This document shows, piece after piece, positions 1-64,000 of a stretch of 64,000 bases of DNA. The DNA lies in NCBI GenBank assembly GCA_041666305.1, contig JBAYHD010000001.1:18149-82148 (forward strand). The letters are read 5' to 3'. This stretch comes from Minisyncoccota bacterium (GTDB lineage Bacteria > Patescibacteriota > Minisyncoccia > Phycocordibacterales > Phycocordibacteraceae). The notes under the pieces were generated by a model. That model did not search any database. It had not been told where the DNA came from and saw nothing but the letters and a program-made list of their open reading frames with translations. How positions within the stretch are numbered: position 1 is the first letter of the stretch; every line of letters starts with the position of its first letter. The translations under genes were made by a program, and so were the position numbers.

Positions 1-1014
1 GGTTTCAGATACTCCGGCGTCCACTTCAAATCCGCCATCACCGATGAGAGAAACGAGCGGTGTGCCCGGAGATGCCTGTTGTCCGACCTTCGCGTCGAGT
101 TCAGTTATCACGCCGCTGATCGGTGCGACAATTCGCGTACCCTGGAGATTTGCTTCGGCGACCGCAATCCCGGCGGCGGCTTGTTCGACACTTGCATCCG
201 TGAGCAAAGTTGACCCAACGCTTTGTGTGCGGTAGGTCTCGCGCGCGCTTGAAAGCGTAGCGAGCAGAGCCGTTACGCTGGTACGTGCCGTAGCGAGCGC
301 GGCGATCTGTGTCGCGGTTGCGTTCGACACGCGGTCATTCGCCAGCACCGCAAGTTTGTCGAGAAAGTCCGAAATGTCCTGCGCGACTTGCGTTGCGTTT
401 GCAAGAAGCGTCATCGGATCAACACTGTCGGCCTTCGAGAGAGCACTCTGATATGCCTGCATCTCATAGGTGAGGGCCGTACGCTCTCTTGAGATCTGAC
501 CGTAGTCATTTGGTGCGGAAATAAGCAATTGCGGTCCAAAGATGGACGGATCGCCGAAGAATGTGTCGATGTCGTTCTGGAGCAAGGTATCGAGCGTGGT
601 GTACGCGGAGAGATACGCATTTCTCGCCTGAGTCTCAGCCTCGGGAAGAGAGGTGGACGAACGAGAAGCGACCGCGGAATTGTATGCCGCCTGTGCCTGT
701 TGCAACGCTGCGGAAAGGGCTGCGGTATTGAGTTCCGCAATGACCTCTCCTGCGCTCACATGCATGCCTAGATTTTTATACACATGAGCTATCGCGCCCG
801 CATTTTGGAATCCGAGCGAAACGCTTTTTACGGGCGTCGTGTTGCCGGTAACAGAAACTGTTTCAGTAATAGAGCCCTGCGTGACCGTTATGAATTGGTA
901 CGATGCGATGTTGCTCCGCATAAAGAACCAATACCATCCGGCGAGGACGACAATGAGCGCTGCGAGCGCATAGCGCCACCCCGGAAATGCAAGACGTTCA
1001 AGTGAGAATGTCAT
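1..1014 (-). CDS. periplasmic adaptor / membrane-fusion (HlyD-family) protein, partial (N-terminal part in window; gene continues past position 1)
   Basis: Manual minus-strand translation from ATG at 1014..1012: MTFSLERLAFPGWRYALAALIVVLAGWYWFF (TM anchor), long Ala/Gln coiled-coil, then ...IVAPISGVITELDAKVGQQASPGTPL (adaptor beta-barrel motif). No stop before window edge, so it is absent from the ORF track. Confidence 0.55.
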   Translation of the reverse strand, partial: MTFSLERLAFPGWRYALAALIVVLAGWYWFFMRSNIASYQFITVTQGSITETVSVTGNTTPVKSVSLGFQNAGAIAHVYKNLGMHVSAGEVIAELNTAALSAALQQAQAAYNSAVASRSSTSLPEAETQARNAYLSAYTTLDTLLQNDIDTFFGDPSIFGPQLLISAPNDYGQISRERTALTYEMQAYQSALSKADSVDPMTLLANATQVAQDISDFLDKLAVLANDRVSNATATQIAALATARTSVTALLATLSSARETYRTQSVGSTLLTDASVEQAAAGIAVAEANLQGTRIVAPISGVITELDAKVGQQASPGTPLVSLIGDGGFEVDAGVSET

Positions 1015-1053
1015 TATGAGGTGAGTGTACCACTCGGTTATACTGAGCGCACC

Positions 1054-1803
1054 ATGTTCCCCCCGGAATATATTCTTGCCGCCGCACTGGTCGTTCTATT
1101 CGTCATTTCCCGCATGCGGCCGCGGCGCTTCTATCTGGTGCGCCACGGCGAGACGCTCATGAATGCGCAGCATATCAAGCAAGGCGCCGACGGCGCCCTC
1201 TCCGAGCGCGGACGGCATCAGGCGGAGAAAGTCGGAATGTATTTGAAACGCTTCCCGATACAACGCATTCTTTCAAGCCCGTACCCGCGCGCGAAAGAAA
1301 CTGCGGAGATCATTAACGCCCACCTTACGGTTCCCGTTATGTATTCGCCGCTTCTCGTGGAACGAAGGAACCCGAGTGAGATAATTGGGAAAAACCGCGA
1401 CGACGCGGAGGTGAAGCGTATCGTGGACCAAATAGACCTCGCGTACCACAAAGACGATTACCGCTTCTCCGATGAGGAAAATTTCATGGATCTTAAAAAG
1501 CGTGCACGCAAATGCCTGAATCTCCTCGCGCGCCAGGGCGCGCGAGAAATGTGTATCGTCACACACCACGTGTTCCTCAAGGCACTCATCGCATATCTGC
1601 TCTACCGCGAACGGCTCAGCGCCGCCGACTTTGTGAAGCTTTCGTTCTTCAATATCTCGGATAACGCCGGCATTACCATATGCGAATATCATCCGTGGAA
1701 GATGTTCAACCGCACTCGCGGCTGGGAAATCATTTCTTACAATGAAAAAGCAGTGGACGAAAGTAGCAGCAACGCACCGATGATCCCGCAACTTTCTTTC
1801 TGA
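1054..1803 (+). CDS. histidine phosphatase (phosphoglycerate-mutase-like) family protein
   Basis: Has the LVRHGET catalytic RHG motif and ITHHVFLKAL. ORF track starts at GTG 1021; the in-frame ATG at 1054 is preferred. Divergent from the adaptor gene. Confidence 0.7.
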   Translation: MFPPEYILAAALVVLFVISRMRPRRFYLVRHGETLMNAQHIKQGADGALSERGRHQAEKVGMYLKRFPIQRILSSPYPRAKETAEIINAHLTVPVMYSPLLVERRNPSEIIGKNRDDAEVKRIVDQIDLAYHKDDYRFSDEENFMDLKKRARKCLNLLARQGAREMCIVTHHVFLKALIAYLLYRERLSAADFVKLSFFNISDNAGITICEYHPWKMFNRTRGWEIISYNEKAVDESSSNAPMIPQLSF

Positions 1804-1812
1804 ACAATACAC

Positions 1813-1850
1813 AAAACCGCTGCGCCTTTGGCGCCGCGGTGTTTTTGCTT
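1813..1850. terminator. GC hairpin plus T-tract (ccgctgcgcc-tttg-gcgccgcggt-gtttttg), likely bidirectional terminator between the phosphatase gene and groEL; a second perfect 11-bp hairpin (gttgttgaagt-cta-acttcaacaac) follows at 1859..1883
   Basis: Inverted repeats read directly from the sequence. Confidence 0.5.
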
Positions 1851-1882
1851 TTGTTGAAGTTGTTGAAGTCTAACTTCAACAA

Positions 1883-3825
<1,943 letters not shown>

Positions 3826-3919
3826 ACGTATCTATATAAATGAATAATCGCCCTGTGTTGAAGGAGTATAGAGAAACGCTCGTCCACAAGCAAGTTGCAT
3901 CTCTCTACTCATCCGTGCT

Positions 3920-4171
3920 ATGCTCATATCCAAGATGGAGGCACTCGTATCGGCACTGCCGTACGCGGAAATCGCCCTCGGAATACTCCTCATCGTCGGC
4001 ATCGTGCTGCAGCAGCGCGGCGCGACACTCGGCGGAGCTTTCGGCGGCGACAATTTCGCATCGACCTTTTACAAGCGCAGGGGCGCTGAGAAATTCCTAT
4101 TCAATGCGACAATCGCTATTGCAATTTTGCTCGTACTCGCAGCGATACTGAATTTTCTCTTAGTAGGATAG
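3920..4171 (+). CDS. secG: preprotein translocase subunit SecG
   Basis: 83 aa with two TM helices, LLIVGIVLQQRGATLGGAFGG (SecG Gly-rich loop signature) and a second TM. Possible alternative start at 3935. Confidence 0.6.
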   Translation: MLISKMEALVSALPYAEIALGILLIVGIVLQQRGATLGGAFGGDNFASTFYKRRGAEKFLFNATIAIAILLVLAAILNFLLVG

Positions 4172-4175
4172 GAAC

Positions 4176-5918
4176 ATGGACGACACCGGCAGTTCTCACG
4201 AACGCTTCGGGCTTTGGCGAGAACGGTTGATGCGTTCTCGGAGCGTGCAGTCACTCGATCGTTTGCGCGAACATGTACATTCGTTCTCGTCGGGCGACCG
4301 TGTTCTGTTCTATCTGTTCGCGATCCTCGTCGGCATCGCCTCCATCTCGGGTCTCTACGCGCTTGAACAATCGCTTCTCAAAGAAGTCCCCGCCTACGGC
4401 GGAAGCTTGGTGGAAGGAGAGGTTGGAAGTCCGCAATTCATCAATCCGCTCCTCGCCATCAGCGACGCCGACCGCGACCTGTCCGCGCTGGTCTACGCCG
4501 GACTCATGGGACTTTCGGGCAATGGAACACTCACACCGGTGCTTGCGGAAAGTTACACGCTTTCGCCCGACGGAAAGACGTACACATTCGTCCTGCGCAA
4601 GAATGCGAAATTCATCGACGGCTCGCCCGTGACGGCGCAAGACGTGGTCTTTACCGTTCGGAAAGCACAAGATTCCGGACTTAAGAGCCCCGAATTCGCA
4701 AACTGGTCGGGCGTGAGCGTCATCGCAGACGATGCGCGCACGGTGCGCTTCACGCTCGCAAAACCATACGCGCCGTTTTTGGGCCTCACCACGCTCGGCA
4801 TTCTTCCCTCTCGCCTCTGGCAGAACATCAGCAACGAAGAATTCCCGTTCTCAAATCTCGAGACGAATCCTATCGGTGCGGGCCCTTTCAAAGTCGTGGA
4901 TATTTCACGCGATGCGTCCGGACTTATCAAGAGCGTATCGCTCGCGGAAAACCCGCAGTATGCGCTCGGTCGCCCGTATCTTGATGCCATCCGTTTTGAT
5001 TTCTACTCGCGCACCGAAGACCTTGCGTCAGCGGTGCAGAACGGTGCGGTGGAAAGCGCGTATGATGTCGGGACGAAAGGAGCTTTGACCGCACCCTATG
5101 CTCGCGTGTTCGGTGTGTTCTTTAATCCGAGCGAGAAGCAGGTGTACGCACGCGCGGAAGTGCGCAAAGCACTCTCGCTCGCGCTCGATCGAACTCGCAT
5201 TGTGGAGACGGTCCTCGGCGGCTATGCGACCGCGGTCATGGGTCCTGTGCCACCGGGAGAAAGCGTGAAGCAAGTACCGGTACCGCAATCGTCCGATCCG
5301 ACCGCGGCTGCCGCACAAGTGCTCCAATCGGCAGGCTGGACCTACGACGGAACGGCACGATTGTGGAAAAACACGGGCGCGAAGCAGGCCCTGGACCGCG
5401 TCACCATCCGCACGAGCAATGTTCCTGAATTGAAAAATGTCGCGAGCGCAGTGAAGAACGATTGGGAGCAGCTTGGCATTCCGGTCGACATCGAACTCTA
5501 CGAACCGGGTGACCTTTCGCAGAATGTCATCCGTCCGCGAAAGTACGAAGCGCTTCTCTATGGCATGGTCATCGGCCGCGATCAGGATCTGTATGCCTTC
5601 TGGCATTCGCAGGAACGCAATGATCCGGGGCTTAATATTGCGCTCTATGCGAATAAGACGGTTGATGCGCTTCTTGAAGATGCGCGCAGTACCGGCAATC
5701 AGTCGACACGCATTGCTGACCTCCAAAAGATAGAGGACACGATCGCGGCGGATTATCCGGCGGCATTCATTTATGCGCCTGATTTCACGTATGCGGTGCC
5801 GGATGACCTTCGCGGCGTGGTCCTCCCGCAGATCATCACACCGGCCGATCGCTTTGCGACGGTTGCGTCGTGGTATCGCTCAACTGATTCCGTATGGCCA
5901 TTTTTTGCGCATCGTTAG
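4176..5918 (+). CDS. ABC transporter substrate-binding protein, family 5 (peptide/nickel-type), N-terminal membrane anchor
   Basis: 580 aa. Contains SLVEGEVGSPQFINPLL, TYTFVLRKNAKFIDGSPVTAQDVVFT, EYPFSNLETNPIGAGPFK. No cognate permease or ATPase genes in the window. Confidence 0.7.
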   Translation: MDDTGSSHERFGLWRERLMRSRSVQSLDRLREHVHSFSSGDRVLFYLFAILVGIASISGLYALEQSLLKEVPAYGGSLVEGEVGSPQFINPLLAISDADRDLSALVYAGLMGLSGNGTLTPVLAESYTLSPDGKTYTFVLRKNAKFIDGSPVTAQDVVFTVRKAQDSGLKSPEFANWSGVSVIADDARTVRFTLAKPYAPFLGLTTLGILPSRLWQNISNEEFPFSNLETNPIGAGPFKVVDISRDASGLIKSVSLAENPQYALGRPYLDAIRFDFYSRTEDLASAVQNGAVESAYDVGTKGALTAPYARVFGVFFNPSEKQVYARAEVRKALSLALDRTRIVETVLGGYATAVMGPVPPGESVKQVPVPQSSDPTAAAAQVLQSAGWTYDGTARLWKNTGAKQALDRVTIRTSNVPELKNVASAVKNDWEQLGIPVDIELYEPGDLSQNVIRPRKYEALLYGMVIGRDQDLYAFWHSQERNDPGLNIALYANKTVDALLEDARSTGNQSTRIADLQKIEDTIAADYPAAFIYAPDFTYAVPDDLRGVVLPQIITPADRFATVASWYRSTDSVWPFFAHR

Positions 5919-5987
5919 GTTCATTTATTTTCGTACGGGTTACGTGTAACACATTTAACAGCCCGATTAACTAATCAATCAATTGTT

Positions 5988-7934
5988 ATGAATCCCATAT
6001 CAGCACCAGCGCCGGCTCCGGCTCCGGGACGCCCTCCGGAATCACGGCCGAATCCTTCTCCCGATGCGCGACCGGGTTCCGCTCGGCCGCCGCGGCGATT
6101 TGAGCGCGGTAGTCGCGCACCCGGCCGCCCCGGCGGACGCGGCGGAGCCGCACGTCCGGGCTCTGCTACGCGCCGTATCCAACGGATACTCCGGCGTCCG
6201 GCATCCAATCCGTCGCGCGTAAGTCGCTCAGCGGATTATTATCCGGAACCTGCCGGACCGACCACGGTCCGTATCATTCCCCTAGGGGGCGTGGAGGAAG
6301 TGGGCCGCAACATGATCGCGGTCGAAGTCGGCGCTACCGGCGACATCATCGTTTTTGATGCGGGCTTCCAGTTCGTATCCGAGGACACCTCTCCGGGCGT
6401 TGATTACATCCTTCCGAACACCAAATATCTGGAAAAGAATGCCTCCCGCGTGAAGGGCGTCGTTATCACCCATGGCCACCTCGATCACATCGGCGGTATC
6501 CCCTTCATCCTCCCGCGCTTCGGTACACCGCCCATCTACACCCAAAATCTTACTTCGGTGATGATTGCGCGGCGCCAAGAAGAATATCCGGATGTGCCGA
6601 AGTCTGAAATGATCGTTGTCGAAGTCGGCCAATCAGTAGTCATCGGCTCTACGCGGGTAAAATTCTTCCCCGTCACGCATTCGATCCCTGATTCAATGGG
6701 TTGCTCGGTAGAAACACCGCAAGGCAACGTCGTTATTTCGGGCGACTTGAAACTCGATCACGAGGATGGCATTCCGAGCGAGCGCGAACAGAAAACGTGG
6801 GGCGACCTCGGTAAGGATAAGAACATCTTCCTTGTTGCCGACTCAACCAATGCCGAAAAAGACGGATTCTCGATCCCCGAAACGCGCGTCCTTCAAACAC
6901 TCGAAGATATCATCAAGACCGTCTCCGGCCGCCTTATCATCGGCACCTTCGCTTCACAGTTCGAGCGCATGATCCACATCATGGAGGCTTCGCAGAAGCA
7001 TAATAAGAAGATCGTCCTCGTCGGTCGTTCGATAAAAACGAACTTCGAGATCGCGGAGAAGACCGGACTCCTGAAGATCAGTAAGGATACGTTCATCCCG
7101 GAACAGGATCTCGATAAGTATCCGCCTGACAAGATTGTCGTTCTTTCCACCGGAGCACAAGGCGAAGAGTTCGGCGGACTGATGCGTATCTCAACGAAAC
7201 AGCACAAATACATCACGCTCAACGAGCGCGATACCATTGTGCTCTCCTCCTCGGTCATCCCGGGCAACGAGATCTCGGTACAGAAATTGAAGGACAATCT
7301 CTACCGCCATAATGTGACCCTCATCCACTACCGCTCTTCCGACGTGCACTCCACCGGCCACGGCAACACCGGCGAACTCGTCTGGATCAACAAGCAGGTG
7401 CATCCGAACTACTTTATGCCGGGCTACGGCTACCGCTCTATGACCACCTGCCACGCAAAAGCAGTTGAACAGTCCGGTTTCCCGCGCGGAAACATCATCG
7501 TCGCAGACAACGGCACGGTCATCGATATCGAAGACGGTGTGAAGCTTAATGTGCACAAGCAACGAGTACCGTCGTCTCCGATGGTCGTGGACGGCTTCAA
7601 CATCGGCGATATTCAGGAGGTGGTCATCCGCGACCGGCAATCGCTCGCCAAGGACGGTATGTTCGTCATCATTGCGAGCGTAAACCTGAAGACCGGCAAG
7701 CTCCGAAAGTCGCCGGACATCATCAGTCGCGGGTTCGTGTATCTGCGCGAGTCGCAAAATCTCCTGAACGAGGGACGCGTCCTCATCAAGAAGACCATTG
7801 AGGACTCAACGCGCAATATGAATCCTATTGACCTCGATTACGTGAAGAATAATCTCACGGATGTGATGGCGGGATTTCTCTTCGCACGAACGAACAAAGC
7901 GCCGATGGTCATTCCTGTCCTTATAGGCATGTGA
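5988..7934 (+). CDS. rnj: ribonuclease J (beta-CASP metallo-beta-lactamase) with a ~90-aa Pro/Arg/Gly-rich N-terminal extension
   Basis: IIPLGGVEEVGRNMIAVEVG...ITHGHLDHIGGIPFIL...beta-CASP...GHGNTGELVWINKQVHPNYFMPGYGY. The N-terminal segment 5988-6250 is extremely GC-rich low-complexity coding (PAPAPAPGRPPESRP...). Confidence 0.85.
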   Translation: MNPISAPAPAPAPGRPPESRPNPSPDARPGSARPPRRFERGSRAPGRPGGRGGAARPGSATRRIQRILRRPASNPSRVSRSADYYPEPAGPTTVRIIPLGGVEEVGRNMIAVEVGATGDIIVFDAGFQFVSEDTSPGVDYILPNTKYLEKNASRVKGVVITHGHLDHIGGIPFILPRFGTPPIYTQNLTSVMIARRQEEYPDVPKSEMIVVEVGQSVVIGSTRVKFFPVTHSIPDSMGCSVETPQGNVVISGDLKLDHEDGIPSEREQKTWGDLGKDKNIFLVADSTNAEKDGFSIPETRVLQTLEDIIKTVSGRLIIGTFASQFERMIHIMEASQKHNKKIVLVGRSIKTNFEIAEKTGLLKISKDTFIPEQDLDKYPPDKIVVLSTGAQGEEFGGLMRISTKQHKYITLNERDTIVLSSSVIPGNEISVQKLKDNLYRHNVTLIHYRSSDVHSTGHGNTGELVWINKQVHPNYFMPGYGYRSMTTCHAKAVEQSGFPRGNIIVADNGTVIDIEDGVKLNVHKQRVPSSPMVVDGFNIGDIQEVVIRDRQSLAKDGMFVIIASVNLKTGKLRKSPDIISRGFVYLRESQNLLNEGRVLIKKTIEDSTRNMNPIDLDYVKNNLTDVMAGFLFARTNKAPMVIPVLIGM

Positions 7935-7946
7935 AGTTTCTGAAAA

Positions 7947-7978
7947 ACACGGCTCGCCATGAGCGAGCCGTGTTTTTC
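7947..7978 (+). terminator. intrinsic terminator after rnj (cacggctcgc-catga-gcgagccgtg + tttttcg)
   Basis: Perfect 10-bp stem followed by a T-tract. It overlaps the ORF-track start of the next gene (7959), arguing for a later start at 7986. Confidence 0.55.
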
Positions 7979-7985
7979 GTATGCT

Positions 7986-9155
7986 ATGCTCGAACGAATG
8001 CAACCGCGCGTCATTCTCTATGTCGGGAATTTTTTCTTCTCGATGTTCGCCGCTCTTACGACCTACATTCTCCTCCCCTATCTCTCCCTCTTCATGCCGG
8101 CGGCGTACACCGGACTCGTCATCAGTGGCGGGGCGCTCGTCGCGCTCGCGCTCTTCCCGCTCCAGCCGCTCCTGGTCGCGCGCTACGGCGCGCAACAGCT
8201 CGCGCTCCTCTTTGCCATCGCAGAGATGATTACGATGTTCGCGCTCGCAATAGCGCCCGGTGCTATTGCGGCCGCACTGCTGGTCGCGCTCTCCATCTCG
8301 CTCCAGCCGTTCCTCTATTATGAAATGGACTTGCTCCTTGAAGCGACCGTCGCGGAGGAAGGTACGACCGGCCGCGTGCGCAACCTCTTCCTCACCGCGT
8401 GGAACATCGGCGCGCTCGCCGCGCCGCTTCTCATGGGCGCACTGCTTGCGGGCTCCAATAATGAGTACAGTCGCGTGTTCCTCGCCGCCGCGGCGACCAT
8501 GGTGCCGTTCGTCGTCTTGTTTGCCGCACGCCGCATCCCGAAAGGGCTCGCGCCGAAACTTTCACACATGCGCGACACGTTCTTCTGTATCATGCACGAC
8601 CGCGACCTCGCCGCGGTCACCGTCGGACATCTCATTCTCTACCTCTTCTACATCTGGGCGCCGCTGTATGTCCCATTTTATCTGCATACCGTACTCGGCG
8701 TCCCCTGGTCAAACCTCGGCTGGATGTTCTCAATCATGCTTATTCCATACACGGTTATCCAGTATCCGGCGGGGTGGGTCGCCGACAAGATACTCGGCGA
8801 TAAGGAGCTTATGTTCGGCGGCTTCCTGATTGCGGGCGGCGCGCTCGCTTCTTTCAGCCTGCTCACCTCCGCGTCCTCGCTCGGCCTCATCGTCGGCATC
8901 CTTGTCATTTCGCGCGTGGGCGCCGCGCTCATAGAAAGCATGACTGAAGGGCACTTCTTCCGCCGCGTTTCGGAAAAAGACATCAATTCCATAAGCATAT
9001 TCCGCGGCATCTGGCCCTTGGCTAACCTTATCGGCCCTGTCGTCGGGAGCGGCATTCTCCTTGTCGCCGGGTACCACACGTTCTTTGTACTCACCGGCGG
9101 ATTCATCATCATCGCCGGCGTCGCCGCGACGGCGCTTATAACAGATTTCCGCTAG
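7986..9155 (+). CDS. MFS-type transporter (12 predicted TM segments)
   Basis: Hydrophobic throughout, e.g. LLPYLSLFMPAAYTGLVISGGALVALALFPLQPL and GWVADKILGDKELMFGGFLIAGGA. ORF-track start 7959 lies inside the rnj terminator hairpin, so in-frame ATG 7986 (or 7998) is preferred. Confidence 0.6.
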   Translation: MLERMQPRVILYVGNFFFSMFAALTTYILLPYLSLFMPAAYTGLVISGGALVALALFPLQPLLVARYGAQQLALLFAIAEMITMFALAIAPGAIAAALLVALSISLQPFLYYEMDLLLEATVAEEGTTGRVRNLFLTAWNIGALAAPLLMGALLAGSNNEYSRVFLAAAATMVPFVVLFAARRIPKGLAPKLSHMRDTFFCIMHDRDLAAVTVGHLILYLFYIWAPLYVPFYLHTVLGVPWSNLGWMFSIMLIPYTVIQYPAGWVADKILGDKELMFGGFLIAGGALASFSLLTSASSLGLIVGILVISRVGAALIESMTEGHFFRRVSEKDINSISIFRGIWPLANLIGPVVGSGILLVAGYHTFFVLTGGFIIIAGVAATALITDFR

Positions 9156-9976
9156 GCACCGAGGGCAACCCGGCTCCCCCGTACGTGCACCAGCACCTCC
9201 GCCTGAAGGGCTTCCAGCGCCGCTTCGCATTGCGCACGCCGCTTCGTGCCGAGCAGATTCACGAGGCGGAGGCGCGCGGCCGCGCCCCGGGAGAGTTCGC
9301 GCAAGATGGCGCCGCGCGCTTCGCGGAGCGAGCCGGCAAACTTCGATTGTTTCGCGTACGTTTTGCTTTTTGCGTTATGCGAGATGCCGGAGTGTTTGAG
9401 GTGTGAGCCGTAATCCATGAGCGCGCTGTACCACTCCCTCGCCTTCCCTCTCGGTAACGCTTTCGCAAGTATTTCTTCGATCTGTGTATCAGAAACACTG
9501 CGATATATCGCAGTGTTTCTCTTTTGGTTGAAGAAGTGATGGATGATGGCAGTGCGGATGTTGGTTTCTACAAAAACAACATCTTCGTTCCATGCAAACG
9601 CCGCAATCGCACGAGCTGTATACGGACCGACCCCCGGCAGAGCCTCCAATTCGGGAACGGTGGATATTTTCCGTGACGCAAGTTCTTTTGCTGCTTGATG
9701 CAGCATTTTTGCGCGACGATTATAGCCCAGCCCCTGCCATGCCTTCAACACGTCAGAGAGCGGAGCGGCCGCAAGCTTCTTCGCCGTCGGGAACTGTTTT
9801 ATGAACTTTTTATAGAACGGGATCACTCGCTCGACTTGAGTTTGTTGAAGCATCACTTCCGAAACAAGGATTTTATATATATCCTTCGTCCTTCTCCACG
9901 GCAAATCATGCCGCCCATGCGCGCGGTAATACTTCCAGATCAGCCGACGAAACGCGATTACTTTGCTTTCGGCCAT
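9152..9976 (-). CDS. HhH-GPD DNA glycosylase, MutY-like N-terminal domain only (no NUDIX domain, no Fe-S cysteines)
   Basis: 274 aa. EVMLQQTQV (MutY Glu37 motif), LPGVGPYTARAIAAFAW (HhH-GPD). Catalytic Asp position reads VFVETNI (Glu). Only one Cys in the whole protein. Confidence 0.6.
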   Translation of the reverse strand: MAESKVIAFRRLIWKYYRAHGRHDLPWRRTKDIYKILVSEVMLQQTQVERVIPFYKKFIKQFPTAKKLAAAPLSDVLKAWQGLGYNRRAKMLHQAAKELASRKISTVPELEALPGVGPYTARAIAAFAWNEDVVFVETNIRTAIIHHFFNQKRNTAIYRSVSDTQIEEILAKALPRGKAREWYSALMDYGSHLKHSGISHNAKSKTYAKQSKFAGSLREARGAILRELSRGAAARLRLVNLLGTKRRAQCEAALEALQAEVLVHVRGSRVALGA

Positions 9977-10620
9977 CGATGTGAGGCAGGCGGCCAGAGC
10001 TTGGTCAAAGGATGCAGAGAGCAGTCATGCGGACGCGCCGGGCAGACGTAGCGGCCGTAGAGGACGAGGCCATTATTCACGTATTTCCAGTCTTTTTTCG
10101 GTATGAGCGCCTCCAAGTCTTTTGAGATTTTAGTAAGGTCGTTTTGGTTGGTGAGATCGAATTTCTTCGCGAAGCGCTTTACGTGCGTATCGGTCGCGAT
10201 GCCTTCCCAGATATCGTAGAGCTCGCCGAGAATGACGTGCGCGGTTTTGTAGCCCACGCCCGGCAATTCAATAAGTTCGTTCTCGGTCTTCGGGACCTTA
10301 CCGTTAAATTTTTCCTGCACCGCTCTCGCCGCACCAATAATGGCTTTTGCTTTGTTATTGAAAAAAGGGATGGATGAAATTTCTTTTGTGAATGTTGCCG
10401 GATCCGCCTCCGCAAAATCTTTCGGCGTCTTGTATTTCTTGAAAAGCGTCGCGGTCAATTTGTTCACCGCCTTATCGGTACATTGCGCGGAAAGCATCAC
10501 GGCAACGACGAATTGGAACGGCGTTTTATGTGTGAGTTCGCTTGATGGATTCGGGTACGTTTTTTTGAGATACGCGACTATCTTCTTCGCGCGCAACGCG
10601 CGCTCAGCACGGCTCGTCAT
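9958..10620 (-). CDS. nth: endonuclease III-like HhH-GPD glycosylase (Nth-like) with degenerate Fe-S motif
   Basis: 220 aa. VVAVMLSAQCTDKAVNKLT, LIELPGVGYKTAHVILGE, IATDTHVKRF. C-terminus reads C-x6-C-x2-H-x5-W instead of Cys4. Overlaps the MutY-like gene by 19 nt. Confidence 0.7.
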   Translation of the reverse strand: MTSRAERALRAKKIVAYLKKTYPNPSSELTHKTPFQFVVAVMLSAQCTDKAVNKLTATLFKKYKTPKDFAEADPATFTKEISSIPFFNNKAKAIIGAARAVQEKFNGKVPKTENELIELPGVGYKTAHVILGELYDIWEGIATDTHVKRFAKKFDLTNQNDLTKISKDLEALIPKKDWKYVNNGLVLYGRYVCPARPHDCSLHPLTKLWPPASHRWPKAK

Positions 10621-11783
10621 AACAGTTCAGGAGTAATTTCCTCGTGCGGAAAAGCAAAATGAAAGAATATTAAAAGTAGCGCGCCAGCGGCAAAGAGCGT
10701 AAGGATAAGCACTACAAAAACACCGATGTATGGCAGGAGCGCAACGAGCGAGAGCGCGAGCATGCCGAGCATGCCGTCGCGCCACAACACCGCTTCACGC
10801 TTTCTAAAACGACGTGCGAACATACTGCCGAGCAAAATGCCGGCGTACAAAAGCGAAAGCAGTACAAGGAGCGCGTATACAACGAAGAGAAGGAGCGAGA
10901 GACCGATGCCAACGAAGGTGAGTGCAAGCATGATAATGAGTACCGGCGTGGCCACGAGAATGCCGAAACCGAGCAACATCGTGAGCAGAATACTGCTCGG
11001 ACGTTCCGCATACGCACGCTCGGCAACCGCTTCCGCGAGTCGCGGGAAAAGGCCTGCGAGGAGTCCGGCAAGTATGAGTGCGCCGAGAATGCGGGCGAAG
11101 AGGAAGAACCCGATGCTCACGAGCGCCAGTATGCGCGAGGTCCCGGCATCCGGCAGATACGAAGCGTTGGTGTATTCGATGCCGTCCTCGATCGTTGCAG
11201 ACGCGGGAATGGTCGCTTCCTCCGGCGCTTCATAGAAAAGTTTCCCGTGGATAACGGTGCCTGCGGCGAGATACAGATGGCCGGTCGCAACAACTTTGAC
11301 ATTACCCGCGAAATCACCGGCGAGTGAGATGGTATTGCCGTATATGGTAACCGGTCCTCCGGCGCCGTTGCTGAGTGTCGCATTCACGGCAATGATGAAG
11401 GTACTTCCCTGTGTGCGCCCGGAACTGTTCACCGAATACCCGAAAGCGACAAGATCCCCCGACACCGGACTATCTACAGCAATGCTCCATCCGGCCGCGC
11501 GCAAGTCACCGGCTATCGGCGCACGCGAACTTATGGAACCGGCCGCCAATAGTTCATCGCCCGCCACGGGCGCCGCGGCAATGATCGAGCCGCCAATGGC
11601 CGAGAGGTCTCCCAGGACCGGCGCGGTACTGACAACCGAAATGCCGGCGAGATATGCGTTTCCCGGAGAGGAACTCGCCACGACGAGCGCGCGGCTGGCC
11701 AAAAATGATGCGGGACCGCGCGCAGCAAACGCGCTCGCCGGTATGAGAAGTGTGACGAGGAGCGTGAAGAGTATTTTTTTCAT
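10617..11783 (-). CDS. secreted/membrane protein with bactofilin-like (polymer-forming, beta-helical) repeats and a C-terminal polytopic TM domain
   Basis: 388 aa. Signal peptide MKKILFTLLVTLLIPASAFA, then repeated xxGDLxAxGxSIxxxxPV motifs (AGDELLAAGSISSRAPIAGDLRAAGWSIAVDSPVSGDLVAFG), then ~6 TM helices. Confidence 0.4.
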   Translation of the reverse strand: MKKILFTLLVTLLIPASAFAARGPASFLASRALVVASSSPGNAYLAGISVVSTAPVLGDLSAIGGSIIAAAPVAGDELLAAGSISSRAPIAGDLRAAGWSIAVDSPVSGDLVAFGYSVNSSGRTQGSTFIIAVNATLSNGAGGPVTIYGNTISLAGDFAGNVKVVATGHLYLAAGTVIHGKLFYEAPEEATIPASATIEDGIEYTNASYLPDAGTSRILALVSIGFFLFARILGALILAGLLAGLFPRLAEAVAERAYAERPSSILLTMLLGFGILVATPVLIIMLALTFVGIGLSLLLFVVYALLVLLSLLYAGILLGSMFARRFRKREAVLWRDGMLGMLALSLVALLPYIGVFVVLILTLFAAGALLLIFFHFAFPHEEITPELL

Positions 11784-11790
11784 GGATACG

Positions 11791-12273
11791 TCACGCTGTT
11801 GGAGGCATTCCGAGATTCGGCGGAGATACGGGTGGTGCCATAGTCTCTGTTCGTCTTCGCAGGGGTTCTAATAAGCTCGCGAAAATGAAGATGAAGAGCG
11901 TGGAAAGAGCCGAAGCAAAACAATAGATACAAAATGCACCTATGAGGAATATTTGGACGAAGGTGAAATAAAGCGACGAAAGAAGACCGACGAGCGAGAG
12001 CGCTTGCAACGCACGACGCAAAAGTTGGTCAAAGAGAACGATCTCAAGCGCGGCAAGAACGAACATAACGCTATAGAACAAGACGCCGAACTCGGCGAGC
12101 GGTATGCCGAAGATTTGGGAATATTGGCTCGAGGCAACGACGTTGCAGCCCGAAAGATTTCCGATATCGCACAAAAGCGGCGTGCCGGAGAGCTTGTGCT
12201 GGGTGAGATAGGCGGAGTCGGCAATGCCGAAAAAGGCAAAGAATAGGATGAATACGACGCCGACCCTTTTCAT
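11791..12273 (-). CDS. vitamin K epoxide reductase (VKOR) family protein
   Basis: 160 aa with 4-5 TM. Loop Cys pair LCDIGNLSGC plus in-membrane CxxC active site (FCIYC). Confidence 0.6.
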   Translation of the reverse strand: MKRVGVVFILFFAFFGIADSAYLTQHKLSGTPLLCDIGNLSGCNVVASSQYSQIFGIPLAEFGVLFYSVMFVLAALEIVLFDQLLRRALQALSLVGLLSSLYFTFVQIFLIGAFCIYCFASALSTLFIFIFASLLEPLRRRTETMAPPVSPPNLGMPPTA

Positions 12274-12344
12274 ATAGCGCCTAGGATACGCGTCCTGATG
12301 TTCTTGTGCAAATGGCCGCGGAATTCAATTCCCCACTGAGGGGG

Positions 12345-12746
12345 TTACGGTGTTGGGGGCGTGAAAGGCATTCCGGCATTCACCGTGTCTTTGCCGTATA
12401 TGCCAGCGGCGAAAATGACCACGCCGAATATGAGATGGAACCAGTCGGAACCGCCATTCGTGGCGGCAATACTAAGCAAGGAGCCGCCTGCAGATGGGAC
12501 GGTGAGGACGCCGATGAGACCGAGTAGGAAGGTTATTGCGCCGATGACCTTCAGCCAGAAGATGGAGTTACCGCTTGAGCGGAATGCAACGATGAGCAGA
12601 ATGCCACCGAGGAGAATGTGGATGACGTTATGCATCGCGTCAGCCACGAAATACGCATTTGCACCGATAAGCGCATTAGAAGTGAAACCCAAGAATCCAA
12701 GCACCACTAAAATGCTGCCGAACATGATTGTAAATGTTTTTGCCAT
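12345..12746 (-). CDS. small 4-TM membrane protein (DUF4383-like)
   Basis: 133 aa. Hydrophobic helices with HNVIHILLGGILLIVAF motif. Confidence 0.4.
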   Translation of the reverse strand: MAKTFTIMFGSILVVLGFLGFTSNALIGANAYFVADAMHNVIHILLGGILLIVAFRSSGNSIFWLKVIGAITFLLGLIGVLTVPSAGGSLLSIAATNGGSDWFHLIFGVVIFAAGIYGKDTVNAGMPFTPPTP

Positions 12747-12834
12747 ACGATTATGATACCGTCATACGTTCCCGTACGGAGAACCCACGAGGAATTCTGT
12801 GCATAAGAGAATCTGGTACACTGAAGCGGTTGAC

Positions 12835-13440
12835 ATGTCTCTCTTCATCTCAAACCTCATCGGCGGCGGCGCTGCAGGCAGTGTAGCGCTCCTCACGCTC
12901 ATCATCATTATCGGCGTGATATTGCTCGAAGACACGACGACGGTCATCGTCGGCATGCTCGCGGCCGACGGCGTTCTCGGAGTTCCCTTCGCCCTTTCTT
13001 CGCTCTACGCCGGCATCGTGATCGGCGATCTTGGACTCTATTTCCTCGGGTACCTCGCAAGCACCAACGCCCGACTCGCGCGCTACGTGGACCATGATTT
13101 TGTCGCACCTTTCCGGGCATGGCTTGAGAATCGTTTCGTGCTTACGGTCTTTTCTGCCAGGTTTATTCCCGGTTCGCGCCTCCCCACCTACACCGCAAGC
13201 GGGTTTTTTCGCTCCCCACTCTCTACTTTCATCATAACGGCAACTATCGCAACTTCCGTTTGGACGACGTTCCTTTTCACCGCTTCGTACTGGTTCGGCA
13301 ATTTGACCGCCGGATGGCTGGGGCACGCACGCTGGGGCATCGCAGGCGCATTTCTCATCGCACTATTCTTTATCGGACGGCACAATCTCCTCGCATACCG
13401 CGCTAAGAAGGACGAGATGCGTGATATCGTTCAAAAATGA
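12835..13440 (+). CDS. DedA / SNARE-associated (VTT domain) family membrane protein
   Basis: LYFLGY...FIPGSRLPTYTASGF (DedA signature region). ORF-track start 12799 is GTG; ATG at 12835 is preferred. Confidence 0.6.
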   Translation: MSLFISNLIGGGAAGSVALLTLIIIIGVILLEDTTTVIVGMLAADGVLGVPFALSSLYAGIVIGDLGLYFLGYLASTNARLARYVDHDFVAPFRAWLENRFVLTVFSARFIPGSRLPTYTASGFFRSPLSTFIITATIATSVWTTFLFTASYWFGNLTAGWLGHARWGIAGAFLIALFFIGRHNLLAYRAKKDEMRDIVQK

Positions 13441-14354
13441 GAACGAGAATAATCCGTGCGGGCGTAGCCTTGGTGCTTGCGCTTGCTGCAGGCGGTGTTG
13501 GATACACAGCTAGCAGTGGAGGAACGCAAGTCGCGAGTGTCAACGTTCCCGCACAGACAGTCTCGGCACCGGCCGCAAACTCCGTACGTGTCGTTTACAG
13601 TTTGGACCAAAAACAAAACGATAGAGAAATCATCGCGCTCATCGACGCGGCGAAGGACCATGTTTATTTCGCGATATACACCTTCACTCTTCCCTCTATT
13701 GCCGACGCGCTCGTCGCAGCGAAAAAACGCGGAGTGGATGTGCGCGGCATCGTCGATTCGGGGCAGAGCCGCGACAGCTACGGCAAACCGATTATCACGA
13801 AGCTCCTCGCCGCCGGCATCTCGGTCGTCACCGAGAAGCATGCGACCGGTAATGGCATCATGCATATCAAGACACTCGTCACCGAATCGGCGTATGCGAC
13901 CGGCAGTTATAACTGGACGAATTCTGCGACGACCATCAATGACGAAGTGCTCGAGATCGGCACCGATCCGGCACTCCGACAAGCGTATGAAAACATATTA
14001 AAGAAACTTTTGGACGCCTACGCAGGCAACACCGCGGCCGCTAACGCGGCCGCGCCTGTTTCCATCGGCACCATCGACTACACTGATGCCTCAGCGCACG
14101 TGGGCGACCTCGCATCCGTGCGCGGCACGCTCGTAAAAGCCTATACCTCGGCCTCCGGCACGGTCTTCCTCGACTTCTGCAAAAACTATAAGACCTGTCC
14201 CTTCTCGGGCGTCATCTTCGCCGACGATGCGAAGCAGTTCGACGACTTAGCAAAGCTCGCCGGCAAGACAATAACCCTCACCGGCAAGATCAGTTCGTAT
14301 CAAGGCAAGGCCGAAATCGTCCTCTCTGACCCGAGCCAACTTACTTCTCTTTAG
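13437..14354 (+). CDS. phospholipase D-like (HKD motif) domain protein, secreted/anchored
   Basis: 305 aa. N-terminal signal/anchor, HIKTLVTESAYATGSYNWTNSA (HxK(x)4D(x)6GSxN), then a C-terminal beta-rich domain ending ...KISSYQGKAEIVLSDPSQLTSL. Confidence 0.65.
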   Translation: MRTRIIRAGVALVLALAAGGVGYTASSGGTQVASVNVPAQTVSAPAANSVRVVYSLDQKQNDREIIALIDAAKDHVYFAIYTFTLPSIADALVAAKKRGVDVRGIVDSGQSRDSYGKPIITKLLAAGISVVTEKHATGNGIMHIKTLVTESAYATGSYNWTNSATTINDEVLEIGTDPALRQAYENILKKLLDAYAGNTAAANAAAPVSIGTIDYTDASAHVGDLASVRGTLVKAYTSASGTVFLDFCKNYKTCPFSGVIFADDAKQFDDLAKLAGKTITLTGKISSYQGKAEIVLSDPSQLTSL

Positions 14355-14665
14355 GCTTGTGCTTTTTCAAGATGCCGAATACGGCGCTCATGATTAACAA
14401 TCGCAACGGCATCCTTATCCGTTGCTCGAGCGATACCATCAAGAGTTTCTTTTATGTCCTCAACTCCGTTTTCAAGAGAGCCCGTTCGTTTTTCAAGTGC
14501 AGTCATTCGATACTCGACACCATCAAGTCGATTTTCAACGCCATCGAATCTGTCTTCGACTTTAGCAAACCCCGTTTGGACAGCGTCAGCCAAGTCTTGA
14601 ACGGCACTCATGACATTCGCGATGGTCGGTTCTTTAATTACTTTGGATTTCTCCACCTTTTTCAT
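14351..14665 (-). CDS. small coiled-coil protein (hypothetical), convergent cargo gene inserted at the PLD-like gene 3' end
   Basis: 104 aa. Internally repeated RFDGVENRLDGVEYRMTALEKRTGSLENGVEDIKE heptad-like motifs. Flanked by two copies of the PLD gene 3' end. Confidence 0.45.
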   Translation of the reverse strand: MKKVEKSKVIKEPTIANVMSAVQDLADAVQTGFAKVEDRFDGVENRLDGVEYRMTALEKRTGSLENGVEDIKETLDGIARATDKDAVAIVNHERRIRHLEKAQA

Positions 14666-14712
14666 GCGCTTACTTTATCACACCTCGAGAAGGATACGGG
14701 TGTGTAAAACTC

Positions 14713-14738
14713 GAAACCCCGCCTTTCGGCGGGGTTTC
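14713..14738. terminator. perfect 11-bp GC hairpin (gaaaccccgcc-tttc-ggcggggtttc) with T-tract on the minus strand, in the 5' region of the inserted coiled-coil gene
   Basis: Inverted repeat read directly. Function (terminator for convergent transcription or 5' structure) uncertain. Confidence 0.4.
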
Positions 14739-14814
14739 TCGGAGCCTTGCGGCACTTTGTGCGGTCAGTACAGCATGCACGCAGATGCGTGCAAGCATGC
14801 ATGTATGAATAGCT

Positions 14815-14888
14815 CTCACCGGCAAGATACCTCGTATCAAGGCAAGGCTGAAATCGTCCTCTCCGACCCAAGCCAGCTCTCGCATTGA
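14815..14888 (+). repeat. degenerate duplicate (~85% identity) of the PLD-like gene 3' end (14277..14354), including its own stop codon (SYQGKAEIVLSDPSQLSH*)
   Basis: Direct alignment of 14277-14354 against 14815-14888. Also preceded by a GCATGCACGC..GCGTGCAAGCATGC palindrome at 14773-14806. Confidence 0.8.
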
Positions 14889-14967
14889 CGCAACACGACT
14901 GTCGTGCTTTACTGTAGTTCGCAAGCAGTTCCCTCAATAATCGTTTCATCACCGCGAAGGAGGCATC

Positions 14968-15471
14968 ATGTCCGAAGTGAAATTGCTTCTCCCGAAATTC
15001 CTCACGAAAGAAATCGTACTTACGGCCATGCGTTCAGTCGGAAGTATTGCAGTGGGAGCGTTCCCGCTCAAACGAAACACATTCCACACTGTTCTGATTG
15101 CTCCAGCAATGGAGTACGAAGCCGACCGCTACCCGAATCATCCGATTCAGCCGGTCGTGATTGCAGAGCTCAGCCATGGCAACAAAAGCGAGTGGTCGCA
15201 CGATTACGCCAACATCGCGCAGTGCAAGACTCTTCAGCTCTGGCACGGCCGCAACGACGGCGGTACCGACGCGAAACCTCACCTCCTCATGGAGGGAGAC
15301 ACTCCCTTCTGGGGTGGTGTGTGGCGGGATGGCCTTGCGTCTGGCTGCTCGGGTGTGCAATCCCACTTTGATCGGATGATTGCCGGGATGGTCGTCGATG
15401 CGGCAGTCGCGCTAGCGTACGACGCCTGCATCGCTTGGTGCGTCCAAAACCCCGATGCCGATTTCGTCTGA
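14968..15471 (+). CDS. hypothetical protein (weak resemblance to GlcG/HbpS-like DUF336)
   Basis: 167 aa. Strong SD gaaggagg 5 nt upstream of the ATG. ...GGVWRDGLASGCSGVQSHFDRMIAGMVVDAAVALA. Confidence 0.35.
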   Translation: MSEVKLLLPKFLTKEIVLTAMRSVGSIAVGAFPLKRNTFHTVLIAPAMEYEADRYPNHPIQPVVIAELSHGNKSEWSHDYANIAQCKTLQLWHGRNDGGTDAKPHLLMEGDTPFWGGVWRDGLASGCSGVQSHFDRMIAGMVVDAAVALAYDACIAWCVQNPDADFV

Positions 15472-15485
15472 CTTCCGCCACATTG

Positions 15486-15530
15486 AGAAACCGCCGCACC
15501 GGCGTTTCTTGATGCGGCGGTTTCTTTTAT
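15486..15530 (+). terminator. intrinsic terminator (gaaaccgccgca...tgcggcggtttc + ttttat)
   Basis: 12-bp perfect stem followed by a T-run. Confidence 0.6.
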
Positions 15531-15557
15531 CCAAATTTGTGCTAGAGTTGCTGAAAA

Positions 15558-16124
15558 GTGGCTACTGAACGACTAAGAATAAATAATGAAATACGCGCGC
15601 AAGAATTGCGCGTTATAAGCCACGACGGCAGTAATTTGGGAGTTCTTTCCCTCGCCGATGCCCTCGCGGCGGCTAAGGCGGCGGGGTCCGACCTTATCGA
15701 GATTTCGCCCTCGGCCGTCCCGCCGATTGCGAAAATCATGGATTATGGTAAATTTGAATACGAACGTAGCAAGAAGGAAAAGGCAGTAAAAGCCAAAGTA
15801 AAAGTGTCTGAAACCAAGGAGGTTCAGATAAAAGTGGGCACCGGCGACCATGATATGGAGCTGAAGGCCCGCAAGGCCGCGCAGTGGCTAGAGGAAGGCC
15901 ATCGGGTCCGCGCCGAGCTTTTCCTGAAAGGGCGCTACAAGGGTATGGAGGAGAAATTCCTGAAGGATCGCCTTGAGAAATTTCTCCTGCGTATCCCCTA
16001 TGCCTACAAGGTCGCCGAGCCGATCACGAGGAGTCCGAAGGGCTTCGCCGGTGTTATCGAACGCGATCTCGTAGCCCAGGCGAAACGCGAAAAAGAATCG
16101 AAACCGAAAAATGAAAACCAATAA
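15558..16124 (+). CDS. infC: translation initiation factor IF-3
   Basis: INNEIRAQELRVISHDGSNLGV...DLIEISPSAVPPIAKIMDYGKFEYE...C-terminal domain. Start uncertain: GTG at 15558 (ORF track) or an in-frame ATA at 15579/15591, as IF-3 genes often use unusual starts. Confidence 0.85.
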   Translation: MATERLRINNEIRAQELRVISHDGSNLGVLSLADALAAAKAAGSDLIEISPSAVPPIAKIMDYGKFEYERSKKEKAVKAKVKVSETKEVQIKVGTGDHDMELKARKAAQWLEEGHRVRAELFLKGRYKGMEEKFLKDRLEKFLLRIPYAYKVAEPITRSPKGFAGVIERDLVAQAKREKESKPKNENQ

Positions 16125-16305
16125 ATCTTATACAAAACGAATACGGGTCACGCGCAACGGGAAGATGATGGTGCGCGTGAAAGGTCAGAACCATTTCAAC
16201 GCAAAGGCGAGCGGCTCCACGCGCTCGGCAAAGCGCCGCTCGGTTGCCATCAATCTGACCGCCAAGGTGCGTGCTCGATTCCTCCCGGGCTCCGGCGCGA
16301 AGTAA
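16111..16305 (+). CDS. rpmI: 50S ribosomal protein L35
   Basis: 64 aa. MKTNKSYTKRIRVTRNGKMMVRVKGQNHFNAK. Overlaps the infC end. Confidence 0.9.
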   Translation: MKTNKSYTKRIRVTRNGKMMVRVKGQNHFNAKASGSTRSAKRRSVAINLTAKVRARFLPGSGAK

Positions 16306-16332
16306 TTAATCTCATTTAGTACTCATTTTCGT

Positions 16333-16680
16333 ATGACAAGAATCAAAGGAGGCATCCATGCCAACAAGCGTCGCAAGAATATTCTCGAACGCGCCAAAGG
16401 TTACCGCGGCATCCGTTCTAAGAAGCTTCATGCCGCTCACGAAGCGCTCATGCGCGCCGGCCGCTACGCCTTCGCCCACCGCCGTGACAAGAAGACCGAC
16501 TTCCGCCAGCTCTGGATCGTTCGCCTTAACGCCGCCGTCCGTGAGAATGGCCACAAGTCATATTCCACATTTATCGCGAAGTTGAAAAAGAACGGTTTCG
16601 CCCTTGACCGCAAGGTCCTCGCCGAATTCGCCACGATGCATCCCGAGATATTCGAACGCATCTCCAAGCAAGTCGTCTAA
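16333..16680 (+). CDS. rplT: 50S ribosomal protein L20
   Basis: 115 aa. MTRIKGGIHANKRRKNILERAKGYRG... Confidence 0.92.
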   Translation: MTRIKGGIHANKRRKNILERAKGYRGIRSKKLHAAHEALMRAGRYAFAHRRDKKTDFRQLWIVRLNAAVRENGHKSYSTFIAKLKKNGFALDRKVLAEFATMHPEIFERISKQVV

Positions 16681-16686
16681 AACAAG

Positions 16687-16713
16687 AAAACCGCCCGAAA
16701 GGGCGGTTTTCTT
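16687..16713. terminator. bidirectional intrinsic terminator (aaaaccgccc-gaaa-gggcggtttt) between rplT (+) and the convergent MBL gene (-)
   Basis: Perfect 10-bp stem flanked by A- and T-runs. Confidence 0.7.
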
Positions 16714-18100
16714 AAATCTTCCGTATCGAGTTTCTTGAAATTTCCCACGTTTCGCCAAATTCGGGGACGATGGCGTTACCGCCGAGGTAGTCGTGGATGC
16801 GCTGGGCGAGGAATCGTTCGGAAGCGGGTTCACCATGGGCGGTGAAAATGACTTTTGTCCTTTTTTCTTTGAGAGCCGCCTCGGCAAATTGCATGAGCTG
16901 ATCGCGGTCGGCATGCGCTGACCATCCTTCGAGTTTTTCTACGGTCGCTTTAATTTTCACATCAGTACCGGCGATACGCACTGAAGAAGCTCTTTCCATC
17001 ATCCGCCGCCCTGGCGTCCCCGGCGCCTGGTAGCCGACCATAAAGAGCGTTGTGGCAGGATCGGGCAGATAGCGCGTCTCCCACCCCCCTATCCTGCCAC
17101 CATGGCTCATCCCTGCTCCGGCGATGATGATTTTCGGCTCCGGCACCTGCTCTATCGCCATCGAATCCTCGCGAGAGAGCGTCTGCTTCAGGAACGGGAA
17201 CTGGAATATGCTTCCTTCCCTTTTCATCTCGTCTTCAGCCTCTGATTTGAAATACGTCATCCCCCACTTCTCATATACGGCGGTGACATGAATGGCGAGT
17301 GGGGAGTCCAAGAAGACCGGTATCCTCGGCAAGTCGCCTGCCTCAAAAAAGTTCGAGAGCTCATGGAGCATGAGCTGAGTGCGCTCCATCGAGAAGGCGG
17401 GAATAAGAATCGTTCCGCCGCGCTTGATAGCACGCTGAAGACTCTCTTTAAGCAGGAGGTTGCGGTCTTCCTTCCCATGCAGTTTGTCGCCATAGGTGCT
17501 TTCCATCACAAGCGCATCGGCGTCCGGCACCGACTCCCAGTCGGGCAGAAGTGGCGAGGGAGAGTTGCCGATGTCGCCAGTGAGCGCGACGCTCGTTCCG
17601 TCTTCGTCTTTAATTCGCACACTCGCCGAACCGAGGATATGGCCCGTGTTACGGAAGTAGGCAGAGAGCCCAGGCGCAACTTCTTTTTCAGTGTGATAGT
17701 CGAGCGTCTCGACGAGCGCAAACGCCGCCTCAACGTCATTACTGTCATAGAGCGGCTGGCGCCCGAGACGCGCTGCTTCTTCGGATAGGATATGCGAAGA
17801 ATCGAGCAGGATAAGCGCCGCGAGGTCGCGCGTCGGCGGTGTCATGAATATCTTTCCCTTAAAGCCGTCTCGCACGAGTTTGGGTATTCTCCCCACGTGG
17901 TCGAGATGTGCGTGCGTGAGCACAAGCGCATCGATATTCTTTACGTCATACGGAAAAGGTCCGTACACCTCTTCCACTGCGAAGTCGTTACCTTGTTCGA
18001 TGCCGCAGTCGACAAGCACCTTACCGCGAGAACCTTCAACTAAAAAATTAGAGCCGGTCACCTTCCCTGCTCCGCCATAAAAACTGAGTTTTAAAGACAT
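16712..18100 (-). CDS. MBL-fold metallo-hydrolase, beta-CASP RNA-metabolising family (RNase J/CPSF-like paralog)
   Basis: 462 aa. LVLTHAHLDHVGRIP (HxHxDH), ...beta-CASP region..., TAHGEP C-terminus. Confidence 0.7.
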   Translation of the reverse strand: MSLKLSFYGGAGKVTGSNFLVEGSRGKVLVDCGIEQGNDFAVEEVYGPFPYDVKNIDALVLTHAHLDHVGRIPKLVRDGFKGKIFMTPPTRDLAALILLDSSHILSEEAARLGRQPLYDSNDVEAAFALVETLDYHTEKEVAPGLSAYFRNTGHILGSASVRIKDEDGTSVALTGDIGNSPSPLLPDWESVPDADALVMESTYGDKLHGKEDRNLLLKESLQRAIKRGGTILIPAFSMERTQLMLHELSNFFEAGDLPRIPVFLDSPLAIHVTAVYEKWGMTYFKSEAEDEMKREGSIFQFPFLKQTLSREDSMAIEQVPEPKIIIAGAGMSHGGRIGGWETRYLPDPATTLFMVGYQAPGTPGRRMMERASSVRIAGTDVKIKATVEKLEGWSAHADRDQLMQFAEAALKEKRTKVIFTAHGEPASERFLAQRIHDYLGGNAIVPEFGETWEISRNSIRKI

Positions 18101-18116
18101 GAGGAGTGGACGAATC

Positions 18117-19181
18117 TCATTTCGCGGTTGACACTAGTTCAATCGTAAATGTTGCGGACTGCCCACCCTTAATTGATGTGTCCCTATCAAGCCAGTATCC
18201 CATGCGAGTTTTAAAAGTGACTTTTCTCACGCCTCCGACCCTCATCCCTATGACTCCTAATCGGTACGAATAAAAGTCGTCGCCCTTAATAGTCTCGAGG
18301 CTTAATATTCCTTGAATGGGACGTGAAGGTGCACTGTCATCAGTCTTCCCGTCTACTGTGGAGCTCAAAATTGTGAATGTGGCATTATCGCCATATTTTG
18401 CTACTGCCCCATCTCCAATTTTCACATCGGAAATATTTCCCATTGGGAAGTAGGGATAGTTTTCATTTCCCGCAGGGAGATTCTGCCCGCTAACCAGATT
18501 AATATTTTGACTCAAGAACATTTCTTGATCGACTTTCTTACTTTCTGCTTCATGGACGATCTTGTCGCTTCTGCAGGCATTTCTGCGAGCGCTGTACAGA
18601 TAGGCATCACATTTATCGATAGACACAAACACGTAATCGTAACTGTTATTGATCCCGAACAAATGATCTCCCGTTAACAAGTCTTGTTTTACCAGTAGAT
18701 CGTTGGAATCTGCATACGCCACGCCAGTAGAGAGGATGAGCAATAACAGCCCCAAAGTCAGCAGCGACCCCCTACCAAGCATCGACAGCTTTTGAGTTAC
18801 TGCATATACTCCTGCCGCAAGAATAAACACTATCGTGATCTCAGTCATCTGTCCCCAAAAGAACATCCCAAGTGTGCCAAAACCAACAGGAATAAAGGTG
18901 AGTATTGCGACCACAGCTAAAATTAAAAGCTCTGTCTTCCAGATTATTTTCAGGAAATCTAGATGGGAGGACATAACGGCCAAAACGAGACACACTAGGA
19001 GGTAAAAGACATAGGCTCCTACTGTTAAGGTCGTGGGAGTAAATCCATCCAGTCCAAGGACTGGAGAAGCGCGATAGTCGAAAAGGAAAAACGAGACAGT
19101 AGAATACAATCCTACAAGACTGAGGGCTCTTATCGCTACCAGTAACAGATTTGCATCTTGAGGATCAGTTTGCGGTTCCAT
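18117..19181 (-). CDS. polytopic membrane protein with C-terminal soluble beta-rich domain (weakly FKBP-like)
   Basis: ~8 TM helices. C-terminus reads RLGVIGMRVGGVRKVTF...ATFTIELVSTAK. ORF-track start 19313 (TTG) would translate through a perfect hairpin, so ATG 19181 is preferred. Confidence 0.4.
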   Translation of the reverse strand: MEPQTDPQDANLLLVAIRALSLVGLYSTVSFFLFDYRASPVLGLDGFTPTTLTVGAYVFYLLVCLVLAVMSSHLDFLKIIWKTELLILAVVAILTFIPVGFGTLGMFFWGQMTEITIVFILAAGVYAVTQKLSMLGRGSLLTLGLLLLILSTGVAYADSNDLLVKQDLLTGDHLFGINNSYDYVFVSIDKCDAYLYSARRNACRSDKIVHEAESKKVDQEMFLSQNINLVSGQNLPAGNENYPYFPMGNISDVKIGDGAVAKYGDNATFTILSSTVDGKTDDSAPSRPIQGILSLETIKGDDFYSYRLGVIGMRVGGVRKVTFKTRMGYWLDRDTSIKGGQSATFTIELVSTAK

Positions 19182-19227
19182 ACCTACAGCGTAGCATGGG
19201 TTTGAACTATTCCTTGCGCTTAGGTAA

Positions 19228-19267
19228 CGCCAATCGCCCTGTTTCCGAAGAAACAGGGCGATTGGCG
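19228..19267. promoter_or_regulatory. perfect 18-bp stem / 4-nt loop hairpin (cgccaatcgccctgtttc-cgaa-gaaacagggcgattggcg) upstream of the membrane-protein gene
   Basis: Read directly. Far longer than typical terminators and no strong U-tract, so possibly a structured RNA element or protein-binding palindrome. Confidence 0.4.
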
Positions 19268-19450
19268 GAGCCGTCCTCTTAAGCAACTTTATCTTGCTAG
19301 GTGGGATGCGCAACGAAAGTTCTCGGATGTCCTTGCGGACTTCACCAAACAGTCTTAATGCAGCGCTCCCGTGAATACAGCAAGTTGCGTTTTTAAGAAC
19401 AGCTCCACTTACAAGTATACACGGGGTGTCAAACGGCGCTGTGGAAAACT

Positions 19451-19481
19451 AAAAAGCCCCGCGTATTGCGGAGCTTTTTCG
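19451..19481 (-). terminator. intrinsic terminator downstream of ndk (minus-strand RNA: aagcuccgc-aauac-gcggggcuu + UUUUU)
   Basis: Stem with one G-U pair followed by a T5 run on the minus strand. Confidence 0.55.
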
Positions 19482-19482
19482 A

Positions 19483-20067
19483 CTATTCGCCGTGGCGCTT
19501 GTAGCTGAATACGCCCTTTTCTCCGAACCAGTGCTTTATCTCGTGCGCGGCCTCTTCCATCGTTTCCGATGCGTGCAAAATATTCGCGACTGCGCGTTTT
19601 TCCGCATTTGCTACTGCCGGCGAATCAACCGAGTAGTCGCCGCGGATGGTGCCCATATCGGCCATGTTTGGAAGCGTCGGACCGCAGATCTTGCGCACCA
19701 TATCTACTGCATGACTGCCTTGAACGACCATTTTTACGAGCGGAGCCGATACCATGTAGTCAACGAGCCATTTCCGTATCTCGGGTCCGATTTTAGCAGC
19801 ATCCGTTGTACCGAAGTCCTCCATAGGGTCATAGCCATACTTTTCATATGTTGAGAGCGTTTTTCCTCCAAGCCGCGTTAGCCAAGCTTCATCCTTCGGA
19901 TAATGATTGTCTATCTCATCGCGAGTTGGCTGGAACATCTCGAGCGCAACTACCTTGAGGTCGCGTTGTTCAAAGCGTTTGATTATCTCGCCGATGAGAC
20001 CCTTCTTCACTCCGTCCGGCTTGATCATCACATACGTTCTTTCCTCTTTCGGATTTTTATTGGCCAT
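19483..20067 (-). CDS. ndk: nucleoside diphosphate kinase (long form, ~194 aa, with insertions)
   Basis: MANKNPKEERTYVMIKPDGVKKGLIGEIIKRFEQRDLKVVALE...NILHASETMEEAAHEIKHWF. The ORF-track N-terminal 83-aa extension has no support. Confidence 0.85.
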   Translation of the reverse strand: MANKNPKEERTYVMIKPDGVKKGLIGEIIKRFEQRDLKVVALEMFQPTRDEIDNHYPKDEAWLTRLGGKTLSTYEKYGYDPMEDFGTTDAAKIGPEIRKWLVDYMVSAPLVKMVVQGSHAVDMVRKICGPTLPNMADMGTIRGDYSVDSPAVANAEKRAVANILHASETMEEAAHEIKHWFGEKGVFSYKRHGE

Positions 20068-20122
20068 AGTTTGAAAAATAAATGCCCTGTCGGGGCGGAT
20101 ATGCAGACAGTATAGCGATGAA

Positions 20123-20644
20123 CTAGCTTTCAGCAAGTGTCTGCTCGGACAAAATTTCTTGTACGCGAACAGCTGCTTTTTCGAAGAAATAAATCCAGTG
20201 GCTGTAATCCTCATTCTGATTGCGCTCGCGCCAGCAAGCAAGAATCTCTTCTGCGGTCGCCCATGCAAGCAAGAACTTCTCATGCGCTTCGAGCTGCGTC
20301 GGCACGAGCGCTGCACTCTTTAAGATAATGAGAAAGCAGGTGGCGTGAGCAACTCGGTCCACATTTTTATTGCTGTTGTGATAGTGCGTAAGCGCCTCAC
20401 CGATCTTCTCCGTGTACTCAACATCATACAGGCCGCCCTCTTCTCTGACTTCGCGCAAGATACCTTCCCTAATGTCCTCATCAGGTTCTACACCACCTGA
20501 GAAAAGGAGTAGGAGTCCGTCTCGATCACGTTTCCCTACTGCATACCGCCGACGTATCGGGTCAAACACGACAGCACATCCGCCGTCGCGTCGTTCTTCA
20601 TTTTCTCTTTTAATACCAAATTCAGGTATCCTCTGCGTTTCCAT
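20123..20644 (-). CDS. NUDIX hydrolase
   Basis: Nudix box: SGGVEPDEDIREGILREVREEGG. Confidence 0.75.
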   Translation of the reverse strand: METQRIPEFGIKRENEERRDGGCAVVFDPIRRRYAVGKRDRDGLLLLFSGGVEPDEDIREGILREVREEGGLYDVEYTEKIGEALTHYHNSNKNVDRVAHATCFLIILKSAALVPTQLEAHEKFLLAWATAEEILACWRERNQNEDYSHWIYFFEKAAVRVQEILSEQTLAES

Positions 20645-20650
20645 GGAAAA

Positions 20651-21415
20651 TTATTTCGTCACGACGATTGCACCTCCCTTTTCTAGCAAAATGGTGTGTT
20701 CGAAGTGTGCGGAACGAGAGCCGTCTTTCGTGCGGAAGGTGTAACCGTCGGCGTCGAGTGTCACGGACGCCTTACCGGCAGCGGAGATGGGTTCGAGCGC
20801 GAGCACCATGCCTTCAGTTAGTAATTCGCCTGTGCCGGGTTTGCCGAAATTCGGAATGAAAGGTTCTTCGTGTACGTGCTCGCCCACACCATGCCCGCCG
20901 AGCTCCCGTACGACCTTGAATCCCGCATTTTCAATTTCTTTTTGTATCGCGCTCCCGATATCGCCTATGTGATTCCCGGGCACCGCCACTGCAATGCCCG
21001 CAGCGAGCGCTTTCTCTGTCGCGCGAAGAAGTTTTTCCGTCTGTTCATCCACAATGCCTACCGGCACGGTAATGGCTGCATCCACGACGACGCCATTGTG
21101 CGTGAGACCGAGGTCGAGCCCCGCGATATCGCCCTCTTTCAATACTTTTCGGGACTCGTTCGGTATGCCGTGCACCACTTCATCGTTTATGGACACGCAG
21201 AGCGTCGCCGGATAGGGCCGATTCGCGCCTTCGGGCGTATAGCCGAGGAAGCACGGTTCATCGCCGCCGTTGCGAATCATCTGTTCCGCGAGGTCATCAA
21301 GCTCCTCGGCCGTGACGCCCGGTGCCACTTTCGCGCGCAGCGCCTTGAGCACCTCCGCGAGCCGTTTCCCTCCCTCAATCAAGTCCGCACGCTGTGTGTC
21401 GCTGGAAATGGTCAT
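20651..21415 (-). CDS. map: type I methionine aminopeptidase
   Basis: 254 aa. Contains GYTPEGANRPYPATLCVSINDEVVHGIP, IAGLDLGLTHNGVVVDAAITV, HGVGEHVHEEPFIPNFG. Confidence 0.93.
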   Translation of the reverse strand: MTISSDTQRADLIEGGKRLAEVLKALRAKVAPGVTAEELDDLAEQMIRNGGDEPCFLGYTPEGANRPYPATLCVSINDEVVHGIPNESRKVLKEGDIAGLDLGLTHNGVVVDAAITVPVGIVDEQTEKLLRATEKALAAGIAVAVPGNHIGDIGSAIQKEIENAGFKVVRELGGHGVGEHVHEEPFIPNFGKPGTGELLTEGMVLALEPISAAGKASVTLDADGYTFRTKDGSRSAHFEHTILLEKGGAIVVTK

Positions 21416-21978
21416 TAGATGCCGAGCGCCGTATTGATATCGGCTGCAATTGGTTCTCGCGCTCGTTCGCCGTCAATTTCGATCAACATGCCCTTGCTCC
21501 GGAACATTTCAATGACCGGTTCAGTATATTCGCGATATTCCTTCAGGCGCTCATCAACCGCATTATCATCGACGCGCCCCTCGATATCTTTCCGCAACGC
21601 GAGACGATGTTTGATCTCTTCATCCGATACCTTCAAGTGTATGACCGAGAATACGCGGTCAAGCCACGCGAGCGATTCCACGGCGAGTTCCGCTTCGGGA
21701 AGTTTCCGGCTGAATCCGTCAAAAATGATGCTTTCATTTTCCGCGAGCGAAAAAAGATTCTTCAAAAAAAGATAGGTAGCAAACCAGTGCGGCGCGAGAA
21801 GCCCCGCATTTATTTCCGACTTCACCTTCCGCCCAACGGGCGTATCCTCGGTCGCAATCATGCGAAATCCATCCCCGCTTGAAAGGATTTCCCAGCCGGT
21901 CTTAGCGGAGAGAAGTTTTGTCTGATCGCCCTTCCCGCAGCCCGGCTTCCCTATGAAAAATATCGTGCGCGTTTCCAT
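21415..21978 (-). CDS. adk: adenylate kinase
   Basis: METRTIFFIGKPGCGKGDQTKLL (P-loop)...FDGFSRKLPEAE. ATG at 21978 preferred over the ORF-track start 22044. Shares 1 nt with the map start. Confidence 0.85.
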   Translation of the reverse strand: METRTIFFIGKPGCGKGDQTKLLSAKTGWEILSSGDGFRMIATEDTPVGRKVKSEINAGLLAPHWFATYLFLKNLFSLAENESIIFDGFSRKLPEAELAVESLAWLDRVFSVIHLKVSDEEIKHRLALRKDIEGRVDDNAVDERLKEYREYTEPVIEMFRSKGMLIEIDGERAREPIAADINTALGI

Positions 21979-22181
21979 TCCTATTACTTTACCATTCATT
22001 AAGAGTTCGTTCAAAAACTTTAGATGCGCGGCGCGGACGAGCACCGAACCGAGCCGTACTGAAGGGTACGGTGAGGGAGGAGCGGAGTCCGCACCACATA
22101 GAGTACTTCAGAAAACATAGTCGTGAGTACACTCCTTGTTTTCTTGGTCGCAACAAAGCAGATGAAGTTTTTGGACGGGCT

Positions 22182-23456
22182 CTAATATTCGCGGAGCGAA
22201 ACTTGAGCATCAATCTTGTGAGCAAGATCAAGTGCGACCTGCACGGCAATAAGAAGCGCTGTGCCGCCGAGCACCAGCGTGGTGACGCCCGTGAGTCCCT
22301 GAATGATTGATGGGGAGATGGCGATAAGACCGAGAAAACAAGCGCCGGGAAGCGTGACACGATTCACGACCTTGCCGATGTAGTCCTCCGTCTCGCGGCC
22401 GGGGCGAACTCCAGGAACGAAGGCACCGGTCTTCTGGAGATTCTCCGCAACACGATGCGGCTCAAAGGTAACGGCGGTGTAGAAGTAGGTGAAGAGCACC
22501 ACAAGAAGGAAATATGCCGCCCCGTATTGCCATGGATTGGAAAGGAATGAGGAGTACCAAAGCGCCGCACTTGAGGCAAAGGATATCTTCAGAGCACCGA
22601 GCATCGAGAGCGCCATCTGGGGCAAAAGCAGGAGCGACAATGCAAAGATGATCGGAATAACGCCTGCCTGCAAGAGACGTATCGGAAGATACGTCGCGGC
22701 ACCCTGCGACATCGCTGCGCCGCGCACCGCGCGCGCATACGCAATCGGGATGGAACGTTCCGCGTCCGACACGACGACGACCGCGTAGATCATTGCGAGT
22801 GCAAGTGCGATGAATGCGACGTATGCGGGGATGTTCGCAGCGGATGCGGCAAACAAAGTCTGCGAAATGCTCGAGGGCACGCTTGCGAGGATGCCCGCAA
22901 GAATGACGAGCGATACGCCGTTGCCGATACCGAACTCCGTCACGAGCTCGCCGAGCCACATAAGAAGCATGGAACCGGAGGCGATAATGGCAATATTTGC
23001 GATGAGAGCGATCGTGCTCAAGTGAGCAATGACACCCTGGCTCTCGAGAAGAAGCAAGAAACCGATGCCCTGCAATACGGCGATAGGAATGGTGAGCAGG
23101 CGGCTCCATTCGATGAATTTTGCGCGGCCGGCTTCGCCTTCTTCAAAATACGCCTGCTTGACCTGCGGAAAGATGATAGTACCGAGCTGCATGATGATGG
23201 ATGCGGTGATGTACGGGCCGACGCCGAGCATCACGATGGAAAGCGAAGAGAGCCCGCCGCCGGAGAAGATATTCAGAAGCCCGAAGAATTGATTATTCGA
23301 AAAAAACGCCGCAAGCGCGTTCTTATCAACACCCGGTATCGGGATAGAGGCAAGAAGACGGAACAACACGAGCGCACCAATGAGGAAGAGGATTCGGGAA
23401 CGTATCTCGGAAGCGCCGAAAGCAAGTTTGAGCTTGTGAATGAAGGAATTAAGCAT
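22182..23456 (-). CDS. secY: preprotein translocase subunit SecY
   Basis: 424 aa with 10 TM. MLNSFIHKLKLAFGASEIRSRILFLIGALVLFRLLASIPIPGVD. Confidence 0.95.
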   Translation of the reverse strand: MLNSFIHKLKLAFGASEIRSRILFLIGALVLFRLLASIPIPGVDKNALAAFFSNNQFFGLLNIFSGGGLSSLSIVMLGVGPYITASIIMQLGTIIFPQVKQAYFEEGEAGRAKFIEWSRLLTIPIAVLQGIGFLLLLESQGVIAHLSTIALIANIAIIASGSMLLMWLGELVTEFGIGNGVSLVILAGILASVPSSISQTLFAASAANIPAYVAFIALALAMIYAVVVVSDAERSIPIAYARAVRGAAMSQGAATYLPIRLLQAGVIPIIFALSLLLLPQMALSMLGALKISFASSAALWYSSFLSNPWQYGAAYFLLVVLFTYFYTAVTFEPHRVAENLQKTGAFVPGVRPGRETEDYIGKVVNRVTLPGACFLGLIAISPSIIQGLTGVTTLVLGGTALLIAVQVALDLAHKIDAQVSLREY

Positions 23457-23901
23457 GGATGGTCCCGCCGGCTGCAGTGATCGCAGCGCGTGCAGTAACG
23501 GAAAGTGTACAACCTTTTATAACAAGTGCTTTTGCAAGCGTGCCGGTGCCGAGTATCTTCACAATCGGTGCACGTCCTTTTGCGCGACGTACAAGACCTT
23601 TCGCGACCAGCGATGCAGGCGAGACGGTCTCGCCTGCCTTGTAGGCGGCTTCAAGCGCCGCGAGATTCACCGCGGAAACCGCGATGCGGTTGACCTTCAC
23701 GGAGCGAGCTCGGTTCTTGCCGTGTCCGCGGCGCTTTGGGAGCTTCTTGATAAGGTCGCGCACTTCCGGGCGGATGTGGTGACCCGCGCGTGCCGTCTGC
23801 CCCTTCCCTCCGCGACCGGAAGTCTTTCCGCGCTTGCCACCGCGACCGACTGGCGCGTTCTTTTTATTTTTAGTGCGTGGTGAAATGGTGTTGAGTTGCA
23901 T
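23449..23901 (-). CDS. rplO: 50S ribosomal protein L15
   Basis: MQLNTISPRTKNKKNAPVGRGGKRGKTSGRGGKGQ. Overlaps secY by 8 nt. Directly follows rpsE with no L30 gene between. Confidence 0.9.
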   Translation of the reverse strand: MQLNTISPRTKNKKNAPVGRGGKRGKTSGRGGKGQTARAGHHIRPEVRDLIKKLPKRRGHGKNRARSVKVNRIAVSAVNLAALEAAYKAGETVSPASLVAKGLVRRAKGRAPIVKILGTGTLAKALVIKGCTLSVTARAAITAAGGTIHA

Positions 23902-24003
23902 ACCCCGTATGATTATTTGCCGCAATTGCGGTCGCTGATAAATCGCACAAATTTTTGCTTACGAGAGATGTGTTGAGTAATCATACGGGGCATACAAAAA
24001 TGA

Positions 24004-24627
24004 TTATGCGCTACGAAGCTTCTTCAACGCCGTGATCGTTGCGCGCGCAATGGTGAGCTTATTCTTCGTGCGCGTGTGGATCTTCGTCACGACGTCGGTC
24101 ACGCCCGCGAGGTCGAGCACGGTGCGCATCGCCGAACCGGCGACGAGCCCGCGCCCCTTGGACGGAATGATTTCTACGATGGAAGAAGCGTACTTTGCTT
24201 TCACCTGATGCGGAATGGAACCTGACTTTGTTCGAGCAACGGTGAAGAGATGCTTCTTCGCATCCCGAGTCGCTTTATCGATTGCGAGCGCAGTGTCCGC
24301 AGCTTTGCCGAGGCCGACCCCCACACGACCCTTCTTATCGCCGATGACGACGACGAGGCTGAAATTGAAGCGGCGACCGCCGGCCATAACACGGGCCACG
24401 CGGCGCGCATCGATGGTCACCTGGTCGAACTCGCCGCGCTCACGCGGCGGCCGACCGCGGCCGCCGCCGCGCGGAGCGCGGCCGCGCATAGCACCACGGC
24501 CGCCGCCGCGCTGCGCGGCGGCGGGAGCTGCTGGAGCGACTTCTGCCGCAGCAACTTCAACAACCGCCTCGGGCGCGGTTACTTCCTCCACTTCCTGTAT
24601 GATCTCCGGCTTAAGGGGTGTAGTCAT
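24004..24627 (-). CDS. rpsE: 30S ribosomal protein S5 (with ~60-aa Ala/Pro/Arg/Gly-rich N-terminal extension)
   Basis: ARRVARVMAGGRRFNFSLVVVIGDKKGRVGVGLGKA...VKAKYASSIVEIIPSKGRGLVAG. Confidence 0.92.
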   Translation of the reverse strand: MTTPLKPEIIQEVEEVTAPEAVVEVAAAEVAPAAPAAAQRGGGRGAMRGRAPRGGGRGRPPRERGEFDQVTIDARRVARVMAGGRRFNFSLVVVIGDKKGRVGVGLGKAADTALAIDKATRDAKKHLFTVARTKSGSIPHQVKAKYASSIVEIIPSKGRGLVAGSAMRTVLDLAGVTDVVTKIHTRTKNKLTIARATITALKKLRSA

Positions 24628-24632
24628 AGTAT

Positions 24633-24983
24633 TTAAAAAGTAAGTCCTCCTTCGCGCGCGGCATCGGCAAGCGCTTTCACCTGGCCGGCGTAGCGATAGC
24701 CACCGCGATCAAACACGATTGTCGTGATGCCTTTCGCTTTTGCCGCCTTGGCGACCGCGCTACCCACCGCCTTTGCCTGCACCGACTGAGCGCCTTTGAA
24801 TTCGCGTCCGTGCGAAGCGGCGATGGTCTTCCCCGCCACGTCATCAATGAGTTGTGCGGAAACGAAACGGTTACTGCGAAAAACGGCGAGACGCGGGCGC
24901 TCCGCGGTACCCTTCACCGTCGCACGCACGCGCGCATGGCGGCGCTTGCGCAATTCACTGGTAGTAGTGGGTTTGTGATTCAT
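24633..24983 (-). CDS. rplR: 50S ribosomal protein L18
   Basis: [47 protein letters not shown]. Confidence 0.92.
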
Positions 24984-24989
24984 ATACGC

Positions 24990-25520
24990 TTAGACGGCCT
25001 TTTTGCCCTGCTTGCGGCGGATGACTTCGCCTTCATAGTGAATGCCTTTGCCGAGGTATGGCTCCGGTGGCTTGATGCGACGCACATTTGCGGCGAACTG
25101 CCCGACCGATTCCTTGTTCACGCTTTCGAGCGTCATCACGTTCTTCTCAACCTTTGCCGAAACATCTTCCGGTATCGTGAGCGGGACCGTGTGCGAGAAG
25201 CCGACCGTGAGCACGACCTCCTTTCCTCTCACTTCCATCTTGTAGCCGACGCCGTCCATGACGAGCTTTTTCACATAGGGCGTCTCGACACCCTGCACCA
25301 TATTCTTCACGTGCGATGCATAGGTGCCGGTAAGCGCTTTCGAAAGGCGGGAGCCGTCCTTCGGCGTGATTATGACACCCTCCGGAGAGACAGCGATATC
25401 CACGGTGGGATGCACACGCTTGGTAAGCGTGCCCTTAGTACCTTTCACGGTGAGCGTACCGCCCGCCACCGACACGGCGGTCTTTCCTACTGAAATCGGC
25501 TTTTTTGCGAGGCGTGACAT
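24990..25520 (-). CDS. rplF: 50S ribosomal protein L6
   Basis: MSRLAKKPISVGKTAVSVAGGTLTVKGTKG. ATG at 25520 preferred over the ORF-track extension. Confidence 0.92.
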   Translation of the reverse strand: MSRLAKKPISVGKTAVSVAGGTLTVKGTKGTLTKRVHPTVDIAVSPEGVIITPKDGSRLSKALTGTYASHVKNMVQGVETPYVKKLVMDGVGYKMEVRGKEVVLTVGFSHTVPLTIPEDVSAKVEKNVMTLESVNKESVGQFAANVRRIKPPEPYLGKGIHYEGEVIRRKQGKKAV

Positions 25521-25530
25521 ATAAAAATAA

Positions 25531-25935
25531 TTACCAGATCTCGAAGAGGTCCTCGCCGCCGACCCTATTCTTACGCGCCTCGGCATCCGTGATGATGCCG
25601 AGCGATGACGAAAGAATGCGCGCGCCGGTGCCGCCCTTCACTTTGTGTGCGGCAGTGTGCGGCGCGTACAGCCGGCGGCCCGGCTTACTGATGCGCTTCA
25701 CGCCGCGAAGCTTCGCTTCTCCGCGCTCGTTGTAGGCGAGTTCTACGATAATATTTTTCTTCACACTTCCCTCTTCTTTTTCTTTCACTTCAACACGAGA
25801 AACAAAACCCAGCTCGCGAAGTTTCTTCGCGATAGTGAGCAGATGTTCCGAATACGGTAGAGAAACTTCTTTCTTGCCGATCATCGCGGCATTCTGCAAA
25901 CGAATTATGAAATCTCCGACGCGGTCAGTTACCAT
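25531..25935 (-). CDS. rpsH: 30S ribosomal protein S8
   Basis: [24 protein letters not shown]...GGEDLFEIW. Confidence 0.93.
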
Positions 25936-26198
25936 GACGCTTTCTTTACGCCCGGTATCTTCCCCTCGCGTGCGAGCTCGCGGAACTGGATGCGCGAAAG
26001 ACCGAAAGTGCGCATATAACCGCGAGAGCGACCGCTGATGGCACAGCGATTTTTCAGCCGAACAGGAGACGAATTCCTCGGAAGGGCTTGAAGGCCAGCA
26101 GAGTCACCGGCGGCTTTGAGGGCCGCGCGCTTGACTGCATATTTCGCTACGAGTTTCGTCTTTTTGACGAGTCGCGCGAGCTGGGATTTCTTTGCCAT
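25929..26198 (-). CDS. rpsN: 30S ribosomal protein S14 (long, non-zinc type)
   Basis: [32 protein letters not shown]...[42 protein letters not shown] 26198 preferred. Confidence 0.9.
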
Positions 26199-26322
26199 GT
26201 AAAAAATAAAGCCCCGAAGAGCGTGCAAGTAATGTATCACCTAGCTCCTACCCCGTCAAACCGACTGCTTTAGAAAACGGAAATCGCTCGGGTGGAGCAG
26301 TTTCCGCCGAGCGACTTGCTTT

Positions 26323-26637
26323 TTAGCCATCTAGGTTTGACATGCACGCAGCCCAGCTCGCCTGTCGCCGAGCAGGTTCGCCCAGTTCGAGAACTTCGCT
26401 ACCTATCGTGGTTTCGTATTCGTAGCCAGCGAGCTGTTCAAGTTCAAGGAGTGGGATGACCTCCTCGTTGATCGCCTTCAAGATCTCTGCAGGAATGGGC
26501 TTCCCTACTCCCTGAAAAATTACTGTCTCTTTCCCGCAACTGATCGTGCGATGCATTGTTACAGTCATGGTTTCAAGCTCAGTCGAGATGCCATTCTGTT
26601 TCAGAATGGCAAAGAACTTTCGATTGCTTCCCAACAT
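26323..26637 (-). CDS. hypothetical protein (first gene of the rpsN-rplE insertion)
   Basis: 104 aa. Good SD (aaggagga) 7 nt upstream of the ATG. No recognisable motif. Confidence 0.4.
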   Translation of the reverse strand: MLGSNRKFFAILKQNGISTELETMTVTMHRTISCGKETVIFQGVGKPIPAEILKAINEEVIPLLELEQLAGYEYETTIGSEVLELGEPARRQASWAACMSNLDG

Positions 26638-26735
26638 GATTTCCTCCTTTTCAGGAAAAATATTGATACCGATTCACCATTGAATCCGAACCCAACCAAT
26701 AGTAGACCGATAGGCGAAAAAAGTAAAATTACCAT

Positions 26736-26774
26736 TATCCCCATTTTGACCCGGTCGGGTCATTATTGGGATAC
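26736..26774. repeat. 39-bp imperfect-palindromic element, copy 1 (TATCCCCATTTTGACCCGGTCGGGTCATTATTGGGATAC); perfect 16-bp inner palindrome TGACCCGGTCGGGTCA
   Basis: 100% identical to 27379..27417. Flanks the wHTH/PaaX-like gene. Confidence 0.9.
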
Positions 26775-26795
26775 GTGGTTTAGTATGATTAAGCG

Positions 26796-27377
26796 ATGGG
26801 GACAGTTGAAGTGGGGGCAAAAATAAAAAGAAGAAAGAGAGATCTGCGGAGTGCAGCGCTCATCACCATCGGTTTGGCCGGGACTATCGCCGTCGCCGCC
26901 GTTGCACCAAACATGTTCCAGCTCCTCGGAAAGACCGGTCTACTTACCCGTCTTAAGTATCGCAGTAAGGGAGTACTCGCTCGATTGAAGTACAAAGGCG
27001 AGATCGAATTTGTAGAAAAGAACGGGAAGAAATATGTACGACTAACCGACAAGGGTGAAAAAATGTTGGATCTCAATCGCGAGAAATTAAATCTAACGAA
27101 CAAGAAACCGAAAAGGTGGGATCGCCGATACCGGCTGGTCATGTTCGATATACCGGAGAAACGGAACAACATCCGCAAGCTCTTACGTTTTGAGATGCGG
27201 GAGATCGGTTTCTTGCGTATACAGGACAGCGTCTGGGTCTACCCTTTTGATTGCGAAGAGTTCATCACACTCCTTAAGGCGGACTTGCGGGTTGGTAAGG
27301 ATATTCTCTACGCAGTTGTAGAAGAAATAGAAAACGACAAGTGGATCCGCAAACACTTTAATCTACCCCTTAAATAA
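26796..27377 (+). CDS. PaaX-like winged-helix regulator family protein with Cas2-like beta-alpha-beta-beta motif (paralog 1)
   Basis: 193 aa. N-terminal hydrophobic helix, wHTH-like KYKGEIEFVEKNGKKYVRLTDKGEKML, then RWDRRYRLVMFDIPEKRNNIRKLLRFEMREIGFLRIQDSVWVYPFDCE. This pattern matches PaaX (WDGxWxLVxF...R..LRxxLxxxGFgxLQxSVWV) and the Cas2 YDV...KRR...G.RVQNSVF signature. Convergent with the r-protein genes. Confidence 0.55.
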   Translation: MGTVEVGAKIKRRKRDLRSAALITIGLAGTIAVAAVAPNMFQLLGKTGLLTRLKYRSKGVLARLKYKGEIEFVEKNGKKYVRLTDKGEKMLDLNREKLNLTNKKPKRWDRRYRLVMFDIPEKRNNIRKLLRFEMREIGFLRIQDSVWVYPFDCEEFITLLKADLRVGKDILYAVVEEIENDKWIRKHFNLPLK

Positions 27378-27378
27378 C

Positions 27379-27417
27379 TATCCCCATTTTGACCCGGTCG
27401 GGTCATTATTGGGATAC
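27379..27417. repeat. 39-bp palindromic element, copy 2 (identical to 26736..26774); similarity continues ~15 bp beyond (GTGGTTT(A)GTAT)
   Basis: Direct comparison. Confidence 0.9.
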
Positions 27418-27442
27418 ATTAGTGGTTTGTATTAAAATAAAA

Positions 27443-27991
27443 CTACTTTTTCGGAGCTTCGACGATAAGAGGGAGACCCAAGTGACGGAAGAAAGCCTCG
27501 GCCTCGGCCTTCGATTTTGCGGTCGTAACCACGGTCATAGCGAGCCCGAACACGTCCTTCAGGTCCTCGTCGGAAGTTTCCGGAAAGATGGTGTGTTCCT
27601 TGATGCCGATGGTGATATTGCCCATGTCATCAATGGCTTTTGCTGAGAGGCCGCGGAAGTCACGAGTGCGCGGGAGAGCGATGTGGATGAGTTTGTCGAG
27701 GAAGTCATACATCCGGGCGCCGCGGAGCGTCACCTGGAGCCCAACGGTATCGCCTTCGCGCACCTTGAAGGATGCGATGGATTGTTTCGCGGCGCGCGGT
27801 GCCGGTTTCTGCCCAGTGATCTTTCCAAGACGATTCTCAATAAGTTCGATCTGCTTCTTGTCGCGCTTCTTGCCGACGCCGGTGGAGACAACGACTTTCA
27901 TAATGCGCGGGCCCTGCATCGGGCTCGTGTAGCCGAAATCCTTCGCGAGGGCGAGGTAGGCGGTCTGTTGGCGTTCTTTGGTAATAGACAT
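27443..27991 (-). CDS. rplE: 50S ribosomal protein L5
   Basis: MSITKERQQTAYLALAKDFGYTSPMQGPRIMKVVVSTGVG...DFRGLS. ATG 27991 preferred. Confidence 0.92.
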   Translation of the reverse strand: MSITKERQQTAYLALAKDFGYTSPMQGPRIMKVVVSTGVGKKRDKKQIELIENRLGKITGQKPAPRAAKQSIASFKVREGDTVGLQVTLRGARMYDFLDKLIHIALPRTRDFRGLSAKAIDDMGNITIGIKEHTIFPETSDEDLKDVFGLAMTVVTTAKSKAEAEAFFRHLGLPLIVEAPKK

Positions 27992-28001
27992 AATTGCAAT
28001 A

Positions 28002-28295
28002 TTATTTTGCGCCTGCGGCTGGCTTAGCAGTCTTCTTCGCCTTTTTAACCGGCGCATCGAGTGCCGACTGTATCTTCACCGCTTCAACGCGAGCGACATT
28101 TGATGCATCAATGGCGCGCGGACGCTCCGCGATGCTGCCGACCTTCCCTTGGCCGCCCTTCAGGTGGCGCTTGTAGAGCGCAACGCCTTCGATGACGACT
28201 TTATTCTCGCGCGGTAGTGCGCGCAGAATGACGCCGGACTTACCTTTGTCCTTGCCTGCGATGACTTTCACTTTGTCTCCTTTTTTTACGTGCAT
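28002..28295 (-). CDS. rplX: 50S ribosomal protein L24
   Basis: MHVKKGDKVKVIAGKDKGKSGVILRALPRENKVVIEGVALYKRH (KOW motif). ATG 28295 preferred. Confidence 0.9.
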   Translation of the reverse strand: MHVKKGDKVKVIAGKDKGKSGVILRALPRENKVVIEGVALYKRHLKGGQGKVGSIAERPRAIDASNVARVEAVKIQSALDAPVKKAKKTAKPAAGAK

Positions 28296-28305
28296 ATGCA
28301 ATGTA

Positions 28306-28683
28306 TTAAACGACTTCAGGCGCCAAAGCGACAATGTTGTGCCAGCCCTTCTCGGAAAGCTCGCGCGGGACCGGACCGAAAATGCGGTTCCCCTTCGGGC
28401 CCATTTCCTTGCCCTGCTTCTCAATGAGTACGACCGCATTCTCATCGAAGCGAATATATGAACCGTCCTTGCGCGCGAACGGATTGACCTGGCGCACCAC
28501 GACCGCGCGGAAGATATCTTTCTTCTTCACCGCCTTTCGTGGAGCCGCCGTCTGAATAGAGACGACCACCGTGTCGCCGATACCCGCGTAGCGGCGCTTG
28601 CTGCCGCCGAGTATTTTGAAAATACGCGCGACTTGGCCGCCGGAATTATCTGCAACTGTAACGATGGATTGAGCCTGCAACAT
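28306..28683 (-). CDS. rplN: 50S ribosomal protein L14
   Basis: MLQAQSIVTVADNSGGQVARIFKILGGSKRRYAGIGDTVVVSIQ. Confidence 0.93.
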   Translation of the reverse strand: MLQAQSIVTVADNSGGQVARIFKILGGSKRRYAGIGDTVVVSIQTAAPRKAVKKKDIFRAVVVRQVNPFARKDGSYIRFDENAVVLIEKQGKEMGPKGNRIFGPVPRELSEKGWHNIVALAPEVV

Positions 28684-28684
28684 A

Positions 28685-29035
28685 TTATTCAGCCGAGGTA
28701 ACTCCTCGCTTCGAGGTGTTTCCTCGATCCTTATCAGTGACTCCTTGCTTCAAGGTGTCTCCTTGATCCTCATAATCAGCGGATACGGTCTTCGTCGGAT
28801 CAATGGCGAACCGCTTCAGTTTGGAAATAGGACGTGTCGCAACGATGGTCACCGTGTCGCCGACTTTCACGGTGTTGCCGGGATCATGCGCGAGATACTT
28901 CTTGGAGCGCACGAAATACTTCTTGTATTTCGCATTCTTCACGTAGCGGTCCACTTTGACCGTGGCCGTATCTTTCATCGCCGTCTTCACGACGGTGCCG
29001 ACGAACGTTTGGGGGCGGAGGGTTTTTGTTTCCAT
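28685..29035 (-). CDS. rpsQ: 30S ribosomal protein S17 (C-terminal extension)
   Basis: TFVGTVVKTAMKDTATVKVDRYVKNAKYKKYFVRSKKYLAHD. Confidence 0.9.
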   Translation of the reverse strand: METKTLRPQTFVGTVVKTAMKDTATVKVDRYVKNAKYKKYFVRSKKYLAHDPGNTVKVGDTVTIVATRPISKLKRFAIDPTKTVSADYEDQGDTLKQGVTDKDRGNTSKRGVTSAE

Positions 29036-29039
29036 AGTA

Positions 29040-29240
29040 TTATGCGGCCTTCAATTGGCGCGCACGCTGCTCAGTGAGCGCGCGGGCGATGACCTTGCGA
29101 AGCTTGCTCGGCGCATTGCTCTCCTTGGCGCGAGCGCCGGCAGCCGAAAAGCGCTCGGTGCGGAGCGTTTCGCGCGTCTCAATGAGAAGCTTCACGAGCT
29201 CCTGATCAGTCTTTGATGCCATTGTTTCTTTTTTTGTCAT
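29040..29240 (-). CDS. rpmC: 50S ribosomal protein L29
   Basis: 66 aa. KTDQELVKLLIETRETLRTERF. Confidence 0.85.
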   Translation of the reverse strand: MTKKETMASKTDQELVKLLIETRETLRTERFSAAGARAKESNAPSKLRKVIARALTEQRARQLKAA

Positions 29241-29263
29241 AGAAATGAAGGAAAAGCAAGGAA

Positions 29264-29686
29264 TTAGCTTCGAGTGACGATGGTCGTCTTCACCGGGAGC
29301 TTCATGCCCGCTTGTCGCATGTGAGCACGAGCGATCTTCTCGTCGACGCCGTCCATCTCGAAAAGAATGCGGCCCGGGCGCACCTGAAAGACGTAATGTT
29401 TCGGATCGCCCTTTCCGGAACCCATGCCCACTTCCGCCGGCTTTGCGGTCACCGGTCGGTCGGGGAAAATGCGGATCCAGAGCTTGCCGGTCTTCGCCGT
29501 TGCGCGCGTGAGCACCTTGCGAGCCGCTTCGATCTGGTTGCTCGTCACGCGAGCTGCAGTGAGCGCCTTGAGTCCGTACGAACCGAACGCCACAGTGATG
29601 CCGCGCGTATCAGGACGATTGAGATGCTTCTCGCTCATGCGCTGCGTCTGCCACTTGCGATGTTTTACTTTTTTGGGGAACAACAT
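29264..29686 (-). CDS. rplP: 50S ribosomal protein L16
   Basis: MLFPKKVKHRKWQTQRMSEKHLNRPDTRGITVAFGSYGLKAL. ATG 29686 preferred (ORF-track TTG at 29692). Confidence 0.92.
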   Translation of the reverse strand: MLFPKKVKHRKWQTQRMSEKHLNRPDTRGITVAFGSYGLKALTAARVTSNQIEAARKVLTRATAKTGKLWIRIFPDRPVTAKPAEVGMGSGKGDPKHYVFQVRPGRILFEMDGVDEKIARAHMRQAGMKLPVKTTIVTRS

Positions 29687-29696
29687 ATGCAACTAA

Positions 29697-30404
29697 TTAG
29701 CGAGCAGATGCCTCGGGCATGCGTACCGGTGCTTTCTTGTCCTGGTAGACATTGCCGCGGAAGATCCACACCTTGATGCCGATGACGCCGTACGGCAATT
29801 GCGCCTCGTCGTGCGCGAAGTCGATGTCGGCACGGAAGGTTTGGAGCGGAATACGACCTTTCTTTATCTCCTCTTTGCGGCTCATTTCTGCGCCGCCCAA
29901 GCGTCCCGCGAGCGCGATGCGCACACCCTCGACCTCGCGCACGGCGATGACCTTCTCGACGGTCGACTTCAGCACGCGGCGGAACGGCATGCGCTTCTCG
30001 AGCCCTTCCGCGATCATGTACGCAACGACTGCCGCATCCGTTTCCGGTTGGCGGACTTCATTGATATCAAATTTGACCTGTTTGCCGGCGGGAAGCGCAT
30101 TCGGGGAGGCCTTTCGCGCTACTTCAGTCAATTCCGCACGCAGTTTCGCGGCGTTCTCGCCGGAACGGCCGATGACGAGGCCTGGGCGCGCGGTGGAAAG
30201 AATGACGCGCAGTTCACCGGCGGAACGCTCTATCTCGACGCCGCTCGTGTAGGTCCCGCGCAAGCGCTTCTTGAGAAAGCGGCGAATGGTCTCGTCTACC
30301 TTGATGTTGTCGCGATAGACCTTTTTATCGCTGGCGAACCAACGGCTCTTCCAATCCCGGATGATGCCGAGACGATGTGCGTAAGGATGTACGATGTGTG
30401 TCAT
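29697..30404 (-). CDS. rpsC: 30S ribosomal protein S3
   Basis: MTHIVHPYAHRLGIIRDWKSRWFAS...KH domain...GVEISRS. Confidence 0.93.
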   Translation of the reverse strand: MTHIVHPYAHRLGIIRDWKSRWFASDKKVYRDNIKVDETIRRFLKKRLRGTYTSGVEIERSAGELRVILSTARPGLVIGRSGENAAKLRAELTEVARKASPNALPAGKQVKFDINEVRQPETDAAVVAYMIAEGLEKRMPFRRVLKSTVEKVIAVREVEGVRIALAGRLGGAEMSRKEEIKKGRIPLQTFRADIDFAHDEAQLPYGVIGIKVWIFRGNVYQDKKAPVRMPEASAR

Positions 30405-30410
30405 ATAAAT

Positions 30411-30779
30411 TTAATCGTCGAGGGTCTCTACGGTCTCTACGCTCTTTTTTGTCGAGCCTGAAGAAAGCTTCACGATCACTCGGCTCTTGCGGCGGCGTAT
30501 CATGGAAGCGCGACCGAACGCGCGCGGCATGTACTTCTTCAACATGCCGGCATTCTCCACGATGATGGACTGCACGACGAGGTCGTCCACGTTCTCCCCG
30601 CGATCTTTTGCATTTGCGGCCGCGCTCTTGATGAGCTTCGCGATGGTCTCCGAAGCGCGCTTCGGCAAAAATTCAAGCGCTGCGAGCGCAGCCGGCACCT
30701 TCTTGCCTTTCACAAGCTCGGTCACCAGACGGACCTTGCGCGGCGTTTGATTATGGCTCTTGAGTGTTGCGTTTGCCAT
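30411..30779 (-). CDS. rplV: 50S ribosomal protein L22
   Basis: MANATLKSHNQTPRKVRLVTELVKGKKVPAALAALEFLPKRASE. Confidence 0.92.
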   Translation of the reverse strand: MANATLKSHNQTPRKVRLVTELVKGKKVPAALAALEFLPKRASETIAKLIKSAAANAKDRGENVDDLVVQSIIVENAGMLKKYMPRAFGRASMIRRRKSRVIVKLSSGSTKKSVETVETLDD

Positions 30780-30782
30780 ATA

Positions 30783-31133
30783 TTATTTCTTTGCGGGCGC
30801 GGCGGCGGTAGACTCCTTCGCCGACTTCGCAGATGCGATCTCAGCTTCAGCCTTTTTCGCCTCCATCTCCTTCTGCATCTTGCCGCCGTGGCGGAGGAAC
30901 TTCTTGGTCGGGGAAAATTCGCCGAGACGGTGTCCGACCATATCCTCATTCACGAGGACTTCAATATGAGACTTGCCGTTATGTACACCGAAGGTGAAGC
31001 CGATCATTTCTGGGCTTATCTGGCTGCGACGCGCCCAGGTCTTCACCACGCCCGCAGTGGCGGGTTTGAGGTTTTGGACTTTCTTGAGGAGTTTGGCGTC
31101 CACGAAGGGTCCTTTCTTTATCGAGCGTGACAT
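30783..31133 (-). CDS. rpsS: 30S ribosomal protein S19 (Lys/Ala-rich C-terminal extension)
   Basis: [20 protein letters not shown]...[35 protein letters not shown]. Confidence 0.93.
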
Positions 31134-31144
31134 AAAAGTAATGA

Positions 31145-31198
31145 AAAGCCCGCACTGCGGGATAGCTCAAAGATACAGGAAGTCATTTGCAAAGTCAA
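31145..31198 (-). promoter_or_regulatory. putative sigma70-like promoter (TTGACT-N17-TATCTT, minus strand) plus 5'-leader hairpin CUAUCCCGCAGUGCGGGCUUUU 11 nt upstream of the rpsS start codon
   Basis: Hexamers and hairpin read from the minus strand. A near-identical hairpin precedes rpsL at 42604..42626. Confidence 0.35.
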
Positions 31199-31352
31199 AC
31201 GTACCGTTCCAAAACACCCGCATAAATCCTAATCCGTTCCAGAACCTTGACAATTTCCAAAATGTGCACGTATTTTGCATTTCGTCGCGTGTTTGTTTTT
31301 TCTGTGCAATGGAGTACCCTCTACCTCGGACCCATTTGAGGAGGAACCGCAG

Positions 31353-31565
31353 ATGAAAATGAAGTACAAATTGGTATATATGCAGCCCCTGCCGCTGGAA
31401 GACGGCCAGAAACAGCCCAAGTATGAACGGAAGCAGGAGATCTTTGAAGTTGAGCCTGAGGAAGCGGAGGAGAAAAAAAGAAAGTTTCTCGGGGAAGAGT
31501 CGGTGACGTTCGGCTTCGTTACGTTCAGCCGAGAACAAATTACCTTCATGCCCACGCTCGTGTAG
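31353..31565 (+). CDS. small acidic hypothetical protein inserted (convergently) between rpsS and rplB
   Basis: 70 aa, MKMKYKLVYMQPLPLEDGQKQPKYERKQEIFEVEPEEAEEKKRKF. Strong SD gaggagga 8 nt upstream. Own promoter-like TTGACA-N18-TATTTT at 31247-31276. Own terminator downstream. Confidence 0.5.
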   Translation: MKMKYKLVYMQPLPLEDGQKQPKYERKQEIFEVEPEEAEEKKRKFLGEESVTFGFVTFSREQITFMPTLV

Positions 31566-31587
31566 GCAACCCGCCCACCGATGAACG

Positions 31588-31628
31588 AAAAGCCCGCCAA
31601 AACTTAGGCGGGCTTTATTTATTTTCGC
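31588..31628. terminator. bidirectional intrinsic terminator (aagcccgcc-aaaactta-ggcgggctt with T-runs on both strands) between the inserted small gene and the rplB 3' end
   Basis: Inverted repeat with flanking A/T runs. Confidence 0.65.
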
Positions 31629-31634
31629 TAAACG

Positions 31635-32483
31635 TTAGCCCTTCCGCTTCTTGCCGACCTTGCGGCGGGAGACGATGAAGACGTTTGAGTATTTCTTGGG
31701 AGTCCTCGTCTTCTGACCCTTGCCGGTGGGCTTGCCCCATTTGCTCTTGGCGCGGCGCAGACCGCGGCCCTGCTTGCCTTCGCCGCCGCCGTGCGGATGG
31801 TCTACCGGATTCATGGCGGTGCCGCGGACCGTCGGACGAATGCCGAGCCAGCGCGAACGACCAGCCTTGCCGATGACGACAAGATTGTATTCTTCGTTGC
31901 CCACCGCACCAATGGAGGCGTAACAGAGATCGGACACCTTGCGGATCTCGGTCGAAGGAAGCTTGATCTGCGCATAGCCGGCATCATGCGCGACTACCTC
32001 GGCATAATTGCCTGCACTGCGAACGAGAATGGCGCCTGCGGCCGGCTGGAGCTCGATGTTGTACACAAACGTACCGACGGGAATTTTCCCAAGCGGCATG
32101 CGGTTGCCGACCGTGAGCGGTGCATCTTCTCCGACGACGAAGGTGGAGCCGACTTTCATTTCTTTCGGGACGATAACGTAGCGGCGTTCGCCGTCGCGAT
32201 AGAGCGCGAGGCCGATAAATGCCGATCGGAACGGATCATACTCTACCGTTTCTATCTTCGCGGGAATGTTCTTCTTGTTGTAGGAAAAATCCACTTCGCG
32301 GAAACGCTTCTTGTGTCCGCCTCCCTGATGGCGTGTGGTGATGCGGCCGAAGCCGTTTCGCCCACCCTGGCTCGACTTCTTCTTGAGCAAAGGCTTGTGC
32401 GGTGCGTCACCCGAAAGAAGCTCCTTGTACGGAAGCGTGGTCATGTGGCGACGGCTCTTGCTGGTAGGTTTGTAGGTTTTCAT
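31635..32483 (-). CDS. rplB: 50S ribosomal protein L2
   Basis: 282 aa. MKTYKPTSKSRRHMT...GRNGFGRITTRHQGGGHKKRFREVDF... Confidence 0.95.
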   Translation of the reverse strand: MKTYKPTSKSRRHMTTLPYKELLSGDAPHKPLLKKKSSQGGRNGFGRITTRHQGGGHKKRFREVDFSYNKKNIPAKIETVEYDPFRSAFIGLALYRDGERRYVIVPKEMKVGSTFVVGEDAPLTVGNRMPLGKIPVGTFVYNIELQPAAGAILVRSAGNYAEVVAHDAGYAQIKLPSTEIRKVSDLCYASIGAVGNEEYNLVVIGKAGRSRWLGIRPTVRGTAMNPVDHPHGGGEGKQGRGLRRAKSKWGKPTGKGQKTRTPKKYSNVFIVSRRKVGKKRKG

Positions 32484-32489
32484 ACTGGT

Positions 32490-32873
32490 TTATGAGAACT
32501 GGATGGTGTCGCCAGCATTGAGATACACGTACGCTTTTCGGCGCGATGCACGATGGCCGACACCGCGCTTGGTGCGCATCGTCTTCGGTTTGCCCGGAAG
32601 ATTCACGATACGTATCTTGCGAGGTTCCACTTTGTAGATCTCCTTAATGGCGCTCGCGATGGAAGCCTTCGTTGCGCGCTCGGATACGTCGAATGTGTAA
32701 ATGCCCTTCTCGGTCACGATAAGCGCCTTTTCGGAGAACCACGGTGCGCGGATGATCTCGTGTGCGACACCGTTTGCGGTGGCCGTGGAGCGCGTGCGAT
32801 GACGGACAACAACTTTGTCCCTCTTAGCTTTCGCTTTCGTGCTCGTATTCTTAGTGGTGCCGAAGAGTGCCAT
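32490..32873 (-). CDS. rplW: 50S ribosomal protein L23 (N-terminal extension)
   Basis: APWFSEKALIVTEKGIYTFDVSERATKASIASAIKEIYKVEPRKIRIVN. Confidence 0.88.
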   Translation of the reverse strand: MALFGTTKNTSTKAKAKRDKVVVRHRTRSTATANGVAHEIIRAPWFSEKALIVTEKGIYTFDVSERATKASIASAIKEIYKVEPRKIRIVNLPGKPKTMRTKRGVGHRASRRKAYVYLNAGDTIQFS

Positions 32874-32879
32874 AAATAA

Positions 32880-33614
32880 TTATTTAGATTTTGCGCGGGT
32901 AGCGAGCATTTTGAATGCCGCTTCCGGATTCTCTATGACGAGATACTTGTGACTCATCACTTCGACCGGATTCAAGCTCCGCATTTCCTCGGTCATCACG
33001 TTGCCGAAATTGTGGAAACTCTTTATCGCATTCACGTTGTACGAAGCGAGCGCGAAGAGCGCAGCGTTCTTTTTCTTCGTCACAAGCTGTCCCGCATCCG
33101 CACCCTTCGCAAGATTTGCGAGCGAAGTTTTTGCGATCGCTGTTTTCGGAGCGGCAAAACTGAATTGGTCGACAAAAATGATCTCGTCGTCTTTCGCTTT
33201 GCGCGAGAGCACCGAGAGCAAAGCACCGATGCGCATCTTCTTGTTGATTTTCTCGCTGTAGTCGCGCGTGGAACGCGGACCGAACGTGATGCCGCCGTGG
33301 CGCCAGATCGGCGAGCGTGTGGAGCTGTGGCGCGCCTGGCCGGTACCCTTCTGTGCCCACGGCTTCTTGCCGCCGCCCGAGACTTCCGAGCGGTCTTTGG
33401 TGTGTGCTCGGTTCTGGCGAAGGTTCGCCTGCATGCCGGTGGTCACCTGGTGCACGAGGTCAGATCGCCATGGCACGCCGAAGATGCTCTCCGGAAGAGA
33501 AATGGTCCCGACTTTCTTGCCGTCCATGGAGAAGATAGGCGCCTCGATAGCCACGTACGCTGCCTTTGCTTTCTTTGTTACTTTCTTCGCAACCTTTTTT
33601 TCAGGAGTAGTCAT
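32880..33614 (-). CDS. rplD: 50S ribosomal protein L4
   Basis: 244 aa. ...TKDRSEVSGGGKKPWAQKGTGQARHSSTRSPIWRHGGITFGP. Confidence 0.93.
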   Translation of the reverse strand: MTTPEKKVAKKVTKKAKAAYVAIEAPIFSMDGKKVGTISLPESIFGVPWRSDLVHQVTTGMQANLRQNRAHTKDRSEVSGGGKKPWAQKGTGQARHSSTRSPIWRHGGITFGPRSTRDYSEKINKKMRIGALLSVLSRKAKDDEIIFVDQFSFAAPKTAIAKTSLANLAKGADAGQLVTKKKNAALFALASYNVNAIKSFHNFGNVMTEEMRSLNPVEVMSHKYLVIENPEAAFKMLATRAKSK

Positions 33615-33624
33615 GGTATTAAAA

Positions 33625-34239
33625 TTATGCGGAGACTACTTCAAGCAATGTGCCGCGGCGACCCGGAACGGCGCCGCTGACGATGATCTTTCCCTCTTTC
33701 GCATCGACCACGAGCACCTTGAGGTTCGTCACCGTGACGCGATCAGAACCCATGCGACCGGCCATGCGGATGCCCTTTGCGACACGACCGCCCGCGCGAC
33801 CACCCGAACCGCCGATAGAGCCCGGAGAGCGCTCGGTGTGCTTCTGGCCGTGAGAACGCGGGCCGCCGTGGAAGCCATGGCGCTTCACCACGCCGGCGAA
33901 GCCCTTGCCTTTCGTGATGCCGGAAACTTGCACGACGTCGCCGACCGCAAAAATTGATGCATCGATCGTATCGCCAACGGCGGCAGCGTTGTCAGTGCGG
34001 AATTCGCGAATTGCTTCGTAGCCCTTGCCTTTCGTGTGTCCGAGGACTGGCTTAGAAATATTCTTCGTGCGGCGTTCGCCCTGGCCGACCTGAACCGCCG
34101 AATATTTATCCTTGCCGTCCGCCATCTTCACTTGCGTGACGGTAATCGGCTCGGCCAAGAGAACAGTCCCCGCATGCGCAAGGCCATCCGCCGTAAAGAT
34201 ACGGGTCATTTTTTCTTTCTTAGCGAGGATGAATTTCAT
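33625..34239 (-). CDS. rplC: 50S ribosomal protein L3
   Basis: MKFILAKKEKMTRIFTADG...GFAGVVKRHGFHGGPRSHGQKHTERSPGSIG. ATG 34239 preferred. Confidence 0.93.
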   Translation of the reverse strand: MKFILAKKEKMTRIFTADGLAHAGTVLLAEPITVTQVKMADGKDKYSAVQVGQGERRTKNISKPVLGHTKGKGYEAIREFRTDNAAAVGDTIDASIFAVGDVVQVSGITKGKGFAGVVKRHGFHGGPRSHGQKHTERSPGSIGGSGGRAGGRVAKGIRMAGRMGSDRVTVTNLKVLVVDAKEGKIIVSGAVPGRRGTLLEVVSA

Positions 34240-34367
34240 TGTGTATGCAAATCGCGCCACAGCAATCGCTGGGCGCGATTTGCTGGAGGTCCCGCGGGGG
34301 ACATAGCGATTTGAGCACTCTACACGAGCCTCTTAAAAGATGCAAATCACTATGCTAGGCTTACGTA

Positions 34368-34592
34368 ATGGAAGATGGCCCGGAAAACAGAGCCCTCAGA
34401 AGCAAAAATGCGATTGATTTAGAAATTATGGGCTTGAGAATCAAGCTACAGCAACTCGAAACCAAAACCGCAATTGGGGGGTCTACTGAAATAAAAGCTT
34501 TGATTGAATCTGCAGGCAAAGACCAAGAGGTTCAAAGAATAGAAACGAAAATAGAGGAATTACGGCAGGAAAAGTCATCCTCAAAAGCGTAA
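34368..34592 (+). CDS. small coiled-coil hypothetical protein (rplC-rpsJ insertion)
   Basis: 74 aa, heptad-like LEIMGLRIKLQQLETK...IETKIEELRQEK. No SD, so weak call. Confidence 0.3.
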   Translation: MEDGPENRALRSKNAIDLEIMGLRIKLQQLETKTAIGGSTEIKALIESAGKDQEVQRIETKIEELRQEKSSSKA

Positions 34593-34642
34593 GGTCGCGA
34601 GGTGTGGCTCGCGACCCGTAATTCTGTTGATATGGTGCGGTG

Positions 34643-34987
34643 CTACAAGTAGCCTTGCTGATGGCAGTGGACTGCGGCAGTGCTGTAAAGCGTCTGAAAA
34701 AACTGGGTGTACCACTCGTTCCCAAATCGCTTGGCAACGCGGAGGCCGTGCCGAGTACGCCGCCGAACAATCTTCCAGTCCTCAGGTGTAACACGAGTGC
34801 GCTCCGTAAAGCCGTTAACCTGCTCGTGCAATTCGCGCAGACGTAATTCCACCCGAGCCTCGATAGGAACAGTTCTCTCGGCTTGGCGCATGATCCACGC
34901 CATCTCCTGCGGACCAACCCGCCCCGTACATCCTGGTTTGCGCAGTGGCTTAATGCCAAGCGCCGCTAGATCCAAGTTTTTGCTCAT
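34643..34987 (-). CDS. hypothetical protein (rplC-rpsJ insertion)
   Basis: 114 aa from ATG 34987 (MSKNLDLAALGIKPLRKPGCTGRVGPQEMAWIMRQAERTVPIEARVELRLRELHEQ...). SD aggag 7 nt upstream. Confidence 0.45.
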   Translation of the reverse strand: MSKNLDLAALGIKPLRKPGCTGRVGPQEMAWIMRQAERTVPIEARVELRLRELHEQVNGFTERTRVTPEDWKIVRRRTRHGLRVAKRFGNEWYTQFFQTLYSTAAVHCHQQGYL

Positions 34988-35032
34988 TTCATACTCCTCG
35001 TTATGTAACCAGGCAGAGTAAAGCACATTCTC

Positions 35033-35072
35033 AAAAACACACAACCGCCTCTGCGGGCGGTTGTGTGTTTCT
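35033..35072 (-). terminator. intrinsic terminator, hairpin family ACACACAACCGCC-loop-GGCGGTTGTGTGT (minus strand followed by UUUUUGA); downstream of PaaX-like paralog 2
   Basis: Perfect 13-bp stem. A near-identical copy is at 36117..36156. Confidence 0.65.
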
Positions 35073-35088
35073 TGCTAATTACCATCGT

Positions 35089-35126
35089 GTTCGTTAATTC
35101 TAACGACCGTTGGAGATAACGAACAT
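35089..35126. repeat. 38-bp palindromic element GTTCGTTAATTCTAACGACCGTTGGAGATAACGAACAT (termini GTTCGTTA/TAACGAAC), copy A, 3'-flank of paralog 2
   Basis: Shares conserved termini and centre (28/38 identity) with copy B at 35745..35782. Confidence 0.75.
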
Positions 35127-35129
35127 TGG

Positions 35130-35744
35130 TTACTCTACTAGCGGGAGATTAAAATGCTTGCGGAGTTTTTCGTCGTGTTCTATCTCATCAGCGACTATAC
35201 AGAGAATACCGTGACCAAGTTTTAGATGCGTGCGCAAAAAGACAAGGAGTTTTTCACACGGATATGGATATGCCCATGCACTGTTCTGTACCTTAACGAA
35301 GCCGATTTCTCTGAGCGTCTCTCGTAATTCGTCACGCACTTCCCGTCGCCGCTCCCACACATCAAACATGATAATCCGCCACTTCTGATCCCATTTCTTC
35401 TGATTTTTAGGCCGCACTTCTTCGCGCTCTGCAAGTTCTTCGGCAATCTTCATCCCCTTCTCTGTTAGCTCTATATGAAAGCCGTTTTGCCCCTTCACTC
35501 GCCGAAATATACCCTGTTTAATCAGCTCAGAATATTTTTGACTCACGCGCCTCTTAAGACGAGGCGAAGGCCCAATGACTTTCTCTACATATTTGAGTAG
35601 TCTCACTGCGTTCGGCGCCATAACTATCAGACCTACTCCAATCGTGAGATACGCCGAGAGCAAAACAGCATTTTTAATTTTGGTGCGCTTTGTCCCGCGC
35701 TGAACCCTCTCCTCAATATTCAAGAGCCGTTTCTTTTTCTCCAT
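35130..35744 (-). CDS. PaaX-like wHTH regulator family protein with Cas2-like motif (paralog 2)
   Basis: 204 aa. GQNGFHIELTEKGMKIAEEL (wHTH wing), KKWDQKWRIIMFDVWERRREVRDELRETLREIGFVKVQNSAWAYPYPCE, C-terminal ...DEKLRKHFNLPL shared with paralog 1. Clearly homologous to 26796..27377. Confidence 0.55.
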   Translation of the reverse strand: MEKKKRLLNIEERVQRGTKRTKIKNAVLLSAYLTIGVGLIVMAPNAVRLLKYVEKVIGPSPRLKRRVSQKYSELIKQGIFRRVKGQNGFHIELTEKGMKIAEELAEREEVRPKNQKKWDQKWRIIMFDVWERRREVRDELRETLREIGFVKVQNSAWAYPYPCEKLLVFLRTHLKLGHGILCIVADEIEHDEKLRKHFNLPLVE

Positions 35745-35782
35745 GTTCGTTATTGTACACGGTCGTTGGACTTAACGAACAT
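35745..35782. repeat. 38-bp palindromic element copy B (GTTCGTTATTGTACACGGTCGTTGGACTTAACGAACAT), abutting the start codon of paralog 2
   Basis: Direct comparison with 35089..35126. Confidence 0.75.
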
Positions 35783-35890
35783 AGGATGTGTACAAATATG
35801 GGAGCGGAGCGTGGCCTCCTCTGCCCTACCCCGCCCAAAGATGCAAGAAAACAACCGGGGTCGCGAGTGATTTGCTCGCAACCCCGTATT

Positions 35891-36082
35891 TCAGCTGCAT
35901 CCGTGCGGCGAAGGCCGACCAATCGGATGTTTCTCGATTTCATCACCCATTTCTGCCCAGTAACAATCGGCATGCACCGCAACCTTTTGACCTTCGACGA
36001 CAATGTACTCCAACTCCCCTTCAATATGTGGTCCGTCGATTAAATCATGACATATGCCGCAATAAACCGAACTTAGATCCAT
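35891..36082 (-). CDS. small Cys/His-rich (zinc-ribbon-like) hypothetical protein
   Basis: 63 aa from ATG 36082: MDLSSVYCGICHDLIDGPHIEGELEYIVVEGQKVAVHADCYWAEM. SD aaggaggg upstream. Confidence 0.45.
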   Translation of the reverse strand: MDLSSVYCGICHDLIDGPHIEGELEYIVVEGQKVAVHADCYWAEMGDEIEKHPIGRPSPHGCS

Positions 36083-36116
36083 GATTAAGCCCTCCTTTCT
36101 GCAGGCGAGTCTAGCA

Positions 36117-36156
36117 TAAAACACACAACCGCCCGTGAGGGCGGTTGTGTGTTTCT
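36117..36156 (-). terminator. second copy of the ACACACAACCGCCC-gtga-GGGCGGTTGTGTGT hairpin terminator, ~140 nt downstream of rpsJ
   Basis: Near-identical to 35033..35072, including flanking TTCTTG(G/C). Confidence 0.65.
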
Positions 36157-36299
36157 TGGCTGTCTTTGGAATTCTAGCGGTTTCAAAACTACTGTAGATG
36201 CTAGGCGCGACGAGAGAATTTCTGGAGACGTACTCAAATGTACGGCGGAAGAAGTTCTCGAAGTCGCAACAACGCAGATGCAGTAGTTTTGGAAGCGCG

Positions 36300-36704
36300 C
36301 TACACCATTTTCACATCTATCGTCACTCCTGACGGAAGGTTGAGGTTCGTGAGGGCCTCGATGACCTTCGGCGAGGGGTTCATGATGTCGATGAGGCGCT
36401 TATGAATGCGCATCTCGAACTGTTCGCGTGCGTCTTTATGGACGAAGGTCGAACGGTTCACGGTCCAGCGCTTTATCTCGGTGGGAAGCGGAACCGGGCC
36501 CACGACGATCGCATCAAAGCGAGCGGCGGTGTCCATGATCTGCTTCACCGAGAGGTCCAATATCTTGTGCTCATAGGCACGGACGCGGATGCGGAGCTTG
36601 TGCTCCACCGGAGCCGACGCTACAGCTTTCTTCGCTGCGGCTTTCGCCCGCGGCGCTTTGGGCGCCGCGACTTTCTTTGCTTTAGGTTTCGCCGCTGTTG
36701 CCAT
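36300..36704 (-). CDS. rpsJ: 30S ribosomal protein S10 (with ~30-aa Ala/Lys-rich N-terminal extension)
   Basis: KLRIRVRAYEHKILDLSVKQIMDTAARFDAIVVGPVPLPTEIKRWTVNRSTFVHKDAREQFEMRIHKRLIDI. Confidence 0.92.
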   Translation of the reverse strand: MATAAKPKAKKVAAPKAPRAKAAAKKAVASAPVEHKLRIRVRAYEHKILDLSVKQIMDTAARFDAIVVGPVPLPTEIKRWTVNRSTFVHKDAREQFEMRIHKRLIDIMNPSPKVIEALTNLNLPSGVTIDVKMV

Positions 36705-36723
36705 ATGAGTAGTAGATGAGTGC

Positions 36724-37923
<1,200 letters not shown>

Positions 37924-37966
37924 AACGGATAATTTAGGTGATTAATTCACGAATAAATATCCGACG

Positions 37967-38009
37967 CCTGCCCCGTAGCCAAGCATTCCGATGCTTGTGG
38001 TACTGGGGT
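37967..38009. repeat. imperfect long hairpin element CCTGCCCCGTAGCCAAGCATTCCGATGCTTGTGGTACTGGGGT in the tuf 5' region; second copy (with a 72-bp internal insertion) at 61621..61738
   Basis: Direct sequence comparison. Contains AAGCAT-TCCG-ATGCTT inner hairpin. Confidence 0.6.
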
Positions 38010-38183
38010 GAGTCGGAACAAACTCCAAAGCTTGCCGACTCACAAAAGCAGACAAGCCAAAGAGCGACGCCAAGATGCGTTAGGTGAAAGATAGCACAAA
38101 TGCCAGAGAAAGGTCAAGAAATCATTAGGGAAAACAAAAACGGGAGACAGAGTCTCCCGTGGTGGTGCGGCGCCGGTATCGAC

Positions 38184-38417
38184 TTACGCTTTCTTCTCGG
38201 CTTTCTTCTCTTTGGCCTTCTTTGCCTTGTTTTTCTTGACCTTGGCTTTGGCGGTCTTAGCTTTGGCAGCCGGTTTGGCGGCATCGGGCTTGGCCTTGGT
38301 GTCGGCAGCGGCGAGCATCGTCTGGCCGGACTGGTTGGTCGGCGAGGCAGCAATGGCCGGCAGCGCGAGAGCGAAACACGCAATCATCGAACAGAACAAA
38401 AGGGCTATCTTTTTCAC
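38184..38417 (-). CDS. small secreted Lys/Ala-rich protein (hypothetical)
   Basis: 77 aa, GTG start with strong SD (gaaggagg). Signal peptide MKKIALLFCSMIACFALALPAIAA, then KAKPDAAKPAAKAKTAKAKVKKNKAKKAKEKKAEKKA. Confidence 0.5.
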   Translation of the reverse strand: MKKIALLFCSMIACFALALPAIAASPTNQSGQTMLAAADTKAKPDAAKPAAKAKTAKAKVKKNKAKKAKEKKAEKKA

Positions 38418-38496
38418 CTGAACCTCCTTCGGAAACCCAAGGATATGGGTGCTTCTGACACTACTCCCCTTTTATGTATTGTAAAGAACCCAACGT

Positions 38497-38565
38497 GCAC
38501 AACAGCCGCCCTCCGGGCGGCTGTTGTGCCGAAAGTTAGGACACCCGGTGTCCTAACTTTTTACT
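38497..38565. terminator. two tandem perfect hairpins (gcacaacagccgccc-tcc-gggcggctgttgtgc; aagttaggacac-ccgg-gtgtcctaactt+tttt)
   Basis: Inverted repeats read directly. The second has a + strand T-tract. Confidence 0.45.
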
Positions 38566-38602
38566 TGCGAGATGCGATGATGTCGGCGGCAACGTTGTTC
38601 GG

Positions 38603-38750
38603 TGGTGTGCAACACCAGGTGTTGAACAAAATTATTTGCGGGATGCGATGATGTCGGCCGCGACGTTGGTGGGGACCACGTCGTAGTGATTGAACTCCAT
38701 CGTCATACTGCCGCGGCCTTCGGTCATGGAGCGAAGCGTGGTGGCGTAGA
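38603..38750 (-). repeat. degenerate duplicate (~80% identity) of the fusA 3' end plus its terminator hairpin (original 39200..39350); includes an in-frame remnant of the last ~39 codons and stop; an additional nested partial copy at 38567..38602
   Basis: Direct alignment: ...gtgtgcaacaccaggtgttgaacaaaattatttgcggg(a/a)(t/g)gcgatgatgtc... occurs at both loci. Confidence 0.8.
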
Positions 38751-38785
38751 AAGTCCGCTTTCTTGACGTGATATTATAAAGTTCA

Positions 38786-39145
38786 ATGAATATCCTCATC
38801 GCAGTTCTCGGACTGTTTGCAATCGATTACTATGGGTTGCGTTCATATTTGAGTCAGCGTGGCAAACCTACGGAAGGTTTAACAAAAAATATCTTACTAG
38901 CCTATAAAGACACCGCCGCCTGCGGGATTGCAGTTTTGCTTATCTCACTACCATTCTTCCTCGTTGATACTGGTGCCCCACGACCCTATGCCGAGCTGCT
39001 TTCGATGGCTCTTTGGGGTGCGGGATTCGTCCTACCTCTACCCTTCTTCATAAAAAAGAGAGTTAATATTCCTTGGTTGACTGCGATTGGTTTTATCTTT
39101 GGTCCATTGGTTTTTATTTTGCCTGCACTGTACGCAACCTTTTAA
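38786..39145 (+). CDS. small 3-4-TM membrane protein (hypothetical), convergent cargo between fusA and its duplicated 3' end
   Basis: 119 aa. [26 protein letters not shown]...[37 protein letters not shown]. Confidence 0.45.
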
Positions 39146-39229
39146 ACAACTGCAGCAAACTCAAACGGAAAGCGGCCGCCCTCTCGGGTGGCCGTTGTAC
39201 TGGTGTGCAACACCAGGTGTTGAACAAAA

Positions 39230-41377
39230 TTATTTGCGGGAGGCGATGATGTCCGCGGCCACATTAGTAGGAACTACATCGTAGTGGTCAAACTCCATCG
39301 TCATCGAGCCGCGGCCTTCGGTCATGGAGCGGAGAGTGGTGGTGTAGCCGAACATTTCGGAAAGCGGAACTTTCGCCTTCACGACTTTGTTGAGACCTCG
39401 TTCTTCCATTCCCTCGATTTGTCCGCGTTTGCCGGAGAGATTACCCGTGATGTCGCCCATGAATTGGTCCGGAATAATGACTTCCACTCGCATAATCGGC
39501 TCAAGGATGACGGCCTTTGCTTTGCTTGCCGCTTCTTGAAATGCCATGGATGCCGCGATTTTGAAAGCGATTTCTGAGGAGTCCACATCGTGGTATGAGC
39601 CGTCGTAAAGGTCGACTGAGATATCCACCATCGGGAAGCCGGCGAGGAAGCCTCGCGCCATGGCCTCGCGGAGACCTTTCTCGATTGGCGAGATGAATTC
39701 CTGAGGAATGACGCCGCCTTTGATGTTATTGATGAATTCGAAATGGTCTTCGCGCGTAATATTTTTCGCGACCTTCTTCTCCGAATCTACCGGTTCCATC
39801 TTCTTCATCTTGATCTTCACATGACCGTACTGGCCGCGGCCGCCGGTCTGCTTGATGTACTTCCCTTCCGCTTCCGAAGAACCCATAATCGTTTCGCGAT
39901 ATGCCACCTGCGGCTTTCCCACATCCGCAACGACGTTGAACTCGCGCTTCATGCGGTCCACGAGGATTTCGAGGTGCAATTCGCCCATGCCGGAAATAAT
40001 CGTTTCATTCGTCTCTTCGTCGGTCTTGATGCGGAACGTCGGGTCTTCGTCGGAAAGTTTGCGGAGCGCAATGCCCATTTTCTCCTGGTCGGCTTTGGTC
40101 TTGGGCTCGATGCGGAGCGACACCACCGGTTCAGGGAATTTAATTTCCTCGAGCACGATAGGATTTGCCTCATCACAGAGCGTGTGCGAAGTTTTCGTAT
40201 CTTTGAGACCCACTGCGGCCGCGATTTCTCCGGTAAACACCTGTGCGACTTCTTCGCGCTTGTCGGCTTGCAAGCGAACGATGCGGCCGACGCGTTCCTT
40301 GGAACCCGTCGTTGAGTTGTATACATACGAGCCGGCGGTGAGTGTGCCTGAATACACACGGAAGAAAGTCAGCGCGCCGACAAACGGATCGGTCTGGAGT
40401 TTGAATGCCATCGCGCAAAACGGTTCATCATCTGACGCATGACGCTCAACCGGTTCATTCGTCTTCGGGTTTATGCCGGTGACGGGCTTGAGGTCCAAGG
40501 GCGACGGGAGATAATCCACGACCGCATCAAGTACGAGCTGTGCGCCTTTATTCTTAAGGGCAGAACCGGTGTACACCGGGAACACTTCGTTCGCGATGAC
40601 CGCCTTGCGCAAAATCGCCTTCAACTCATCGATGTTCGGCTCTTTGCCTTCGAGATACGCACCCATCGCCGCATCGTCTTGCTCCACAATGCGCTCAATG
40701 AGTTCGGCGCGGTACTTCTTCGCGTCTTCAAGGAGATTCGCGGGAATCTCGCCCTCTACCACCTCTTCGCCCATGTTGCCGGTAAAGGTGTATGCCTTCA
40801 TCGTGAGCAGATCCACGCAACCTTCATGCTGTGCCTCTTCTCCGATAGGAATTTGCATGCGAATGGCCTTCGGCGAGAGCCGGTCCAAAATGCTTGCATA
40901 GGAACGCTCAAATGACGCTCCTATGCGATCCAATTTATTGATGAAGCAAACACGCGGCACCGCGGCTTCGTCGGCATAACGCCAGTTTGTTTCGGACTGC
41001 GGTTCCACGCCGGCCACGCCGTCAAAGACGACAACCGCACCGTCGAGCACGCGCATGGAGCGCTTCACTTCTGCCGTGAAGTCGATGTGTCCGGGGGTGT
41101 CGATGATATTGAAACGATATTTCTTGGAGATATCCTTCTTGTCTTTCTCAATCGTTTTTGTCCAGAAGCAGGTAATGGCGGCGGCGGTGATGGTGATGCC
41201 GCGCTCGCGCTCTTGTTCCATCCAGTCGGTGGTCGTTTCTCCTTCGTGCACTTCACCGATCTTGTGTTGGGAACCTGTATAGAAAAGGATGCGCTCGCTG
41301 ACAGTGGTCTTGCCGGCGTCAATGTGCGCAATGATGCCGAAGTTCCTGACCTTCTCGAGTGGATAGTCTCTGTTCAT
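39230..41377 (-). CDS. fusA: elongation factor G
   Basis: 715 aa. NFGIIAHIDAGKTTVSERILFYTG... Confidence 0.97.
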   Translation of the reverse strand: MNRDYPLEKVRNFGIIAHIDAGKTTVSERILFYTGSQHKIGEVHEGETTTDWMEQERERGITITAAAITCFWTKTIEKDKKDISKKYRFNIIDTPGHIDFTAEVKRSMRVLDGAVVVFDGVAGVEPQSETNWRYADEAAVPRVCFINKLDRIGASFERSYASILDRLSPKAIRMQIPIGEEAQHEGCVDLLTMKAYTFTGNMGEEVVEGEIPANLLEDAKKYRAELIERIVEQDDAAMGAYLEGKEPNIDELKAILRKAVIANEVFPVYTGSALKNKGAQLVLDAVVDYLPSPLDLKPVTGINPKTNEPVERHASDDEPFCAMAFKLQTDPFVGALTFFRVYSGTLTAGSYVYNSTTGSKERVGRIVRLQADKREEVAQVFTGEIAAAVGLKDTKTSHTLCDEANPIVLEEIKFPEPVVSLRIEPKTKADQEKMGIALRKLSDEDPTFRIKTDEETNETIISGMGELHLEILVDRMKREFNVVADVGKPQVAYRETIMGSSEAEGKYIKQTGGRGQYGHVKIKMKKMEPVDSEKKVAKNITREDHFEFINNIKGGVIPQEFISPIEKGLREAMARGFLAGFPMVDISVDLYDGSYHDVDSSEIAFKIAASMAFQEAASKAKAVILEPIMRVEVIIPDQFMGDITGNLSGKRGQIEGMEERGLNKVVKAKVPLSEMFGYTTTLRSMTEGRGSMTMEFDHYDVVPTNVAADIIASRK

Positions 41378-41487
41378 ATGTTAGTAGTAAGCAGTTGCAG
41401 TGAGCAGGAGCAGTAAGTGGTAAAAAGAAAACGCGCGAGGGCGTTAAGTGAAGAATAGCTGAAATGCAGGAAAATGCAAAGAGGCAG

Positions 41488-41679
41488 CTAGCCCATTAAG
41501 AAACAAACTGCACCTACTACAAGTATAATCGGGATATAAAATACAATCTCTAACCCTCCGCCTAAACCTAAATCGTTGATAAAATAGCCACCACCTGGAA
41601 TTACAAAACCAATTAGGACGTAGAGAGAAACGATTAGCAACAGAAAAGCGCCGAATATTTTCAATCCTGACCATTTCAT
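41488..41679 (-). CDS. tiny 2-TM membrane protein (hypothetical) between rpsG and fusA
   Basis: 63 aa, MKWSGLKIFGAFLLLIVSLYVLIGFVIPGGGYFINDLGLGGGLEIVFYIPIILVVGAVCFLMG. Confidence 0.35.
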   Translation of the reverse strand: MKWSGLKIFGAFLLLIVSLYVLIGFVIPGGGYFINDLGLGGGLEIVFYIPIILVVGAVCFLMG

Positions 41680-41711
41680 ATACGTAATGCTAGCACACAG
41701 CTAGCGAAGAA

Positions 41712-42176
41712 CTACCACGCGAAGTGGGCGAAGGCCTTGTTGGCGTCGGCCATGCGATGCATCTCGTCCTTCTTTTTAATCGCGTCGCCCTCATTCTTTG
41801 AGGCGAGGAGGAGTTCGGCGGCGAGTTTCTCCGCCATCGGCTTTCCTTTCTTGTTGCGTGCGGCGTTAATGAGCCAGCGGAACGAGAGCGCGAGGCGGCG
41901 GTTCTGTGGAACTTCGCGAGGCACCTGATAGTTGGCACCGCCGACACGGCGAGAACGGACTTCCATCAAAGGCGACACGTTGCGGAGCGCGGATTCAAAT
42001 GTCTCCAGAGGATTTGCGCCTCCCTTCTCAATCTCAGCGAGAGCATCGTACACCACGGCGCGTGCGGTATCTTTCTTGCCGCTCCACATCACTGCATTGA
42101 TAAAACGCGTCAAAGTTTCCGAACCGTATTTGAGGTCGGGACGCCATTCGCGCTTCTTTTTAAGAGGTCGGCGCAT
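41712..42176 (-). CDS. rpsG: 30S ribosomal protein S7
   Basis: 154 aa. MRRPLKKKREWRPDLKYGSETLTRFINAVMWSGKKDTARAVVYDALAEI. Confidence 0.93.
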   Translation of the reverse strand: MRRPLKKKREWRPDLKYGSETLTRFINAVMWSGKKDTARAVVYDALAEIEKGGANPLETFESALRNVSPLMEVRSRRVGGANYQVPREVPQNRRLALSFRWLINAARNKKGKPMAEKLAAELLLASKNEGDAIKKKDEMHRMADANKAFAHFAW

Positions 42177-42178
42177 AC

Positions 42179-42595
42179 TTATTTAGCGGCAGACGGACGC
42201 TTCGCGCCGTAGCGAGAGCGCGCGGAGCGGCGCTTCTCCAATCCGCTCGTGTCGAGCTTGCCGCGTACTATCGTGTATTGCACGCCGATGTCCTTCACGC
42301 GGCCGCCGCGGAGCATCACCACCGAGTGTTCCTGGAGGTTGTGGCCTTCGCCCGGGATGTAGGCGGTGACTTCCATGCCGTTGGTGAGGCGGACGCGGGC
42401 GATCTTACGGATGGCGGAGTTCGGTTTGCGAGGGGTCTTCGTAGTCACCTTAGTGCAGACGCCGCGCTTGAAAGGCGACGGATAGAAGGTCGGACGATTT
42501 TTGAGCGCATTAAAACCGCGTGCCAGTGCCGGCACTTTTGATTTCGACGCTCTCGTCTTGCGTCCCTTCTTGGACAGCTGATTGATGGTGGACAT
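42179..42595 (-). CDS. rpsL: 30S ribosomal protein S12
   Basis: 138 aa. [36 protein letters not shown]...[10 protein letters not shown]. Confidence 0.95.
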
Positions 42596-42603
42596 TTAGT
42601 TAG

Positions 42604-42660
42604 AAAACCCGCGAACTGCGGGATAGGGACACTATATATAAGAGTGCGCTGGAATGCAAC
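42604..42660 (-). promoter_or_regulatory. putative promoter (TTGCAT-N15-TATATA on minus strand) and 5'-leader hairpin CUAUCCCGCAGUUCGCGGGUUUU 8 nt upstream of the rpsL start
   Basis: Same hairpin motif as upstream of rpsS (31145..31166). Confidence 0.35.
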
Positions 42661-42695
42661 TAGTATGATATATCATACCAGTTGCTGACGACGCA

Positions 42696-43742
42696 TTACT
42701 CAATCGGCTCGCGATAGGGGTCGGCGGAGTATGGCTTCACCGGAGCTTGAGGAACTTTTGGCGCGGAAGGAGCCGGTCGGGATGGAGGAATGATGTCCGG
42801 CGGAGGCATCGCGCCCGGAAGATTTCGCGGTGGAGGCAGCACCGTTCGCAATGCTTGCTGTAACGGAGTTTCTGCGGAAGAACTCGGCGTTTTGTTCTTA
42901 TTCAGCTCGATATGCGGTTCCTCATGATCTTCAAGCAATTTGCTGCCGTCCATCGGTTTCGAAAATGACTGCGCATTCGGTCGCAAATTGGCTCCGACCG
43001 CACTTGGAAGCACTACTTTGGGCGGAAGCGGGGCAATGTTGGAAACCGGCGGACGTGGCGGCACCGGTATTTGTTGCACAGGCTTCGGTTCTGTATGTAA
43101 CACATTAACGGAGCCCGGTTGCGCTCCGACCGGCGGCTGCGCCGGAATCGGTTTGATTGGTTGTTGCGACAATGCCGGAACCGGTGCATTCAAAGCCGAC
43201 GCCGCAACGGGCACTTGTGCAGACGGTCGTGGAGGAATGGGGCGCACCGCGGCACTTTCTGCAGATCGCGGAGATGGCGGCAATTTATTTTCCAAATGAA
43301 AATGGCTTGTGGACTGTCCCGCGCCGGCTGCCGGCGCGGGTATCGGTGCAACAACCGGCTGGCGGGCAGGCGCGGCTGGCGGGATCTGTGGCGGTTTCTT
43401 TCCGAGCGCTTCCACGCCTTTCCGCATTTCCTCCCGCAAGGGCGAAAAAACCTGCGCATTCACATCTTGCACGATACTGCTGACCGTTTGCTGATTGAGA
43501 TTCGCTTCGGTAACAAGCGCTTGATTGAATTCTTCAGGATTTTCGATGCCCATCAAGAGCAACATTATTTCTCGTTCGAGGACTCCTCCTTGGTCAACAC
43601 GAAGACCATATTTAGCCGTCAAACTTTGAGCAACTGCCGTGTACTTACCTTGCGCGAGATAACTCCGCACCGGCGGCGGCAAAATTTGCATCACTTGCTT
43701 GATGCTCTGTTCGAGTGTCGGTTCCGGTTTTGTTTGGTCCAT
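42696..43742 (-). CDS. proline-rich hypothetical protein (structured ~100-aa N-domain plus long Pro/Ala/Gln low-complexity tail)
   Basis: 348 aa. MDQTKPEPTLEQSIKQVMQILPPPVRSYLAQGKYTAVAQSLTAKYGL..., then PQIPPAAPARQPVVAPIPAPAAG... Last gene of a 4-gene minus-strand operon. Confidence 0.45.
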   Translation of the reverse strand: MDQTKPEPTLEQSIKQVMQILPPPVRSYLAQGKYTAVAQSLTAKYGLRVDQGGVLEREIMLLLMGIENPEEFNQALVTEANLNQQTVSSIVQDVNAQVFSPLREEMRKGVEALGKKPPQIPPAAPARQPVVAPIPAPAAGAGQSTSHFHLENKLPPSPRSAESAAVRPIPPRPSAQVPVAASALNAPVPALSQQPIKPIPAQPPVGAQPGSVNVLHTEPKPVQQIPVPPRPPVSNIAPLPPKVVLPSAVGANLRPNAQSFSKPMDGSKLLEDHEEPHIELNKNKTPSSSAETPLQQALRTVLPPPRNLPGAMPPPDIIPPSRPAPSAPKVPQAPVKPYSADPYREPIE

Positions 43743-43751
43743 ATGATCTCT

Positions 43752-45947
43752 CTATTGCTTCTCTGCTTCAGGTTTTGTTTCTGGTTTCGGTGCCTCTTCT
43801 GGCGGTTTTTCTTCTTCTTTTGCTAGATTTTTCATCAAATCAACCAATTTGTCCTTAGTCGGTTTTTCCTTCAAGGAACTTTTAATCTTTCGTGCTGCTG
43901 CTGCAGTATCCGGACCATATGCGACAAAGGTAATTGGGTTGAACGGATGATCAATGCCTTCGGCATATGCGATTTTACTTGCCTCTATATCCTTTTTCAT
44001 TCTTGTTTCTGCCGCTGCCTTTGCGTTCTTCTCTGCTTCTCCAAGATTCTTGACGATATCATCCAATTTACCGAGAGCGTCTTTCAAGTCCGTTTGCTTC
44101 TTGGTACTCGCATCAAGAGCACTGCGCGCGGCCGCAAGCCGAGCGTCTCTGTCAGGAGTCATAATCTTTTCTTCCTCAATCCGCTTAAGCTCTGCTTGGC
44201 GGTCTTTCACCTCCTGAATTGCCGCTTCATGTTCTTTTCTTGTAACATCTCGTCCGGACACCGCTCTGTCGTACGTAGCCTTCGCCTCCTTGGCCTTCTT
44301 CTTATCCTCTTCGGTGCCTCCTTTAAAGGCTTCCTTGTGCGCTTCTTCAATTCTCTTCGCCTCTTCCTCGTGCGCCTTGATATTCTGTTTGCGCGCTTCT
44401 GTAAAACCGCCCTTCTGTGCCTCTCCAAGAGCAATAGTTGAAGCAAATGGAACATTCTTCAAAGCTCCGCTTGCACGCAAATCGAAACTTCCTGTTGCGA
44501 CGCGATCGAGAGTTCCTGAGAGCGCGCGTCCAGTCATTGCATTTATTTTGTTAAACGTCGCGCTCTGTCGCAATCCTCGCGAGGCAAAGTACGCGCCTCG
44601 TCCGACCGTTCTATTCACTCCCCATGCGGTGACGCCGAATGTAAGTTTCCCTGCAGTTTTCGTCGCCCAATCACCGCCGAAGGCGGACCATCGTTTCGCA
44701 TACACCGTGACAGCGAGCAGAAGTCCCATCGCAACGAGGAACGAAAGCAGTATGCCCGCGAAACCGGGAAGATTGGCGTTGTTCACGAATCCTGTCCACC
44801 ATCCTCCGCTGACAGTATTTGCGCTATTCAAACCAAAACCGGTGAGGAATTGCACATCGGTGATGACCGCGAGCGCGATGTAGAGCATCAGAAGCAAAAT
44901 GGGCGCGGTAATGGTTTGGTGAAAGAGCGTCGTCCAATAATCTTTTGCCCGCGCGGCAAATCCAGGTATCGCCAAGCCCGCGAAACCGATGGGCGCGACA
45001 ATAATTAGAAAAACGAGCGCCACAAAACGCGCAATAAGCACGAACGCAAGCGAAAACATCACGAACGCCGTGACAATGAAAAGAATGATGCCCATGAAAC
45101 CGATAAGCCACGGGTTGCCGCCTTGAAATATTTGTGAATTCGCGACGCCATTACCGTAGATGGTCGGGAGCCCCAATTTGGACATGATCGCGTTTGAGAT
45201 GCCTTCATTTGCGGTAGTGAGCGTGGCACCCGACGCGGTAGTTAACAAGCCGGACGCTGATTGCGTCGGCAGGGTACCGCCGACGATTTGCTTATAAAAT
45301 TGTGTCGCGAAGAGATTGCCGGTATCGATGATGGCTTCGGATATGAAAAGAGAGAAATTGAGGAAGACGGCGGCAACGAGCATCATCGGAAGCATTTTTT
45401 TACCGCCGCCATACCAATCCACGTTCAAAATGGTCGTGATGCCGACCGCGAGAAAACCGAATATGAGCATGATGTTGCCGATGTCGCGCAAGATGCGCCA
45501 CGTGACGCCTATAGCGGAGAGATGGTTCACATAATTCCCCATCGTGACGACGGTGTAGTACGCCGCGTAATTGAGCGTGAGCGCGGCGACGCCCAGGAGC
45601 CACGCAAAAAGCTCCATGATCTTTATCATGATGAAGTTGTAGGGCGAGCTGGGGCTCGTATCACCTTTGTAGGTGGACGGCGTTTTGGCGGTTGCCGGAT
45701 CCGTTGGTGAAGCCGCAACCGCGCCGTTCGGAACACAGAGTCCTGCGGCATTCAGTGTCCCGGGATTGCCGTCGGCATCACAAGAAACTCCCGTCGAAGC
45801 GTTATTGGGAACGCATAGCCCGCTCGCTTGTATCGTTCCTGCATTTCCATCAGCGTCGCAAGGATCACCGACTGCGGCTTGTGCAGCACCCGCCGCGCCC
45901 ACAACGAGCGCGAGTAGTATAAGCAAAGATAAGGAAAAGCGTTTCAT
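43752..45947 (-). CDS. large polytopic membrane protein, VirB6/TrbL-like (tentative): signal peptide, Cys-containing CDADGN(A/P)GT repeats, ~8 TM core, long Lys/Glu-rich coiled-coil C-terminal tail
   Basis: Start MKRFSLSLLILLALVVGAAGAAQA at 45947, 5 nt after the upstream stop. Repeats GDPCDADGNAGTIQASGLCVPN / SCDADGNPGTLNAAGLCVPN. TM core ...FVALVFLIIVAPIGFAGLAIPGF. C-terminal EEAKRIEEAHKEAFKGGTEEDKKKAKEAK... Confidence 0.35.
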   Translation of the reverse strand: MKRFSLSLLILLALVVGAAGAAQAAVGDPCDADGNAGTIQASGLCVPNNASTGVSCDADGNPGTLNAAGLCVPNGAVAASPTDPATAKTPSTYKGDTSPSSPYNFIMIKIMELFAWLLGVAALTLNYAAYYTVVTMGNYVNHLSAIGVTWRILRDIGNIMLIFGFLAVGITTILNVDWYGGGKKMLPMMLVAAVFLNFSLFISEAIIDTGNLFATQFYKQIVGGTLPTQSASGLLTTASGATLTTANEGISNAIMSKLGLPTIYGNGVANSQIFQGGNPWLIGFMGIILFIVTAFVMFSLAFVLIARFVALVFLIIVAPIGFAGLAIPGFAARAKDYWTTLFHQTITAPILLLMLYIALAVITDVQFLTGFGLNSANTVSGGWWTGFVNNANLPGFAGILLSFLVAMGLLLAVTVYAKRWSAFGGDWATKTAGKLTFGVTAWGVNRTVGRGAYFASRGLRQSATFNKINAMTGRALSGTLDRVATGSFDLRASGALKNVPFASTIALGEAQKGGFTEARKQNIKAHEEEAKRIEEAHKEAFKGGTEEDKKKAKEAKATYDRAVSGRDVTRKEHEAAIQEVKDRQAELKRIEEEKIMTPDRDARLAAARSALDASTKKQTDLKDALGKLDDIVKNLGEAEKNAKAAAETRMKKDIEASKIAYAEGIDHPFNPITFVAYGPDTAAAARKIKSSLKEKPTKDKLVDLMKNLAKEEEKPPEEAPKPETKPEAEKQ

Positions 45948-45951
45948 ACCG

Positions 45952-47730
45952 TTAGCCGCCGGATGAATAGGTCGTGTCATACGTCACATACAAGGATGAG
46001 TTCGGATTGCAGACCGTGGTCTTGAGCGCCTCTGCATTGGTTTTGATGAGATTCATTCGGTCAACGATCGAGCTCCCTGCAACGGTGAGCGAACCGTCCG
46101 GGGTCGCCCTTGCTCCACCGAATGCTTGTGCATTTTCTTGTATCGTCGCAACATCGGCCGCCGTAGGAGGCATCGCTGAAAGCGTTTGCGTGTCGGCAGT
46201 GAGCGCATCTGTGGCGGCGGTGTTTACCGTGGTGAGAGAAGTTAACGCAAGCGCTTCCGACTCCACTTTGAGAGCGAACGCTTGTGTGGCGGAAACAGAA
46301 CCGGGTGCTGCCAATGCTTGTATGAGCACGGGATCTATCAAAGTTGTGATCGCTTCATGCGCAGCCACGGCTTGCGCGCGACTCGCGTCAATGAAGACGG
46401 AATGGGTGCTGGCGATGGCCGCTGGCGATGGAGTTATGAAGACCGCACCTTCGGCTGTGTTCCCGGAGTTTATGAGCGCTTCCGCGGCAGTGTCGGCGGC
46501 AGCGACGCAGAACGTCGCCAAACCGGCGGCAGTCGTGGAAGCCGTATCCGCTGCTATAGCGATGGTATTCCACGCATCGACATAGGAAGTAACCTGTGCG
46601 GCCTTTGATTGCGCGATGGATGCGGCGGATGCGGACGCAGACGCATTATCCGCTGCGTAGTTCTGCAATTGCGTTGTAATCGGAGCGGCTCCGCTACTTG
46701 ACGATTGCGACACGCCGAAAAGTCCCGTGCCACCAAGAACGTTCCTGATAAGAGTGGTCACGATTGCACCGAGCGCAGCGTCAAGATCTTGAGCATTCAC
46801 AAGCTGGTCGATGCCCGAACCAAGCGTCTTCTGCGTGTATCCGAGAATGACTGAACCGGGAGTCTGAACTTTACCTGGCGTGTTGTCTTTATTGATACAG
46901 GAAACTCCAGGACTAACACCTGCGGCACCCGATGAAGAGGTCGTGTTGTCGACGCCGCACCACGAGAGGAACCCTCCCGATTGCATCAAATCTTGCCGCC
47001 GGTTGGTCTGGGCTTGATTCACCTGACTGCCTAGCTGGCTCTGCGCTACTTGATACAACGTGTAAGGATTGTTCTGGTCCTGAGTCGTCAGCGCGAACCA
47101 CGCGGGGATACCACCCCCTTGCACCCAATTGCCGGTGAGAAAAGCCGTTTGATTCGGCGACGACTTCGCGAGTGTGGACTGATTTGCGGCAAAGAAGCCC
47201 GCCATGCTCGTCTGCTGGGAATAATTTTTCATCAGTGAGGAAGCGATAGCCGGCCCGAAAGGAGAATTGAAGCCGGCGGTGATCTGATTGATGAAAGGAA
47301 TAGCAACCGCATTGCCGACGCTCTGCAAATGCAGTCCGAGATTCAGCACGAATGAGGGCTGGCCGGTCCCGTTCCCGCCATTGATCCAATTTATGGTGCT
47401 TGCGGTGATCTGTTGCAGGATCATGCGCGCGAGCGCGCGAGCGAGCGGCATGATGATGCTGGTAGTAATGCAGTCGGTCGCATTCGAACTCGCGGAGACC
47501 GAGGTGTTGGATTGCATCAACAGGTTGGTCACGGGAACTCCCGCAAGCGCGGTGACCGTGGAGGTGAGAGCGGTGCTGCCAATGCCGAGAAGACCGCCGA
47601 CGCAACTCACCGCACCAAAGATGCCTCCTGCGGCACGTGCCTTTTGCGGTGCGGCAAAAAATGCGACAGGCACTATCAGTATGGTGATGAGTACTGTCGC
47701 AAGTGCACCAGCAAAAGGGTTTCTACTCAT
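45952..47730 (-). CDS. large secreted Ala/Ser/Thr/Gly-rich protein (hypothetical; surface/adhesin-like)
   Basis: 592 aa with N-terminal signal/anchor and low-complexity polar composition. Stop 5 nt before the VirB6-like start. Confidence 0.4.
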   Translation of the reverse strand: MSRNPFAGALATVLITILIVPVAFFAAPQKARAAGGIFGAVSCVGGLLGIGSTALTSTVTALAGVPVTNLLMQSNTSVSASSNATDCITTSIIMPLARALARMILQQITASTINWINGGNGTGQPSFVLNLGLHLQSVGNAVAIPFINQITAGFNSPFGPAIASSLMKNYSQQTSMAGFFAANQSTLAKSSPNQTAFLTGNWVQGGGIPAWFALTTQDQNNPYTLYQVAQSQLGSQVNQAQTNRRQDLMQSGGFLSWCGVDNTTSSSGAAGVSPGVSCINKDNTPGKVQTPGSVILGYTQKTLGSGIDQLVNAQDLDAALGAIVTTLIRNVLGGTGLFGVSQSSSSGAAPITTQLQNYAADNASASASAASIAQSKAAQVTSYVDAWNTIAIAADTASTTAAGLATFCVAAADTAAEALINSGNTAEGAVFITPSPAAIASTHSVFIDASRAQAVAAHEAITTLIDPVLIQALAAPGSVSATQAFALKVESEALALTSLTTVNTAATDALTADTQTLSAMPPTAADVATIQENAQAFGGARATPDGSLTVAGSSIVDRMNLIKTNAEALKTTVCNPNSSLYVTYDTTYSSGG

Positions 47731-48743
47731 AGCTTGTTGGCCGCTGTAAGGAACAATGCGCCCGGTGTTCCCGCGGGAAGCGTGACACCGGCGGCGGCAT
47801 ACATATCCCCAATGTCGGCGAATGCTTTCCCGAGAGCTTGCGACGCCGGCAGATATTGTTGGAGCGCCAGCATCGCGGTTAGCGGATCGGCATTCACATG
47901 AGCGAAATCATTTATGACTTCACTGATGCGCATGAGCGCATTCACGAGTGCGAGATTTTGTGCCGCAAGCTCGCGCGGCACTGTGAGCGCCGAAAGCCCC
48001 GCAGCGCCGTTCCGATATGCTTTCGCTATCGCGGCGAGGTGCGTAAGTGCTACGGTGTCGTTATTGTCGACCGCGTATTGAAGATACACAAGCTCACTCG
48101 TTGTTGCGGTCGTACTGTTCTTGAGGAAAATCGCCTCGGCATCAACAGCAAATGCTTTGAGCGCCTCCGCTCCTCCGCCTGAGATCGTAAGATCCCGTAG
48201 AGATTTAAAATCCGGTGCGGGAGCGACGGAAGTCGTAAGGGCTTTGAGCGCTTGATTCTCGACGTCCTGTATTTGAGCATCGGTGAGATCGGCGCCGCCA
48301 TTCGCTTGTTTCGCCGCAACGTAGAGCGAGAAGAAATTTTTAGAGAACGCGTCAGTGAGCGAGCCTTCGGTGGGTGCCGCGACCCCGTTCGCCGCGTAGT
48401 CAATGTTGCTACTGGTCGCTCCGGTCGATGTCACTGTCTGAATATCCGCGATCGCCTTCGGTACGATGAGGCCTTTCGCGACCGCTTCGCCGTCGGTCAT
48501 GCCGAGATGAAAAGTGTCCGTCGCGTGAGGGTCGGCGCCGTAGAGCGCCTCTTCCCAATCAGGTAGCCCGTCGCTGTCGGAATCTTTCGACGCGATGGCC
48601 TGAAGAAGCGCGGTCTCGGTAGACGCTTGCGCAAGCGATGGGGATTCGATGCCGCGCGCGAGGATATATGCGCCAACAACCAGTACTGCCGAAAAAAGCG
48701 TTGCAGCTAGAACTCGCCAATGTGGAAGTATCCTTTCCCCCAT
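47727..48743 (-). CDS. secreted protein with DxDxDGxxDxxE calcium-binding-like motif (hypothetical)
   Basis: 338 aa. Signal/anchor, ASKDSDSDGLPDWEEALYGADP. Overlaps the next gene by 4 nt. Confidence 0.4.
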   Translation of the reverse strand: MGERILPHWRVLAATLFSAVLVVGAYILARGIESPSLAQASTETALLQAIASKDSDSDGLPDWEEALYGADPHATDTFHLGMTDGEAVAKGLIVPKAIADIQTVTSTGATSSNIDYAANGVAAPTEGSLTDAFSKNFFSLYVAAKQANGGADLTDAQIQDVENQALKALTTSVAPAPDFKSLRDLTISGGGAEALKAFAVDAEAIFLKNSTTATTSELVYLQYAVDNNDTVALTHLAAIAKAYRNGAAGLSALTVPRELAAQNLALVNALMRISEVINDFAHVNADPLTAMLALQQYLPASQALGKAFADIGDMYAAAGVTLPAGTPGALFLTAANKL

Positions 48744-48843
48744 AGTATCGCTCTAAAGTATAGCAGTCACACCCAGAAAAAGGAGTGGCAGTATCTGTAT
48801 AAAGGTGCATTAGCAATGAATAGGTGCGTGGTACCCTGTATGC

Positions 48844-49857
48844 ATGCGCATCTTGCTTTCTTCTTTTGCGGTCGCGCTTCTCGTGCTCTCATACGGGGCA
48901 CTGGCCAGTGCGCAATCGAGTGTTCAAAACATGTTCACGACGAATCTCTCTCTGGGTTCTAGAGGAACACAGGTACTCCTGCTCCAACAAGTCCTCAATC
49001 GAGACCCGGATACGCGTATTGCAAATTCAGGCGTCGGCTCTCCGGGAAATGAAACAAGTTATTTCGGTTCGCTCACCAAAACAGCCGTCGTGCTGTTCCA
49101 GCAAAAATACGCACAGGATGTTTTGGCGCCCGCCGGACTCTTCCAAGGTAACGGATATGTCGGAGCGTATACGCGGGCAAAACTCAATGCACTTTCTTCA
49201 CCGACAACGAACTCGGTTGGCGCGAGTGCGCAACCTGCGACTACATCAACCCTTCCCTCTCTCCCTTCTTCGCCGTCTTCAGCTTCGACACCTGCCGCTC
49301 AAAATTCGAATTCGCAGAATCTCGACATATTCCTGGCCGCCATCGACAAAGTTGGAACAAAACAAGGACTTTCCGCATCTGAACTCGCGACTATTAAAAA
49401 ACAAATCGTGACAGAAGCCGCAACGACGACCGACCTGCGCGCCGAGTTCATGAAACAAGTAGGATATGCGCCTCGCCGATCAGCCACAAATGATTCGTTT
49501 GGCGGACAGGTGTTAGCGATCATCGAACACGCGTTCAGCAGTGTCTTCCTTCCGGAACATGCGCGCGCGGCTACAGGGGTCCCATTCGGCGGAGCTTTCG
49601 TCTATGCTTCTTATTGCACCTGCAGCCTCACGTGGATCCTTGGTATCACGCCTCTTCCTCCCACATTTGCCGTTCTTCTTACCTATGTTCCTTTTTCGCA
49701 GGCGTTCCTTTCTTACAATATCCCCGCTACTAAATGGCTCCTCGGTAACTACATACCCGGAGCGGGCGCATGTTCATATGTCATACCTTCCGGTTGCACA
49801 CCGCCAATACCGAATGAAGGAATGATTACGCCAGTGGTCGGTTCCTCTCCGTTGTAA
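48844..49857 (+). CDS. peptidoglycan-binding (PG_binding_1) domain protein with hydrophobic Cys-containing C-terminal domain
   Basis: Signal peptide. LSLGSRGTQVLLLQQVLN...GSPGNETSYFGSLTKTAVVLFQQKYA (PGBD-like). C-terminal AFVYASYCTCSLTWILGITPLPP. Confidence 0.5.
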   Translation: MRILLSSFAVALLVLSYGALASAQSSVQNMFTTNLSLGSRGTQVLLLQQVLNRDPDTRIANSGVGSPGNETSYFGSLTKTAVVLFQQKYAQDVLAPAGLFQGNGYVGAYTRAKLNALSSPTTNSVGASAQPATTSTLPSLPSSPSSASTPAAQNSNSQNLDIFLAAIDKVGTKQGLSASELATIKKQIVTEAATTTDLRAEFMKQVGYAPRRSATNDSFGGQVLAIIEHAFSSVFLPEHARAATGVPFGGAFVYASYCTCSLTWILGITPLPPTFAVLLTYVPFSQAFLSYNIPATKWLLGNYIPGAGACSYVIPSGCTPPIPNEGMITPVVGSSPL

Positions 49858-50590
49858 TTTCGAGCCACGTTGAGAGCGAAAGGTCTTCCGCTCTCGCTTT
49901 TTCCGGAATATCACCGCTTGGAAGCTTCGCTTCCAAGAGATTTTTCCGGACGAATTTACGCTTATGCGCAAATCCGGCATGAATGAGTTCAAAAAATAGT
50001 TTTTCCTCTTTTTTCGTTGCAAAATTCTTCCGAGAAATATCGCGGATAGTGAGCACAGCGGAATCCACATTCGGTGCGGGATTGAATGCCCCGCGCGGTA
50101 CATTGAATTCGCGTTTCGGCGTGCCGTACGCCTTCACTGAAAGCGAGAGGATGCTTTCCTTATCCCGAGCAACAACGCGTTCGGCCACTTCTTTCTGCAC
50201 GAGAAGCGTCATCGCACTCGGCTGATTATCCGCCGTAAGAAACATTTTGAAAATTTCGCCGGTCAGGTAGTACGGAATATTCGCAACGAGCGCGTATCCC
50301 TTCGGAAGCGATGCGATATTGAATGAGCGAATGTCGCCGTGCACGAGCTTAAGATGTCCCGACAAAATCTCATCCGCAAAATCGTTTTGCAGTTTCTCAA
50401 ATAATTCCGCATCGGCTTCAATGGCGATGACTTTCTTCGCGAGTTTCAATAACTCTCGTGTGAGCATTCCCGTTCCAGGGCCTATCTCAAACACCACAGA
50501 CCTCGGCGTAAGCCCTGCGACAAGCGCGATGCGCTCCGCGATGCGCGCGTGCATGAGGAAGTTCTGTCCGAGGGATTTTTTTGCCTGCAT
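49826..50590 (-). CDS. rsmA: 16S rRNA (adenine1518/1519-N6)-dimethyltransferase RsmA/KsgA
   Basis: 254 aa. KKSLGQNFLMHARIAERI...VFEIGPGTGMLT... Confidence 0.9.
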   Translation of the reverse strand: MQAKKSLGQNFLMHARIAERIALVAGLTPRSVVFEIGPGTGMLTRELLKLAKKVIAIEADAELFEKLQNDFADEILSGHLKLVHGDIRSFNIASLPKGYALVANIPYYLTGEIFKMFLTADNQPSAMTLLVQKEVAERVVARDKESILSLSVKAYGTPKREFNVPRGAFNPAPNVDSAVLTIRDISRKNFATKKEEKLFFELIHAGFAHKRKFVRKNLLEAKLPSGDIPEKARAEDLSLSTWLEITTERNRPLA

Positions 50591-50616
50591 ACGTATAGGT
50601 GTACAATACTCGGTAT

Positions 50617-51069
50617 ATGACTGACCGTAAAATCACTGAAGGTGCTTTTAATAAAGGGCCGCTCCGCAAAATATTAAATAAGCAGGAGTACAATGCTCAC
50701 CTCACCGCCGCAGGTAAGGAACGTGTTGAAGCTGCGATCAAGGCAGGCGTCCAAGCTGAAGCGAAGAAATTCCATCTACAATACGGTGTCGCCGGTACCC
50801 ATGCTGATGCCATTGCAAAATTCTCAACGTCAAAAAAATACGGGCAAGAAGATCGACGTGCCTTAATGCGAAAACCGAAAGAACAGGAGGTTATTAAGGA
50901 TTCTCTCGACATATTCTTCAAACGAAAGCCGGCTGCGCCCGTGATCGAGGAAAAAGTTGAGGCGCCGGCACCAAGAGTTGAACTTAAATCATTTGAGATC
51001 AAACCATCAAACCCGATGCCCGATGCGGCGAATGACGCTCATGACGGGGAACACGAAAAAGCGGCTTAA
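50617..51069 (+). CDS. hypothetical protein
   Basis: ATG 50617 (ORF track uses GTG 50599). Lys/Ala-rich, no motif recognised. Confidence 0.35.
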   Translation: MTDRKITEGAFNKGPLRKILNKQEYNAHLTAAGKERVEAAIKAGVQAEAKKFHLQYGVAGTHADAIAKFSTSKKYGQEDRRALMRKPKEQEVIKDSLDIFFKRKPAAPVIEEKVEAPAPRVELKSFEIKPSNPMPDAANDAHDGEHEKAA

Positions 51070-52994
51070 GCTTCAATAACAAATTCACCATCGGTCTCGT
51101 CGTAGAGCATTAGTGAGCCGTCGATATCGGCGAGAAATGACGATGGCTCCGATGCGAAATCGTTGCCGTATATCTTACGGACGCGCGCGAGCGTGAGAAA
51201 AAGCCGATTTTTTGCGCGCGTCATCGCCACATAAAAAAGACGTCGTTCTTCTTCCTCGTCGCGGTCGGTCTCATTCCCCATGCCCTGGTGCGGGAATAGT
51301 CCTTCTTCCATGCCGGTCACAAAAACCGTATCGAATTCAAGACCCTTTGCCGCGTGCACGGTCATGAGCGTCACTCCTCGCTTTTCTCCTTGATCCATCT
51401 CGTCCTGGTCGCTCGCAAGCGCCGCCTCGGCGAGGAATGTCGCAATGCCCTCCTTCCCCGGCATGGCATCATGCCGCGCGGCAACTGACGCAAGCTCTTC
51501 CACATTTTCAAATCGTTCGCGGTCCTCCGCACTTCCTTCGTCGAAAAGCGCGCGACGCATGCCACTCTTCTCGACGACGAGTCGCACGAACTCCGAAGGC
51601 ATGAGTGCTTCTGCTGCGCGCGAAAGTTCATCGATAATCGCTTCAAATGCTTCCACTTTCACGAGTTCACCGGCGCGAAGCGCGGCGCGTTGCCCTGCGG
51701 CGAGTTTGCCGAGCGTCACTTTTCCGATGCCGCGCGACGGATTTGCCGCCGCGCGGAGCTTATCCACCTCGCGCGAAGAGTCCATCGCGAGACGCATCCA
51801 CGCGAGAGCGTCCTTCACTTCTTTCCGCGCAAAGAATTTCGTACCGATGAGTTTGTACGGCACGCCCGCACGGAGGAGCCCTTCTTCAAGCGCACGTGAT
51901 TGGAAATTGGTGCGGAAAAGTATTGCGACTTCTTCCGGCTTTTCTCCATTCCTCATTAATTCGCGTATTTTGAGCGCCACCCAGCGCGCTTCGTCCTCCG
52001 CACTCCGCGCCATGTGCACGACGATAGGAGCGCCGGCTAGTTTTTCGGTCGTAGAATATTTTTCTTTACGATTTTTATTTTTCTCAATGACGGCATTTGC
52101 GGCGTCCACCAGATTTTTCGTCGCCCGATAGTTCTGAGAAAGGATGATCGTCTGCGCCTCCGGATACGTTTTGTCGAATTCGAGCAGATTCTCTATCGTC
52201 GCCCCGCGCCACGTATAAATAGTCTGATCGATGTCGCCGACGACGAAGAGATTCCGATGTTTTGCGGCAAGCATATTCGCAAGGCGCCCCTGAAGTGCGT
52301 TGGTGTCCTGATATTCGTCGATGTGAATGTACTTCCAGCGGTCTTGCGCGAGCGCGCGGACGTCTTCGTGCTCTTCCAGGAGCTTCACCGGGAGCGCAAT
52401 GAGGTCGTCGAAATCCAAAGACTTCTCTTCTTTCAATGTTTTTTCATAGCGGAGCCATGCTTCGGCGGCAATGCGGTTGCCGAAACCGGACCGGCCGTGC
52501 TTTTCATAAAATTCATGCGCTTGCATGCCTTCCCCTTTCGCTCGTGAGATGCGACCGAGGATTGCGCGCGGGGAAAACTCCTTTGCGCCGACATCGAGCG
52601 CCTTCAGTGCCGCGCCAATCGCTTTTTCGGAGTCGTCGCGGTCATACACACTGAAGAAACGCTGAATGCCGATCGCCTTCCCGTAGCTTTCAAGCAGTTC
52701 TCGACCGAGTCCGTGGAATGTGGCGATGAACGGGAGCCCCGAGGGGGCCCCTTCGGGGCGGCCGTCCTCGCCCAGCTGCCTCCGCACCCGCTCGCGCATC
52801 TCGCGGGCAGCTTTATTGGTGAAGGTGACGGCGAGTATCTCGCCCGCGGGCACGCCCGAGCGGACCAAATGAGAGATGCGCGTCGTGAGGACACGCGTTT
52901 TCCCGCTTCCGGCACCGGCCAAAACTGAAATCGGGCCGTCGGTAGCGAGCACCGCCTTTTTTTGGGCGTCATTCAATCCTTCGAGGTATTTCAC
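51066..52994 (-). CDS. UvrD/PcrA/Rep-family ATP-dependent DNA helicase
   Basis: 642 aa. AGAGSGKTRVLTTRISHLV (motif I)...GTKFFARKEVKDALAWMRLA...VHAAKGLEFDTVFV (motif VI). Carries a GC-palindrome insertion at 52737..52758 (GRPEGAPSGLP). Confidence 0.9.
   Translation of the reverse strand: MKYLEGLNDAQKKAVLATDGPISVLAGAGSGKTRVLTTRISHLVRSGVPAGEILAVTFTNKAAREMRERVRRQLGEDGRPEGAPSGLPFIATFHGLGRELLESYGKAIGIQRFFSVYDRDDSEKAIGAALKALDVGAKEFSPRAILGRISRAKGEGMQAHEFYEKHGRSGFGNRIAAEAWLRYEKTLKEEKSLDFDDLIALPVKLLEEHEDVRALAQDRWKYIHIDEYQDTNALQGRLANMLAAKHRNLFVVGDIDQTIYTWRGATIENLLEFDKTYPEAQTIILSQNYRATKNLVDAANAVIEKNKNRKEKYSTTEKLAGAPIVVHMARSAEDEARWVALKIRELMRNGEKPEEVAILFRTNFQSRALEEGLLRAGVPYKLIGTKFFARKEVKDALAWMRLAMDSSREVDKLRAAANPSRGIGKVTLGKLAAGQRAALRAGELVKVEAFEAIIDELSRAAEALMPSEFVRLVVEKSGMRRALFDEGSAEDRERFENVEELASVAARHDAMPGKEGIATFLAEAALASDQDEMDQGEKRGVTLMTVHAAKGLEFDTVFVTGMEEGLFPHQGMGNETDRDEEEERRLFYVAMTRAKNRLFLTLARVRKIYGNDFASEPSSFLADIDGSLMLYDETDGEFVIEA
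52737..52758. repeat. GC-rich palindromic element copy (CCCCGAGGGGGCCCCTTCGGGG) embedded in-frame in the helicase gene
   Basis: Same motif as 53079..53102 and 60880..60901. Confidence 0.7.
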
Positions 52995-53078
52995 TTACGA
53001 AATATACCCCATAAGATAACATTTATCCTAAACACAACATCAAGGGAGTACTTTATCTCACGGGGTATACCTTAAAAC

Positions 53079-53102
53079 GCCCCGAAGGGGCCCCTTCGGG
53101 GC
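53079..53102. repeat. perfect 24-bp GC palindrome GCCCCGAAGGGGCCCCTTCGGGGC (intergenic copy)
   Basis: Read directly. Reverse complement is identical. Confidence 0.85.
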
Positions 53103-53206
53103 TCTCCACAGGTCACTTTTGGGGTGATTGACTCCCAAATCTGGGGGGCTATACTCCCAATATCGACTGATACGGATGAAATCAAGGAATGGCTTATATA
53201 CGGCGT

Positions 53207-54301
53207 ATGTAAGCCATTCTTGTATTAAGAAAGACCAACCGAACCCCCAAGTTTCCCATTAAATCCAACCAACAATTTCTCATACTCGGGCTCGTGGCTG
53301 TTCTGTCTGCCACGGCGCTCCTGCCGGACCACGCAAGTGCGTTCTGGCCTTTTTCTACAAATGCAGACGCCGCAACATCGGCTCTCATACCGAGCTCCTC
53401 GACGCCGACCCTTCGCGCCCCGCTCAACAGCAATCCGAACTCATCTGCGCCGATAGCGCTCGCCACCTCCGGCGGTTCAGCGCTCGTCTCATATAACGGA
53501 CCGGACGGTACCGTGGCGGACGTCGCCGGTTCGGTCCAAACTGACCGAATCTCGGTGTATGTGGTGCGTAACGGCGATACCCTTTCCGAGATTTCTGATA
53601 TGTTCGGCGTTTCAATAAATACCATCTTGTGGGCAAACAACTTGAAGAGTTCCCGTGATGTCCACCCAGGTGATATGCTCGTTATTCTTCCTATTTCAGG
53701 AGTTGAGCGCACGGTTATAAAGGGCGATACGCTCAAATCTCTGGCAAAGAAATACTCTGCAGATGCGGAAGAAATTGCGCAGTACAATGGTCTCGATCTG
53801 GAAGCGCCACTCGCAATCGGCACCACAATCATTATCCCGGGCGGAGAAATAGCTGCGCCTGCGCCGCGTCCGCAATCCTCCCCCGCCATCGTGAACAGCG
53901 GAGGTGGAACATTTATAGCCGGTTATTTCAGTAATCCAGTGCCCGGTGCCAGAGTCACACAAGGCATTCATGGCAAGAACGGCATTGACCTCGGCGGAGC
54001 GCGCGGCACGCCAGTACACGCCGCGGCGGACGGTATGATCATCATCGCGCGCGGCGGCGGCGCATGGAACGGAGGCTATGGCAATTATATCGTCATTACG
54101 CACAACAACGGTACTCAAACTCTCTATTCCCACTTGAAATCCGTGATTGTTTCCTCCGGACAACAAGTCTCTTCCGGACAAGTTATCGGGTACATGGGCT
54201 CAACCGGCAAGGTCACGGGCGTCCATCTCCACTTTGAAGTTCGCGGTGCGGCAAATCCTTTTCGTAATTGCTCGGTCGGTTCGGTTTGTTCTCCTCAATA
54301 A
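53207..54301 (+). CDS. secreted LysM (x2) plus M23-family peptidase (peptidoglycan endopeptidase)
   Basis: Upstream in-frame ATG 53207 adds a signal peptide (MLSHSVLRKTNRTPKFPIKSNQQFLILGLVAVLSATALLPDHASA). LysM: YVVRNGDTLSEISDMFGVSINTILWAN, VIKGDTLKSLAKKYSADAEEIAQYN. M23: GIDLGGARGTPVHAAADGMII...YGNYIVITHNNGTQTLYSHL...GSTGKVTGVHLHFEV. Confidence 0.85.
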
Positions 54302-54310
54302 CTTCTCATA

Positions 54311-54700
54311 TTATTTAAGAGAGGGTTTCTTGTTCGCCAAGATTAACTTCTTGAGTCGAGCGTCCATGTCGCTGTGCAGGCTCAAGTGGCGAGGGAACAG
54401 GCCGTCATTTTCTATATCGTCGCTGTCACCGGGCAACACGTATACCATTCCGCTTTGCGGATTTTTGCCAAGAACTATTTTCATTCCGTGCAACTGTAGT
54501 CTCGCGACGCGTGCGTCAATTGGTGTCGTTGTATCTGGATAGTCCGGGTCCACTTCCTCTTCTCCCTTTTTCATCGTTTGGTAAGCTCCCTCATCGATGC
54601 CGAAAAATGGAAGTGCTTCGACTTGCTCACTCAACTCAACTGCAAGTCGTAGATATTCCGACTTCGTCATCCCCTCCTGATTTGGAATTCCTTCTGACAT
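54311..54700 (-). CDS. acidic hypothetical protein, downstream neighbour of the TIR-like gene
   Basis: 129 aa, no motif. 162-nt gap to the TIR-like gene on the same strand. Confidence 0.4.
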   Translation of the reverse strand: MSEGIPNQEGMTKSEYLRLAVELSEQVEALPFFGIDEGAYQTMKKGEEEVDPDYPDTTTPIDARVARLQLHGMKIVLGKNPQSGMVYVLPGDSDDIENDGLFPRHLSLHSDMDARLKKLILANKKPSLK

Positions 54701-54862
54701 ATGGCGACTATAGCACTCTGCTACTTCTCCTCAATGCATCAGTATCTTTTGCAGAACATCCCTCAGGATGGTTGGTATGCAAAAACAAAGAAATATCCTT
54801 ATATTTATTACTTTCTGCGACTAAAAGCGACTCACTGTTATCAAAATACGTTTCTGCATATC

Positions 54863-56275
54863 CTACTGAATAATTGCCCCTCCGCCCTCACTTCCTATTT
54901 TTTGGACTTCTATATCCGTGAAGGGTGCATGTCTGTCGTACATAAGACTTTTAGAGGAAGGGGTGAGTCGTTTTTTTAGTTCATCTATATCAGAAATGCC
55001 GAGGACATGACACATGCGCATCGCGTAAGGATAGTCTTTTGCCTCATAAATAAAAGTTGGGGTATGGTCGAGGAACAATACACTTCGCGGATACCAGTCT
55101 CCACCATACTGCCCCCTCTCCCCTGGTCCGTATAGATGTAGGAAAAAATCAATATCGAGGAAGTCCCTGAATGGAAGTTCTCTTGAAAGTGGACCAACTT
55201 CATGTCTACCTCTCAGCAAGTCGGCATGCAGAGATTTCCGCTGTTTCTTCGGACTCTCATCTGCAAGGAGTGGGAGATGTTCGGAGAGTTCGGTCCAGCT
55301 TTGCTTAGAGGGTTCGTGCCGATTTCTAGACGGTCCTATTATTAAGGTTCCCTTCAGAAGTTCTTGTAGTGCATCCCACTTCTCCTCCTTGAAGAACGGC
55401 GCAATAAACGTAGTAAACATTTCGTGCCCAACAAACTTGTAGAAATCCCCATCGGCGTTCGTTCCTCGACCTTGCTCATTATGCGGAGGATTATATCGTT
55501 GTAGCAATTTACCGAACCACTGAAATATCTCCCTTGCCGATTCCATATCGTTCATTACAGCAACTGTTTCAGTGAGTCTTCCGAAGTCGGCTACGATATC
55601 GGCTGTTTTGGAGATTGCCGTCATTAGCTCCTCAGCACTCCCGCCATCAACTGCTTTTCGGGGCTCCAGTGTTTCAAGTTCGGTCAGTACCCCAGTAAGA
55701 TGTTTCCTCAAGTGGATAATCTTAGCCGCTGGATTTTGTTCAATAATGTCGGTTATGGAGATGCGAGGTGTAGAGGGTTTTATTCCAGCGAAGCCGTCTA
55801 GCAGAGCTGCCTTTAAATCCTTTGTTAGGGAGGATTTTATAGTTGATTTATCCATTTCTACTTCCTTTGCTGTGTAGGTCAGGATACGCCGCATCTTCAA
55901 ATCAAATGGGAGATCCGTTAGTTTTCCGTATGCTTCGTTGAAAATGAGTACCAGACCCTCATGCCCTTTTGCTTTAAGCGCGTACCCAAGCTCAATGAGT
56001 ACATTCGGATTGGGAAATGCGCGTTTCTTTGTATTCGCGACGAATGAGATGTCCGCCACAAACAAGTCTGCACTGGCAATCTTTCCGAAAATTGTTGTGG
56101 CGATATCAGGTGCGCCAGCTGCCCCTTTCGTATCTCGATCAATGACAGGTTCAATGTCAATATTCTCGTCGCTCGCTATTGCTTTGGCTGCGTCCTGCAA
56201 AGCCGTCTCTATGAGAGTACGGTTAGTTGAGTTCGGGAGGTCGGACTGCCACGAGTAAAAAACTGTTCTTTTCAT
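54863..56275 (-). CDS. TIR-like (DUF1863/ThsB-like) N-terminal domain protein with ~320-aa uncharacterised C-terminal domain; candidate defence/NAD-processing effector
   Basis: 470 aa. N-terminal MKRTVFYSWQSDLPNS...IFGKIASADLFVADISFVANTKKRAFPNPNVLIELGYALKAKGHEGLVLIFN matches the TIR-like pattern (F-S-x-x-x-D near the N-terminus, hydrophobic-D-hydrophobic-S core strand, ELGYAL Glu helix). No recognisable motif in the C-terminal domain. Confidence 0.5.
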   Translation of the reverse strand: MKRTVFYSWQSDLPNSTNRTLIETALQDAAKAIASDENIDIEPVIDRDTKGAAGAPDIATTIFGKIASADLFVADISFVANTKKRAFPNPNVLIELGYALKAKGHEGLVLIFNEAYGKLTDLPFDLKMRRILTYTAKEVEMDKSTIKSSLTKDLKAALLDGFAGIKPSTPRISITDIIEQNPAAKIIHLRKHLTGVLTELETLEPRKAVDGGSAEELMTAISKTADIVADFGRLTETVAVMNDMESAREIFQWFGKLLQRYNPPHNEQGRGTNADGDFYKFVGHEMFTTFIAPFFKEEKWDALQELLKGTLIIGPSRNRHEPSKQSWTELSEHLPLLADESPKKQRKSLHADLLRGRHEVGPLSRELPFRDFLDIDFFLHLYGPGERGQYGGDWYPRSVLFLDHTPTFIYEAKDYPYAMRMCHVLGISDIDELKKRLTPSSKSLMYDRHAPFTDIEVQKIGSEGGGAIIQ

Positions 56276-56458
56276 ATATGGGTATTCTGCACGAGATTAA
56301 GATTTTATGCACTAAGGGGCATTTATATCAGTAGCGACTGAATTATATACTCACACTAATGCTTTCGGTAGATACATCCCTGGATTCGCTTTCATAATAG
56401 ACGCCCTACGGTCTTTCTCTGAAACAGGGTGGGTGAGCAAGGGCTACCCTTGCTCAGA

Positions 56459-58021
56459 TTATTCAAATCCGAAGAGGCCGCGGGGGCGGTATTGGAGGGC
56501 TTCGTGGACAAATGCGGGCGTGACGGCTTCAGTGCCGGCAAGGTCGGCGATGGTGCGTGCGACGCGCATCGTGCGGTGATAACTGCGCGGCGAGAGATTG
56601 AGGCGCGCGGCAGATCGGGTGAGTGTTTCTTTTGCTTCGGGCGTGAATCCGCTTTTTTCATCCAACTCGCGGCCGGTGAGCGCGGCGTTTGTCGCGTTTT
56701 TCTTGCCGGTGCGCTTCGTGGCGCGCGCACGCGCGGCAACCACGCGCTCGCGCACTCTTTCTGACGGTTCGCCGCTAGAAAGTTTCGCAAGCGTGCTATG
56801 CGGCACAAGCGGTACTTCTATCCAAAGATCAAGGCGGTCCACAATGGGCCGAGAGATCCTGCGTGCTTGCTTCTGTGCCGCGCGTATCGCCACGCGCGAA
56901 TCATCAGAAAGCGTGTCGGCAGGATTCATTGCGGCAACTATCATGCAATCGGCCGGAAAAGTAACACTCGCGCGTGCGCGCGAGACGGTGACCACGCGAT
57001 CTTCAAGCGGTTGGCGTAACGCCTCCAGTGTTCTTGAATCGAATTCCGGAAATTCGTCCAGAAACAAAACGCCTTTGTGCGCGAGCGTCACTTCTCCCGC
57101 TTTCGGAAACGCTCCGCCGCCCACCATCGCGACATGCGAGAGAGAATGGTGAGGCGAACGAAAGGGCGGCCAGTACACCGCCTCACCTTCGGAGAGCAAT
57201 CCGGCCGTTGAATGTATCGCCGTCACTTCGAGCATATCGTCGTCGGTGAGTGGAGGCAGAATGCCGGCAAGCGCACGGGCGAGCATTGTTTTCCCGGTGC
57301 CGGGAGGTCCATAAAAAACGATATTATGCCTCCCCGCGGCGGCTATCTCCAAGGCGCGCTTCGCACTTTCCTGCCCTTTTACGTCAGAGAGGTCGAGCGC
57401 CGGCGGAGGTGTCGGCGCGCGCCTGTCGCGCACTTGTATAGGCAACGGTTTCTCTCCTTTCAAATGTTGTAAAAGTTCCGTAAGCGATGTTGGTGCATAC
57501 ACGGCGACGCCATCGGCGAGAAGCGCTTCGCGCGCATTTCCCTGTGGTACGAAAATCGTCTTTACTCCGCGGCGTTTCGCCGCAAGCACTTGCGGAAGCA
57601 CTCCTCGCACTGCACGAAGTGTCCCATCGAGCGCAAGTTCTCCCGCAAAAAGCATTTCTTCGGTGAGTTCGGCAAGCTCTTCCGCAGCGATGAGATACGC
57701 GAGCGCAAGTGCGAGGTCGTAATGCGAGCCTTCTTTTTTCAGATCCGCAGGCGAAAGCGAAAGCACAATGAGCTTGTTCTGCTTCTTTGGCGACTTGATG
57801 CCGGAATGTCGAATTGCCGCACTCAAGCGATCTCGAGCCTCTTCAACTGCTTTATCCGCAAGACCAACAATGGAAAATGCATGGAGCCCACGTGTAATGT
57901 CTGCCTCAACGCTTACCATTTCCGCGGCAGAGCCGACCGGTTGTGCGGCAAATGTTTTCGCGTAGCCCTTTTTTTGTGCGACGCGTTTGGGAGAAGCAGG
58001 TTTTAAGCGTGCCACTGCCAT
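56459..58021 (-). CDS. comM: YifB/ComM-family Mg-chelatase-like AAA+ ATPase
   Basis: 520 aa. Lon-like N-domain, Walker [16 protein letters not shown], ...Mg-chelatase C-terminal domain. Start may be slightly different (alignment suggests the N-terminus begins near KTFAAQPV). Confidence 0.88.
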
Positions 58022-58024
58022 GAA

Positions 58025-58372
58025 TTACAAATCTTTCTTGCAGGTCGTTGCGGCCGGATCGGCCTCGAGCCGTTCTTCCTCCATCTTTTCGCCGCAGACT
58101 TCGCATATCCCGTACGTCTTCTTTTCGATACGAGAAAGCGCCGAAATGATAGAGTCATATCGAGCTTCGAGATCGGCAAGGATGGCGGTATTTGTCTCGC
58201 GACTTGTAACGGCGTCCGCCTGATCTATGAGGTCGGCTTCATTCCCGGTCTCGGACGGAATGGCTTCCCAGTCTCCGGGAACCGAAAGATTGGGGCGGCC
58301 GACGCTTCCCATTTCTGCTTCTAGTTTCGCCTTTTCGGCCTCAAGTTTTTTCCTAAAGTGTTCAGTCTTCAT
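58025..58372 (-). CDS. DksA/TraR-family C4-type zinc-finger protein
   Basis: 115 aa. Coiled-coil N-terminus plus YGICEVCGEKMEEERLEADPAATTCKKDL. Confidence 0.7.
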   Translation of the reverse strand: MKTEHFRKKLEAEKAKLEAEMGSVGRPNLSVPGDWEAIPSETGNEADLIDQADAVTSRETNTAILADLEARYDSIISALSRIEKKTYGICEVCGEKMEEERLEADPAATTCKKDL

Positions 58373-58395
58373 GCAAGGATAATAGCAGACTGGCG

Positions 58396-59628
58396 TCAGG
58401 GCGTACGGGAAGTCGCAAGACGCGCGATTATTTCGGAAAACGCCGCGGCGTCGCGCGCAATGATGAGCGTCGTTTGGTTCCAGTATCCGTAGAGCATCAC
58501 CGTGCGACTATTACTGTCACGATAGACGCGCACATCATGATTTGCGACAGTGGCATCAAAAAACGACGGCACAGTCGTTGGTGCAGGCGACACAGGTTTG
58601 CCCGCCGGTACGCTCGGCGTTGTGACTCGAGGTGAACTGGTCGACACCGCTGAAGTGGTTGAGGCTATCGCAACCGTAGAGGTTGCCAGAGGTTGCACAA
58701 TAACCGGTGACGGATAGGGTGGATACAATTTGGCAAGATCGCGCGGCATCGATTTTTCCCACAACAGCATACCAGCGAACGTATTGCTGTATGACGAGAC
58801 GGAAAGTATGAAAAACGGGCTCTGCACGCCGCCCACATTCACAACACCGGCCATGCTTTGCGAAGCGTTGATGTTGCGCAACAGAGCGCCGGGCGCCGGC
58901 AATTGCAATGCGGAAAAGACGCTTGTGGAAGTCGCGTTTTCCAGATACAGAAGTCGCACATTCCCCACCGCAAGCTGGCTTGCAACCGATTGTTGTACGG
59001 CTTGCATGAGCGCCGTACCGGTGCCGGCCACCGGTTTTCTATCATCAACGAATATCGGAGCAATTGCGCCGGAAATCAGTACCACGGGTACGGATGAAGC
59101 GATGTATTGCGTATAGGCAAAGTATGCCCCCACCCCGCTCGCAATGATAAGTATTGCCCCGCCGATGCTGTACAGAATATTGCTGCGCGAAAATTTCGAC
59201 GGCTGTACCTGCACAAGCATTGGGGCCGAATCTTGTTCGGCCGCAAGCACAGTCGCCGTCGAAGCCTGCATGGTATTCATGCGCTCGGTGAAGTCGCTCG
59301 CGTATGTTTGTATCGGCGACGCCTTCGGTTCCTCAACTGCAGGATGTTGTAGAACGAAACGTTCACCCGGAGCTATCGCGACGGTTCCCAAGGGAGTCGA
59401 AACAGGAAGGGGTTGTTCTGTGGGCGGTGAAACCGGTGCTTCCGGAACCACTGGTGCCGGGACCGGCGCTGATACAGGCGCGGAGACAGGGGCCGGTACC
59501 GGTTGTGCGGGCGCACCGCCTTTCTTTAAAAGTTCCAGATCGCCATGAAACGTGCGGATGTGCTGCTTCGGTTTTTCCGCATCAGCCGGCGCATTTAGTG
59601 GTGTGGGTAGTGTCGGCGGCATATCCAT
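58396..59628 (-). CDS. proline-rich, single-TM anchored hypothetical protein
   Basis: 410 aa. PAQPVPAPVSAPVSAPVPAPVVPEAPVSPP, TM ILYSIGGAILIIASGVGAYFAY, beta-rich C-domain. Confidence 0.45.
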   Translation of the reverse strand: MDMPPTLPTPLNAPADAEKPKQHIRTFHGDLELLKKGGAPAQPVPAPVSAPVSAPVPAPVVPEAPVSPPTEQPLPVSTPLGTVAIAPGERFVLQHPAVEEPKASPIQTYASDFTERMNTMQASTATVLAAEQDSAPMLVQVQPSKFSRSNILYSIGGAILIIASGVGAYFAYTQYIASSVPVVLISGAIAPIFVDDRKPVAGTGTALMQAVQQSVASQLAVGNVRLLYLENATSTSVFSALQLPAPGALLRNINASQSMAGVVNVGGVQSPFFILSVSSYSNTFAGMLLWEKSMPRDLAKLYPPYPSPVIVQPLATSTVAIASTTSAVSTSSPRVTTPSVPAGKPVSPAPTTVPSFFDATVANHDVRVYRDSNSRTVMLYGYWNQTTLIIARDAAAFSEIIARLATSRTP

Positions 59629-59713
59629 TCACCTCCAATTCTAGCAGGCTCTAGGCACTAGGCCCTAGGCACTAGCGGGGGAATAGCTAAAGCCTAGCGC
59701 CTGCTTCGCTGGC

Positions 59714-60223
59714 CTAACGGCTAGTTATGGTGAACTTCCGTGGATCGATGTCCATATCGGTAAATGCGTGCGCCGCTTCTTTCAATTTCGCGGACGAAGA
59801 TTTGCCGAAAGAAATAACCTCCACCTGCATGCCGTGCATATCGAGATATTCGATGAGCGGCACGAAATCGCCATCGCCGGACGCGATGATGACGGTGTCG
59901 AGCTTGTCTGCGAGCTTTATCGCGTCTACCGCGAGTCCGACGTCCCAGTCGGCTTTCTTTGCGCCGTCGGCGAAGACCTGGAGGTCTTTCACTTTTGTTT
60001 CAATGCCGATCTTAGTGAGCGCCTCAAAGAAGTTCGTCTCTTCCCCGCTCTCCGTGGAGATGACGTAGGCGATGGCGCGCACGAGTATGCGGCCGCCGAC
60101 TGCCTCTTCAAGGACTTTTGCGAAGTTCACGCGCGCTTTGTAGAGATGCTTGGCGCTGTGATAGAGATTTTGCGTGTCGATGAATACGCCCACACGCTGA
60201 GCTGGATGTTTGATAACTGCCAT
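59714..60223 (-). CDS. NYN (LabA-like, PIN-related) domain protein
   Basis: 169 aa. RVGVFIDTQNLY...DWDVGLAVDAI...TVIIASGDGDFVPLIEYL. Confidence 0.7.
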   Translation of the reverse strand: MAVIKHPAQRVGVFIDTQNLYHSAKHLYKARVNFAKVLEEAVGGRILVRAIAYVISTESGEETNFFEALTKIGIETKVKDLQVFADGAKKADWDVGLAVDAIKLADKLDTVIIASGDGDFVPLIEYLDMHGMQVEVISFGKSSSAKLKEAAHAFTDMDIDPRKFTITSR

Positions 60224-60330
60224 ATAAACTAGTTAGTTAGGCGCTAGGCTCTAGGAACCTAGCAATTCATGTAAATGCGGCACTTGCCACTTCTTCATAC
60301 TACCACTCTTTTTCTAGCGCCTAAGGCCTG

Positions 60331-60597
60331 TTATTTTTTCAAGCCTAGTTTCTTGATAAGCGCGTTGTAGCGGCGCTTGTCGTTGGTTTCGAGATAACGG
60401 AGGTGCGAGCGGCGATCGGCAACCATCTGCAAGAGACCCCGGCGAGAATGGAAATCCTTCGGGTTCTTCTTCAAATGCTTCGCGAGTTCGTCGATCTGCT
60501 TGGAAAGAAGCGCGACCTGCACATCCGGCGAGCCGGTGTCAGTATCGTGCCGGGCAGTGCTTTTCATCACTGCCGCCTTTTTCTTAGTAGTAAGCAT
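60331..60597 (-). CDS. rpsO: 30S ribosomal protein S15
   Basis: 88 aa. TGSPDVQVALLSKQIDELAKHLKKNPKDFHSRRGLLQMVADRRSHLRYL. Confidence 0.92.
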   Translation of the reverse strand: MLTTKKKAAVMKSTARHDTDTGSPDVQVALLSKQIDELAKHLKKNPKDFHSRRGLLQMVADRRSHLRYLETNDKRRYNALIKKLGLKK

Positions 60598-60679
60598 GAG
60601 TAGGACTACCTTACCACGCCTTGCTTAAACGCGCAAGTGTCGCAGAATGAAGTGCGCACAATATTGTTATACTTTCCCT

Positions 60680-61615
60680 ATGAATGCTGAGGCCGCAAAA
60701 CGCCAATTCCTTGAATACATAGAGATAGAGCGCGGGCGCGCGGTGAAGACTATCGAGAATTACGACCGCTACCTCACTCGCTTTTTCGAACAGATGAAAA
60801 TCAAGAATGTCGGGGACATCACCGAACAGAACGTCCGCGAATTCCGCCTCTGGCTCAACCGTCAGAAAGGCACGACGCACCCCAAAGGGGCCCCTTCGGG
60901 GATGAAGCGTCGCACCCAGAACTACTACATGATTGCGCTTCGCGCATTTCTCAAATTCCTCCGCAAACGCGATATCGAAGCCATTTCACCGGAAAAGATA
61001 GAGCTCGCGAAGCTCCCCGAACGCCAACTTGATCTCATCACGCCCGCGGAACTGGAACGGCTTATGAAAGCGCCCGGCGAAGCCTACAAGAAAGAGCCCG
61101 ACGAGGATAAAAAGCTCCATTACCTGCGCGACAGCGCCATTCTTGAACTACTCTTCTCCACTGGCCTGCGCGTGTCCGAGCTCTGTGCGCTTAACTCTGA
61201 TATGGACCTATCGCGCGATGAATTATCAGTACGAGGAAAAGGCGAGAAAGTGCGCGTTGTATTCCTCTCCCCTGCCGCGAAAGAAGCCGTGCGCGATTAT
61301 TTGAAAGTCCGCAAAGATATGGAGGAAGCATTATTCGTGGACGGCCGGCCGAACGCGCCTCATCGCATAACTCCGCGCGACATCCAGCGACACTTAAAGG
61401 GCTACGTCGCCCGCGCCGGCATCACGAACGTCGTGACGCCTCACACGCTCCGCCACGCCTTCGCCACCGACTTGTTATCGAATGGTGCGGACATCCGCAG
61501 TGTCCAACAGCTCCTCGGCCACGCCTCCATCAACACCACGCAAATTTACACGCACATTACGGATAGTCATTTGCGAGAAATACACAAGAAGTTCCATGGT
61601 CGGAATCGTAGTTAG
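60680..61615 (+). CDS. xerC: tyrosine recombinase XerC/XerD-like
   Basis: Core-binding N-domain, then C-terminal HTLRHAFATDLLSNGADIRSVQQLLGHASINTTQIYTHI (R..H.R..Y catalytic residues). ATG 60680 preferred over 60647. Carries a GC-palindrome insertion at 60880..60901 (HPKGAPSGMK). Confidence 0.85.
   Translation: MNAEAAKRQFLEYIEIERGRAVKTIENYDRYLTRFFEQMKIKNVGDITEQNVREFRLWLNRQKGTTHPKGAPSGMKRRTQNYYMIALRAFLKFLRKRDIEAISPEKIELAKLPERQLDLITPAELERLMKAPGEAYKKEPDEDKKLHYLRDSAILELLFSTGLRVSELCALNSDMDLSRDELSVRGKGEKVRVVFLSPAAKEAVRDYLKVRKDMEEALFVDGRPNAPHRITPRDIQRHLKGYVARAGITNVVTPHTLRHAFATDLLSNGADIRSVQQLLGHASINTTQIYTHITDSHLREIHKKFHGRNRS
60880..60901. repeat. GC-rich palindromic element copy (CCCCAAAGGGGCCCCTTCGGGG) embedded in-frame in xerC-like gene
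   Basis: Same motif as 52737..52758 and 53079..53102. Confidence 0.7.
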
Positions 61616-61620
61616 CGAGA

Positions 61621-61738
61621 CCTGCCCCGTAAGCAAAGCTTTCTCTCTGCGCTCATTCGGGAATATTGAAGTCAGACTTCAATTTCTCCTCATTCGCTTG
61701 ATAGTAGCCAAGCATTCTGATGCTTGTGGTACCGGGGT
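61621..61738. repeat. second copy of the CCTGCCCCGTA...GTAGCCAAGCATTCTGATGCTTGTGGTACCGGGGT element (see 37967..38009) split by a 72-bp insert containing a TTGAAGTC-A-GACTTCAA palindrome
   Basis: Direct comparison. Confidence 0.55.
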
Positions 61739-61817
61739 CCACAAAAAATTCCACGGGAAACATCGTGGCTGAATAAAAAGAACGCGGCGCTCTCGTGAGC
61801 GCCGCAGGTGGTTTGGG

Positions 61818-62237
61818 TTAATTCGCACTTTGTACCTTCGCTACCATCTCTTGAAGTTCTTCTCTATTGAGCACGCACCACCGAAATATCTCGTTTTTGT
61901 CGCGGCCCACGAGTAGAAAAGTTTCTTTGTCTTCCCACTCTGGGTATTCCTCGTCCTTTTTATCAAACACTTCGAGAAGCGAGACCCGCAGAATGTTCTC
62001 TCCGGCGATGAAGGCCTTGTTCCCCACCCAAAAATTGCATCCGTATTCGCATATTCCCCATTCGTCCCAGTTCACTTCTTTCGCTGGCCTCTTCAGATGA
62101 TGTATGGGGTAGAAAACTGAAGATCCGGGGCTGGCATGTGTTGCAGGTATCGTAATGGTTCCATTCTTCTTAGCCACATCTTTCTCCTCATAAAGGGCAA
62201 CCGTCAGGGAGTATAAACCCACATTCCACAAAAACAA
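61818..62237 (-). CDS. hypothetical protein
   Basis: 139 aa, TTG start in the ORF track. Trp/Glu-rich, no motif. Confidence 0.35.
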   Translation of the reverse strand: MFLWNVGLYSLTVALYEEKDVAKKNGTITIPATHASPGSSVFYPIHHLKRPAKEVNWDEWGICEYGCNFWVGNKAFIAGENILRVSLLEVFDKKDEEYPEWEDKETFLLVGRDKNEIFRWCVLNREELQEMVAKVQSAN

Positions 62238-62258
62238 AAGGCGACCGCGGTCGCCTTT

Positions 62259-62498
62259 TTACTTCATTGCGTGAAGTTTTGCTTTCACGTTGATCTGCCT
62301 CTGGCACCAGCGGATCACTTCCGGCGGGCAAGTCGACACATCGTGCAAGAACTTCAGGAATGCATCGCGTCTTTCTTGCGTATCGCCAAGCACCTCCGCA
62401 AAGATCTGGTACTCGCGAAAATTTGGCTTGCCTGACTTCTTAAAGTGCGCGATGGTTTCGTCAAACAAAAGATTTACTGCATTATGCTGTGTGTACAT
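62259..62498 (-). CDS. hypothetical small protein
   Basis: 79 aa, no motif. Confidence 0.35.
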   Translation of the reverse strand: MYTQHNAVNLLFDETIAHFKKSGKPNFREYQIFAEVLGDTQERRDAFLKFLHDVSTCPPEVIRWCQRQINVKAKLHAMK

Positions 62499-62588
62499 GG
62501 TCCGTCTCCCCTTTTCAATTACCCATCTCCTACAACTGCCGAGAAATAGTTTTTGTTGCAGTACCCTGCAAAATGATATTCTTGGGGA

Positions 62589-63398
62589 ATGAACCCCATT
62601 AGAAAGCTCGATGACTCGCGTTCAAACGGGGCAAGAATAGTGTCGTGGAACGTGAACGGATTGCGATCGCTCGCCAATAATGGGTACTGGGAATCATTTT
62701 TGAACAGCGTTAAGCCCGACATCTTCTGTCTCCAAGAAACCAAGGCGAATCCCGACCAACTTACCGAGCAGTTCCTCTCCCCTGCCGGATATTCTGCCTT
62801 CTTTTCTTCCTGCCAAGTACGTAAGGGCTACAGTGGTGTCGCATTGTATTCGAAAACTGAACCCCTGAAAGTGATTTATGGCATGGGCATCCCGGAATTC
62901 GACCAGGAGGGCCGCCTCATCGGCGCAGAATATGACGACTTCTGGCTCATTAATGCCTACTTCCCCAATGGCGGTCAGGGTCCCGAGCGGCTCGACTACA
63001 AAATGCGTTTTTACGATGCCTTCCTCGCTTTTGCAGAAAAACTGCGCAAGCAAAAACCCGTTATTTTCTGCGGCGACGTAAACACCGCCCACGAAGAAAT
63101 CGATCTCGCTCAGCCGAAGAAATATGAGAACAGTACCGGCTTTTTGCCCGATGAGCGGGCATGGATAGATGAAGTCGTGAGTGCCGGTTATATAGATTCA
63201 TACCGTCATTTTCATCCGCATACCAAAGACGCCTATTCCTACTGGGACCTTTTCACCCGCGCGCGAGATCGTAATGATGGCTGGCGCATCGACTACTTCT
63301 TTGTCGCTAACGAATTCATGAAGCGCGTCAAAAGTGCCGAGATCCATCCCGATATTTACGGCTCCGACCACTGTCCTATCTCAGTAACTCTGAGATAG
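62589..63398 (+). CDS. xth: exodeoxyribonuclease III (AP endonuclease, EEP family)
   Basis: 269 aa. IVSWNVNGLRS...DIFCLQETK...FCGDVNTAHEEIDL...GYIDSYRHFHP...WDLFTRARDRNDGWRIDYFFV...GSDHCPISV. Confidence 0.92.
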   Translation: MNPIRKLDDSRSNGARIVSWNVNGLRSLANNGYWESFLNSVKPDIFCLQETKANPDQLTEQFLSPAGYSAFFSSCQVRKGYSGVALYSKTEPLKVIYGMGIPEFDQEGRLIGAEYDDFWLINAYFPNGGQGPERLDYKMRFYDAFLAFAEKLRKQKPVIFCGDVNTAHEEIDLAQPKKYENSTGFLPDERAWIDEVVSAGYIDSYRHFHPHTKDAYSYWDLFTRARDRNDGWRIDYFFVANEFMKRVKSAEIHPDIYGSDHCPISVTLR

Positions 63399-64000
63399 GA
63401 ACTGTTCTCAGCCTCGAGTCTTCGAGAGGACTGATGCCCCGTAGCAAGTACTCCTGCGAAGTGGGTATCATTACTCTCTCATAATCTATAAAGGACACTT
63501 ATCCACAGGGTGTCCTTTACAATGTCCTTTAGTAGACTATCCTCTACTCCAGAGGCAGCGGCTCGTTACTTCGGTGAGGAGTTGCTTCCTGCGGGTGTTC
63601 TTTCTTGGTCTTTCCATCGGCGCTCTGCCTTCTGTGCGAGGCGTCTGCCTGCGCTGCGGCGATCCGCTACACAAGCCATTCGGCATGACTTCCTTGTTTT
63701 CGGAAGTGCCAGTGTGCAAAATATCATCAATCGAAACAAGCCGCCCTCATTTCTCCGGCTCGAGCACCATTTACGCCCCTGCTCCTTTTACGCTCTAGCC
63801 ACCATTGGGTGGCTTCGTTGTTTGTATTATATGAAAAGTGTTCCACGTGGAACACATGCTGTGTCAGCAAACGTGGTGGCGTTCCATTATCTGGCGTACT
63901 TCCTCATCTTCTGCCGCCTCTCGACGCTCTTTTCCTGATTCTCCAAGCTTTTTGAGCTCATCTTCAGTCATTTTGAGGAGTTCCTCGGTCCTTTTATCAA

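Follow-up and report, generated by a model that had tools for sequence, protein, structure and literature searches.

Predicted 5'-terminal hairpins in the leaders of separately promoted translation-gene units of a Kaiserbacteria-like Paceibacterota bacterium

Genes and leader elements of the locus

The window, i.e., the whole stretch of 64,000 nucleotides analysed here, derives from an uncultured, Kaiserbacteria-like Paceibacterota bacterium. In this lineage the str/S10/spc cluster falls into several units, each with a promoter of its own: S12-S7, EF-G, EF-Tu-S10, L3-L2, S19-L5, and S14 onward. The first-pass annotation of this DNA had reported one short motif, a GC hairpin followed by a U-run, upstream of both rpsL and rpsS. 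The rpsL copy was recovered on the minus strand at 42626..42604 (CTATCCCGCAGTTCGCGGGTTTT), 8 nt from the rpsL ATG at 42595, as reported. The rpsS copy also exists, at 31165..31144 on the minus strand (CTATCCCGCAGTGCGGGCTTTT), one base away from the 31145..31166 originally given, and its distance to the ATG at 31133 was measured as 10 nt rather than 11. The two leaders and the genes that follow them comprise:

42654..42659, minus strand: -35-like TTGCAT of rpsL (sequence)
42631..42636, minus strand: -10-like TATAGT of rpsL, 17-nt spacer from the -35 (sequence; TATATAGT kept in relatives)
42623..42626, minus strand: CTAT; predicted transcription start at A 42624 in Y-R-Y context (7th nt after the -10 box)
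42608..42622, minus strand: rpsL leader hairpin CCCGC-AGUUC-GCGGG (fold −8.9 kcal/mol; terminator-like in the terminator scan)
42596..42607, minus strand: rpsL U-run (42607..42604) and G-free linker UUUUCUAACUAA to the ATG (unpaired in the minimum-energy fold)
42179..42595, minus strand: rpsL, S12 (Pfam PF00164)
41712..42176, minus strand: rpsG, S7, next after rpsL (Pfam PF00177)
31589..31616, bidirectional: strong terminator after rplB, L2 (terminator scan; fold −19.6 kcal/mol)
31170..31198, minus strand: rpsS promoter TTGACT (31198..31193), N17, TATCTT (31175..31170) (sequence)
31149..31161, minus strand: rpsS leader hairpin CCCGC-AGU-GCGGG (fold −7.5 kcal/mol; covariance-model match of 46.3 bits)
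31134..31148, minus strand: C, U-run (31147..31144), and linker CAUUACUUUU to the rpsS ATG (unpaired in the fold)
30783..31133, minus strand: rpsS, S19, heading the unit S19-L22-S3-L16-L29-S17-L14-L24-L5 (Pfam PF00203 and gene order)

The rpsS copy is preceded by an opposite-strand gene and by the separate strong L2 terminator; since this terminator cuts the S10 operon, rpsS needs a promoter of its own. The pattern CTATCCCGCAG-(1–3 nt)-GCGGG-(0–1 nt)-TTTT matched the window only at rpsL and rpsS, with 0 matches expected by chance; this gapped 20-base pattern never appeared in 100 shuffles. Because the bare 11-mer, searched with mismatches, was not enriched in the window, the significance of the motif comes from the full hairpin, the U-run, and the position jointly. 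Candidate additional copies in the window, at 38920 and 50074, were not hairpins and were discarded, the mismatch search having returned only chance-level 11-mer matches. Single-hairpin folding z-scores ranged from −0.5 to −2.8, the stems being too short for significance, and the evidence is therefore comparative. No Rfam family matched anywhere in the window at the gathering threshold, with only noise at E values up to 10 around both sites, and a search for tRNAs in the window found none. A likeness of the hairpin to 16S rRNA (CCCGCA...GCGG near position 930) was too weak and was dropped.

Promoters and predicted transcription starts

For comparison, leaders were taken from the window and from 22 related Paceibacterota loci (L numbers below), 45 in all. 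As these leaders are phylogenetically related, their counts make them look more independent than they are; some 16 different stem types are represented. The promoter hexamers first proposed for rpsL are present, but the register given with them (N15-TATATA) is bettered by TTGCAT-N17-TATAGT, and TTGCAT or TTGCGT recurs in the same register in L003, L008-L010, L014, L019, L023, L098, L100, L102, L104, and L105. For rpsS, TTGACT-N17-TATCTT was found as reported, with hexamers kept across relatives (L001, L015, L098-L100, and L102-L105; L101 has TTGACG/TACATT with the register unchanged). The spacer measured 17 nt in 37/45 leaders and the hexamers were conserved per gene. By these spacers and hexamers, the promoters of these leaders appear to fit the sigma70 type, for which a spacer of 16–18 nt is expected.

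The triplet centred on the 7th nucleotide after the -10 box was Y-R-N in 42/45 leaders (TAT in 21). Using a published start-element rule (PMC12641261), we infer from promoter geometry that transcription starts at this nucleotide, which for rpsS is A 31163 on the minus strand. Between the -10 hexamer and the first paired base lay 8 nt in 32 leaders and 6–7 nt in 11, i.e., a fixed spacing in 43/45. Together with the conserved hexamers, this strongly supports the earlier proposal that the hairpin lies just past a promoter at the mRNA 5' end, the start itself being predicted. Upon folding of the 44 distinct predicted leaders, 41 had at most two unpaired 5' nucleotides (35% of shuffled leaders did), and the remainder of each leader was open.

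Further copies of the design

The rpsL/rpsS motif exemplifies a broader design, of which the window holds four copies (rpsL, rpsS, fusA, and rpsN). Its order is a sigma70-like promoter with a 17-nt spacer, 6–8 nt, a hairpin of 3–7 bp, a U-run, a G-poor unstructured linker, and the ATG. The pair first described is real; the sequence shared by its members is subclade-specific, and the fusA and rpsN copies had been missed. These copies, and a related arrangement at tuf, are:

41422..41479, minus strand: fusA module with TTGCAT (41479..41474) and TATTCT (41457..41452) (sequence)
41445..41430, minus strand: fusA hairpin AACGC-CCUCGC-GCGUU, followed by the U-run UUCUUUUU at 41429..41422 (sequence and fold)
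38067..38117, minus strand: tuf region with promoter TTGACC-N18-TATCTT (38117..38088) (sequence)
38080..38067, minus strand: weak tuf 5' hairpin ACGC-AUCUUG-GCGU (sequence and fold)
26201..26259, minus strand: module of rpsN (S14; Pfam) with TTGACG (26259..26254) and TACATT (26236..26231) (sequence)
26222..26211, minus strand: rpsN hairpin GCUC-UUCG-GGGC, followed by the U-run UUUAUUUUUU at 26210..26201, with the ATG at 26198 (sequence and fold)

The fusA ATG, at 41377, lies 52 nt past the hairpin, and the fusA design recurs with other stems in L012, L020, L032, L098, L100, L102, L103, and L105. The rpsN module is kept in L001, L098-L100, and L102-L105, with a change from U.G to U-A. At tuf, the hairpin opens a structured leader of about 165 nt with no clean U-run, and the start of this leader is conserved in L098, L099, L102, and L104. 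Among the other ~60 genes of the window, none had a hairpin of this kind in the 20 nt next to its start. Some other promoters of the window lack the 5' hairpin, so the genome does not use it generally.

Conservation among relatives

More than 20 genomes have the motif at orthologous positions. In 600 kb of sequence (the window plus related loci), a covariance model gave 21 strong matches, all upstream of rpsL or rpsS and with E values of 4e-5 or better, and no dispersed copies. Among 185,579 genomes the exact pattern matched 17 times, 11 of these in Patescibacteria-type MAGs (one labelled only 'bacterium'), and seven of the matches precede rpsL whereas two precede rpsS. Exact matches in two other Patescibacteria MAGs, L002 and L005, were set aside as separate or chance occurrences; they fall within an unrelated non-coding region, rich in hairpins and without an Rfam match, and not ahead of a ribosomal-protein gene. 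A mechanical scan of eight 20-kb relatives returned 27 matches, 23 of them heading rpsL, rpsS, rpsN, or fusA.

The rpsL stems differ by lineage (CCCGC/GCGGG, GACCC/GGGUC, CCCC/GGGG, and AUAGUCC/GGGCUAU), and the loops, of 13 kinds for rpsL and 11 for rpsS, differ in almost every genome. With stems swapped for other pairing stems and loops free to vary, it is the structure rather than the sequence that is conserved. In alignment A1 the CCCGC-type stems were invariant and a formal count of covariation would have been uninformative, so stem types were tabulated by lineage instead. The rplC leader, invariant in sequence in its alignment and showing no covariation, was rejected. In L105 the rpsN hairpin adjoins the -10 box with the ATG 91 nt away, and L104 has neither an S7-fusA gap nor a fusA hairpin; the comparison indicates that the hairpin tracks the promoter and not the start codon.

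Possible function of the hairpin

The rpsL/rpsS-type hairpin may be a protective 5'-terminal stem-loop on a leader devoid of a Shine-Dalgarno (SD) site, a reading to which we give about even chances. Transcription of rpsL, rpsS, fusA, and rpsN would begin at a purine 7 nt past a sigma70-type -10 box, and the motif would form the first ~20 nt of the rpsL and rpsS mRNAs. The nascent RNA would fold at once into a small GC hairpin with 0–2 unpaired 5' nucleotides left, and this hairpin would most likely shield the 5' end from RNase J and an RppH-type pyrophosphohydrolase, agents of 5'-end-dependent decay. Next would come the U-run and 10–16 nt of G-poor, unstructured sequence ending at an AUG with no SD, the open U-rich linker most likely being the ribosome landing site. 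RppH and the RNases require 2–3 unpaired 5' nucleotides, and 5' stem-loops stabilise mRNA (PMC3997798). The organism possesses a 5'-end-dependent decay enzyme, an RNase J family gene being present in the window, and the two beta-CASP proteins mentioned in the first-pass annotation were both confirmed:

5988..7934, plus strand: RNase J family ribonuclease, 5'-end-dependent exonuclease/endonuclease (NCBIfam TIGR00649, 461 bits versus a cutoff of 400)
16712..18100, minus strand: second beta-CASP protein (profile search)

Counting against protection, the stems are short (3–5 bp, −3 to −10 kcal/mol), and a pure 5'-protection model does not require the U-run that universally follows the stem.

It had also been proposed that neither gene has an SD and that the hairpin occludes the region where one would be. 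The absence of an SD at rpsL and rpsS is true but not specific to them, the GGAG/GAGG/AGGA core occurring in only 7/67 genes, and occlusion does not hold: the hairpin ends 12–15 nt before the ATG, upstream of the place an SD would take. Hardly anything is known about how gene expression is controlled in uncultured Patescibacteria (CPR), and many Parcubacteria lack the anti-SD motif, which was found in only 48% of Parcubacteria 16S rRNAs (PMC9297842). Several window genes carry a -10-like box 6–7 nt ahead of the ATG. The groES promoter has no hairpin, and rpsO and several other window genes look leaderless.

Of the three functions originally offered for the hairpin, the 5' stabiliser fits best, the attenuator is a live rival, and the ribosomal-protein operator is disfavoured. 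As an attenuator, which we consider rather unlikely, the hairpin would be a weak promoter-proximal intrinsic terminator stopping some polymerases at about +22 to +28. How many are stopped would depend on NTP supply or on NusA/NusG, tuning the expression of translation-machinery genes, and read-through from upstream inserted cargo genes could be blocked as well. The shape is that of a terminator, with a GC-rich stem and a U-run 0–1 nt past it in 45/45 leaders, and it was flagged by the terminator scan; the design turned up at translation genes alone, and these have to be controlled by growth rate. Moreover, no second terminator separates the hairpin from the upstream operon at L2|S19 in L100 or at L5|S14 in L098, L099, L100, and L103. 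However, the window hairpins (−4.7 to −8.9 kcal/mol, 3–5 bp) compare poorly with the window terminators (−15 to −28 kcal/mol, 9–17 bp), and the rpsL and rpsS U-runs have just four U. Because the hairpin begins at the predicted +1 to +3, there is no upstream RNA from which an anti-terminator could form, and the rest of the leader is unstructured. Attenuation would not need such exact placement, and the hairpin is kept despite a strong terminator just upstream (rpsS in the window; fusA in L102 and L105). More doubtful still, the hairpin might act in the sampled Kaiserbacteria-like relatives as dual-purpose punctuation, i.e., as a weak terminator for read-in transcripts, possibly sensitive to NTP levels, and as a protective 5' cap for RNA started at the promoter 8 nt upstream.

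A translational operator, bound by a ribosomal protein encoded downstream (e.g., S7) that represses its own operon, with the rpsS leader as a copy, seems improbable. The hairpin does lie 12–16 nt ahead of start codons of ribosomal-protein operons, many genomes retain its CCCGC/GCGGG stem together with the flanking UAU and UUUUCAUUAC, and the window rpsS leader closely resembles the L008 rpsL leader. Yet the freely varying loops present no conserved recognition surface, the rpsL and rpsS stems differ within L103 and L105 (GACCC versus CCCGC) and also within L021, and no Rfam ribosomal-protein leader matched. Unrelated hairpins of the same design head rpsN and fusA, the latter not a ribosomal-protein gene, and the hairpin stays by the promoter even when the ATG is distant. 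The inverted repeat at +3 to +17, directly past the promoter and with a half-site sequence kept in many genomes, could alternatively be a DNA-level operator where a dimeric repressor blocks polymerase. This we regard as very improbable: the half-sites of orthologous sites lie anywhere between 3 and 7 nt apart (3 versus 5 in the window), which misfits a dimer on DNA, and the swapping of stems for unrelated pairing sequences and the G.U pairs (U.G in rpsN and in L101 rpsS) make sense only in RNA. Scarcely credible, and already largely refuted, is a chance likeness, the terminator of an upstream gene, or a dispersed REP/MITE-like repeat. The lack of enrichment of the 11-mer alone and the location of the L002 and L005 matches away from ribosomal-protein genes would suit it, whereas the absence of the full pattern from shuffles, its orthologous conservation, the position of the rpsS copy beyond an opposite-strand gene and a distinct L2 terminator, and the lack of scattered covariance-model copies all oppose it.

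Relation to known leaders and implications

A protective stem-loop would give the leaders the two-part logic, a 5' stem-loop plus a ribosome-binding site, of B. subtilis aprE or E. coli ompA. As in ompA, papA (E. coli), and aprE, the hairpin would lie 0–2 nt from the predicted 5' end, with an open stretch for ribosome binding after it. In contrast to these, stems are much shorter (3–7 bp) with a U-run always directly after, the rpsL, rpsS, and rpsN leaders measure 24–34 nt and lack an SD, and the hairpin stands at a fixed distance from the promoter, so far only at translation-gene units. With the L4- and NusA-dependent S10 leader attenuator of E. coli and the Rfam r-leaders, the present element has in common a terminator-shaped hairpin in a ribosomal-protein operon leader and its conservation as an RNA element ahead of ribosomal-protein genes. 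The present element differs from them in matching no Rfam model, in consisting of just one 5-bp hairpin, whose loop varies and which has no architecture for binding a protein, and in serving four different units including fusA. It shares with intrinsic (Rho-independent) terminators the GC-rich stem and immediate U-run, but is 2–4 times less stable than the real terminators of the window and lies at the predicted +1 to +3 of the transcript facing a highly expressed operon, not after a gene. The near-absence of SD sites is common to SD-less or leaderless initiation in Parcubacteria, from which the four units differ by leaders of 24–68 nt with the hairpin first. Our literature search found no such leader described in CPR, Parcubacteria, or Kaiserbacteria, and Eckert and Weinberg 2020 (PMC7247131) mention no S12 or S19 leader and neither CPR nor Parcubacteria.

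The element is a candidate new RNA motif without a counterpart in Rfam, and it yields a testable picture of transcription and translation of the most highly expressed genes of these bacteria, with a conserved promoter, predicted start, 5' hairpin, and open U-rich leader of 10–16 nt. If the hairpin stabilises mRNA or attenuates transcription, a reduced genome would have in it a simple means of regulating ribosome synthesis. The promoter-hairpin module could also become an expression cassette for later genetic work on these organisms. Should it instead punctuate transcription in both ways, each supercluster junction would be transcriptionally self-contained, which would explain the tolerance of cargo at five junctions without harm to ribosome synthesis and could let nucleotide supply govern ribosome production in a minimal bacterium. 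The junctions between the modules of this normally contiguous cluster are mobile-cargo hot spots: the same five (S7|fusA, fusA|tuf, S10|L3, L2|S19, and L5|S14) repeatedly take mobile cargo in different genomes.

Hairpin Leaders in the Ribosomal Protein Cluster

The GC hairpin followed by a U-run, which the first-pass annotation had reported ahead of rpsL (S12) and rpsS (S19), was recovered at both genes: a gapped 20-base pattern spanning the two copies had two matches in the window, whereas 100 shuffles gave none. The bare 11-mer, when mismatches were allowed, occurred at chance level in the window. Two further near-matches in the window proved not to be hairpins. Folding gave all-GC stems of 5 bp, with a 5-nt loop at rpsL (−8.9 kcal/mol) and a 3-nt loop at rpsS (−7.5 kcal/mol), each leading into UUUU and then a linker free of G. 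The element matched no Rfam family. A mechanical scan of the window for a promoter, a gap of 4–10 nt, a hairpin and a U-run returned two cases beyond these, at fusA and rpsN:

42626..42604, minus strand: rpsL motif CTATCCCGCAGTTCGCGGGTTTT, ending 8 nt before the S12 ATG
42179..42595, minus strand: S12 gene (rpsL)
31165..31144, minus strand: rpsS motif CTATCCCGCAGTGCGGGCTTTT, ending 10 nt before the S19 ATG
30783..31133, minus strand: S19 gene (rpsS)
41445..41430, minus strand: hairpin of the fusA module, TATTCT-TCACTT-AACGC-CCUCGC-GCGUU-UUCUUUUU
26222..26211, minus strand: hairpin of the rpsN (S14) module, TACATT-ACTTGC-AC-GCUC-UUCG-GGGC-UUUAUUUUUU

Among the 67 window genes, only S12, S19 and S14 had a hairpin of this design within 20 nt of the start; that of fusA lay 52 nt from its start codon.

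The promoter proposed earlier for rpsS (TTGACT-N17-TATCTT) was retained, while for rpsL the best register was TTGCAT-N17-TATAGT rather than an N15 spacing to TATATA. In both cases the −10 box was followed by six nucleotides, A-U and the stem. Since the T-A-T context around the seventh nucleotide fits the "start element" (Y-R-Y) of bacterial promoters, and its position their prevailing distance from −10 box to start (PMC12641261), both transcripts would begin AUCCCGC..., with two nucleotides unpaired. In some bacteria, T-tracts within the initially transcribed region are likewise linked to promoters (PMC12641261).

The window (GC content 54%) belongs to a Candidatus Paceibacterota MAG with an L3 protein identical to MFA6519269.1; several close relatives carry the name Kaiserbacteria. 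Its str/S10/spc cluster was broken at five junctions (S7/fusA, fusA/tuf, S10/L3, L2/S19 and L5/S14). Because a strong terminator (31589..31616, −19.6 kcal/mol) after L2 and a small opposite-strand gene with a good SD (31353..31565) lie between L2 and rpsS, the latter needs its own promoter. A Shine-Dalgarno (SD) core of any kind was found upstream of 7 of the 67 genes, which fits the detection of an anti-SD motif in only 48% of Parcubacteria 16S rRNAs (PMC9297842). The lack of an SD at rpsL and rpsS, correctly noted before, is therefore a property of the genome and not a peculiarity of these genes.

Conservation of the Element

The exact pattern had 17 matches in 185,579 species genomes, 11 of them in Patescibacteria-type MAGs (one labelled only "bacterium"). 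Seven preceded rpsL and two rpsS; those in two retrieved loci, L002 and L005, which come from other Patescibacteria MAGs, fell in an unrelated hairpin-rich region. There (L002:1150-1400; L005, reverse strand, ~1900-2100), CTATCCCGCAGAGCGGGATTTT occurred in a conserved non-coding stretch crowded with several GC hairpins and situated upstream of a divergent gene; the region had no Rfam match.

In an unbiased metagenome sample of 80 rpsL loci, Firmicutes and similar bacteria had normal GGAGG sites, some loci looked leaderless, and in approximately 10 of 28 SD-less CPR-like loci a hairpin and U-run came after a promoter, the stems being of quite other kinds (CCCC/GGGG, AUAGUCC/GGGCUAU, GUC-UUCG-GAC, ACUGACG/UGUCAGU). 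One locus, L021, had a separate promoter and hairpin at rpsS (AAGCUC/GAGCUU), unlike its rpsL hairpin. Eight whole-cluster loci with 83–88% L3 identity (L098-L105) shared the junction promoters and hairpins of the window. The mechanical scan of these loci gave 27 matches. Of these, 23 lay in front of rpsL, rpsS, rpsN or fusA, and cargo genes had none. A covariance model built on the CCCGC type had 21 strong matches in 600 kb, every one an rpsL or rpsS leader. Both chance and a dispersed repeat are unlikely sources of the element.

Forty-five leaders from the window and 22 related Paceibacterota loci, all cluster-sized, were tabulated; as they are phylogenetically related, the counts overstate independence. 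The gap from −10 box to stem was 8 nt in 32 of the 45 and 6–7 nt in 11, the promoter spacer was 17 nt in 37, and a Y-R-N triplet stood at the predicted start in 42. Counted from the predicted start, 41 of 44 distinct leaders had at most two unpaired 5' nucleotides, vs. 35% of shuffles. Downstream of the hairpin the leaders were unstructured. Loops differed in nearly every genome (13 kinds at rpsL, 11 at rpsS), and the rpsN stem contained GGGC or GAGC (U.G to U-A). The window, L098, L100 and L102 had the rpsL stem CCCGC/GCGGG, whereas that of L103-L105 was GACCC/GGGUC; of these three loci, L103 and L105 retained CCCGC at rpsS. The hairpin sequence shared by rpsL and rpsS, as first described, thus held for the window but is subclade-specific. 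At rpsN of L105 the hairpin still adjoined the −10 box where a repeat insertion had moved the ATG 91 nt away, and in L104 the S7-fusA gap measured only 14 nt and had no hairpin. To judge from these leader sequences, hairpin position goes with the promoter, not with the start codon.

Possible Function

Several features indicate an RNA hairpin selected to lie at the very 5' end of the transcript: a constant distance from the −10 box, zero to two unpaired 5' nucleotides, loops that vary freely, stems that can be replaced, G.U pairs, half-sites at variable spacing and independence of the ATG position. Set beside these features, a DNA operator is unlikely, as is a ribosomal-protein operator, one of three functions originally offered, together with a 5' stabilizer and an attenuator. 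RppH and 5'-end-dependent RNases require an unpaired 5' end of two to three nucleotides, and mRNAs are stabilized by 5' stem-loops (PMC3997798). Because of this rule and of the RNase J family enzyme encoded in the window, we favor a protective 5' stem-loop combined with a ribosome landing site that is open, U-rich and SD-less, a reading to which we assign about an even chance. The hairpin would shield the mRNA from 5'-end-dependent enzymes, much as the 5' stem-loops of the ompA and aprE leaders do, and the open stretch beyond it would receive the ribosome.

A weak attenuator is the chief alternative, since the element looks like a miniature intrinsic terminator, its stem is always abutted by a U-run and the design was seen at translation genes only. 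However, the hairpins reach only −4.7 to −8.9 kcal/mol, compared to −15 to −28 kcal/mol for real terminators of the window, an anti-terminator structure is impossible, and attenuation would not need a location at +1 to +3. We therefore regard attenuation as rather doubtful, although it is compatible with a protective role. Searches of the ribosomal-leader and CPR literature turned up no account of the element; it offers a testable model of expression signals for an uncultured, SD-poor lineage.

Other Leaders and Upstream Regions

Separate promoters were also present at tuf and rplC, where the leaders were longer and structured. The tuf leader (approximately 165 nt; 37924..38081, minus strand; z = −3.9), downstream of TTGACC-N18-TATCTT, opened with a weak ACGC/GCGU hairpin, and its start was conserved in relatives. 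At rplC, TTGCAT-N17-TAGAGT preceded a leader of approximately 70 nt with two hairpins (34240..34330, minus strand; −37.7 kcal/mol, z = −5.7), the true ATG probably being at 34239. This leader, a candidate ribosomal-protein (L4/L3-type) regulatory leader, was near-invariant in L098, L101 and L104 and took another form in L099, L100, L102 and L103; covariation was not seen across four sequences.

The genes ahead of rpsL are not rpoB/rpoC but three large ones lacking Pfam domains (592, 742 and 348 aa; 42696..47730, minus strand), the first two with signal-peptide-like N-termini; these three also stand ahead of rpsL in L098, L104 and L105. In the gap from the stop codon of the 348-aa gene to the −35 box of rpsL lay an AT-rich, near-perfect palindrome of 30 nt (GCAACTGGTATGATAT/ATCATACTAGTTGC; 42656..42685), which overlapped that box and was not conserved in relatives; it may be an operator, or a terminator lacking a U-run. 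Many window genes had a −10-like hexamer 6–7 nt ahead of the ATG (e.g., starts 54700, 58372, 12746, 35744 and 60597), which suggests that leaderless mRNAs are widespread. The few strong GGAGG sites belonged mostly to small ORFs within inserted cargo (26637, 31353, 36081), which agrees with these ORFs being foreign. In the SD-using Firmicutes-like rpsL loci L036, L039 and L048, TTGACA-N17-TATAAT/TATACT was followed 6–9 nt on by a hairpin opening a long leader, so a 5'-proximal hairpin of rpsL mRNA may be more widespread.

Insertions and Repeats at Cluster Junctions

The same five junctions (26198..42176) were interrupted in the window and the eight relatives, and look like insertion hot spots; the remaining junctions spanned at most a few tens of nucleotides, except for a 195-nt gap ahead of L16 in L103. 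Cargo varied by genome and included PaaX_M proteins (also in the inserts of L099, L102 and L104), MNT/HepT and Gp49/HTH toxin-antitoxin pairs, IS1595 and rve transposases, DUF3298 and small hypothetical proteins. Perfect 39-nt direct repeats (TATCCCCATTTTGACCCGGTCGGGTCATTATTGGGATAC, with a palindrome within; 26736-26774 and 27379-27417) surrounded a PaaX_M (Cas2-like domain) gene (26796..27377, plus strand), so that 26736..27417 looks like a small mobile cassette. Another cassette (35034..36158), with a second PaaX_M gene (35130..35744, minus strand) and a small ORF with an SD, was bounded by 93% identical 41-nt direct repeats (35034-35074 and 36118-36158), each a strong terminator hairpin (−24 to −28 kcal/mol).

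Within the fusA/tuf insert, the fusA 3' end and flank (39201-39347) were copied at 38603-38749 (87% identity), with a further, partial copy at 38561-38602, and the L099 insert contained an ORF for a 31-aa EFG_C fragment; this suggests integrative elements that have the fusA 3' end as their target and duplicate it. A short repeated element of L105, found in the rpsN leader (L105:16580-16674) and upstream of tuf (L105:8080-8196), carried GAGCGAGCG motifs and a long hairpin and looks MITE-like.

Follow-up and report, generated by a model that had tools for sequence, protein, structure and literature searches.

Organization of the rpsJ-rplC spacer

The window, that is the whole 64-kb stretch of DNA that was analysed, carries an insert of 2.04 kb that separates rpsJ from rplC, and small genes, hairpins, palindromes and promoter-like elements follow one another closely within it (Table 1). 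The G+C content of the insert is 44–52% in most of the segments measured, compared to 55–64% in the flanking ribosomal genes. All the features that a previous sequence-only reading had described in the insert were found at the coordinates it gave, the coordinates of its small ORFs being the ATG starts within slightly longer listed ORFs. The hairpins T1 and T2, described there as near-identical duplicates around the regulator gene and zn63, are indeed 93% identical, and a third hairpin of the same type lies at position 16689 of the window.

The regulator gene of the insert, which we call mini-PaaX, is bordered on each side by a 38-bp palindrome, and a second gene of the window is bordered in the same way by palindromes of 39 bp. 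The two encoded proteins share 35% identity and both match PF20803, confirming the paralogy that had been claimed for them. The two 38-bp copies have identical 9-nt arms, TGTTCGTTA/TAACGAACA, and show 76% identity when compared as direct repeats and 82% complementarity when compared as inverted repeats. The upstream copy overlaps the mini-PaaX start codon by one base, its first, which is the A of the ATG; on the minus strand this copy contains a -10 box, TACAAT (35752–35757), separated from that A by a 7-nt spacer. Neither the 38-mer nor the 39-mer of the paralog was found elsewhere in the window, and a scan of the window for the architecture of the sites returned four sites, all of them flanking genes, with 0.03 expected by chance. 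With these four gene-flanking copies only, the palindromes were rejected as generic repeats of the genome as far as the window is concerned. The possibility raised earlier, that they are scattered irrespective of these genes, finds no further copy in the window and weak support in 56 "solo" copies from metagenomes.

Table 1. Features of the rpsJ-rplC insert and of the paralog locus (positions refer to the window).
Feature	Position	Strand	Remarks
rpsJ	36300..36704		Pfam Ribosomal_S10, E 6.5e-33
T1, terminator-like hairpin 3′ of rpsJ	36118..36158	-	ACACAACCGCCC-loop-GGGCGGTTGTGT, then T run
zn63, 63-aa Cys/His-rich small protein	35891..36082	-	variable cargo
Terminator-like hairpin 3′ of zn63	35856..35886	-	
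P1, copy of the rplC promoter-like element	35819..35849	-	TTGCAT-N17-CAGAGG; -10 degenerate in this genome
Upstream palindromic operator (predicted), 38 bp	35744..35781	.	abuts the mini-PaaX start codon
mini-PaaX regulator gene, 204 aa	35130..35744	-	between rpsJ and rplC
Downstream palindromic site, 38 bp	35088..35125	.	4 nt past the stop codon, ahead of T2
T2, terminator hairpin of the mini-PaaX gene	35034..35074	-	
orf114, orphan protein of 114 aa	34643..34987	-	cargo
Hairpin directly after cc74	34594-34617		
cc74, predicted helical protein of 74 aa	34368..34592	+	opposite strand; cargo
P2, promoter-like element	34316..34349	-	TTGCAT-N17-TAGAGT, ~50 nt upstream of rplC
rplC	33625..34260		Pfam Ribosomal_L3
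Downstream palindrome of the paralog, 39 bp	27379..27417	.	100% identical to its upstream copy
Paralogous mini-PaaX gene, 193 aa	26796..27377	+	between rpsN and rplE, antisense to the spc operon
Upstream palindrome of the paralog, 39 bp	26736..26774	.	core CGGTCG

Mini-PaaX is a short member of the PaaX family

In the Pfam profile search, PaaX_M (PF20803, cut-off 24) matched the 204-aa protein with 67.1 bits and its paralog with 57.0 bits. An N-terminal basic helix is followed by a winged helix-turn-helix (wHTH) and by the Cas2-like central domain, straight after which the 204-aa protein stops, with no Pfam match to PaaX_C. The AlphaFold model (pLDDT 78) consists of the wHTH, with helices 44–57 and 63–76 and the wing at 80–93, and of a beta-alpha-beta-beta-alpha-beta domain. 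The top fold match in the PDB was E. coli PaaX (8a39, E 7e-6 over 197 columns, with a modest TM-score of 0.49), followed by 3l09 and Rv0674, and the two halves searched separately matched the F-93 wHTH and Cas2; by sequence, wHTH profiles gave weak matches.

PaaX is the phenylacetyl-CoA-responsive repressor of the paa genes in E. coli and Pseudomonas (PDB 8a39, 3l09), and its Cas2-like domain is a dimerisation motif. Mini-PaaX shares with it the succession of winged helix and Cas2-like central domain, and differs from it in length (~200 aa, with family members of 180–205 aa, vs ~300 aa), in the missing PaaX_C effector domain, in a score far under the PaaX equivalog cut-off (partial matches to TIGR02277, E 1.8e-8; 34 bits vs 264.55) and in its genomic surroundings, which are ribosomal protein genes with no linkage to paa genes. 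We conclude that the protein is a short PaaX-type DNA-binding regulator, a member of the broad PaaX family without the effector domain.

The central domain also resembles Cas2/VapD-type nucleases in its ferredoxin-like fold, with a beta-1 ...FD motif and a Q-x-S-x-W strand that align with the Cas2 profiles, and the location of the gene between two 36–39-bp palindromic repeats recalls the setting of CRISPR Cas2. Two Cas2 features, the Asp that closes beta-1 and the Q-x-S motif, are invariant across the family, so that a catalytic role or one related to RNA is conceivable. Unlike Cas2, however, the protein has a fused DNA-binding domain and the "spacer" is the gene itself; the Cas2 profiles scored below their curated cut-offs (PF09827, 17.9 vs 23.8 bits; TIGR01573, 23.5 vs 24.5 bits), the PADLOC scan, limited to the two regulator proteins, gave sub-threshold Cas2 matches and no match to cas1, and the 64-kb window contains no array-like direct repeats of a CRISPR array. 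Neither the curated score nor the association with cas1 and an array speaks for an assignment to CRISPR-associated Cas2. The module would represent a new functional class if a Cas2-fold protein formed a co-evolving pair with the 36–39-bp repeats that bracket it, which it might cut, bridge or copy, or if the protein set the boundary or termination of transcription units; we hold this to be highly improbable. A defence or phage origin was rejected, based on the sub-threshold PADLOC matches, the lack of any match in PHROGs and a single match among 2.9 million viral contigs.

Architecture of the sites across the family

The mini-PaaX family, on which we found nothing in the literature on Patescibacteria, comprises at least 636 clusters at 50% identity. 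The palindrome-gene-palindrome layout is common to most of the homologs in 79 related genome loci, and the arrangement of a regulator with flanking palindromes is kept across hundreds of Patescibacteria genomes. When the palindromes were aligned by their centres, the two sides of the gene agreed in 57 of the 83 homologous genes, with a symmetry, at positions counted from the dyad, of 0.89–1.0 at positions 1–3, 0.6–0.8 at positions 4–9 and 0.84–0.98 at positions 10–17. The site is built of 9-bp arms spaced by 20 bp, with a conserved 6-bp centre, CGRYCG or CTATAG, and the -10 box lies inside the upstream copy; the arms are locus-specific, being the same in both copies of one locus and different between loci. 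No residue was found that separates the CGRYCG from the CTATAG class.

In the 30 loci where a site abuts the ATG, the gene-proximal half of the site shows a -10 signal (T80 A93 T53 A67 A63 T90) at 6–7 nt before the ATG, a position that implies a leaderless mRNA, whereas the distal, downstream copy of the same loci carries no such signal. The motif TAnnnT, placed 5–9 nt before the ATG, occurs in 61/83 family genes, compared to 39/133 neighbouring genes and 102/1660 random positions. Together with PaaX as the best fold match, the presence of the -10 box and of the start codon within the upstream palindrome supports the idea of paired regulator/operator modules, one of the two put forward in the sequence-only reading. 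The same reading had proposed to look for covariation between protein and palindrome. The divergence of the arms follows that of the recognition helix (partial r 0.19) and of the N-terminal basic helix (0.17), vs 0.00–0.06 for the remaining protein regions; the covariation signal is weak and confounded by shared ancestry.

Conserved position and insertion history

In about 20 relatives a TGTTCGTTA-type gene (group q1) stands between rpsJ and rplC, without any change of orientation, and this shared position and orientation indicate that it is conserved lineage content. An inserted gene kept at the same operon position was precisely what had been named earlier as the ordinary alternative to mobile cassettes. 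On both sides of the cassettes lie duplicated stretches of host sequence, from the terminator of rpsJ, the promoter of rplC or the 3′ ends of genes, suggesting old duplicative insertions, which would also account for the "duplicated terminators" noticed earlier. The T1/T2 duplication recurs in two related loci (L001 and L102), and in relatives the P1 and P2 elements measure 32–63 nt and are up to 100% identical within one genome.

The other idea put forward at the outset, that of site-specific mobile cassettes, takes the palindromes as termini, or as sites of recombination, in a unit moved by the encoded protein or by a host recombinase, and the solo sites as excision footprints. It would agree with the presence of paralogs in different spacers of the same operons (rpsG/fusA, fusA/tuf, rpsJ/rplC and rpsN/rplE), with a paralog position between rpsN and rplE that is filled in one related locus (L125) and empty in three (L139, L179 and L155), with the lower G+C content of the insert, with the occurrence of solo copies and with the host duplications. 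The latter, however, lie outside the palindromes, with other genes in between, so that the palindromes are not insertion junctions, and by the asymmetry of their centres the site pairs are of mixed orientation (27 direct, 14 inverted and 16 ties), the q1 pair being inverted while an inverted gene was never observed. Furthermore, the profile searches detected no recombinase or transposase domain, the viral contigs gave only the one match, and a solo site located 3′ of a 366-aa gene, with a constrained centre, is kept in five diverged relatives. Of the marks by which a mobile element is recognised, sites at the junctions and a consistent orientation of the sites were not found, and instead of presence/absence polymorphism the q1 unit shows a fixed position and orientation in the ~20 relatives. 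We therefore consider mobile cassettes very unlikely, and regard the regulator with its palindromes as a resident module that regulates itself, rather than as an active mobile element.

The small neighbours had been suggested as possible partners of the regulator, a suggestion that was not borne out, since they vary between relatives and zn63, cc74 and orf114 match no family in profile searches. Among the orthologous loci, zn63 homologs adjoin the regulator in L088, L091 and L102 only and a cc74 homolog is present in L169 only, while orf114, with 3 homologs among 5.8 billion sequences, is absent from the other orthologous loci. The three genes are variable cargo.

The downstream copy and the solo sites

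Within the q1 group the position of the downstream copy is invariable, in the transcribed 3′ region and ahead of the terminator: of the 19 orthologous loci that were examined, 18 keep T2 3′ of the downstream site, and a T2-like hairpin is visible too in the remaining one (L190), where an arm of the downstream site carries one mismatch. Outside this group a terminator hairpin after the site is rare (3/55), and the rule that a terminator always follows the downstream site fails family-wide. That the downstream site serves the next gene as an operator was also rejected: the downstream neighbour is convergent in 29/54 loci, which argues against an operator for a downstream promoter, and the distal half carries no -10 signal.

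The solo sites are of the same type and lie mostly at gene 3′ ends (15 in convergent, 10 in tandem and 1–2 in divergent context); 19 of the 56 are adjoined by terminator-like hairpins. In metagenomes, arm matches spaced by N20 have the CGRYCG centre in 88 of 94 cases, and other arm spacings lack it, with the exception of one 37-nt copy (one-base deletion) that flanks the gene of locus L177. This almost complete restriction to the N20 spacing indicates that the sites are real and their centre constrained. Solo sites were rejected as leaderless promoters of other genes, as only regulator genes start at the site end, and no tRNA target was found. A simple repressor model predicts neither the second site in the 3′ untranslated region nor the preference of solo sites for convergent gaps or positions after stop codons.

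This 3′ bias is what a dedicated insulator or roadblock factor would explain, i.e., a protein bound at the ends of transcription units that halts read-through or convergent transcription, with self-repression as a secondary effect. Sites bracketing a gene in tightly packed operons, where most upstream neighbours end -59 to +100 nt from the site, the adjoining terminators and a start codon that would be buried in the palindrome stem of a read-through RNA are all consistent with it. The q1 sites, however, are already followed by intrinsic terminators, and to our knowledge the PaaX family offers no precedent for such a role, which we regard as unlikely.

Some relatives of Cas2 and VapD are RNases, and the palindromes could be thought of as transcript hairpins, bound or cleaved by an RNase domain of this type, with the processing or stabilisation of the regulator's own and other mRNAs, or a fused toxin-antitoxin, as the outcome. 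The invariable location of the q1 downstream copy in a transcribed region, and of solo copies after stop codons and partly beside terminator-like hairpins, would fit. Against it, a leaderless start at the ATG leaves the upstream copy out of the gene's own mRNA, the strand bias of the solo sites relative to the adjacent ending gene is not significant (GGTC 19, GACC 11), the mid-stem is often unpaired and the sequence-specific arms fit a reading of duplex DNA by the wHTH, no known RNA family was found in Rfam, and terminator hairpins seldom follow the site outside the q1 group. An element acting at the RNA level has, in our opinion, a slim chance of being correct.

RAYT genes have copies of their own REP elements on either side, and the mini-PaaX loci resemble such REP/RAYT (TnpA-REP) systems in having a small gene between its own extragenic palindromes, solo copies in extragenic regions at gene 3′ ends and several protein-palindrome families per lineage, each paralog with a palindrome sequence of its own. 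An active Cas2-like nuclease reading the palindromes as DNA hairpins, and thus maintaining or spreading them, would agree with the invariant Asp and Q-x-S, and the fixed centre with variable arms could be seen as a nick site in a hairpin loop. The conserved centre is, however, symmetric and paired, and hence not a loop; the fold is unrelated to that of RAYT and the protein has no HUH or Tyr catalytic motifs, the Cas2 scores remain under the curated cut-offs, the predicted role as promoter and operator fully explains the upstream copy, and copy numbers are far lower than those of REP elements, with no solo site in the 64-kb window and 12 in 814 kb of related loci. We thus attach hardly any probability to a system of this kind.

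Discussion

The reading that we favour, with a probability of about 0.6, is that mini-PaaX is a short PaaX-family autorepressor of the gene flanked by its own 38-bp sites, forming an old and vertically inherited module. A dimer would most likely bind the two-fold symmetric 38-bp site, with specificity set by the variable 9-bp arms and with the 6-bp centre (CGRYCG/CTATAG) common to the whole family. As the upstream site appears to overlap the gene's own promoter, with the -10 box in the gene-proximal half, transcription should start at or beside the ATG and yield a leaderless mRNA, and protein bound there would block RNA polymerase, so that the gene would be autorepressed, in the manner of PaaX at Px. 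The second site, past the stop codon, is predicted to be a further binding site under selection, which most likely either works together with the first one by looping of the DNA or serves as a roadblock, shielding the small autoregulated gene from the transcription of the surrounding operon. The module would be old content of this Paceibacteria lineage; it probably reached the space between rpsJ and rplC long ago, through an insertion in which the terminator of rpsJ and the promoter of rplC were duplicated.

PaaX recognises TGATTC-N27-GAATCA and represses Px, its own promoter, through steric hindrance (PMC9493321). The predicted mini-PaaX operator is likewise a long-spaced inverted repeat, with 9-bp arms ~20 bp apart instead of 6-bp arms separated by N27, and the predicted mode of action is also the occlusion of the own promoter. 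It differs from the PaaX operator in the conserved 6-bp centre, in the extra copy past the stop codon and in the leaderless promoter inside the site, and the family differs from PaaX in its many Patescibacteria paralogs with differing arm specificities. As in the looping auto-repressors of the lac, gal and deo systems, the same operator occurs twice, a few hundred bp apart, with one copy at the promoter; unlike in those systems, a loop would here enclose the whole regulator gene, and no tetramerisation element was identified.

Patescibacteria are almost entirely uncultivated and little is known about their gene regulation. Since the predicted binding site stands beside the family genes, pairs of protein and DNA specificity can be read directly from the sequence, and the mini-PaaX family would provide ready-made orthogonal repressor-operator pairs as an entry point to regulation in this group, where leaderless promoters may be common. 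The duplications of host sequence show how even the most conserved operons can take up extra genes and stay intact. Should the repeats be read by the Cas2 domain, the protein could be related, as a free-living form, to the component of CRISPR adaptation that recognises repeats. The second site and the 3′ bias of the solo sites may hint at a boundary function, which would be new to the PaaX family.

Genomic setting of the regulator gene

The str/S10/spc ribosomal protein cluster of this Patescibacteria genome lies on the minus strand of the window, and one of the window proteins also occurs, unchanged, in an NCBI MAG labelled Candidatus Paceibacterota. All the features described in the sequence-only reading were present; those of the 2.04-kb gap from rpsJ to rplC are listed in the direction of transcription, together with the paralogous gene.

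Features of the rpsJ-rplC insert and the paralog (window positions)
Feature	Position	Context
rpsJ	36300..36704	identity confirmed (Pfam)
T1, terminator-like hairpin	36158-36118	first element after rpsJ
zn63, 63-aa Cys/His-rich ORF with own hairpin		after T1
P1, promoter-like element		between zn63 and upstream palindrome
Upstream 38-bp palindrome	35781-35744	
Regulator gene, 204 aa	35744..35130	minus strand
Downstream palindrome copy	35125-35088	
T2, hairpin	35074-35034	93% identity to T1
orf114, 114-aa orphan ORF		after T2
cc74, 74-aa ORF		opposite strand, after orf114
P2, promoter-like element TTGCAT-N17-TAGAGT		~50 nt ahead of rplC
rplC	33625..34260	identity confirmed (Pfam)
Paralog	26796..27377 (+)	between rpsN and rplE, flanked by two identical 39-mers

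Profile searches returned no family matches for zn63, orf114 and cc74, each of which has its own terminator-like hairpin. They were found in only a few orthologous loci, and orf114 has three homologs among 5.8 billion sequences; they are variable cargo of the rpsJ-rplC spacer, one of the two roles suggested earlier, and not partners of the regulator. At 16689-16708 the window has a third hairpin with the AACCGCC-loop-GGCGGTT pattern; such terminators recur in the lineage, and relatives keep one after the regulator gene.

Other interruptions and repeats were observed in the window. A third interruption of the S10 operon, of lower G+C, separates rpsS from rplB (31134-31634). It holds a 96-aa ORF read from the opposite strand (31275..31565), for which no family match was found, and has hairpin-forming inverted repeats at 31051-31067 and 31145-31161. 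The 35-nt GTAGCCAAGCATTCCGATGCTTGTGGTACTGGGGT, no tRNA according to ARAGORN, occurs at 37975-38009 and 61704-61738 (94% identity, 23.7 kb apart), one copy being just upstream of tuf, and a 47-nt direct repeat occupies 14295-14341 and 14832-14878 (91% identical, 537 nt apart).

Conserved positions in relatives

The rpsJ|rplC location was found in about 20 relatives, with ribosomal proteins 75-98% identical to the window's, and wherever the flanks of a gene with TGTTCGTTA arms could be read, that gene stood between rpsJ and rplC in the same orientation as both. This constancy of position and orientation is that of ordinary lineage-specific content and speaks against the mobile cassette proposed earlier. 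Related paralogs are located at rpsG|fusA (loci L004, L005 and L177) and at fusA|tuf (L002 and L003), while the window's other paralog type, at rpsN|rplE, is present in L125 and absent in L139, L179 and L155. Distant members adjoin gyrA, glyS, secA, rpoC/dnaG, secY-adk-map and others, each context being common to several genomes and having its own arm sequence.

A family of short PaaX-like proteins

In Pfam-type profile searches both paralogs well exceeded the threshold for the PaaX central Cas2-like domain; their matches to the PaaX and Cas2 models were no more than partial or fell below the cut-off. The AlphaFold model of the regulator (pLDDT 78) comprises a long basic N-terminal helix, a winged helix-turn-helix, a linker helix and a beta-alpha-beta-beta-alpha-beta domain. 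Among solved structures E. coli PaaX (8a39, E 7e-6) ranks first and other PaaX-like proteins come next; the halves taken separately match F-93-type winged helices and Cas2; unlike PaaX, the regulator lacks the C-terminal effector domain. The family counts at least 636 clusters at 50% identity (E <= 1e-30), nearly all of 180-205 aa, with Paceibacteria/Parcubacteria groups as named sources, and is almost absent from viral contigs.

Palindromes flanking the regulator genes

Within the 64-kb window the palindromes of both paralogs had no other copies. We analysed by script 79 loci from species-representative genomes, containing 83 gene instances, and found matching centre-aligned palindromes up- and downstream in 57 of them, more with looser criteria. 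The arm sequence varies between loci and agrees between the two copies within a locus. Dyad symmetry is near-perfect at positions 1-3 (centre CGRYCG in 31 loci, CTATAG in 23), weaker at positions 4-9, high again at 10-17 and at background past 18, a pattern that, judged from sequence, is the predicted footprint of a two-fold symmetric protein that reads each half-site in two blocks, spaced by about one turn of the helix. PaaX itself recognises TGATTC-N27-GAATCA and represses the promoter of its own gene through steric hindrance (PMC9493321). With overall protein divergence removed, arm divergence correlated only with the recognition helix (partial r 0.19) and the N-terminal basic helix (0.17), a weak effect.

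A metagenome scan for TGTTCGTTA-N18-22-TAACGAACA gave 135 matches in 120 stretches. The spacing was N20 in 94 of the 135, and 88 of these 94 had the CGRYCG centre, which was absent at other spacings except for one copy beside the L177 gene, shortened to 37 nt by the loss of one base; this confinement separates real sites from chance matches. In locus L180 (~5686-5763) a solo TGTTCGTTA-type site has a CTATAG-type palindrome, CAAACTTGGTCCTATAGGACCAAGTTTG, 12 nt away, so sites of different specificity can cluster. Locus L091 has three TGTTCGTTA-type sites (3123-3160, 3790-3827 and 4286-4323), the third past rpsJ and beside a terminator; as a result, sites stand on both sides of a zn63-like gene too.

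The upstream site as putative promoter and operator

The distance from site centre to ATG is 16-19 nt in 30 loci. In these, the half nearer the gene reads T80 A93 T53 A67 A63 T90 and is followed 6-7 nt later by the ATG, whose A is the final base of the arm; the -10 signal is absent from the downstream copy in the same loci. The window's own box, TACAAT (35757-35752), precedes AACGAAC and the ATG, and where sites are further upstream a -10-like box still precedes the ATG by 6-9 nt. Across the family, TAnnnT occurs 5-9 nt before the ATG in 61/83 genes, compared to 39/133 neighbouring genes and 6% of random positions. This placement suggests that the regulator mRNA is most likely leaderless, from a promoter that bound protein would occlude.

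For the neighbouring genes (L001-L079) the share with a -10-like TAnnnT 5-9 nt before the called ATG amounts to 29%, against 6% of random positions, and Shine-Dalgarno-like motifs are rare there (8/73). These figures suggest that many mRNAs of these Patescibacteria may be leaderless.

The downstream copy and solo sites

The order stop codon, site, conserved terminator was found in 18 of 19 loci of the q1 group (orthologs of the window gene at rpsJ|rplC), and can also be seen in the sequence of the remaining one, L190, where an arm of the downstream site carries a single mismatch. Family-wide, a terminator-like hairpin rarely follows the site, and the downstream neighbour is convergent in 29/54 loci. 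Looping of the DNA between the two sites around a gene would fit, and so would action as a roadblock or insulator.

No regulator gene was nearby for 56 of the 88 real metagenome sites. These solo sites are intergenic and biased to 3' ends (15 convergent, 10 tandem and 1-2 divergent contexts), 19 of the 56 with terminator-like hairpins beside them. Their neighbours are mixed, including small proteins of no assigned function, a ParE toxin, an NYN domain protein and IMP cyclohydrolase; one site, past the end of a 366-aa gene, has been retained in five diverged relatives, its centre constrained and its middle variable. The orientation of asymmetric centres relative to the adjacent gene showed no significant bias, which argues for a symmetric function at the DNA level; a role at the RNA level is weakened by this absence of strand bias and by the putative leaderless start. 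The architecture and the invariant Cas2 motifs of the family suggest a REP/RAYT-like or nuclease system, a possibility weakened by the apparent promoter role of the upstream site and by low copy number, since 814 kb of related loci contain 12 solo sites next to 108 flanking ones. The best reading is that of a putative short PaaX-type autorepressor with its own operators, lineage-conserved and widespread in Patescibacteria, accompanied by a second site and a few solo sites, with a small chance that the protein-repeat pair does something beyond described functions.

Insertion history

The q1 layout is rpsJ-T1-P1-site-gene-site-T2-(cargo)-P2-rplC, where P1 and P2 measure 32-63 nt and reach as much as 100% identity in a single genome. 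Junction analysis showed that the palindromes are not at the junctions of the cassettes, which have duplicated host sequence on both sides. This result counts against a mobile element with palindromic ends, as do the fixed position and orientation of the gene, the mixed orientation of the sites and the lack of a recombinase. The near-identical terminators reported around the regulator gene are indeed present (T1/T2 is duplicated in the window, L001 and L102), and host-sequence duplication explains them. Diverged duplicates were likewise found of the 3' ends of fusA in L002 and L003 (-220/+89 relative to the gene), rpsG in L005 (-137/+77) and rplE in L125 (2560-2593 and 3344-3378).

Three copies of the fusA 3' end with its following hairpin, 79-87% identical, were also observed in the window (38561-38602, 38632-38749 and 39230-39347), bracketing a 119-aa membrane-protein ORF (38786..39145, +); what this duplication brackets in L002 and L003 is a mini-PaaX cassette. 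The end of fusA looks like a reused insertion hotspot.

The duplicates point to old insertions with target duplications of some tens of bp up to about 150 bp, possibly formed when, e.g., a circle integrated by homologous recombination. Such duplications leave the interrupted gene or promoter intact.

Follow-up and report, generated by a model that had tools for sequence, protein, structure and literature searches.

A family of small PaaX-like proteins in Patescibacteria whose genes are commonly bracketed by copies of their own palindromic site

The stretch of 64,000 nucleotides analysed here (the window), from a Minisyncoccota bacterium, contains two paralogous genes, A and B, each of which is bracketed by two palindromic sites of its own, and this arrangement makes it most likely that their products are self-regulating repressors rather than CRISPR or defence nucleases. 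The first-pass annotation of this DNA had left a regulator, a nuclease and a component of a mobile or defence module side by side; of these the regulator is now favoured and a CRISPR or defence nuclease disfavoured. Both proteins have the architecture of PaaX minus its C-terminal domain, and we refer to them as mini-PaaX. What is new is not the combination of domains but what surrounds the genes, namely their own paired sites. The two genes are:

26796..27377, plus strand: paralog A, 193 aa, with the same architecture as B; located between rplE and rpsN, on the strand opposite to the ribosomal operon
35130..35744, minus strand: paralog B, 204 aa, with a basic N-terminal tail and hydrophobic helix, a winged helix (residues ~43–110) and a Cas2-like PaaX_M domain (~116–197)

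A is the sole paralog of B in the window (36% identity over 180 residues, tblastn E=2e-35). The motif blocks quoted in the first-pass annotation are found in both the 193- and the 204-residue protein, and comprise (H/Y)-hydrophobic-(E/R)-LT-x-KG, (K/R)WDxx(W/Y)R(I/L)(I/V)MFD(V/I)xE, REIGF...Q.S.W and a C-terminal (L/I)RKHFNLPL. The N-terminal hydrophobic helix claimed for both is likewise present, and is conserved in the family as a TM-like segment (Kyte-Doolittle value of at least 1.6 in a 19-residue window in 88 of 97 members); such a helix is unexpected in a soluble repressor and counts against autorepression. Residues P44, T94, G97, W118, D119, R123, D128, R137, Q153 and S155 are invariant in an alignment of 52 family sequences, and these include the putative metal-binding Asp of the FDI motif (D128). 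The invariance of Asp128, Gln153 and Ser155, together with Glu131, exceeds what dimerisation needs, which also counts against autorepression, as does the fact that no ligand-binding domain or signal is evident in the family protein.

Both paralogs match the central Cas2-like domain of PaaX, Pfam PF20803 (E=1.5e-18 and 2.2e-15, 67.1 and 57.0 bits for the two paralogs against a cut-off of 24), and an AF2 model places a β1-α1-β2-β3-α2-β4 ferredoxin fold after a winged helix-turn-helix (wHTH) of the MarR/PadR/PaaX kind, with the N-terminal helix modelled uncertainly (pLDDT 55–59). The ferredoxin-like fold anticipated from the sequence is thus seen in the predicted structure, with an Asp at the end of β1 in both paralogs, as is typical of Cas2. 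The best Foldseek matches are to PaaX, wHTH regulators and Cas2, with E. coli PaaX at the top (1e-5), and a profile comparison of the family with K-12 PaaX by hhalign gives E=2.6e-4. The predicted wHTH superposes on PaaX, and PF07848 is absent among Pfam matches at E≤1. A sequence search of the PDB returned marginal matches only. The winged helix and Cas2-like domain described at first reading are both seen in the model, and their joining is no new fusion: PaaX already has this domain order.

The comparison with PaaX (E. coli; PDB 8a39; PF07848, PF20803 and PF08223) brings out both likeness and departure. PaaX and the family share a winged helix followed by a Cas2-like central domain and the motifs WD..W, GF and S..P. 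However, PaaX has 316 residues against about 200 in the family; A and B end about 10 residues after the Cas2-like domain, the last ~110 residues of K-12 PaaX have no counterpart in the alignment, and PaaX_C (PF08223) is missing. The family retains the Cas2-type FD(I/V) and Q.S motifs that PaaX has lost, carries the TM-like N-terminal helix, and has no paa genes nearby. It is confined to Patescibacteria, where a genome encodes several paralogs and each of these is enclosed by a site of its own. The first-pass annotation had also contrasted the family with E. coli PaaX as lacking the acidic pair, which proved incorrect: SEGLD of K-12 PaaX aligns with FDVWE of the family, and PaaX is acidic at both positions, with E for D128 and D for E131. 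PaaX itself has been characterised as a repressor that phenylacetyl-CoA releases from DNA (PMC4498308).

Source records at NCBI and JGI name family members both 'CRISPR-associated endonuclease Cas2' and 'PaaX'. It is exceedingly improbable that these are genuine Cas2 proteins, or genuine PaaX regulators of phenylacetate catabolism. In favour of such an assignment, apart from the record names, is a Cas2 score just below the cut-off (TIGR01573, 23.5 and 22.3 bits for the two paralogs against 24.5); PF09827 gives 17.9 and 18.2 bits against 23.8, and the PaaX model TIGR02277 34.3 and 32.2 bits against 264.55. Cas2 is a stand-alone protein of ~90–100 aa found by cas1 and an array, whereas the family protein is twice that size and carries a wHTH, and neither cas1 (Cas1 Pfam) nor a CRISPR array was found in the window or in seven annotated neighbourhoods. 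The window, in which repeats were searched, holds no regularly spaced repeat family. Family genes neighbour those for ribosomal proteins, tRNA synthetases and transporters, and the absence of PaaX_C and of nearby paa genes argues against a phenylacetate regulator. PADLOC defence models gave only weak Cas2 matches (1e-5) and LmuC/PD-T4-7 matches at noise level, and the surroundings of the genes are of a housekeeping, not a defence, character. Family HMM scores under the curated cut-offs, and a partner DNA of gene-flanking 38-bp palindromes, also set the family apart from Cas2 and its relative VapD, and the label 'Cas2' often given by NCBI seems wrong.

The cassettes had been described as palindrome-flanked, and this holds for both, with two identical 39-nt copies around A and two 38-nt copies around B:

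26736..26774, no strand: upstream site of A, 39 nt, TATCCCCATTTTGACCCGGTCGGGTCATTATTGGGATAC, its centre 41 nt before the ATG
27379..27417, no strand: downstream site of A, 39 nt, of the same sequence as the upstream copy and beginning 2 nt past the stop codon
35744..35781, no strand: upstream site of B, 38 bp, TGTTCGTTA-N6-ACGRYCGT-N6-TAACGAACA, overlapping the start codon (35742–35744)
35088..35125, no strand: downstream site of B, 38 bp, beginning 5 nt past the stop codon, with a central dinucleotide in the opposite orientation to that of the upstream copy

This arrangement is common in the family. We compared the 150 nt preceding each ATG with the 150 nt following the stop and counted loci where the two share a repeat scoring at least 15. 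By this test 64 of 77 homologous loci in Patescibacteria have the gene enclosed between two copies of a ~38-bp palindrome specific to the lineage, and none of 135 displaced controls do (Fisher p=1e-41). Centre-aligned profiles show 9-bp arms that vary between lineages and a near-invariant core, with C at −3 in 98% and G at +3 in 100%; the core is built as 3+2+3 around a variable and often asymmetric central dinucleotide (AC/GT in 47 of 51 unique B-type sites). A generic scan for such sites returned 276 in 1.29 Mb, compared to 4 in shuffled sequence, and in the window exactly four, two per gene. Similarity between site arms follows similarity between proteins (Spearman 0.29–0.43). At equal overall divergence no covariation between recognition helix and arms was found beyond general phylogeny, which counts against autorepression, and we dropped this covariation as direct proof of binding. 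Base pairs in the spacers of the 51 unique B-type sites do not covary, with pairing at or below the expectation from column composition, which points to a double-stranded DNA site rather than a hairpin; a function as an RNA or single-stranded DNA hairpin was rejected on this test. The two flanking copies show no concerted evolution (spacer identity 0.68 within units, 0.70 between).

The upstream copy has the features of a promoter. That of B includes a −10-like TACAAT (35752–35757) 7 nt before the ATG, and across the family the site centre lies 18 nt from the ATG in 26 of 62 units. Of 62 upstream copies, 40 have TAnnnT in the half nearer the gene, compared to 12 of 62 with it in the distal half and 17 of 75 downstream copies (p<1e-6); downstream copies lack promoter features. 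A simple sigma-70 consensus scan found no full promoter at either upstream site, which counts against autorepression; the −10 signal emerged only in the centre-aligned family profile.

The B cassette lies within the ribosomal protein genes and is enclosed by further duplicated elements:

36300..36704, minus strand: rpsJ (S10), directly upstream of the B cassette
36118..36158, no strand: terminator-like hairpin hp1, copy 1, after rpsJ, AAACACACAACCGCCC..GGGCGGTTGTGTGTTT
35891..36082, minus strand: 63-aa CxxC...HxxC ORF, between hp1 and the B unit
35819..35846, minus strand: promoter-like motif TTGCATCTTTGGGCGGGGTAGGGCAGAG, upstream of B
35034..35074, no strand: hp1, copy 2, just downstream of the B unit
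33625..34260, minus strand: rplC (L3), downstream of the B cassette

The two hp1 copies are 93% identical and enclose the small CxxC ORF, which is followed by a further terminator-like hairpin (35856–35886), and the B unit. Orthologous loci have a second promoter-like copy of the TTGCATCTTTGGGCGGGGTAGGGCAGAG type about 65 nt before rplC, and the window has a relative of the motif near rplC at ~34318–34345. Some 30 B orthologs of 64–88% identity are all located between rpsJ and rplC, in keeping with vertical inheritance; homologues of the CxxC ORF adjoin some of them, and at locus L107 one lies between two B-type sites.

The A unit is part of an insertion of ~1.2 kb between rplE and rpsN, which also contains:

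26323..26637, minus strand: 104-aa ORF
26231..26259, minus strand: promoter-like TTGACG-N17-TACATT, at the right end of the insertion and facing rpsN

The unit is present or absent between these genes in close relatives (missing from L215, L150 and L187). The TTGACG-N17-TACATT promoter is kept in all four insertion-bearing loci and missing in all three loci without the insertion, and this common right-end promoter suggests a single old event; no convincing target-site duplication was found at the insertion. The neighbouring ORFs of 63, 133, 74 and 104 aa have no Pfam match.

Sites also occur away from family genes. On metagenome contigs we found 22 orphan B-type sites with a true core and no family gene nearby, and at orthologous orphan positions arms and core are conserved while spacers vary. 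Their number is low: 570 kb contain about four true orphans, and the 64-kb window contains none. At three dnaJ loci the orphan has a terminator hairpin on one side and the TTGCAT-N17-TATAAT dnaJ promoter on the other, and another lies upstream of a small ORF beside rpoB. Orphans of different types may be clustered 36–81 nt apart. About five independent orphans lie between convergent genes, 7–44 nt from stop codons; an operator for a promoter would serve no purpose there, and these sites count against autorepression.

We lean towards the view that A and B are dimeric, sequence-specific autorepressors with small regulons, a view in which direct binding, dimerisation, repression and its controlling signal are inferred, whereas the fold, the family, the architecture and positions of the sites, the promoter-like asymmetry, the lack of hairpin covariation and the orphan sites are shown. 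The Cas2-like domain would mediate dimer formation, as in PaaX and Cas2, and the dimer would bind double-stranded DNA at the two-fold symmetric ~38-bp site, the variable winged helices reading the variable 9-bp outer arms and a conserved part of the protein reading the family-invariant core (C at −3, G at +3). Each paralog has its own site directly before and directly after its own gene. Because the upstream copy holds the −10 element and the start codon, an occupied site should silence the gene, a negative autoregulation whose target is probably a leaderless mRNA. The copy after the gene is unneeded by a classical autoregulator, which counts against this scheme; most simply it would be a second operator, serving either to strengthen repression through looping or to insulate the gene from its highly transcribed ribosomal-protein neighbours. 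With sites at dnaJ and near rpoB, and a gene fixed between rpsJ and rplC, the B-type protein probably regulates a small set of housekeeping genes in trans.

Other readings of the same loci have to be weighed against autorepression. An architectural protein, for which the sites would be protein-dependent transcription roadblocks, insulators or chromosome anchors (which the N-terminal hydrophobic helix might fasten to the membrane) rather than places of promoter-specific regulation, is unlikely, although it accounts for sites directly after stop codons and between convergent genes, for downstream copies without promoter features, for the location of the units within ribosomal operons of very high transcription, where terminators and re-start promoters flank them, for clustered orphans of different types, and for the TM-like helix kept in so many members. 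It is opposed by the promoter-like asymmetry and fixed ATG distance of the upstream copy, by orphans upstream of dnaJ and of rpoB-proximal promoters, and by the low copy number; moreover, the basic tail before the hydrophobic helix would imply an N-in topology and hence an extracellular position of the DNA-binding domains. An RNA-level system, in which the palindromes would form hairpins at both ends of the mRNA and be bound or processed by a Cas2/VapD-like RNase domain, is highly improbable. RNases are known among Cas2 and VapD proteins, and PDB 3exc is titled 'RNA'se SSO8090'; the transcript has a site at either end, and a number of site copies form perfect palindromes of 42 nt; but the spacers do not covary, the 3+2+3 core is too tight for stable loop closure, the arms of A's site contain a C.T mismatch and not a wobble pair, the upstream copy overlaps the likely transcription start and so falls mostly outside the RNA, and the second domain is a wHTH.

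A site-specific nuclease or mobile cassette, with a catalytic Cas2-like domain that cuts or nicks the core, site-gene-site as an excisable or transposable selfish unit, and orphans as solo ends or targets, is quite improbable. Its attractions are the invariant Asp at the Cas2 catalytic position with other Cas2 motifs, a core with a variable central dinucleotide that resembles recombination or cleavage sites, the presence and absence of the A unit, several paralogs per genome, variable small ORFs beside the units (L107 being a site-ORF-site-gene-site array), the L170 locus with a same-type site pair 465 nt apart and a duplicated smc tail, and duplication of hp1 and the promoter motif around B. 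However, paralogs within a genome are only 30–40% identical and have different sites, unlike copies of an active element; B orthologs are kept at one locus down to 64% identity; and the A insertion has no visible target-site duplication and one common right-end promoter. PaaX, a repressor, is likewise acidic at the aligned positions, and the flanking copies do not evolve in concert. The stronger form of this reading, an active nuclease or strand-transferase acting on the core of its own site, with site-gene-site as a hitherto unrecognised kind of minimal self-mobilising or self-excising cassette in Patescibacteria, we consider very improbable. Phage origin was rejected, as the 2.9 million viral contigs searched contain one truncated relative only, which also speaks against a mobile cassette.

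Two further groups of known systems invite comparison. Autoregulated winged-helix dimers of the MarR/PadR/DtxR kind, and F-93 and AspA of archaeal viruses, usually have operators of 16–25 bp, a helical dimer interface where that of the family would be Cas2-like, and, unlike the family, no second operator copy after the stop codon. A search for the E. coli PaaX operator, taken to be TGATTC-N27-GAATCA, gave no match within the 10 kb surrounding K-12 paaX, and this operator is therefore not used as evidence. REP/RAYT systems similarly have a gene flanked by its own cognate palindromes, several pairs of paralog and palindrome per genome, and the same palindrome dispersed in intergenic regions. The family lacks the HUH/Y1 transposase of RAYT (Pfam, NCBIfam and fold searches return only wHTH, PaaX_M and Cas2), and its sites differ from REP in being low-copy, without hairpin covariation, and built into the promoter at the upstream copy. 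REP/RAYT-like dispersed repeats were accordingly rejected as the main reading on three grounds: the low copy number, the missing HUH domain, and the fact that orphans at orthologous positions keep their arms and core although their spacers have diverged.

The 'CRISPR-associated endonuclease Cas2' labels that public pipelines assign to many members would make CRISPR look commoner than it is when these phyla are surveyed. The family keeps Cas2 motifs lost in PaaX, which makes it the clearest link from Cas2-like proteins to regulators of the PaaX type; a literature search found no paper linking PaaX or Cas2-like domains with Patescibacteria. Were the nuclease or strand-transferase reading true, this would be a Cas2-fold enzyme acting on palindromic repeats without Cas1, and would bear on the origin of the CRISPR adaptation machinery. 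With a predicted operator beside every family protein, the loci form a catalogue of protein/DNA-site pairs from uncultivated organisms that lend themselves to testing in vitro and are potential orthogonal repressor/operator parts. The fixation of the B clade in the S10 operon, with sites at dnaJ and near rpoB, hints at lineage-specific control of core growth and stress functions. Recognisable transcription factors are very few in Patescibacteria, and with at least 817 clusters at 50% identity and several paralogs per genome, the mini-PaaX family may rank among the main regulator families of these bacteria.

The 204-residue protein B has a single paralog in the window, the 193-residue protein A, which shares 36% identity with it over 180 residues (E=2e-35, tblastn of B against the window). 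Both genes lie within the ribosomal protein super-operon, each between two ribosomal protein genes, as listed here.

Genes A and B and associated features of the window
25929–26240, strand opposite A: rpsN, flanking A
26796–27377, plus strand: gene A
27443–28057, strand opposite A: rplE, flanking A
33625–34260, same strand as B: rplC, flanking B
35034–35074 and 36118–36158: terminator-like hairpin, two copies 93% identical, either side of the B cassette
35130–35744, minus strand: gene B
35752–35757: TACAAT hexamer of B, 7 nt upstream of the ATG, whose A is at 35744
35819–35846: conserved motif TTGCAT-N17-TAGRGN, upstream of B
36300–36704, same strand as B: rpsJ, flanking B

All of the shared blocks quoted for this pair in the first-pass annotation are found in both proteins. 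Across 52 aligned family members, P44, T94, G97, W118, D119, R123, D128, R137, Q153 and S155 (B numbering) are invariant and a C-terminal RKHF.L motif is nearly so; the invariant positions include D128, the Asp of the FDI motif that had been singled out as putatively metal-binding. A transmembrane-like N-terminal helix (Kyte-Doolittle of at least 1.6) is present in 88 of 97 members. In alignment with E. coli K-12 PaaX it occupies the place of the first winged helix-turn-helix (wHTH) helix, and it may be buried in a dimer, not in the membrane.

The Pfam family PF20803 ("PaaX protein central Cas2-like domain") recognises both proteins, with E-values of 1.5e-18 and 2.2e-15 and scores of 67 and 57 bits where the cut-off is 24; matches to PF09827 (Cas2) and to winged-helix families are weak and under the cut-off. 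In NCBIfam, TIGR02277 (PaaX) scores 34 bits (cut-off 264) and TIGR01573 (Cas2) 23.5 bits (cut-off 24.5). The 52-sequence alignment was used to build an AlphaFold model (mean pLDDT 79.7, and >90 in the C-terminal domain), which begins with a long helix of low confidence, followed by helices 43–57 and 63–76, a beta-hairpin wing (80–93), a helix (95–110), and a C-terminal domain composed of beta1 (122–127), alpha1 (131–147), beta2-beta3 (150–159), alpha2 (164–173) and beta4 (180–185). The ferredoxin fold that had been predicted to follow the wHTH is present in this model, and Foldseek searches of the PDB place E. coli PaaX (8a39) at the top (E=1e-5), followed by two PaaX-like entries (3l09 and 3kfw), a viral wHTH protein (F-93) and structures of Cas2. 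The profile built from the C-terminal domain can be aligned with Sulfolobus Cas2 SSO8090 through beta1-alpha1-beta2 (E=0.019), with the family's "iiifDipek..r.eL...lkevgf.klQdSvw" against "LVVYDVSDDS--KRNKLANNLKKLGLERIQRSAF".

The combination of a wHTH with a Cas2-like domain is thus borne out, but not as a new fusion: this order of domains is the already known architecture of PaaX itself, and is named so in Pfam. The K-12 paaX gene was retrieved and its product aligned with the family, with AWDGKWLLLLSEGLDK in PaaX aligning with KWDQKWRIIMFDVWER in B. The WD motif, GF, S155 and P160 are alike in the two. The earlier statement that PaaX is without the acidic pair is wrong, since Glu aligns with D128 and Asp with E131. 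Cas2-type F-D and Q.S motifs, along with several arginines, are retained in the family and lost in PaaX, whereas the C-terminal PaaX_C domain of PaaX is entirely missing from the family; an hhalign comparison of the family profile with PaaX gives E=2.6e-4 over residues 66–162. From the K-12 alignment and the missing PaaX_C domain, we file A and B as truncated PaaX relatives retaining Cas2 motifs, and neither as PaaX orthologs nor as Cas2. PaaX acts as a repressor, and phenylacetyl-CoA relieves its binding to DNA (PMC4498308); no ligand is evident for the A and B proteins. Several family records (P0099, P0122, P0146, P0167, P0182, P0201, P0231) are called 'CRISPR-associated endonuclease Cas2' at NCBI and JGI; these carry the wHTH, and there is no cas1 or array near them in the contexts examined. 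A CRISPR role was set aside.

The most informative feature of these genes is the palindromes that flank them. As the first-pass annotation had it, both are palindrome-flanked cassettes, A having an identical 39-nt copy of TATCCCCATTTTGACCCGGTCGGGTCATTATTGGGATAC on each side and B a 38-nt copy of TGTTCGTTA-N20-TAACGAACA on each side. When the 150 nt before the ATG were compared with the 150 nt past the stop in 77 loci from a genome scan, a shared repeat scoring at least 15 was found in 64 loci and in 0 of 135 controls with one partner displaced by 700 nt (Fisher p=1e-41), the median scores being 22.5 and 8. Centre alignment of the sites shows outer arms of 8–10 nt that are lineage-specific and a short core that is constant family-wide, where position -3 is C in 98% of sites and position +3 is G in 100% (e.g. 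CGA|CCG, CTA|TAG, CGG|CCG). Searching generically for this architecture gives 276 sites in the 1.29 Mb fetched versus 4 in shuffled sequence, and exactly four in the 64-kb window, namely the A pair and the B pair. Arm similarity among loci increases with protein similarity (Spearman 0.29–0.43); a signal specific to the recognition helix was not separable in this comparison.

On sequence grounds, the B-type pattern is the signature expected where a protein with two-fold symmetry sits on duplex DNA. Among 51 unique B-type copies with a true core from the metagenome scan, symmetry is confined to the arms and the 3+3 core, the central dinucleotide is asymmetric (AC/GT) in 47, and Watson-Crick pairing between the spacers (six positions per side) is not above the expectation from column composition (for example, 18 pairs observed versus 19.4 expected, and 9 versus 17.6). 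A folded RNA or single-stranded hairpin was rejected on these three grounds, and a role at the RNA level is unlikely.

The two copies of a site differ in their relation to the gene, as seen in a profile of 97 non-redundant units (62 upstream and 75 downstream copies). The site centre is exactly 18 nt from the ATG in 26 of the 62 upstream copies, with a second cluster at 37–43 nt into which A falls. The gene-proximal half carries a TAnnnT hexamer in 40/62 upstream copies, compared with 12/62 distal halves, 17/75 downstream copies and 15/75 downstream mirror halves (p<1e-6). The upstream copy looks like a promoter-operator, and the B transcript would be leaderless or nearly so; a simple sigma-70 scan made no call at the upstream sites, so the promoter reading rests on the family-wide profile. 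Clear sigma-70-like promoters of these Patescibacteria, with TTGCAT or TTGACR, 17 nt, and TATAAT or TAnAnT (loci L112, L115, L125 and L143; window 35819–35846 and 26231–26259), are only 8–10 nt upstream of the start codon, and short or absent leaders may be common in these Patescibacteria. In most loci orthologous to B, TTGCAT-N17-TAGRGN occurs twice, before B and ~65 nt before rplC, and the hairpin 3′ of rpsJ is likewise duplicated across the B cassette, giving the order rpsJ, hairpin, promoter, site, B, site, hairpin, promoter, rplC. Such a layout would allow expression and shut-off of the inserted B with the operon kept unbroken.

The B orthologs (at least 64% identity with flanks visible, ~30 loci) are all located between rpsJ and rplC, with the single exception of a pair of loci in which the ortholog is directly before tuf. 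Orthologs of A at 72–75% identity (L040, L058) are likewise between rplE and rpsN, and A-like paralogs at 63–70% identity are next to prolyl-tRNA synthetase, ABC transporter or T4SS pilin genes. In the contig nearest to the window (L215, ribosomal proteins 91–99% identical) rplE and rpsN are adjacent with no insertion, as they are in L150 and L187. A promoter-like GTTTGACGG..GATACATT before rpsN is present in 4/4 insertion-bearing loci and 0/3 empty loci, and no target-site duplication was seen at the rplE-rpsN insertion.

The small ORFs in such ribosomal-operon gaps (window 34261–36299 and 26241–27442; L001, L003, L005, L040, L107, L146) differ by genome, and include a 63-aa CxxC protein, a protein with hexapeptide repeats, toxin-antitoxin pairs (Gp49/HTH and RelE-like), and ORFs of 133, 104, 234, 243, 58 and 45 aa. 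These inserts typically have a duplicated terminator or promoter on their flanks; in L146 a toxin-antitoxin cassette lies between two dnaJ-promoter copies. The G+C content is 0.47–0.50 at window 18001–20000, 54001–56000 and 62001–64000 against a background of ~0.55, the A and B cassettes have the same drop, and the three stretches may be further insertions. The 3′ end of fusA (39230–41377) is repeated at 38561–39347, between fusA and tuf (36724–37923), with a 147-nt piece (38603–38749) 87% identical to 39201–39347 and a 42-nt tail in three copies (38561, 38632, 39230), bracketing an inserted 119-aa membrane-protein ORF (38786–39145, plus strand). This looks like an insertion into the gene end, carrying or duplicating the gene's tail, and the pattern is also seen at the end of smc in L170. 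There are two copies of a 35-nt GTAGCCAAGCATTCCGATGCTTGTGGTACTGGGGT, 94% identical and separated by 23.7 kb (37975–38009, directly upstream of tuf, and 61704–61738), and three of a GC-rich perfect palindrome, GCCCCGAAGGGGCCCCTTCGGGGC (52736–52759, 53079–53102, 60879–60902). No tRNA genes are predicted in the whole window.

Sites also occur away from family genes. Metagenome contigs yield 62 B-type sites with a true core. A family gene adjoins 24 of them, 16 are too near the locus end to classify, and 22 count as orphans, having no family gene and >700 nt of sequence to either side; a further 28 pattern matches are without the core, as expected by chance for an 18-base pattern. The orphans are found repeatedly at orthologous positions, with arms and core kept while the spacers have diverged. 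At three loci an orphan lies between a terminator hairpin and a clear TTGCAT-N17-TATAAT promoter that is itself 8–10 nt ahead of the dnaJ start, and at others adjoining B-type and A-type-like sites are upstream of a TTGACA-N17-TAAATT promoter serving a 92-aa ORF next to rpoB. About five independent orphans are between convergent genes, at 7–44 nt from a stop codon, a setting in which one would not expect a promoter. With ~4 true orphans in 570 kb of loci fetched via the gene, not via the site, the element is low-copy. Orphan pairs of two specificities, 36–81 nt apart in one intergenic region, are seen in L141 (3953/4034), L153 (44/80), L185 (6537/6583) and L194 (4065/4111), the last two with an identical pair of site types, as if two paralogous proteins acted together at one place.

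Word-indexed protein searches return 125 relatives for B and 339 for A, with all named relatives from Patescibacteria and source names ranging from "hypothetical" to "PaaX" to "CRISPR-associated endonuclease Cas2". The genome scan gives at least 504 confirmed relatives, and among the matches listed every one is from a Patescibacteria MAG (Kaiser-, Adler-, Nomura-, Yonath-, Staskawicz-, Moran- and Doudnabacteria; Paceibacterota), with 2–3 loci each from several MAGs. Clustered at 50% identity, the results of an exhaustive profile search of 1.84 billion representatives come to 817 clusters at E<=1e-30 and, at the looser limit of E<=1e-10, to 3381. Only one relative, truncated, was found in 2.9 million viral contigs; this 122-aa protein (L095 3992–4360, IMG/VR contig IMGVR_UViG_3300031949_000100) consists of the wing and Cas2-like domain only and adjoins an HNH-like ORF. 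A 56.9-kb contig of JGI sample 3300037810 is identical to the window over gene A.

The best-supported reading is that the family comprises dimeric, sequence-specific DNA-binding proteins of the PaaX kind. Family-wide, the winged helix and the arms vary, but there is invariance in the Cas2-like domain and in the site core, which fits a dimer centred on the core whose wHTH domains would reach arms ~29 bp apart. The PaaX-kind reading leaves four features unaccounted for: the downstream copy, the sites between convergent genes, the acidic and polar positions that are invariant in the Cas2-like domain, and the transmembrane-like helix. For these reasons two alternatives are alive: a site-specific nuclease or mobile cassette, and an architectural roadblock or tethering protein. 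That an active Cas2-fold enzyme operates on its own flanking repeats without Cas1 strikes us as unlikely.

The protein architecture itself is known. Because a literature search found no paper linking PaaX or Cas2-like domains with Patescibacteria, the truncated form retaining Cas2 motifs, its expansion in this group, the universal bracketing by cognate sites, the site-embedded promoter and the fixed S10 operon position appear to be undescribed. As PaaX-kind DNA-binding dimers, these proteins would each recognise their own 38-bp site, repress their own promoter via the upstream copy, and act also at a few sites elsewhere; the B clade, which has sites at dnaJ and near rpoB, would be a constant part of the S10 operon region.
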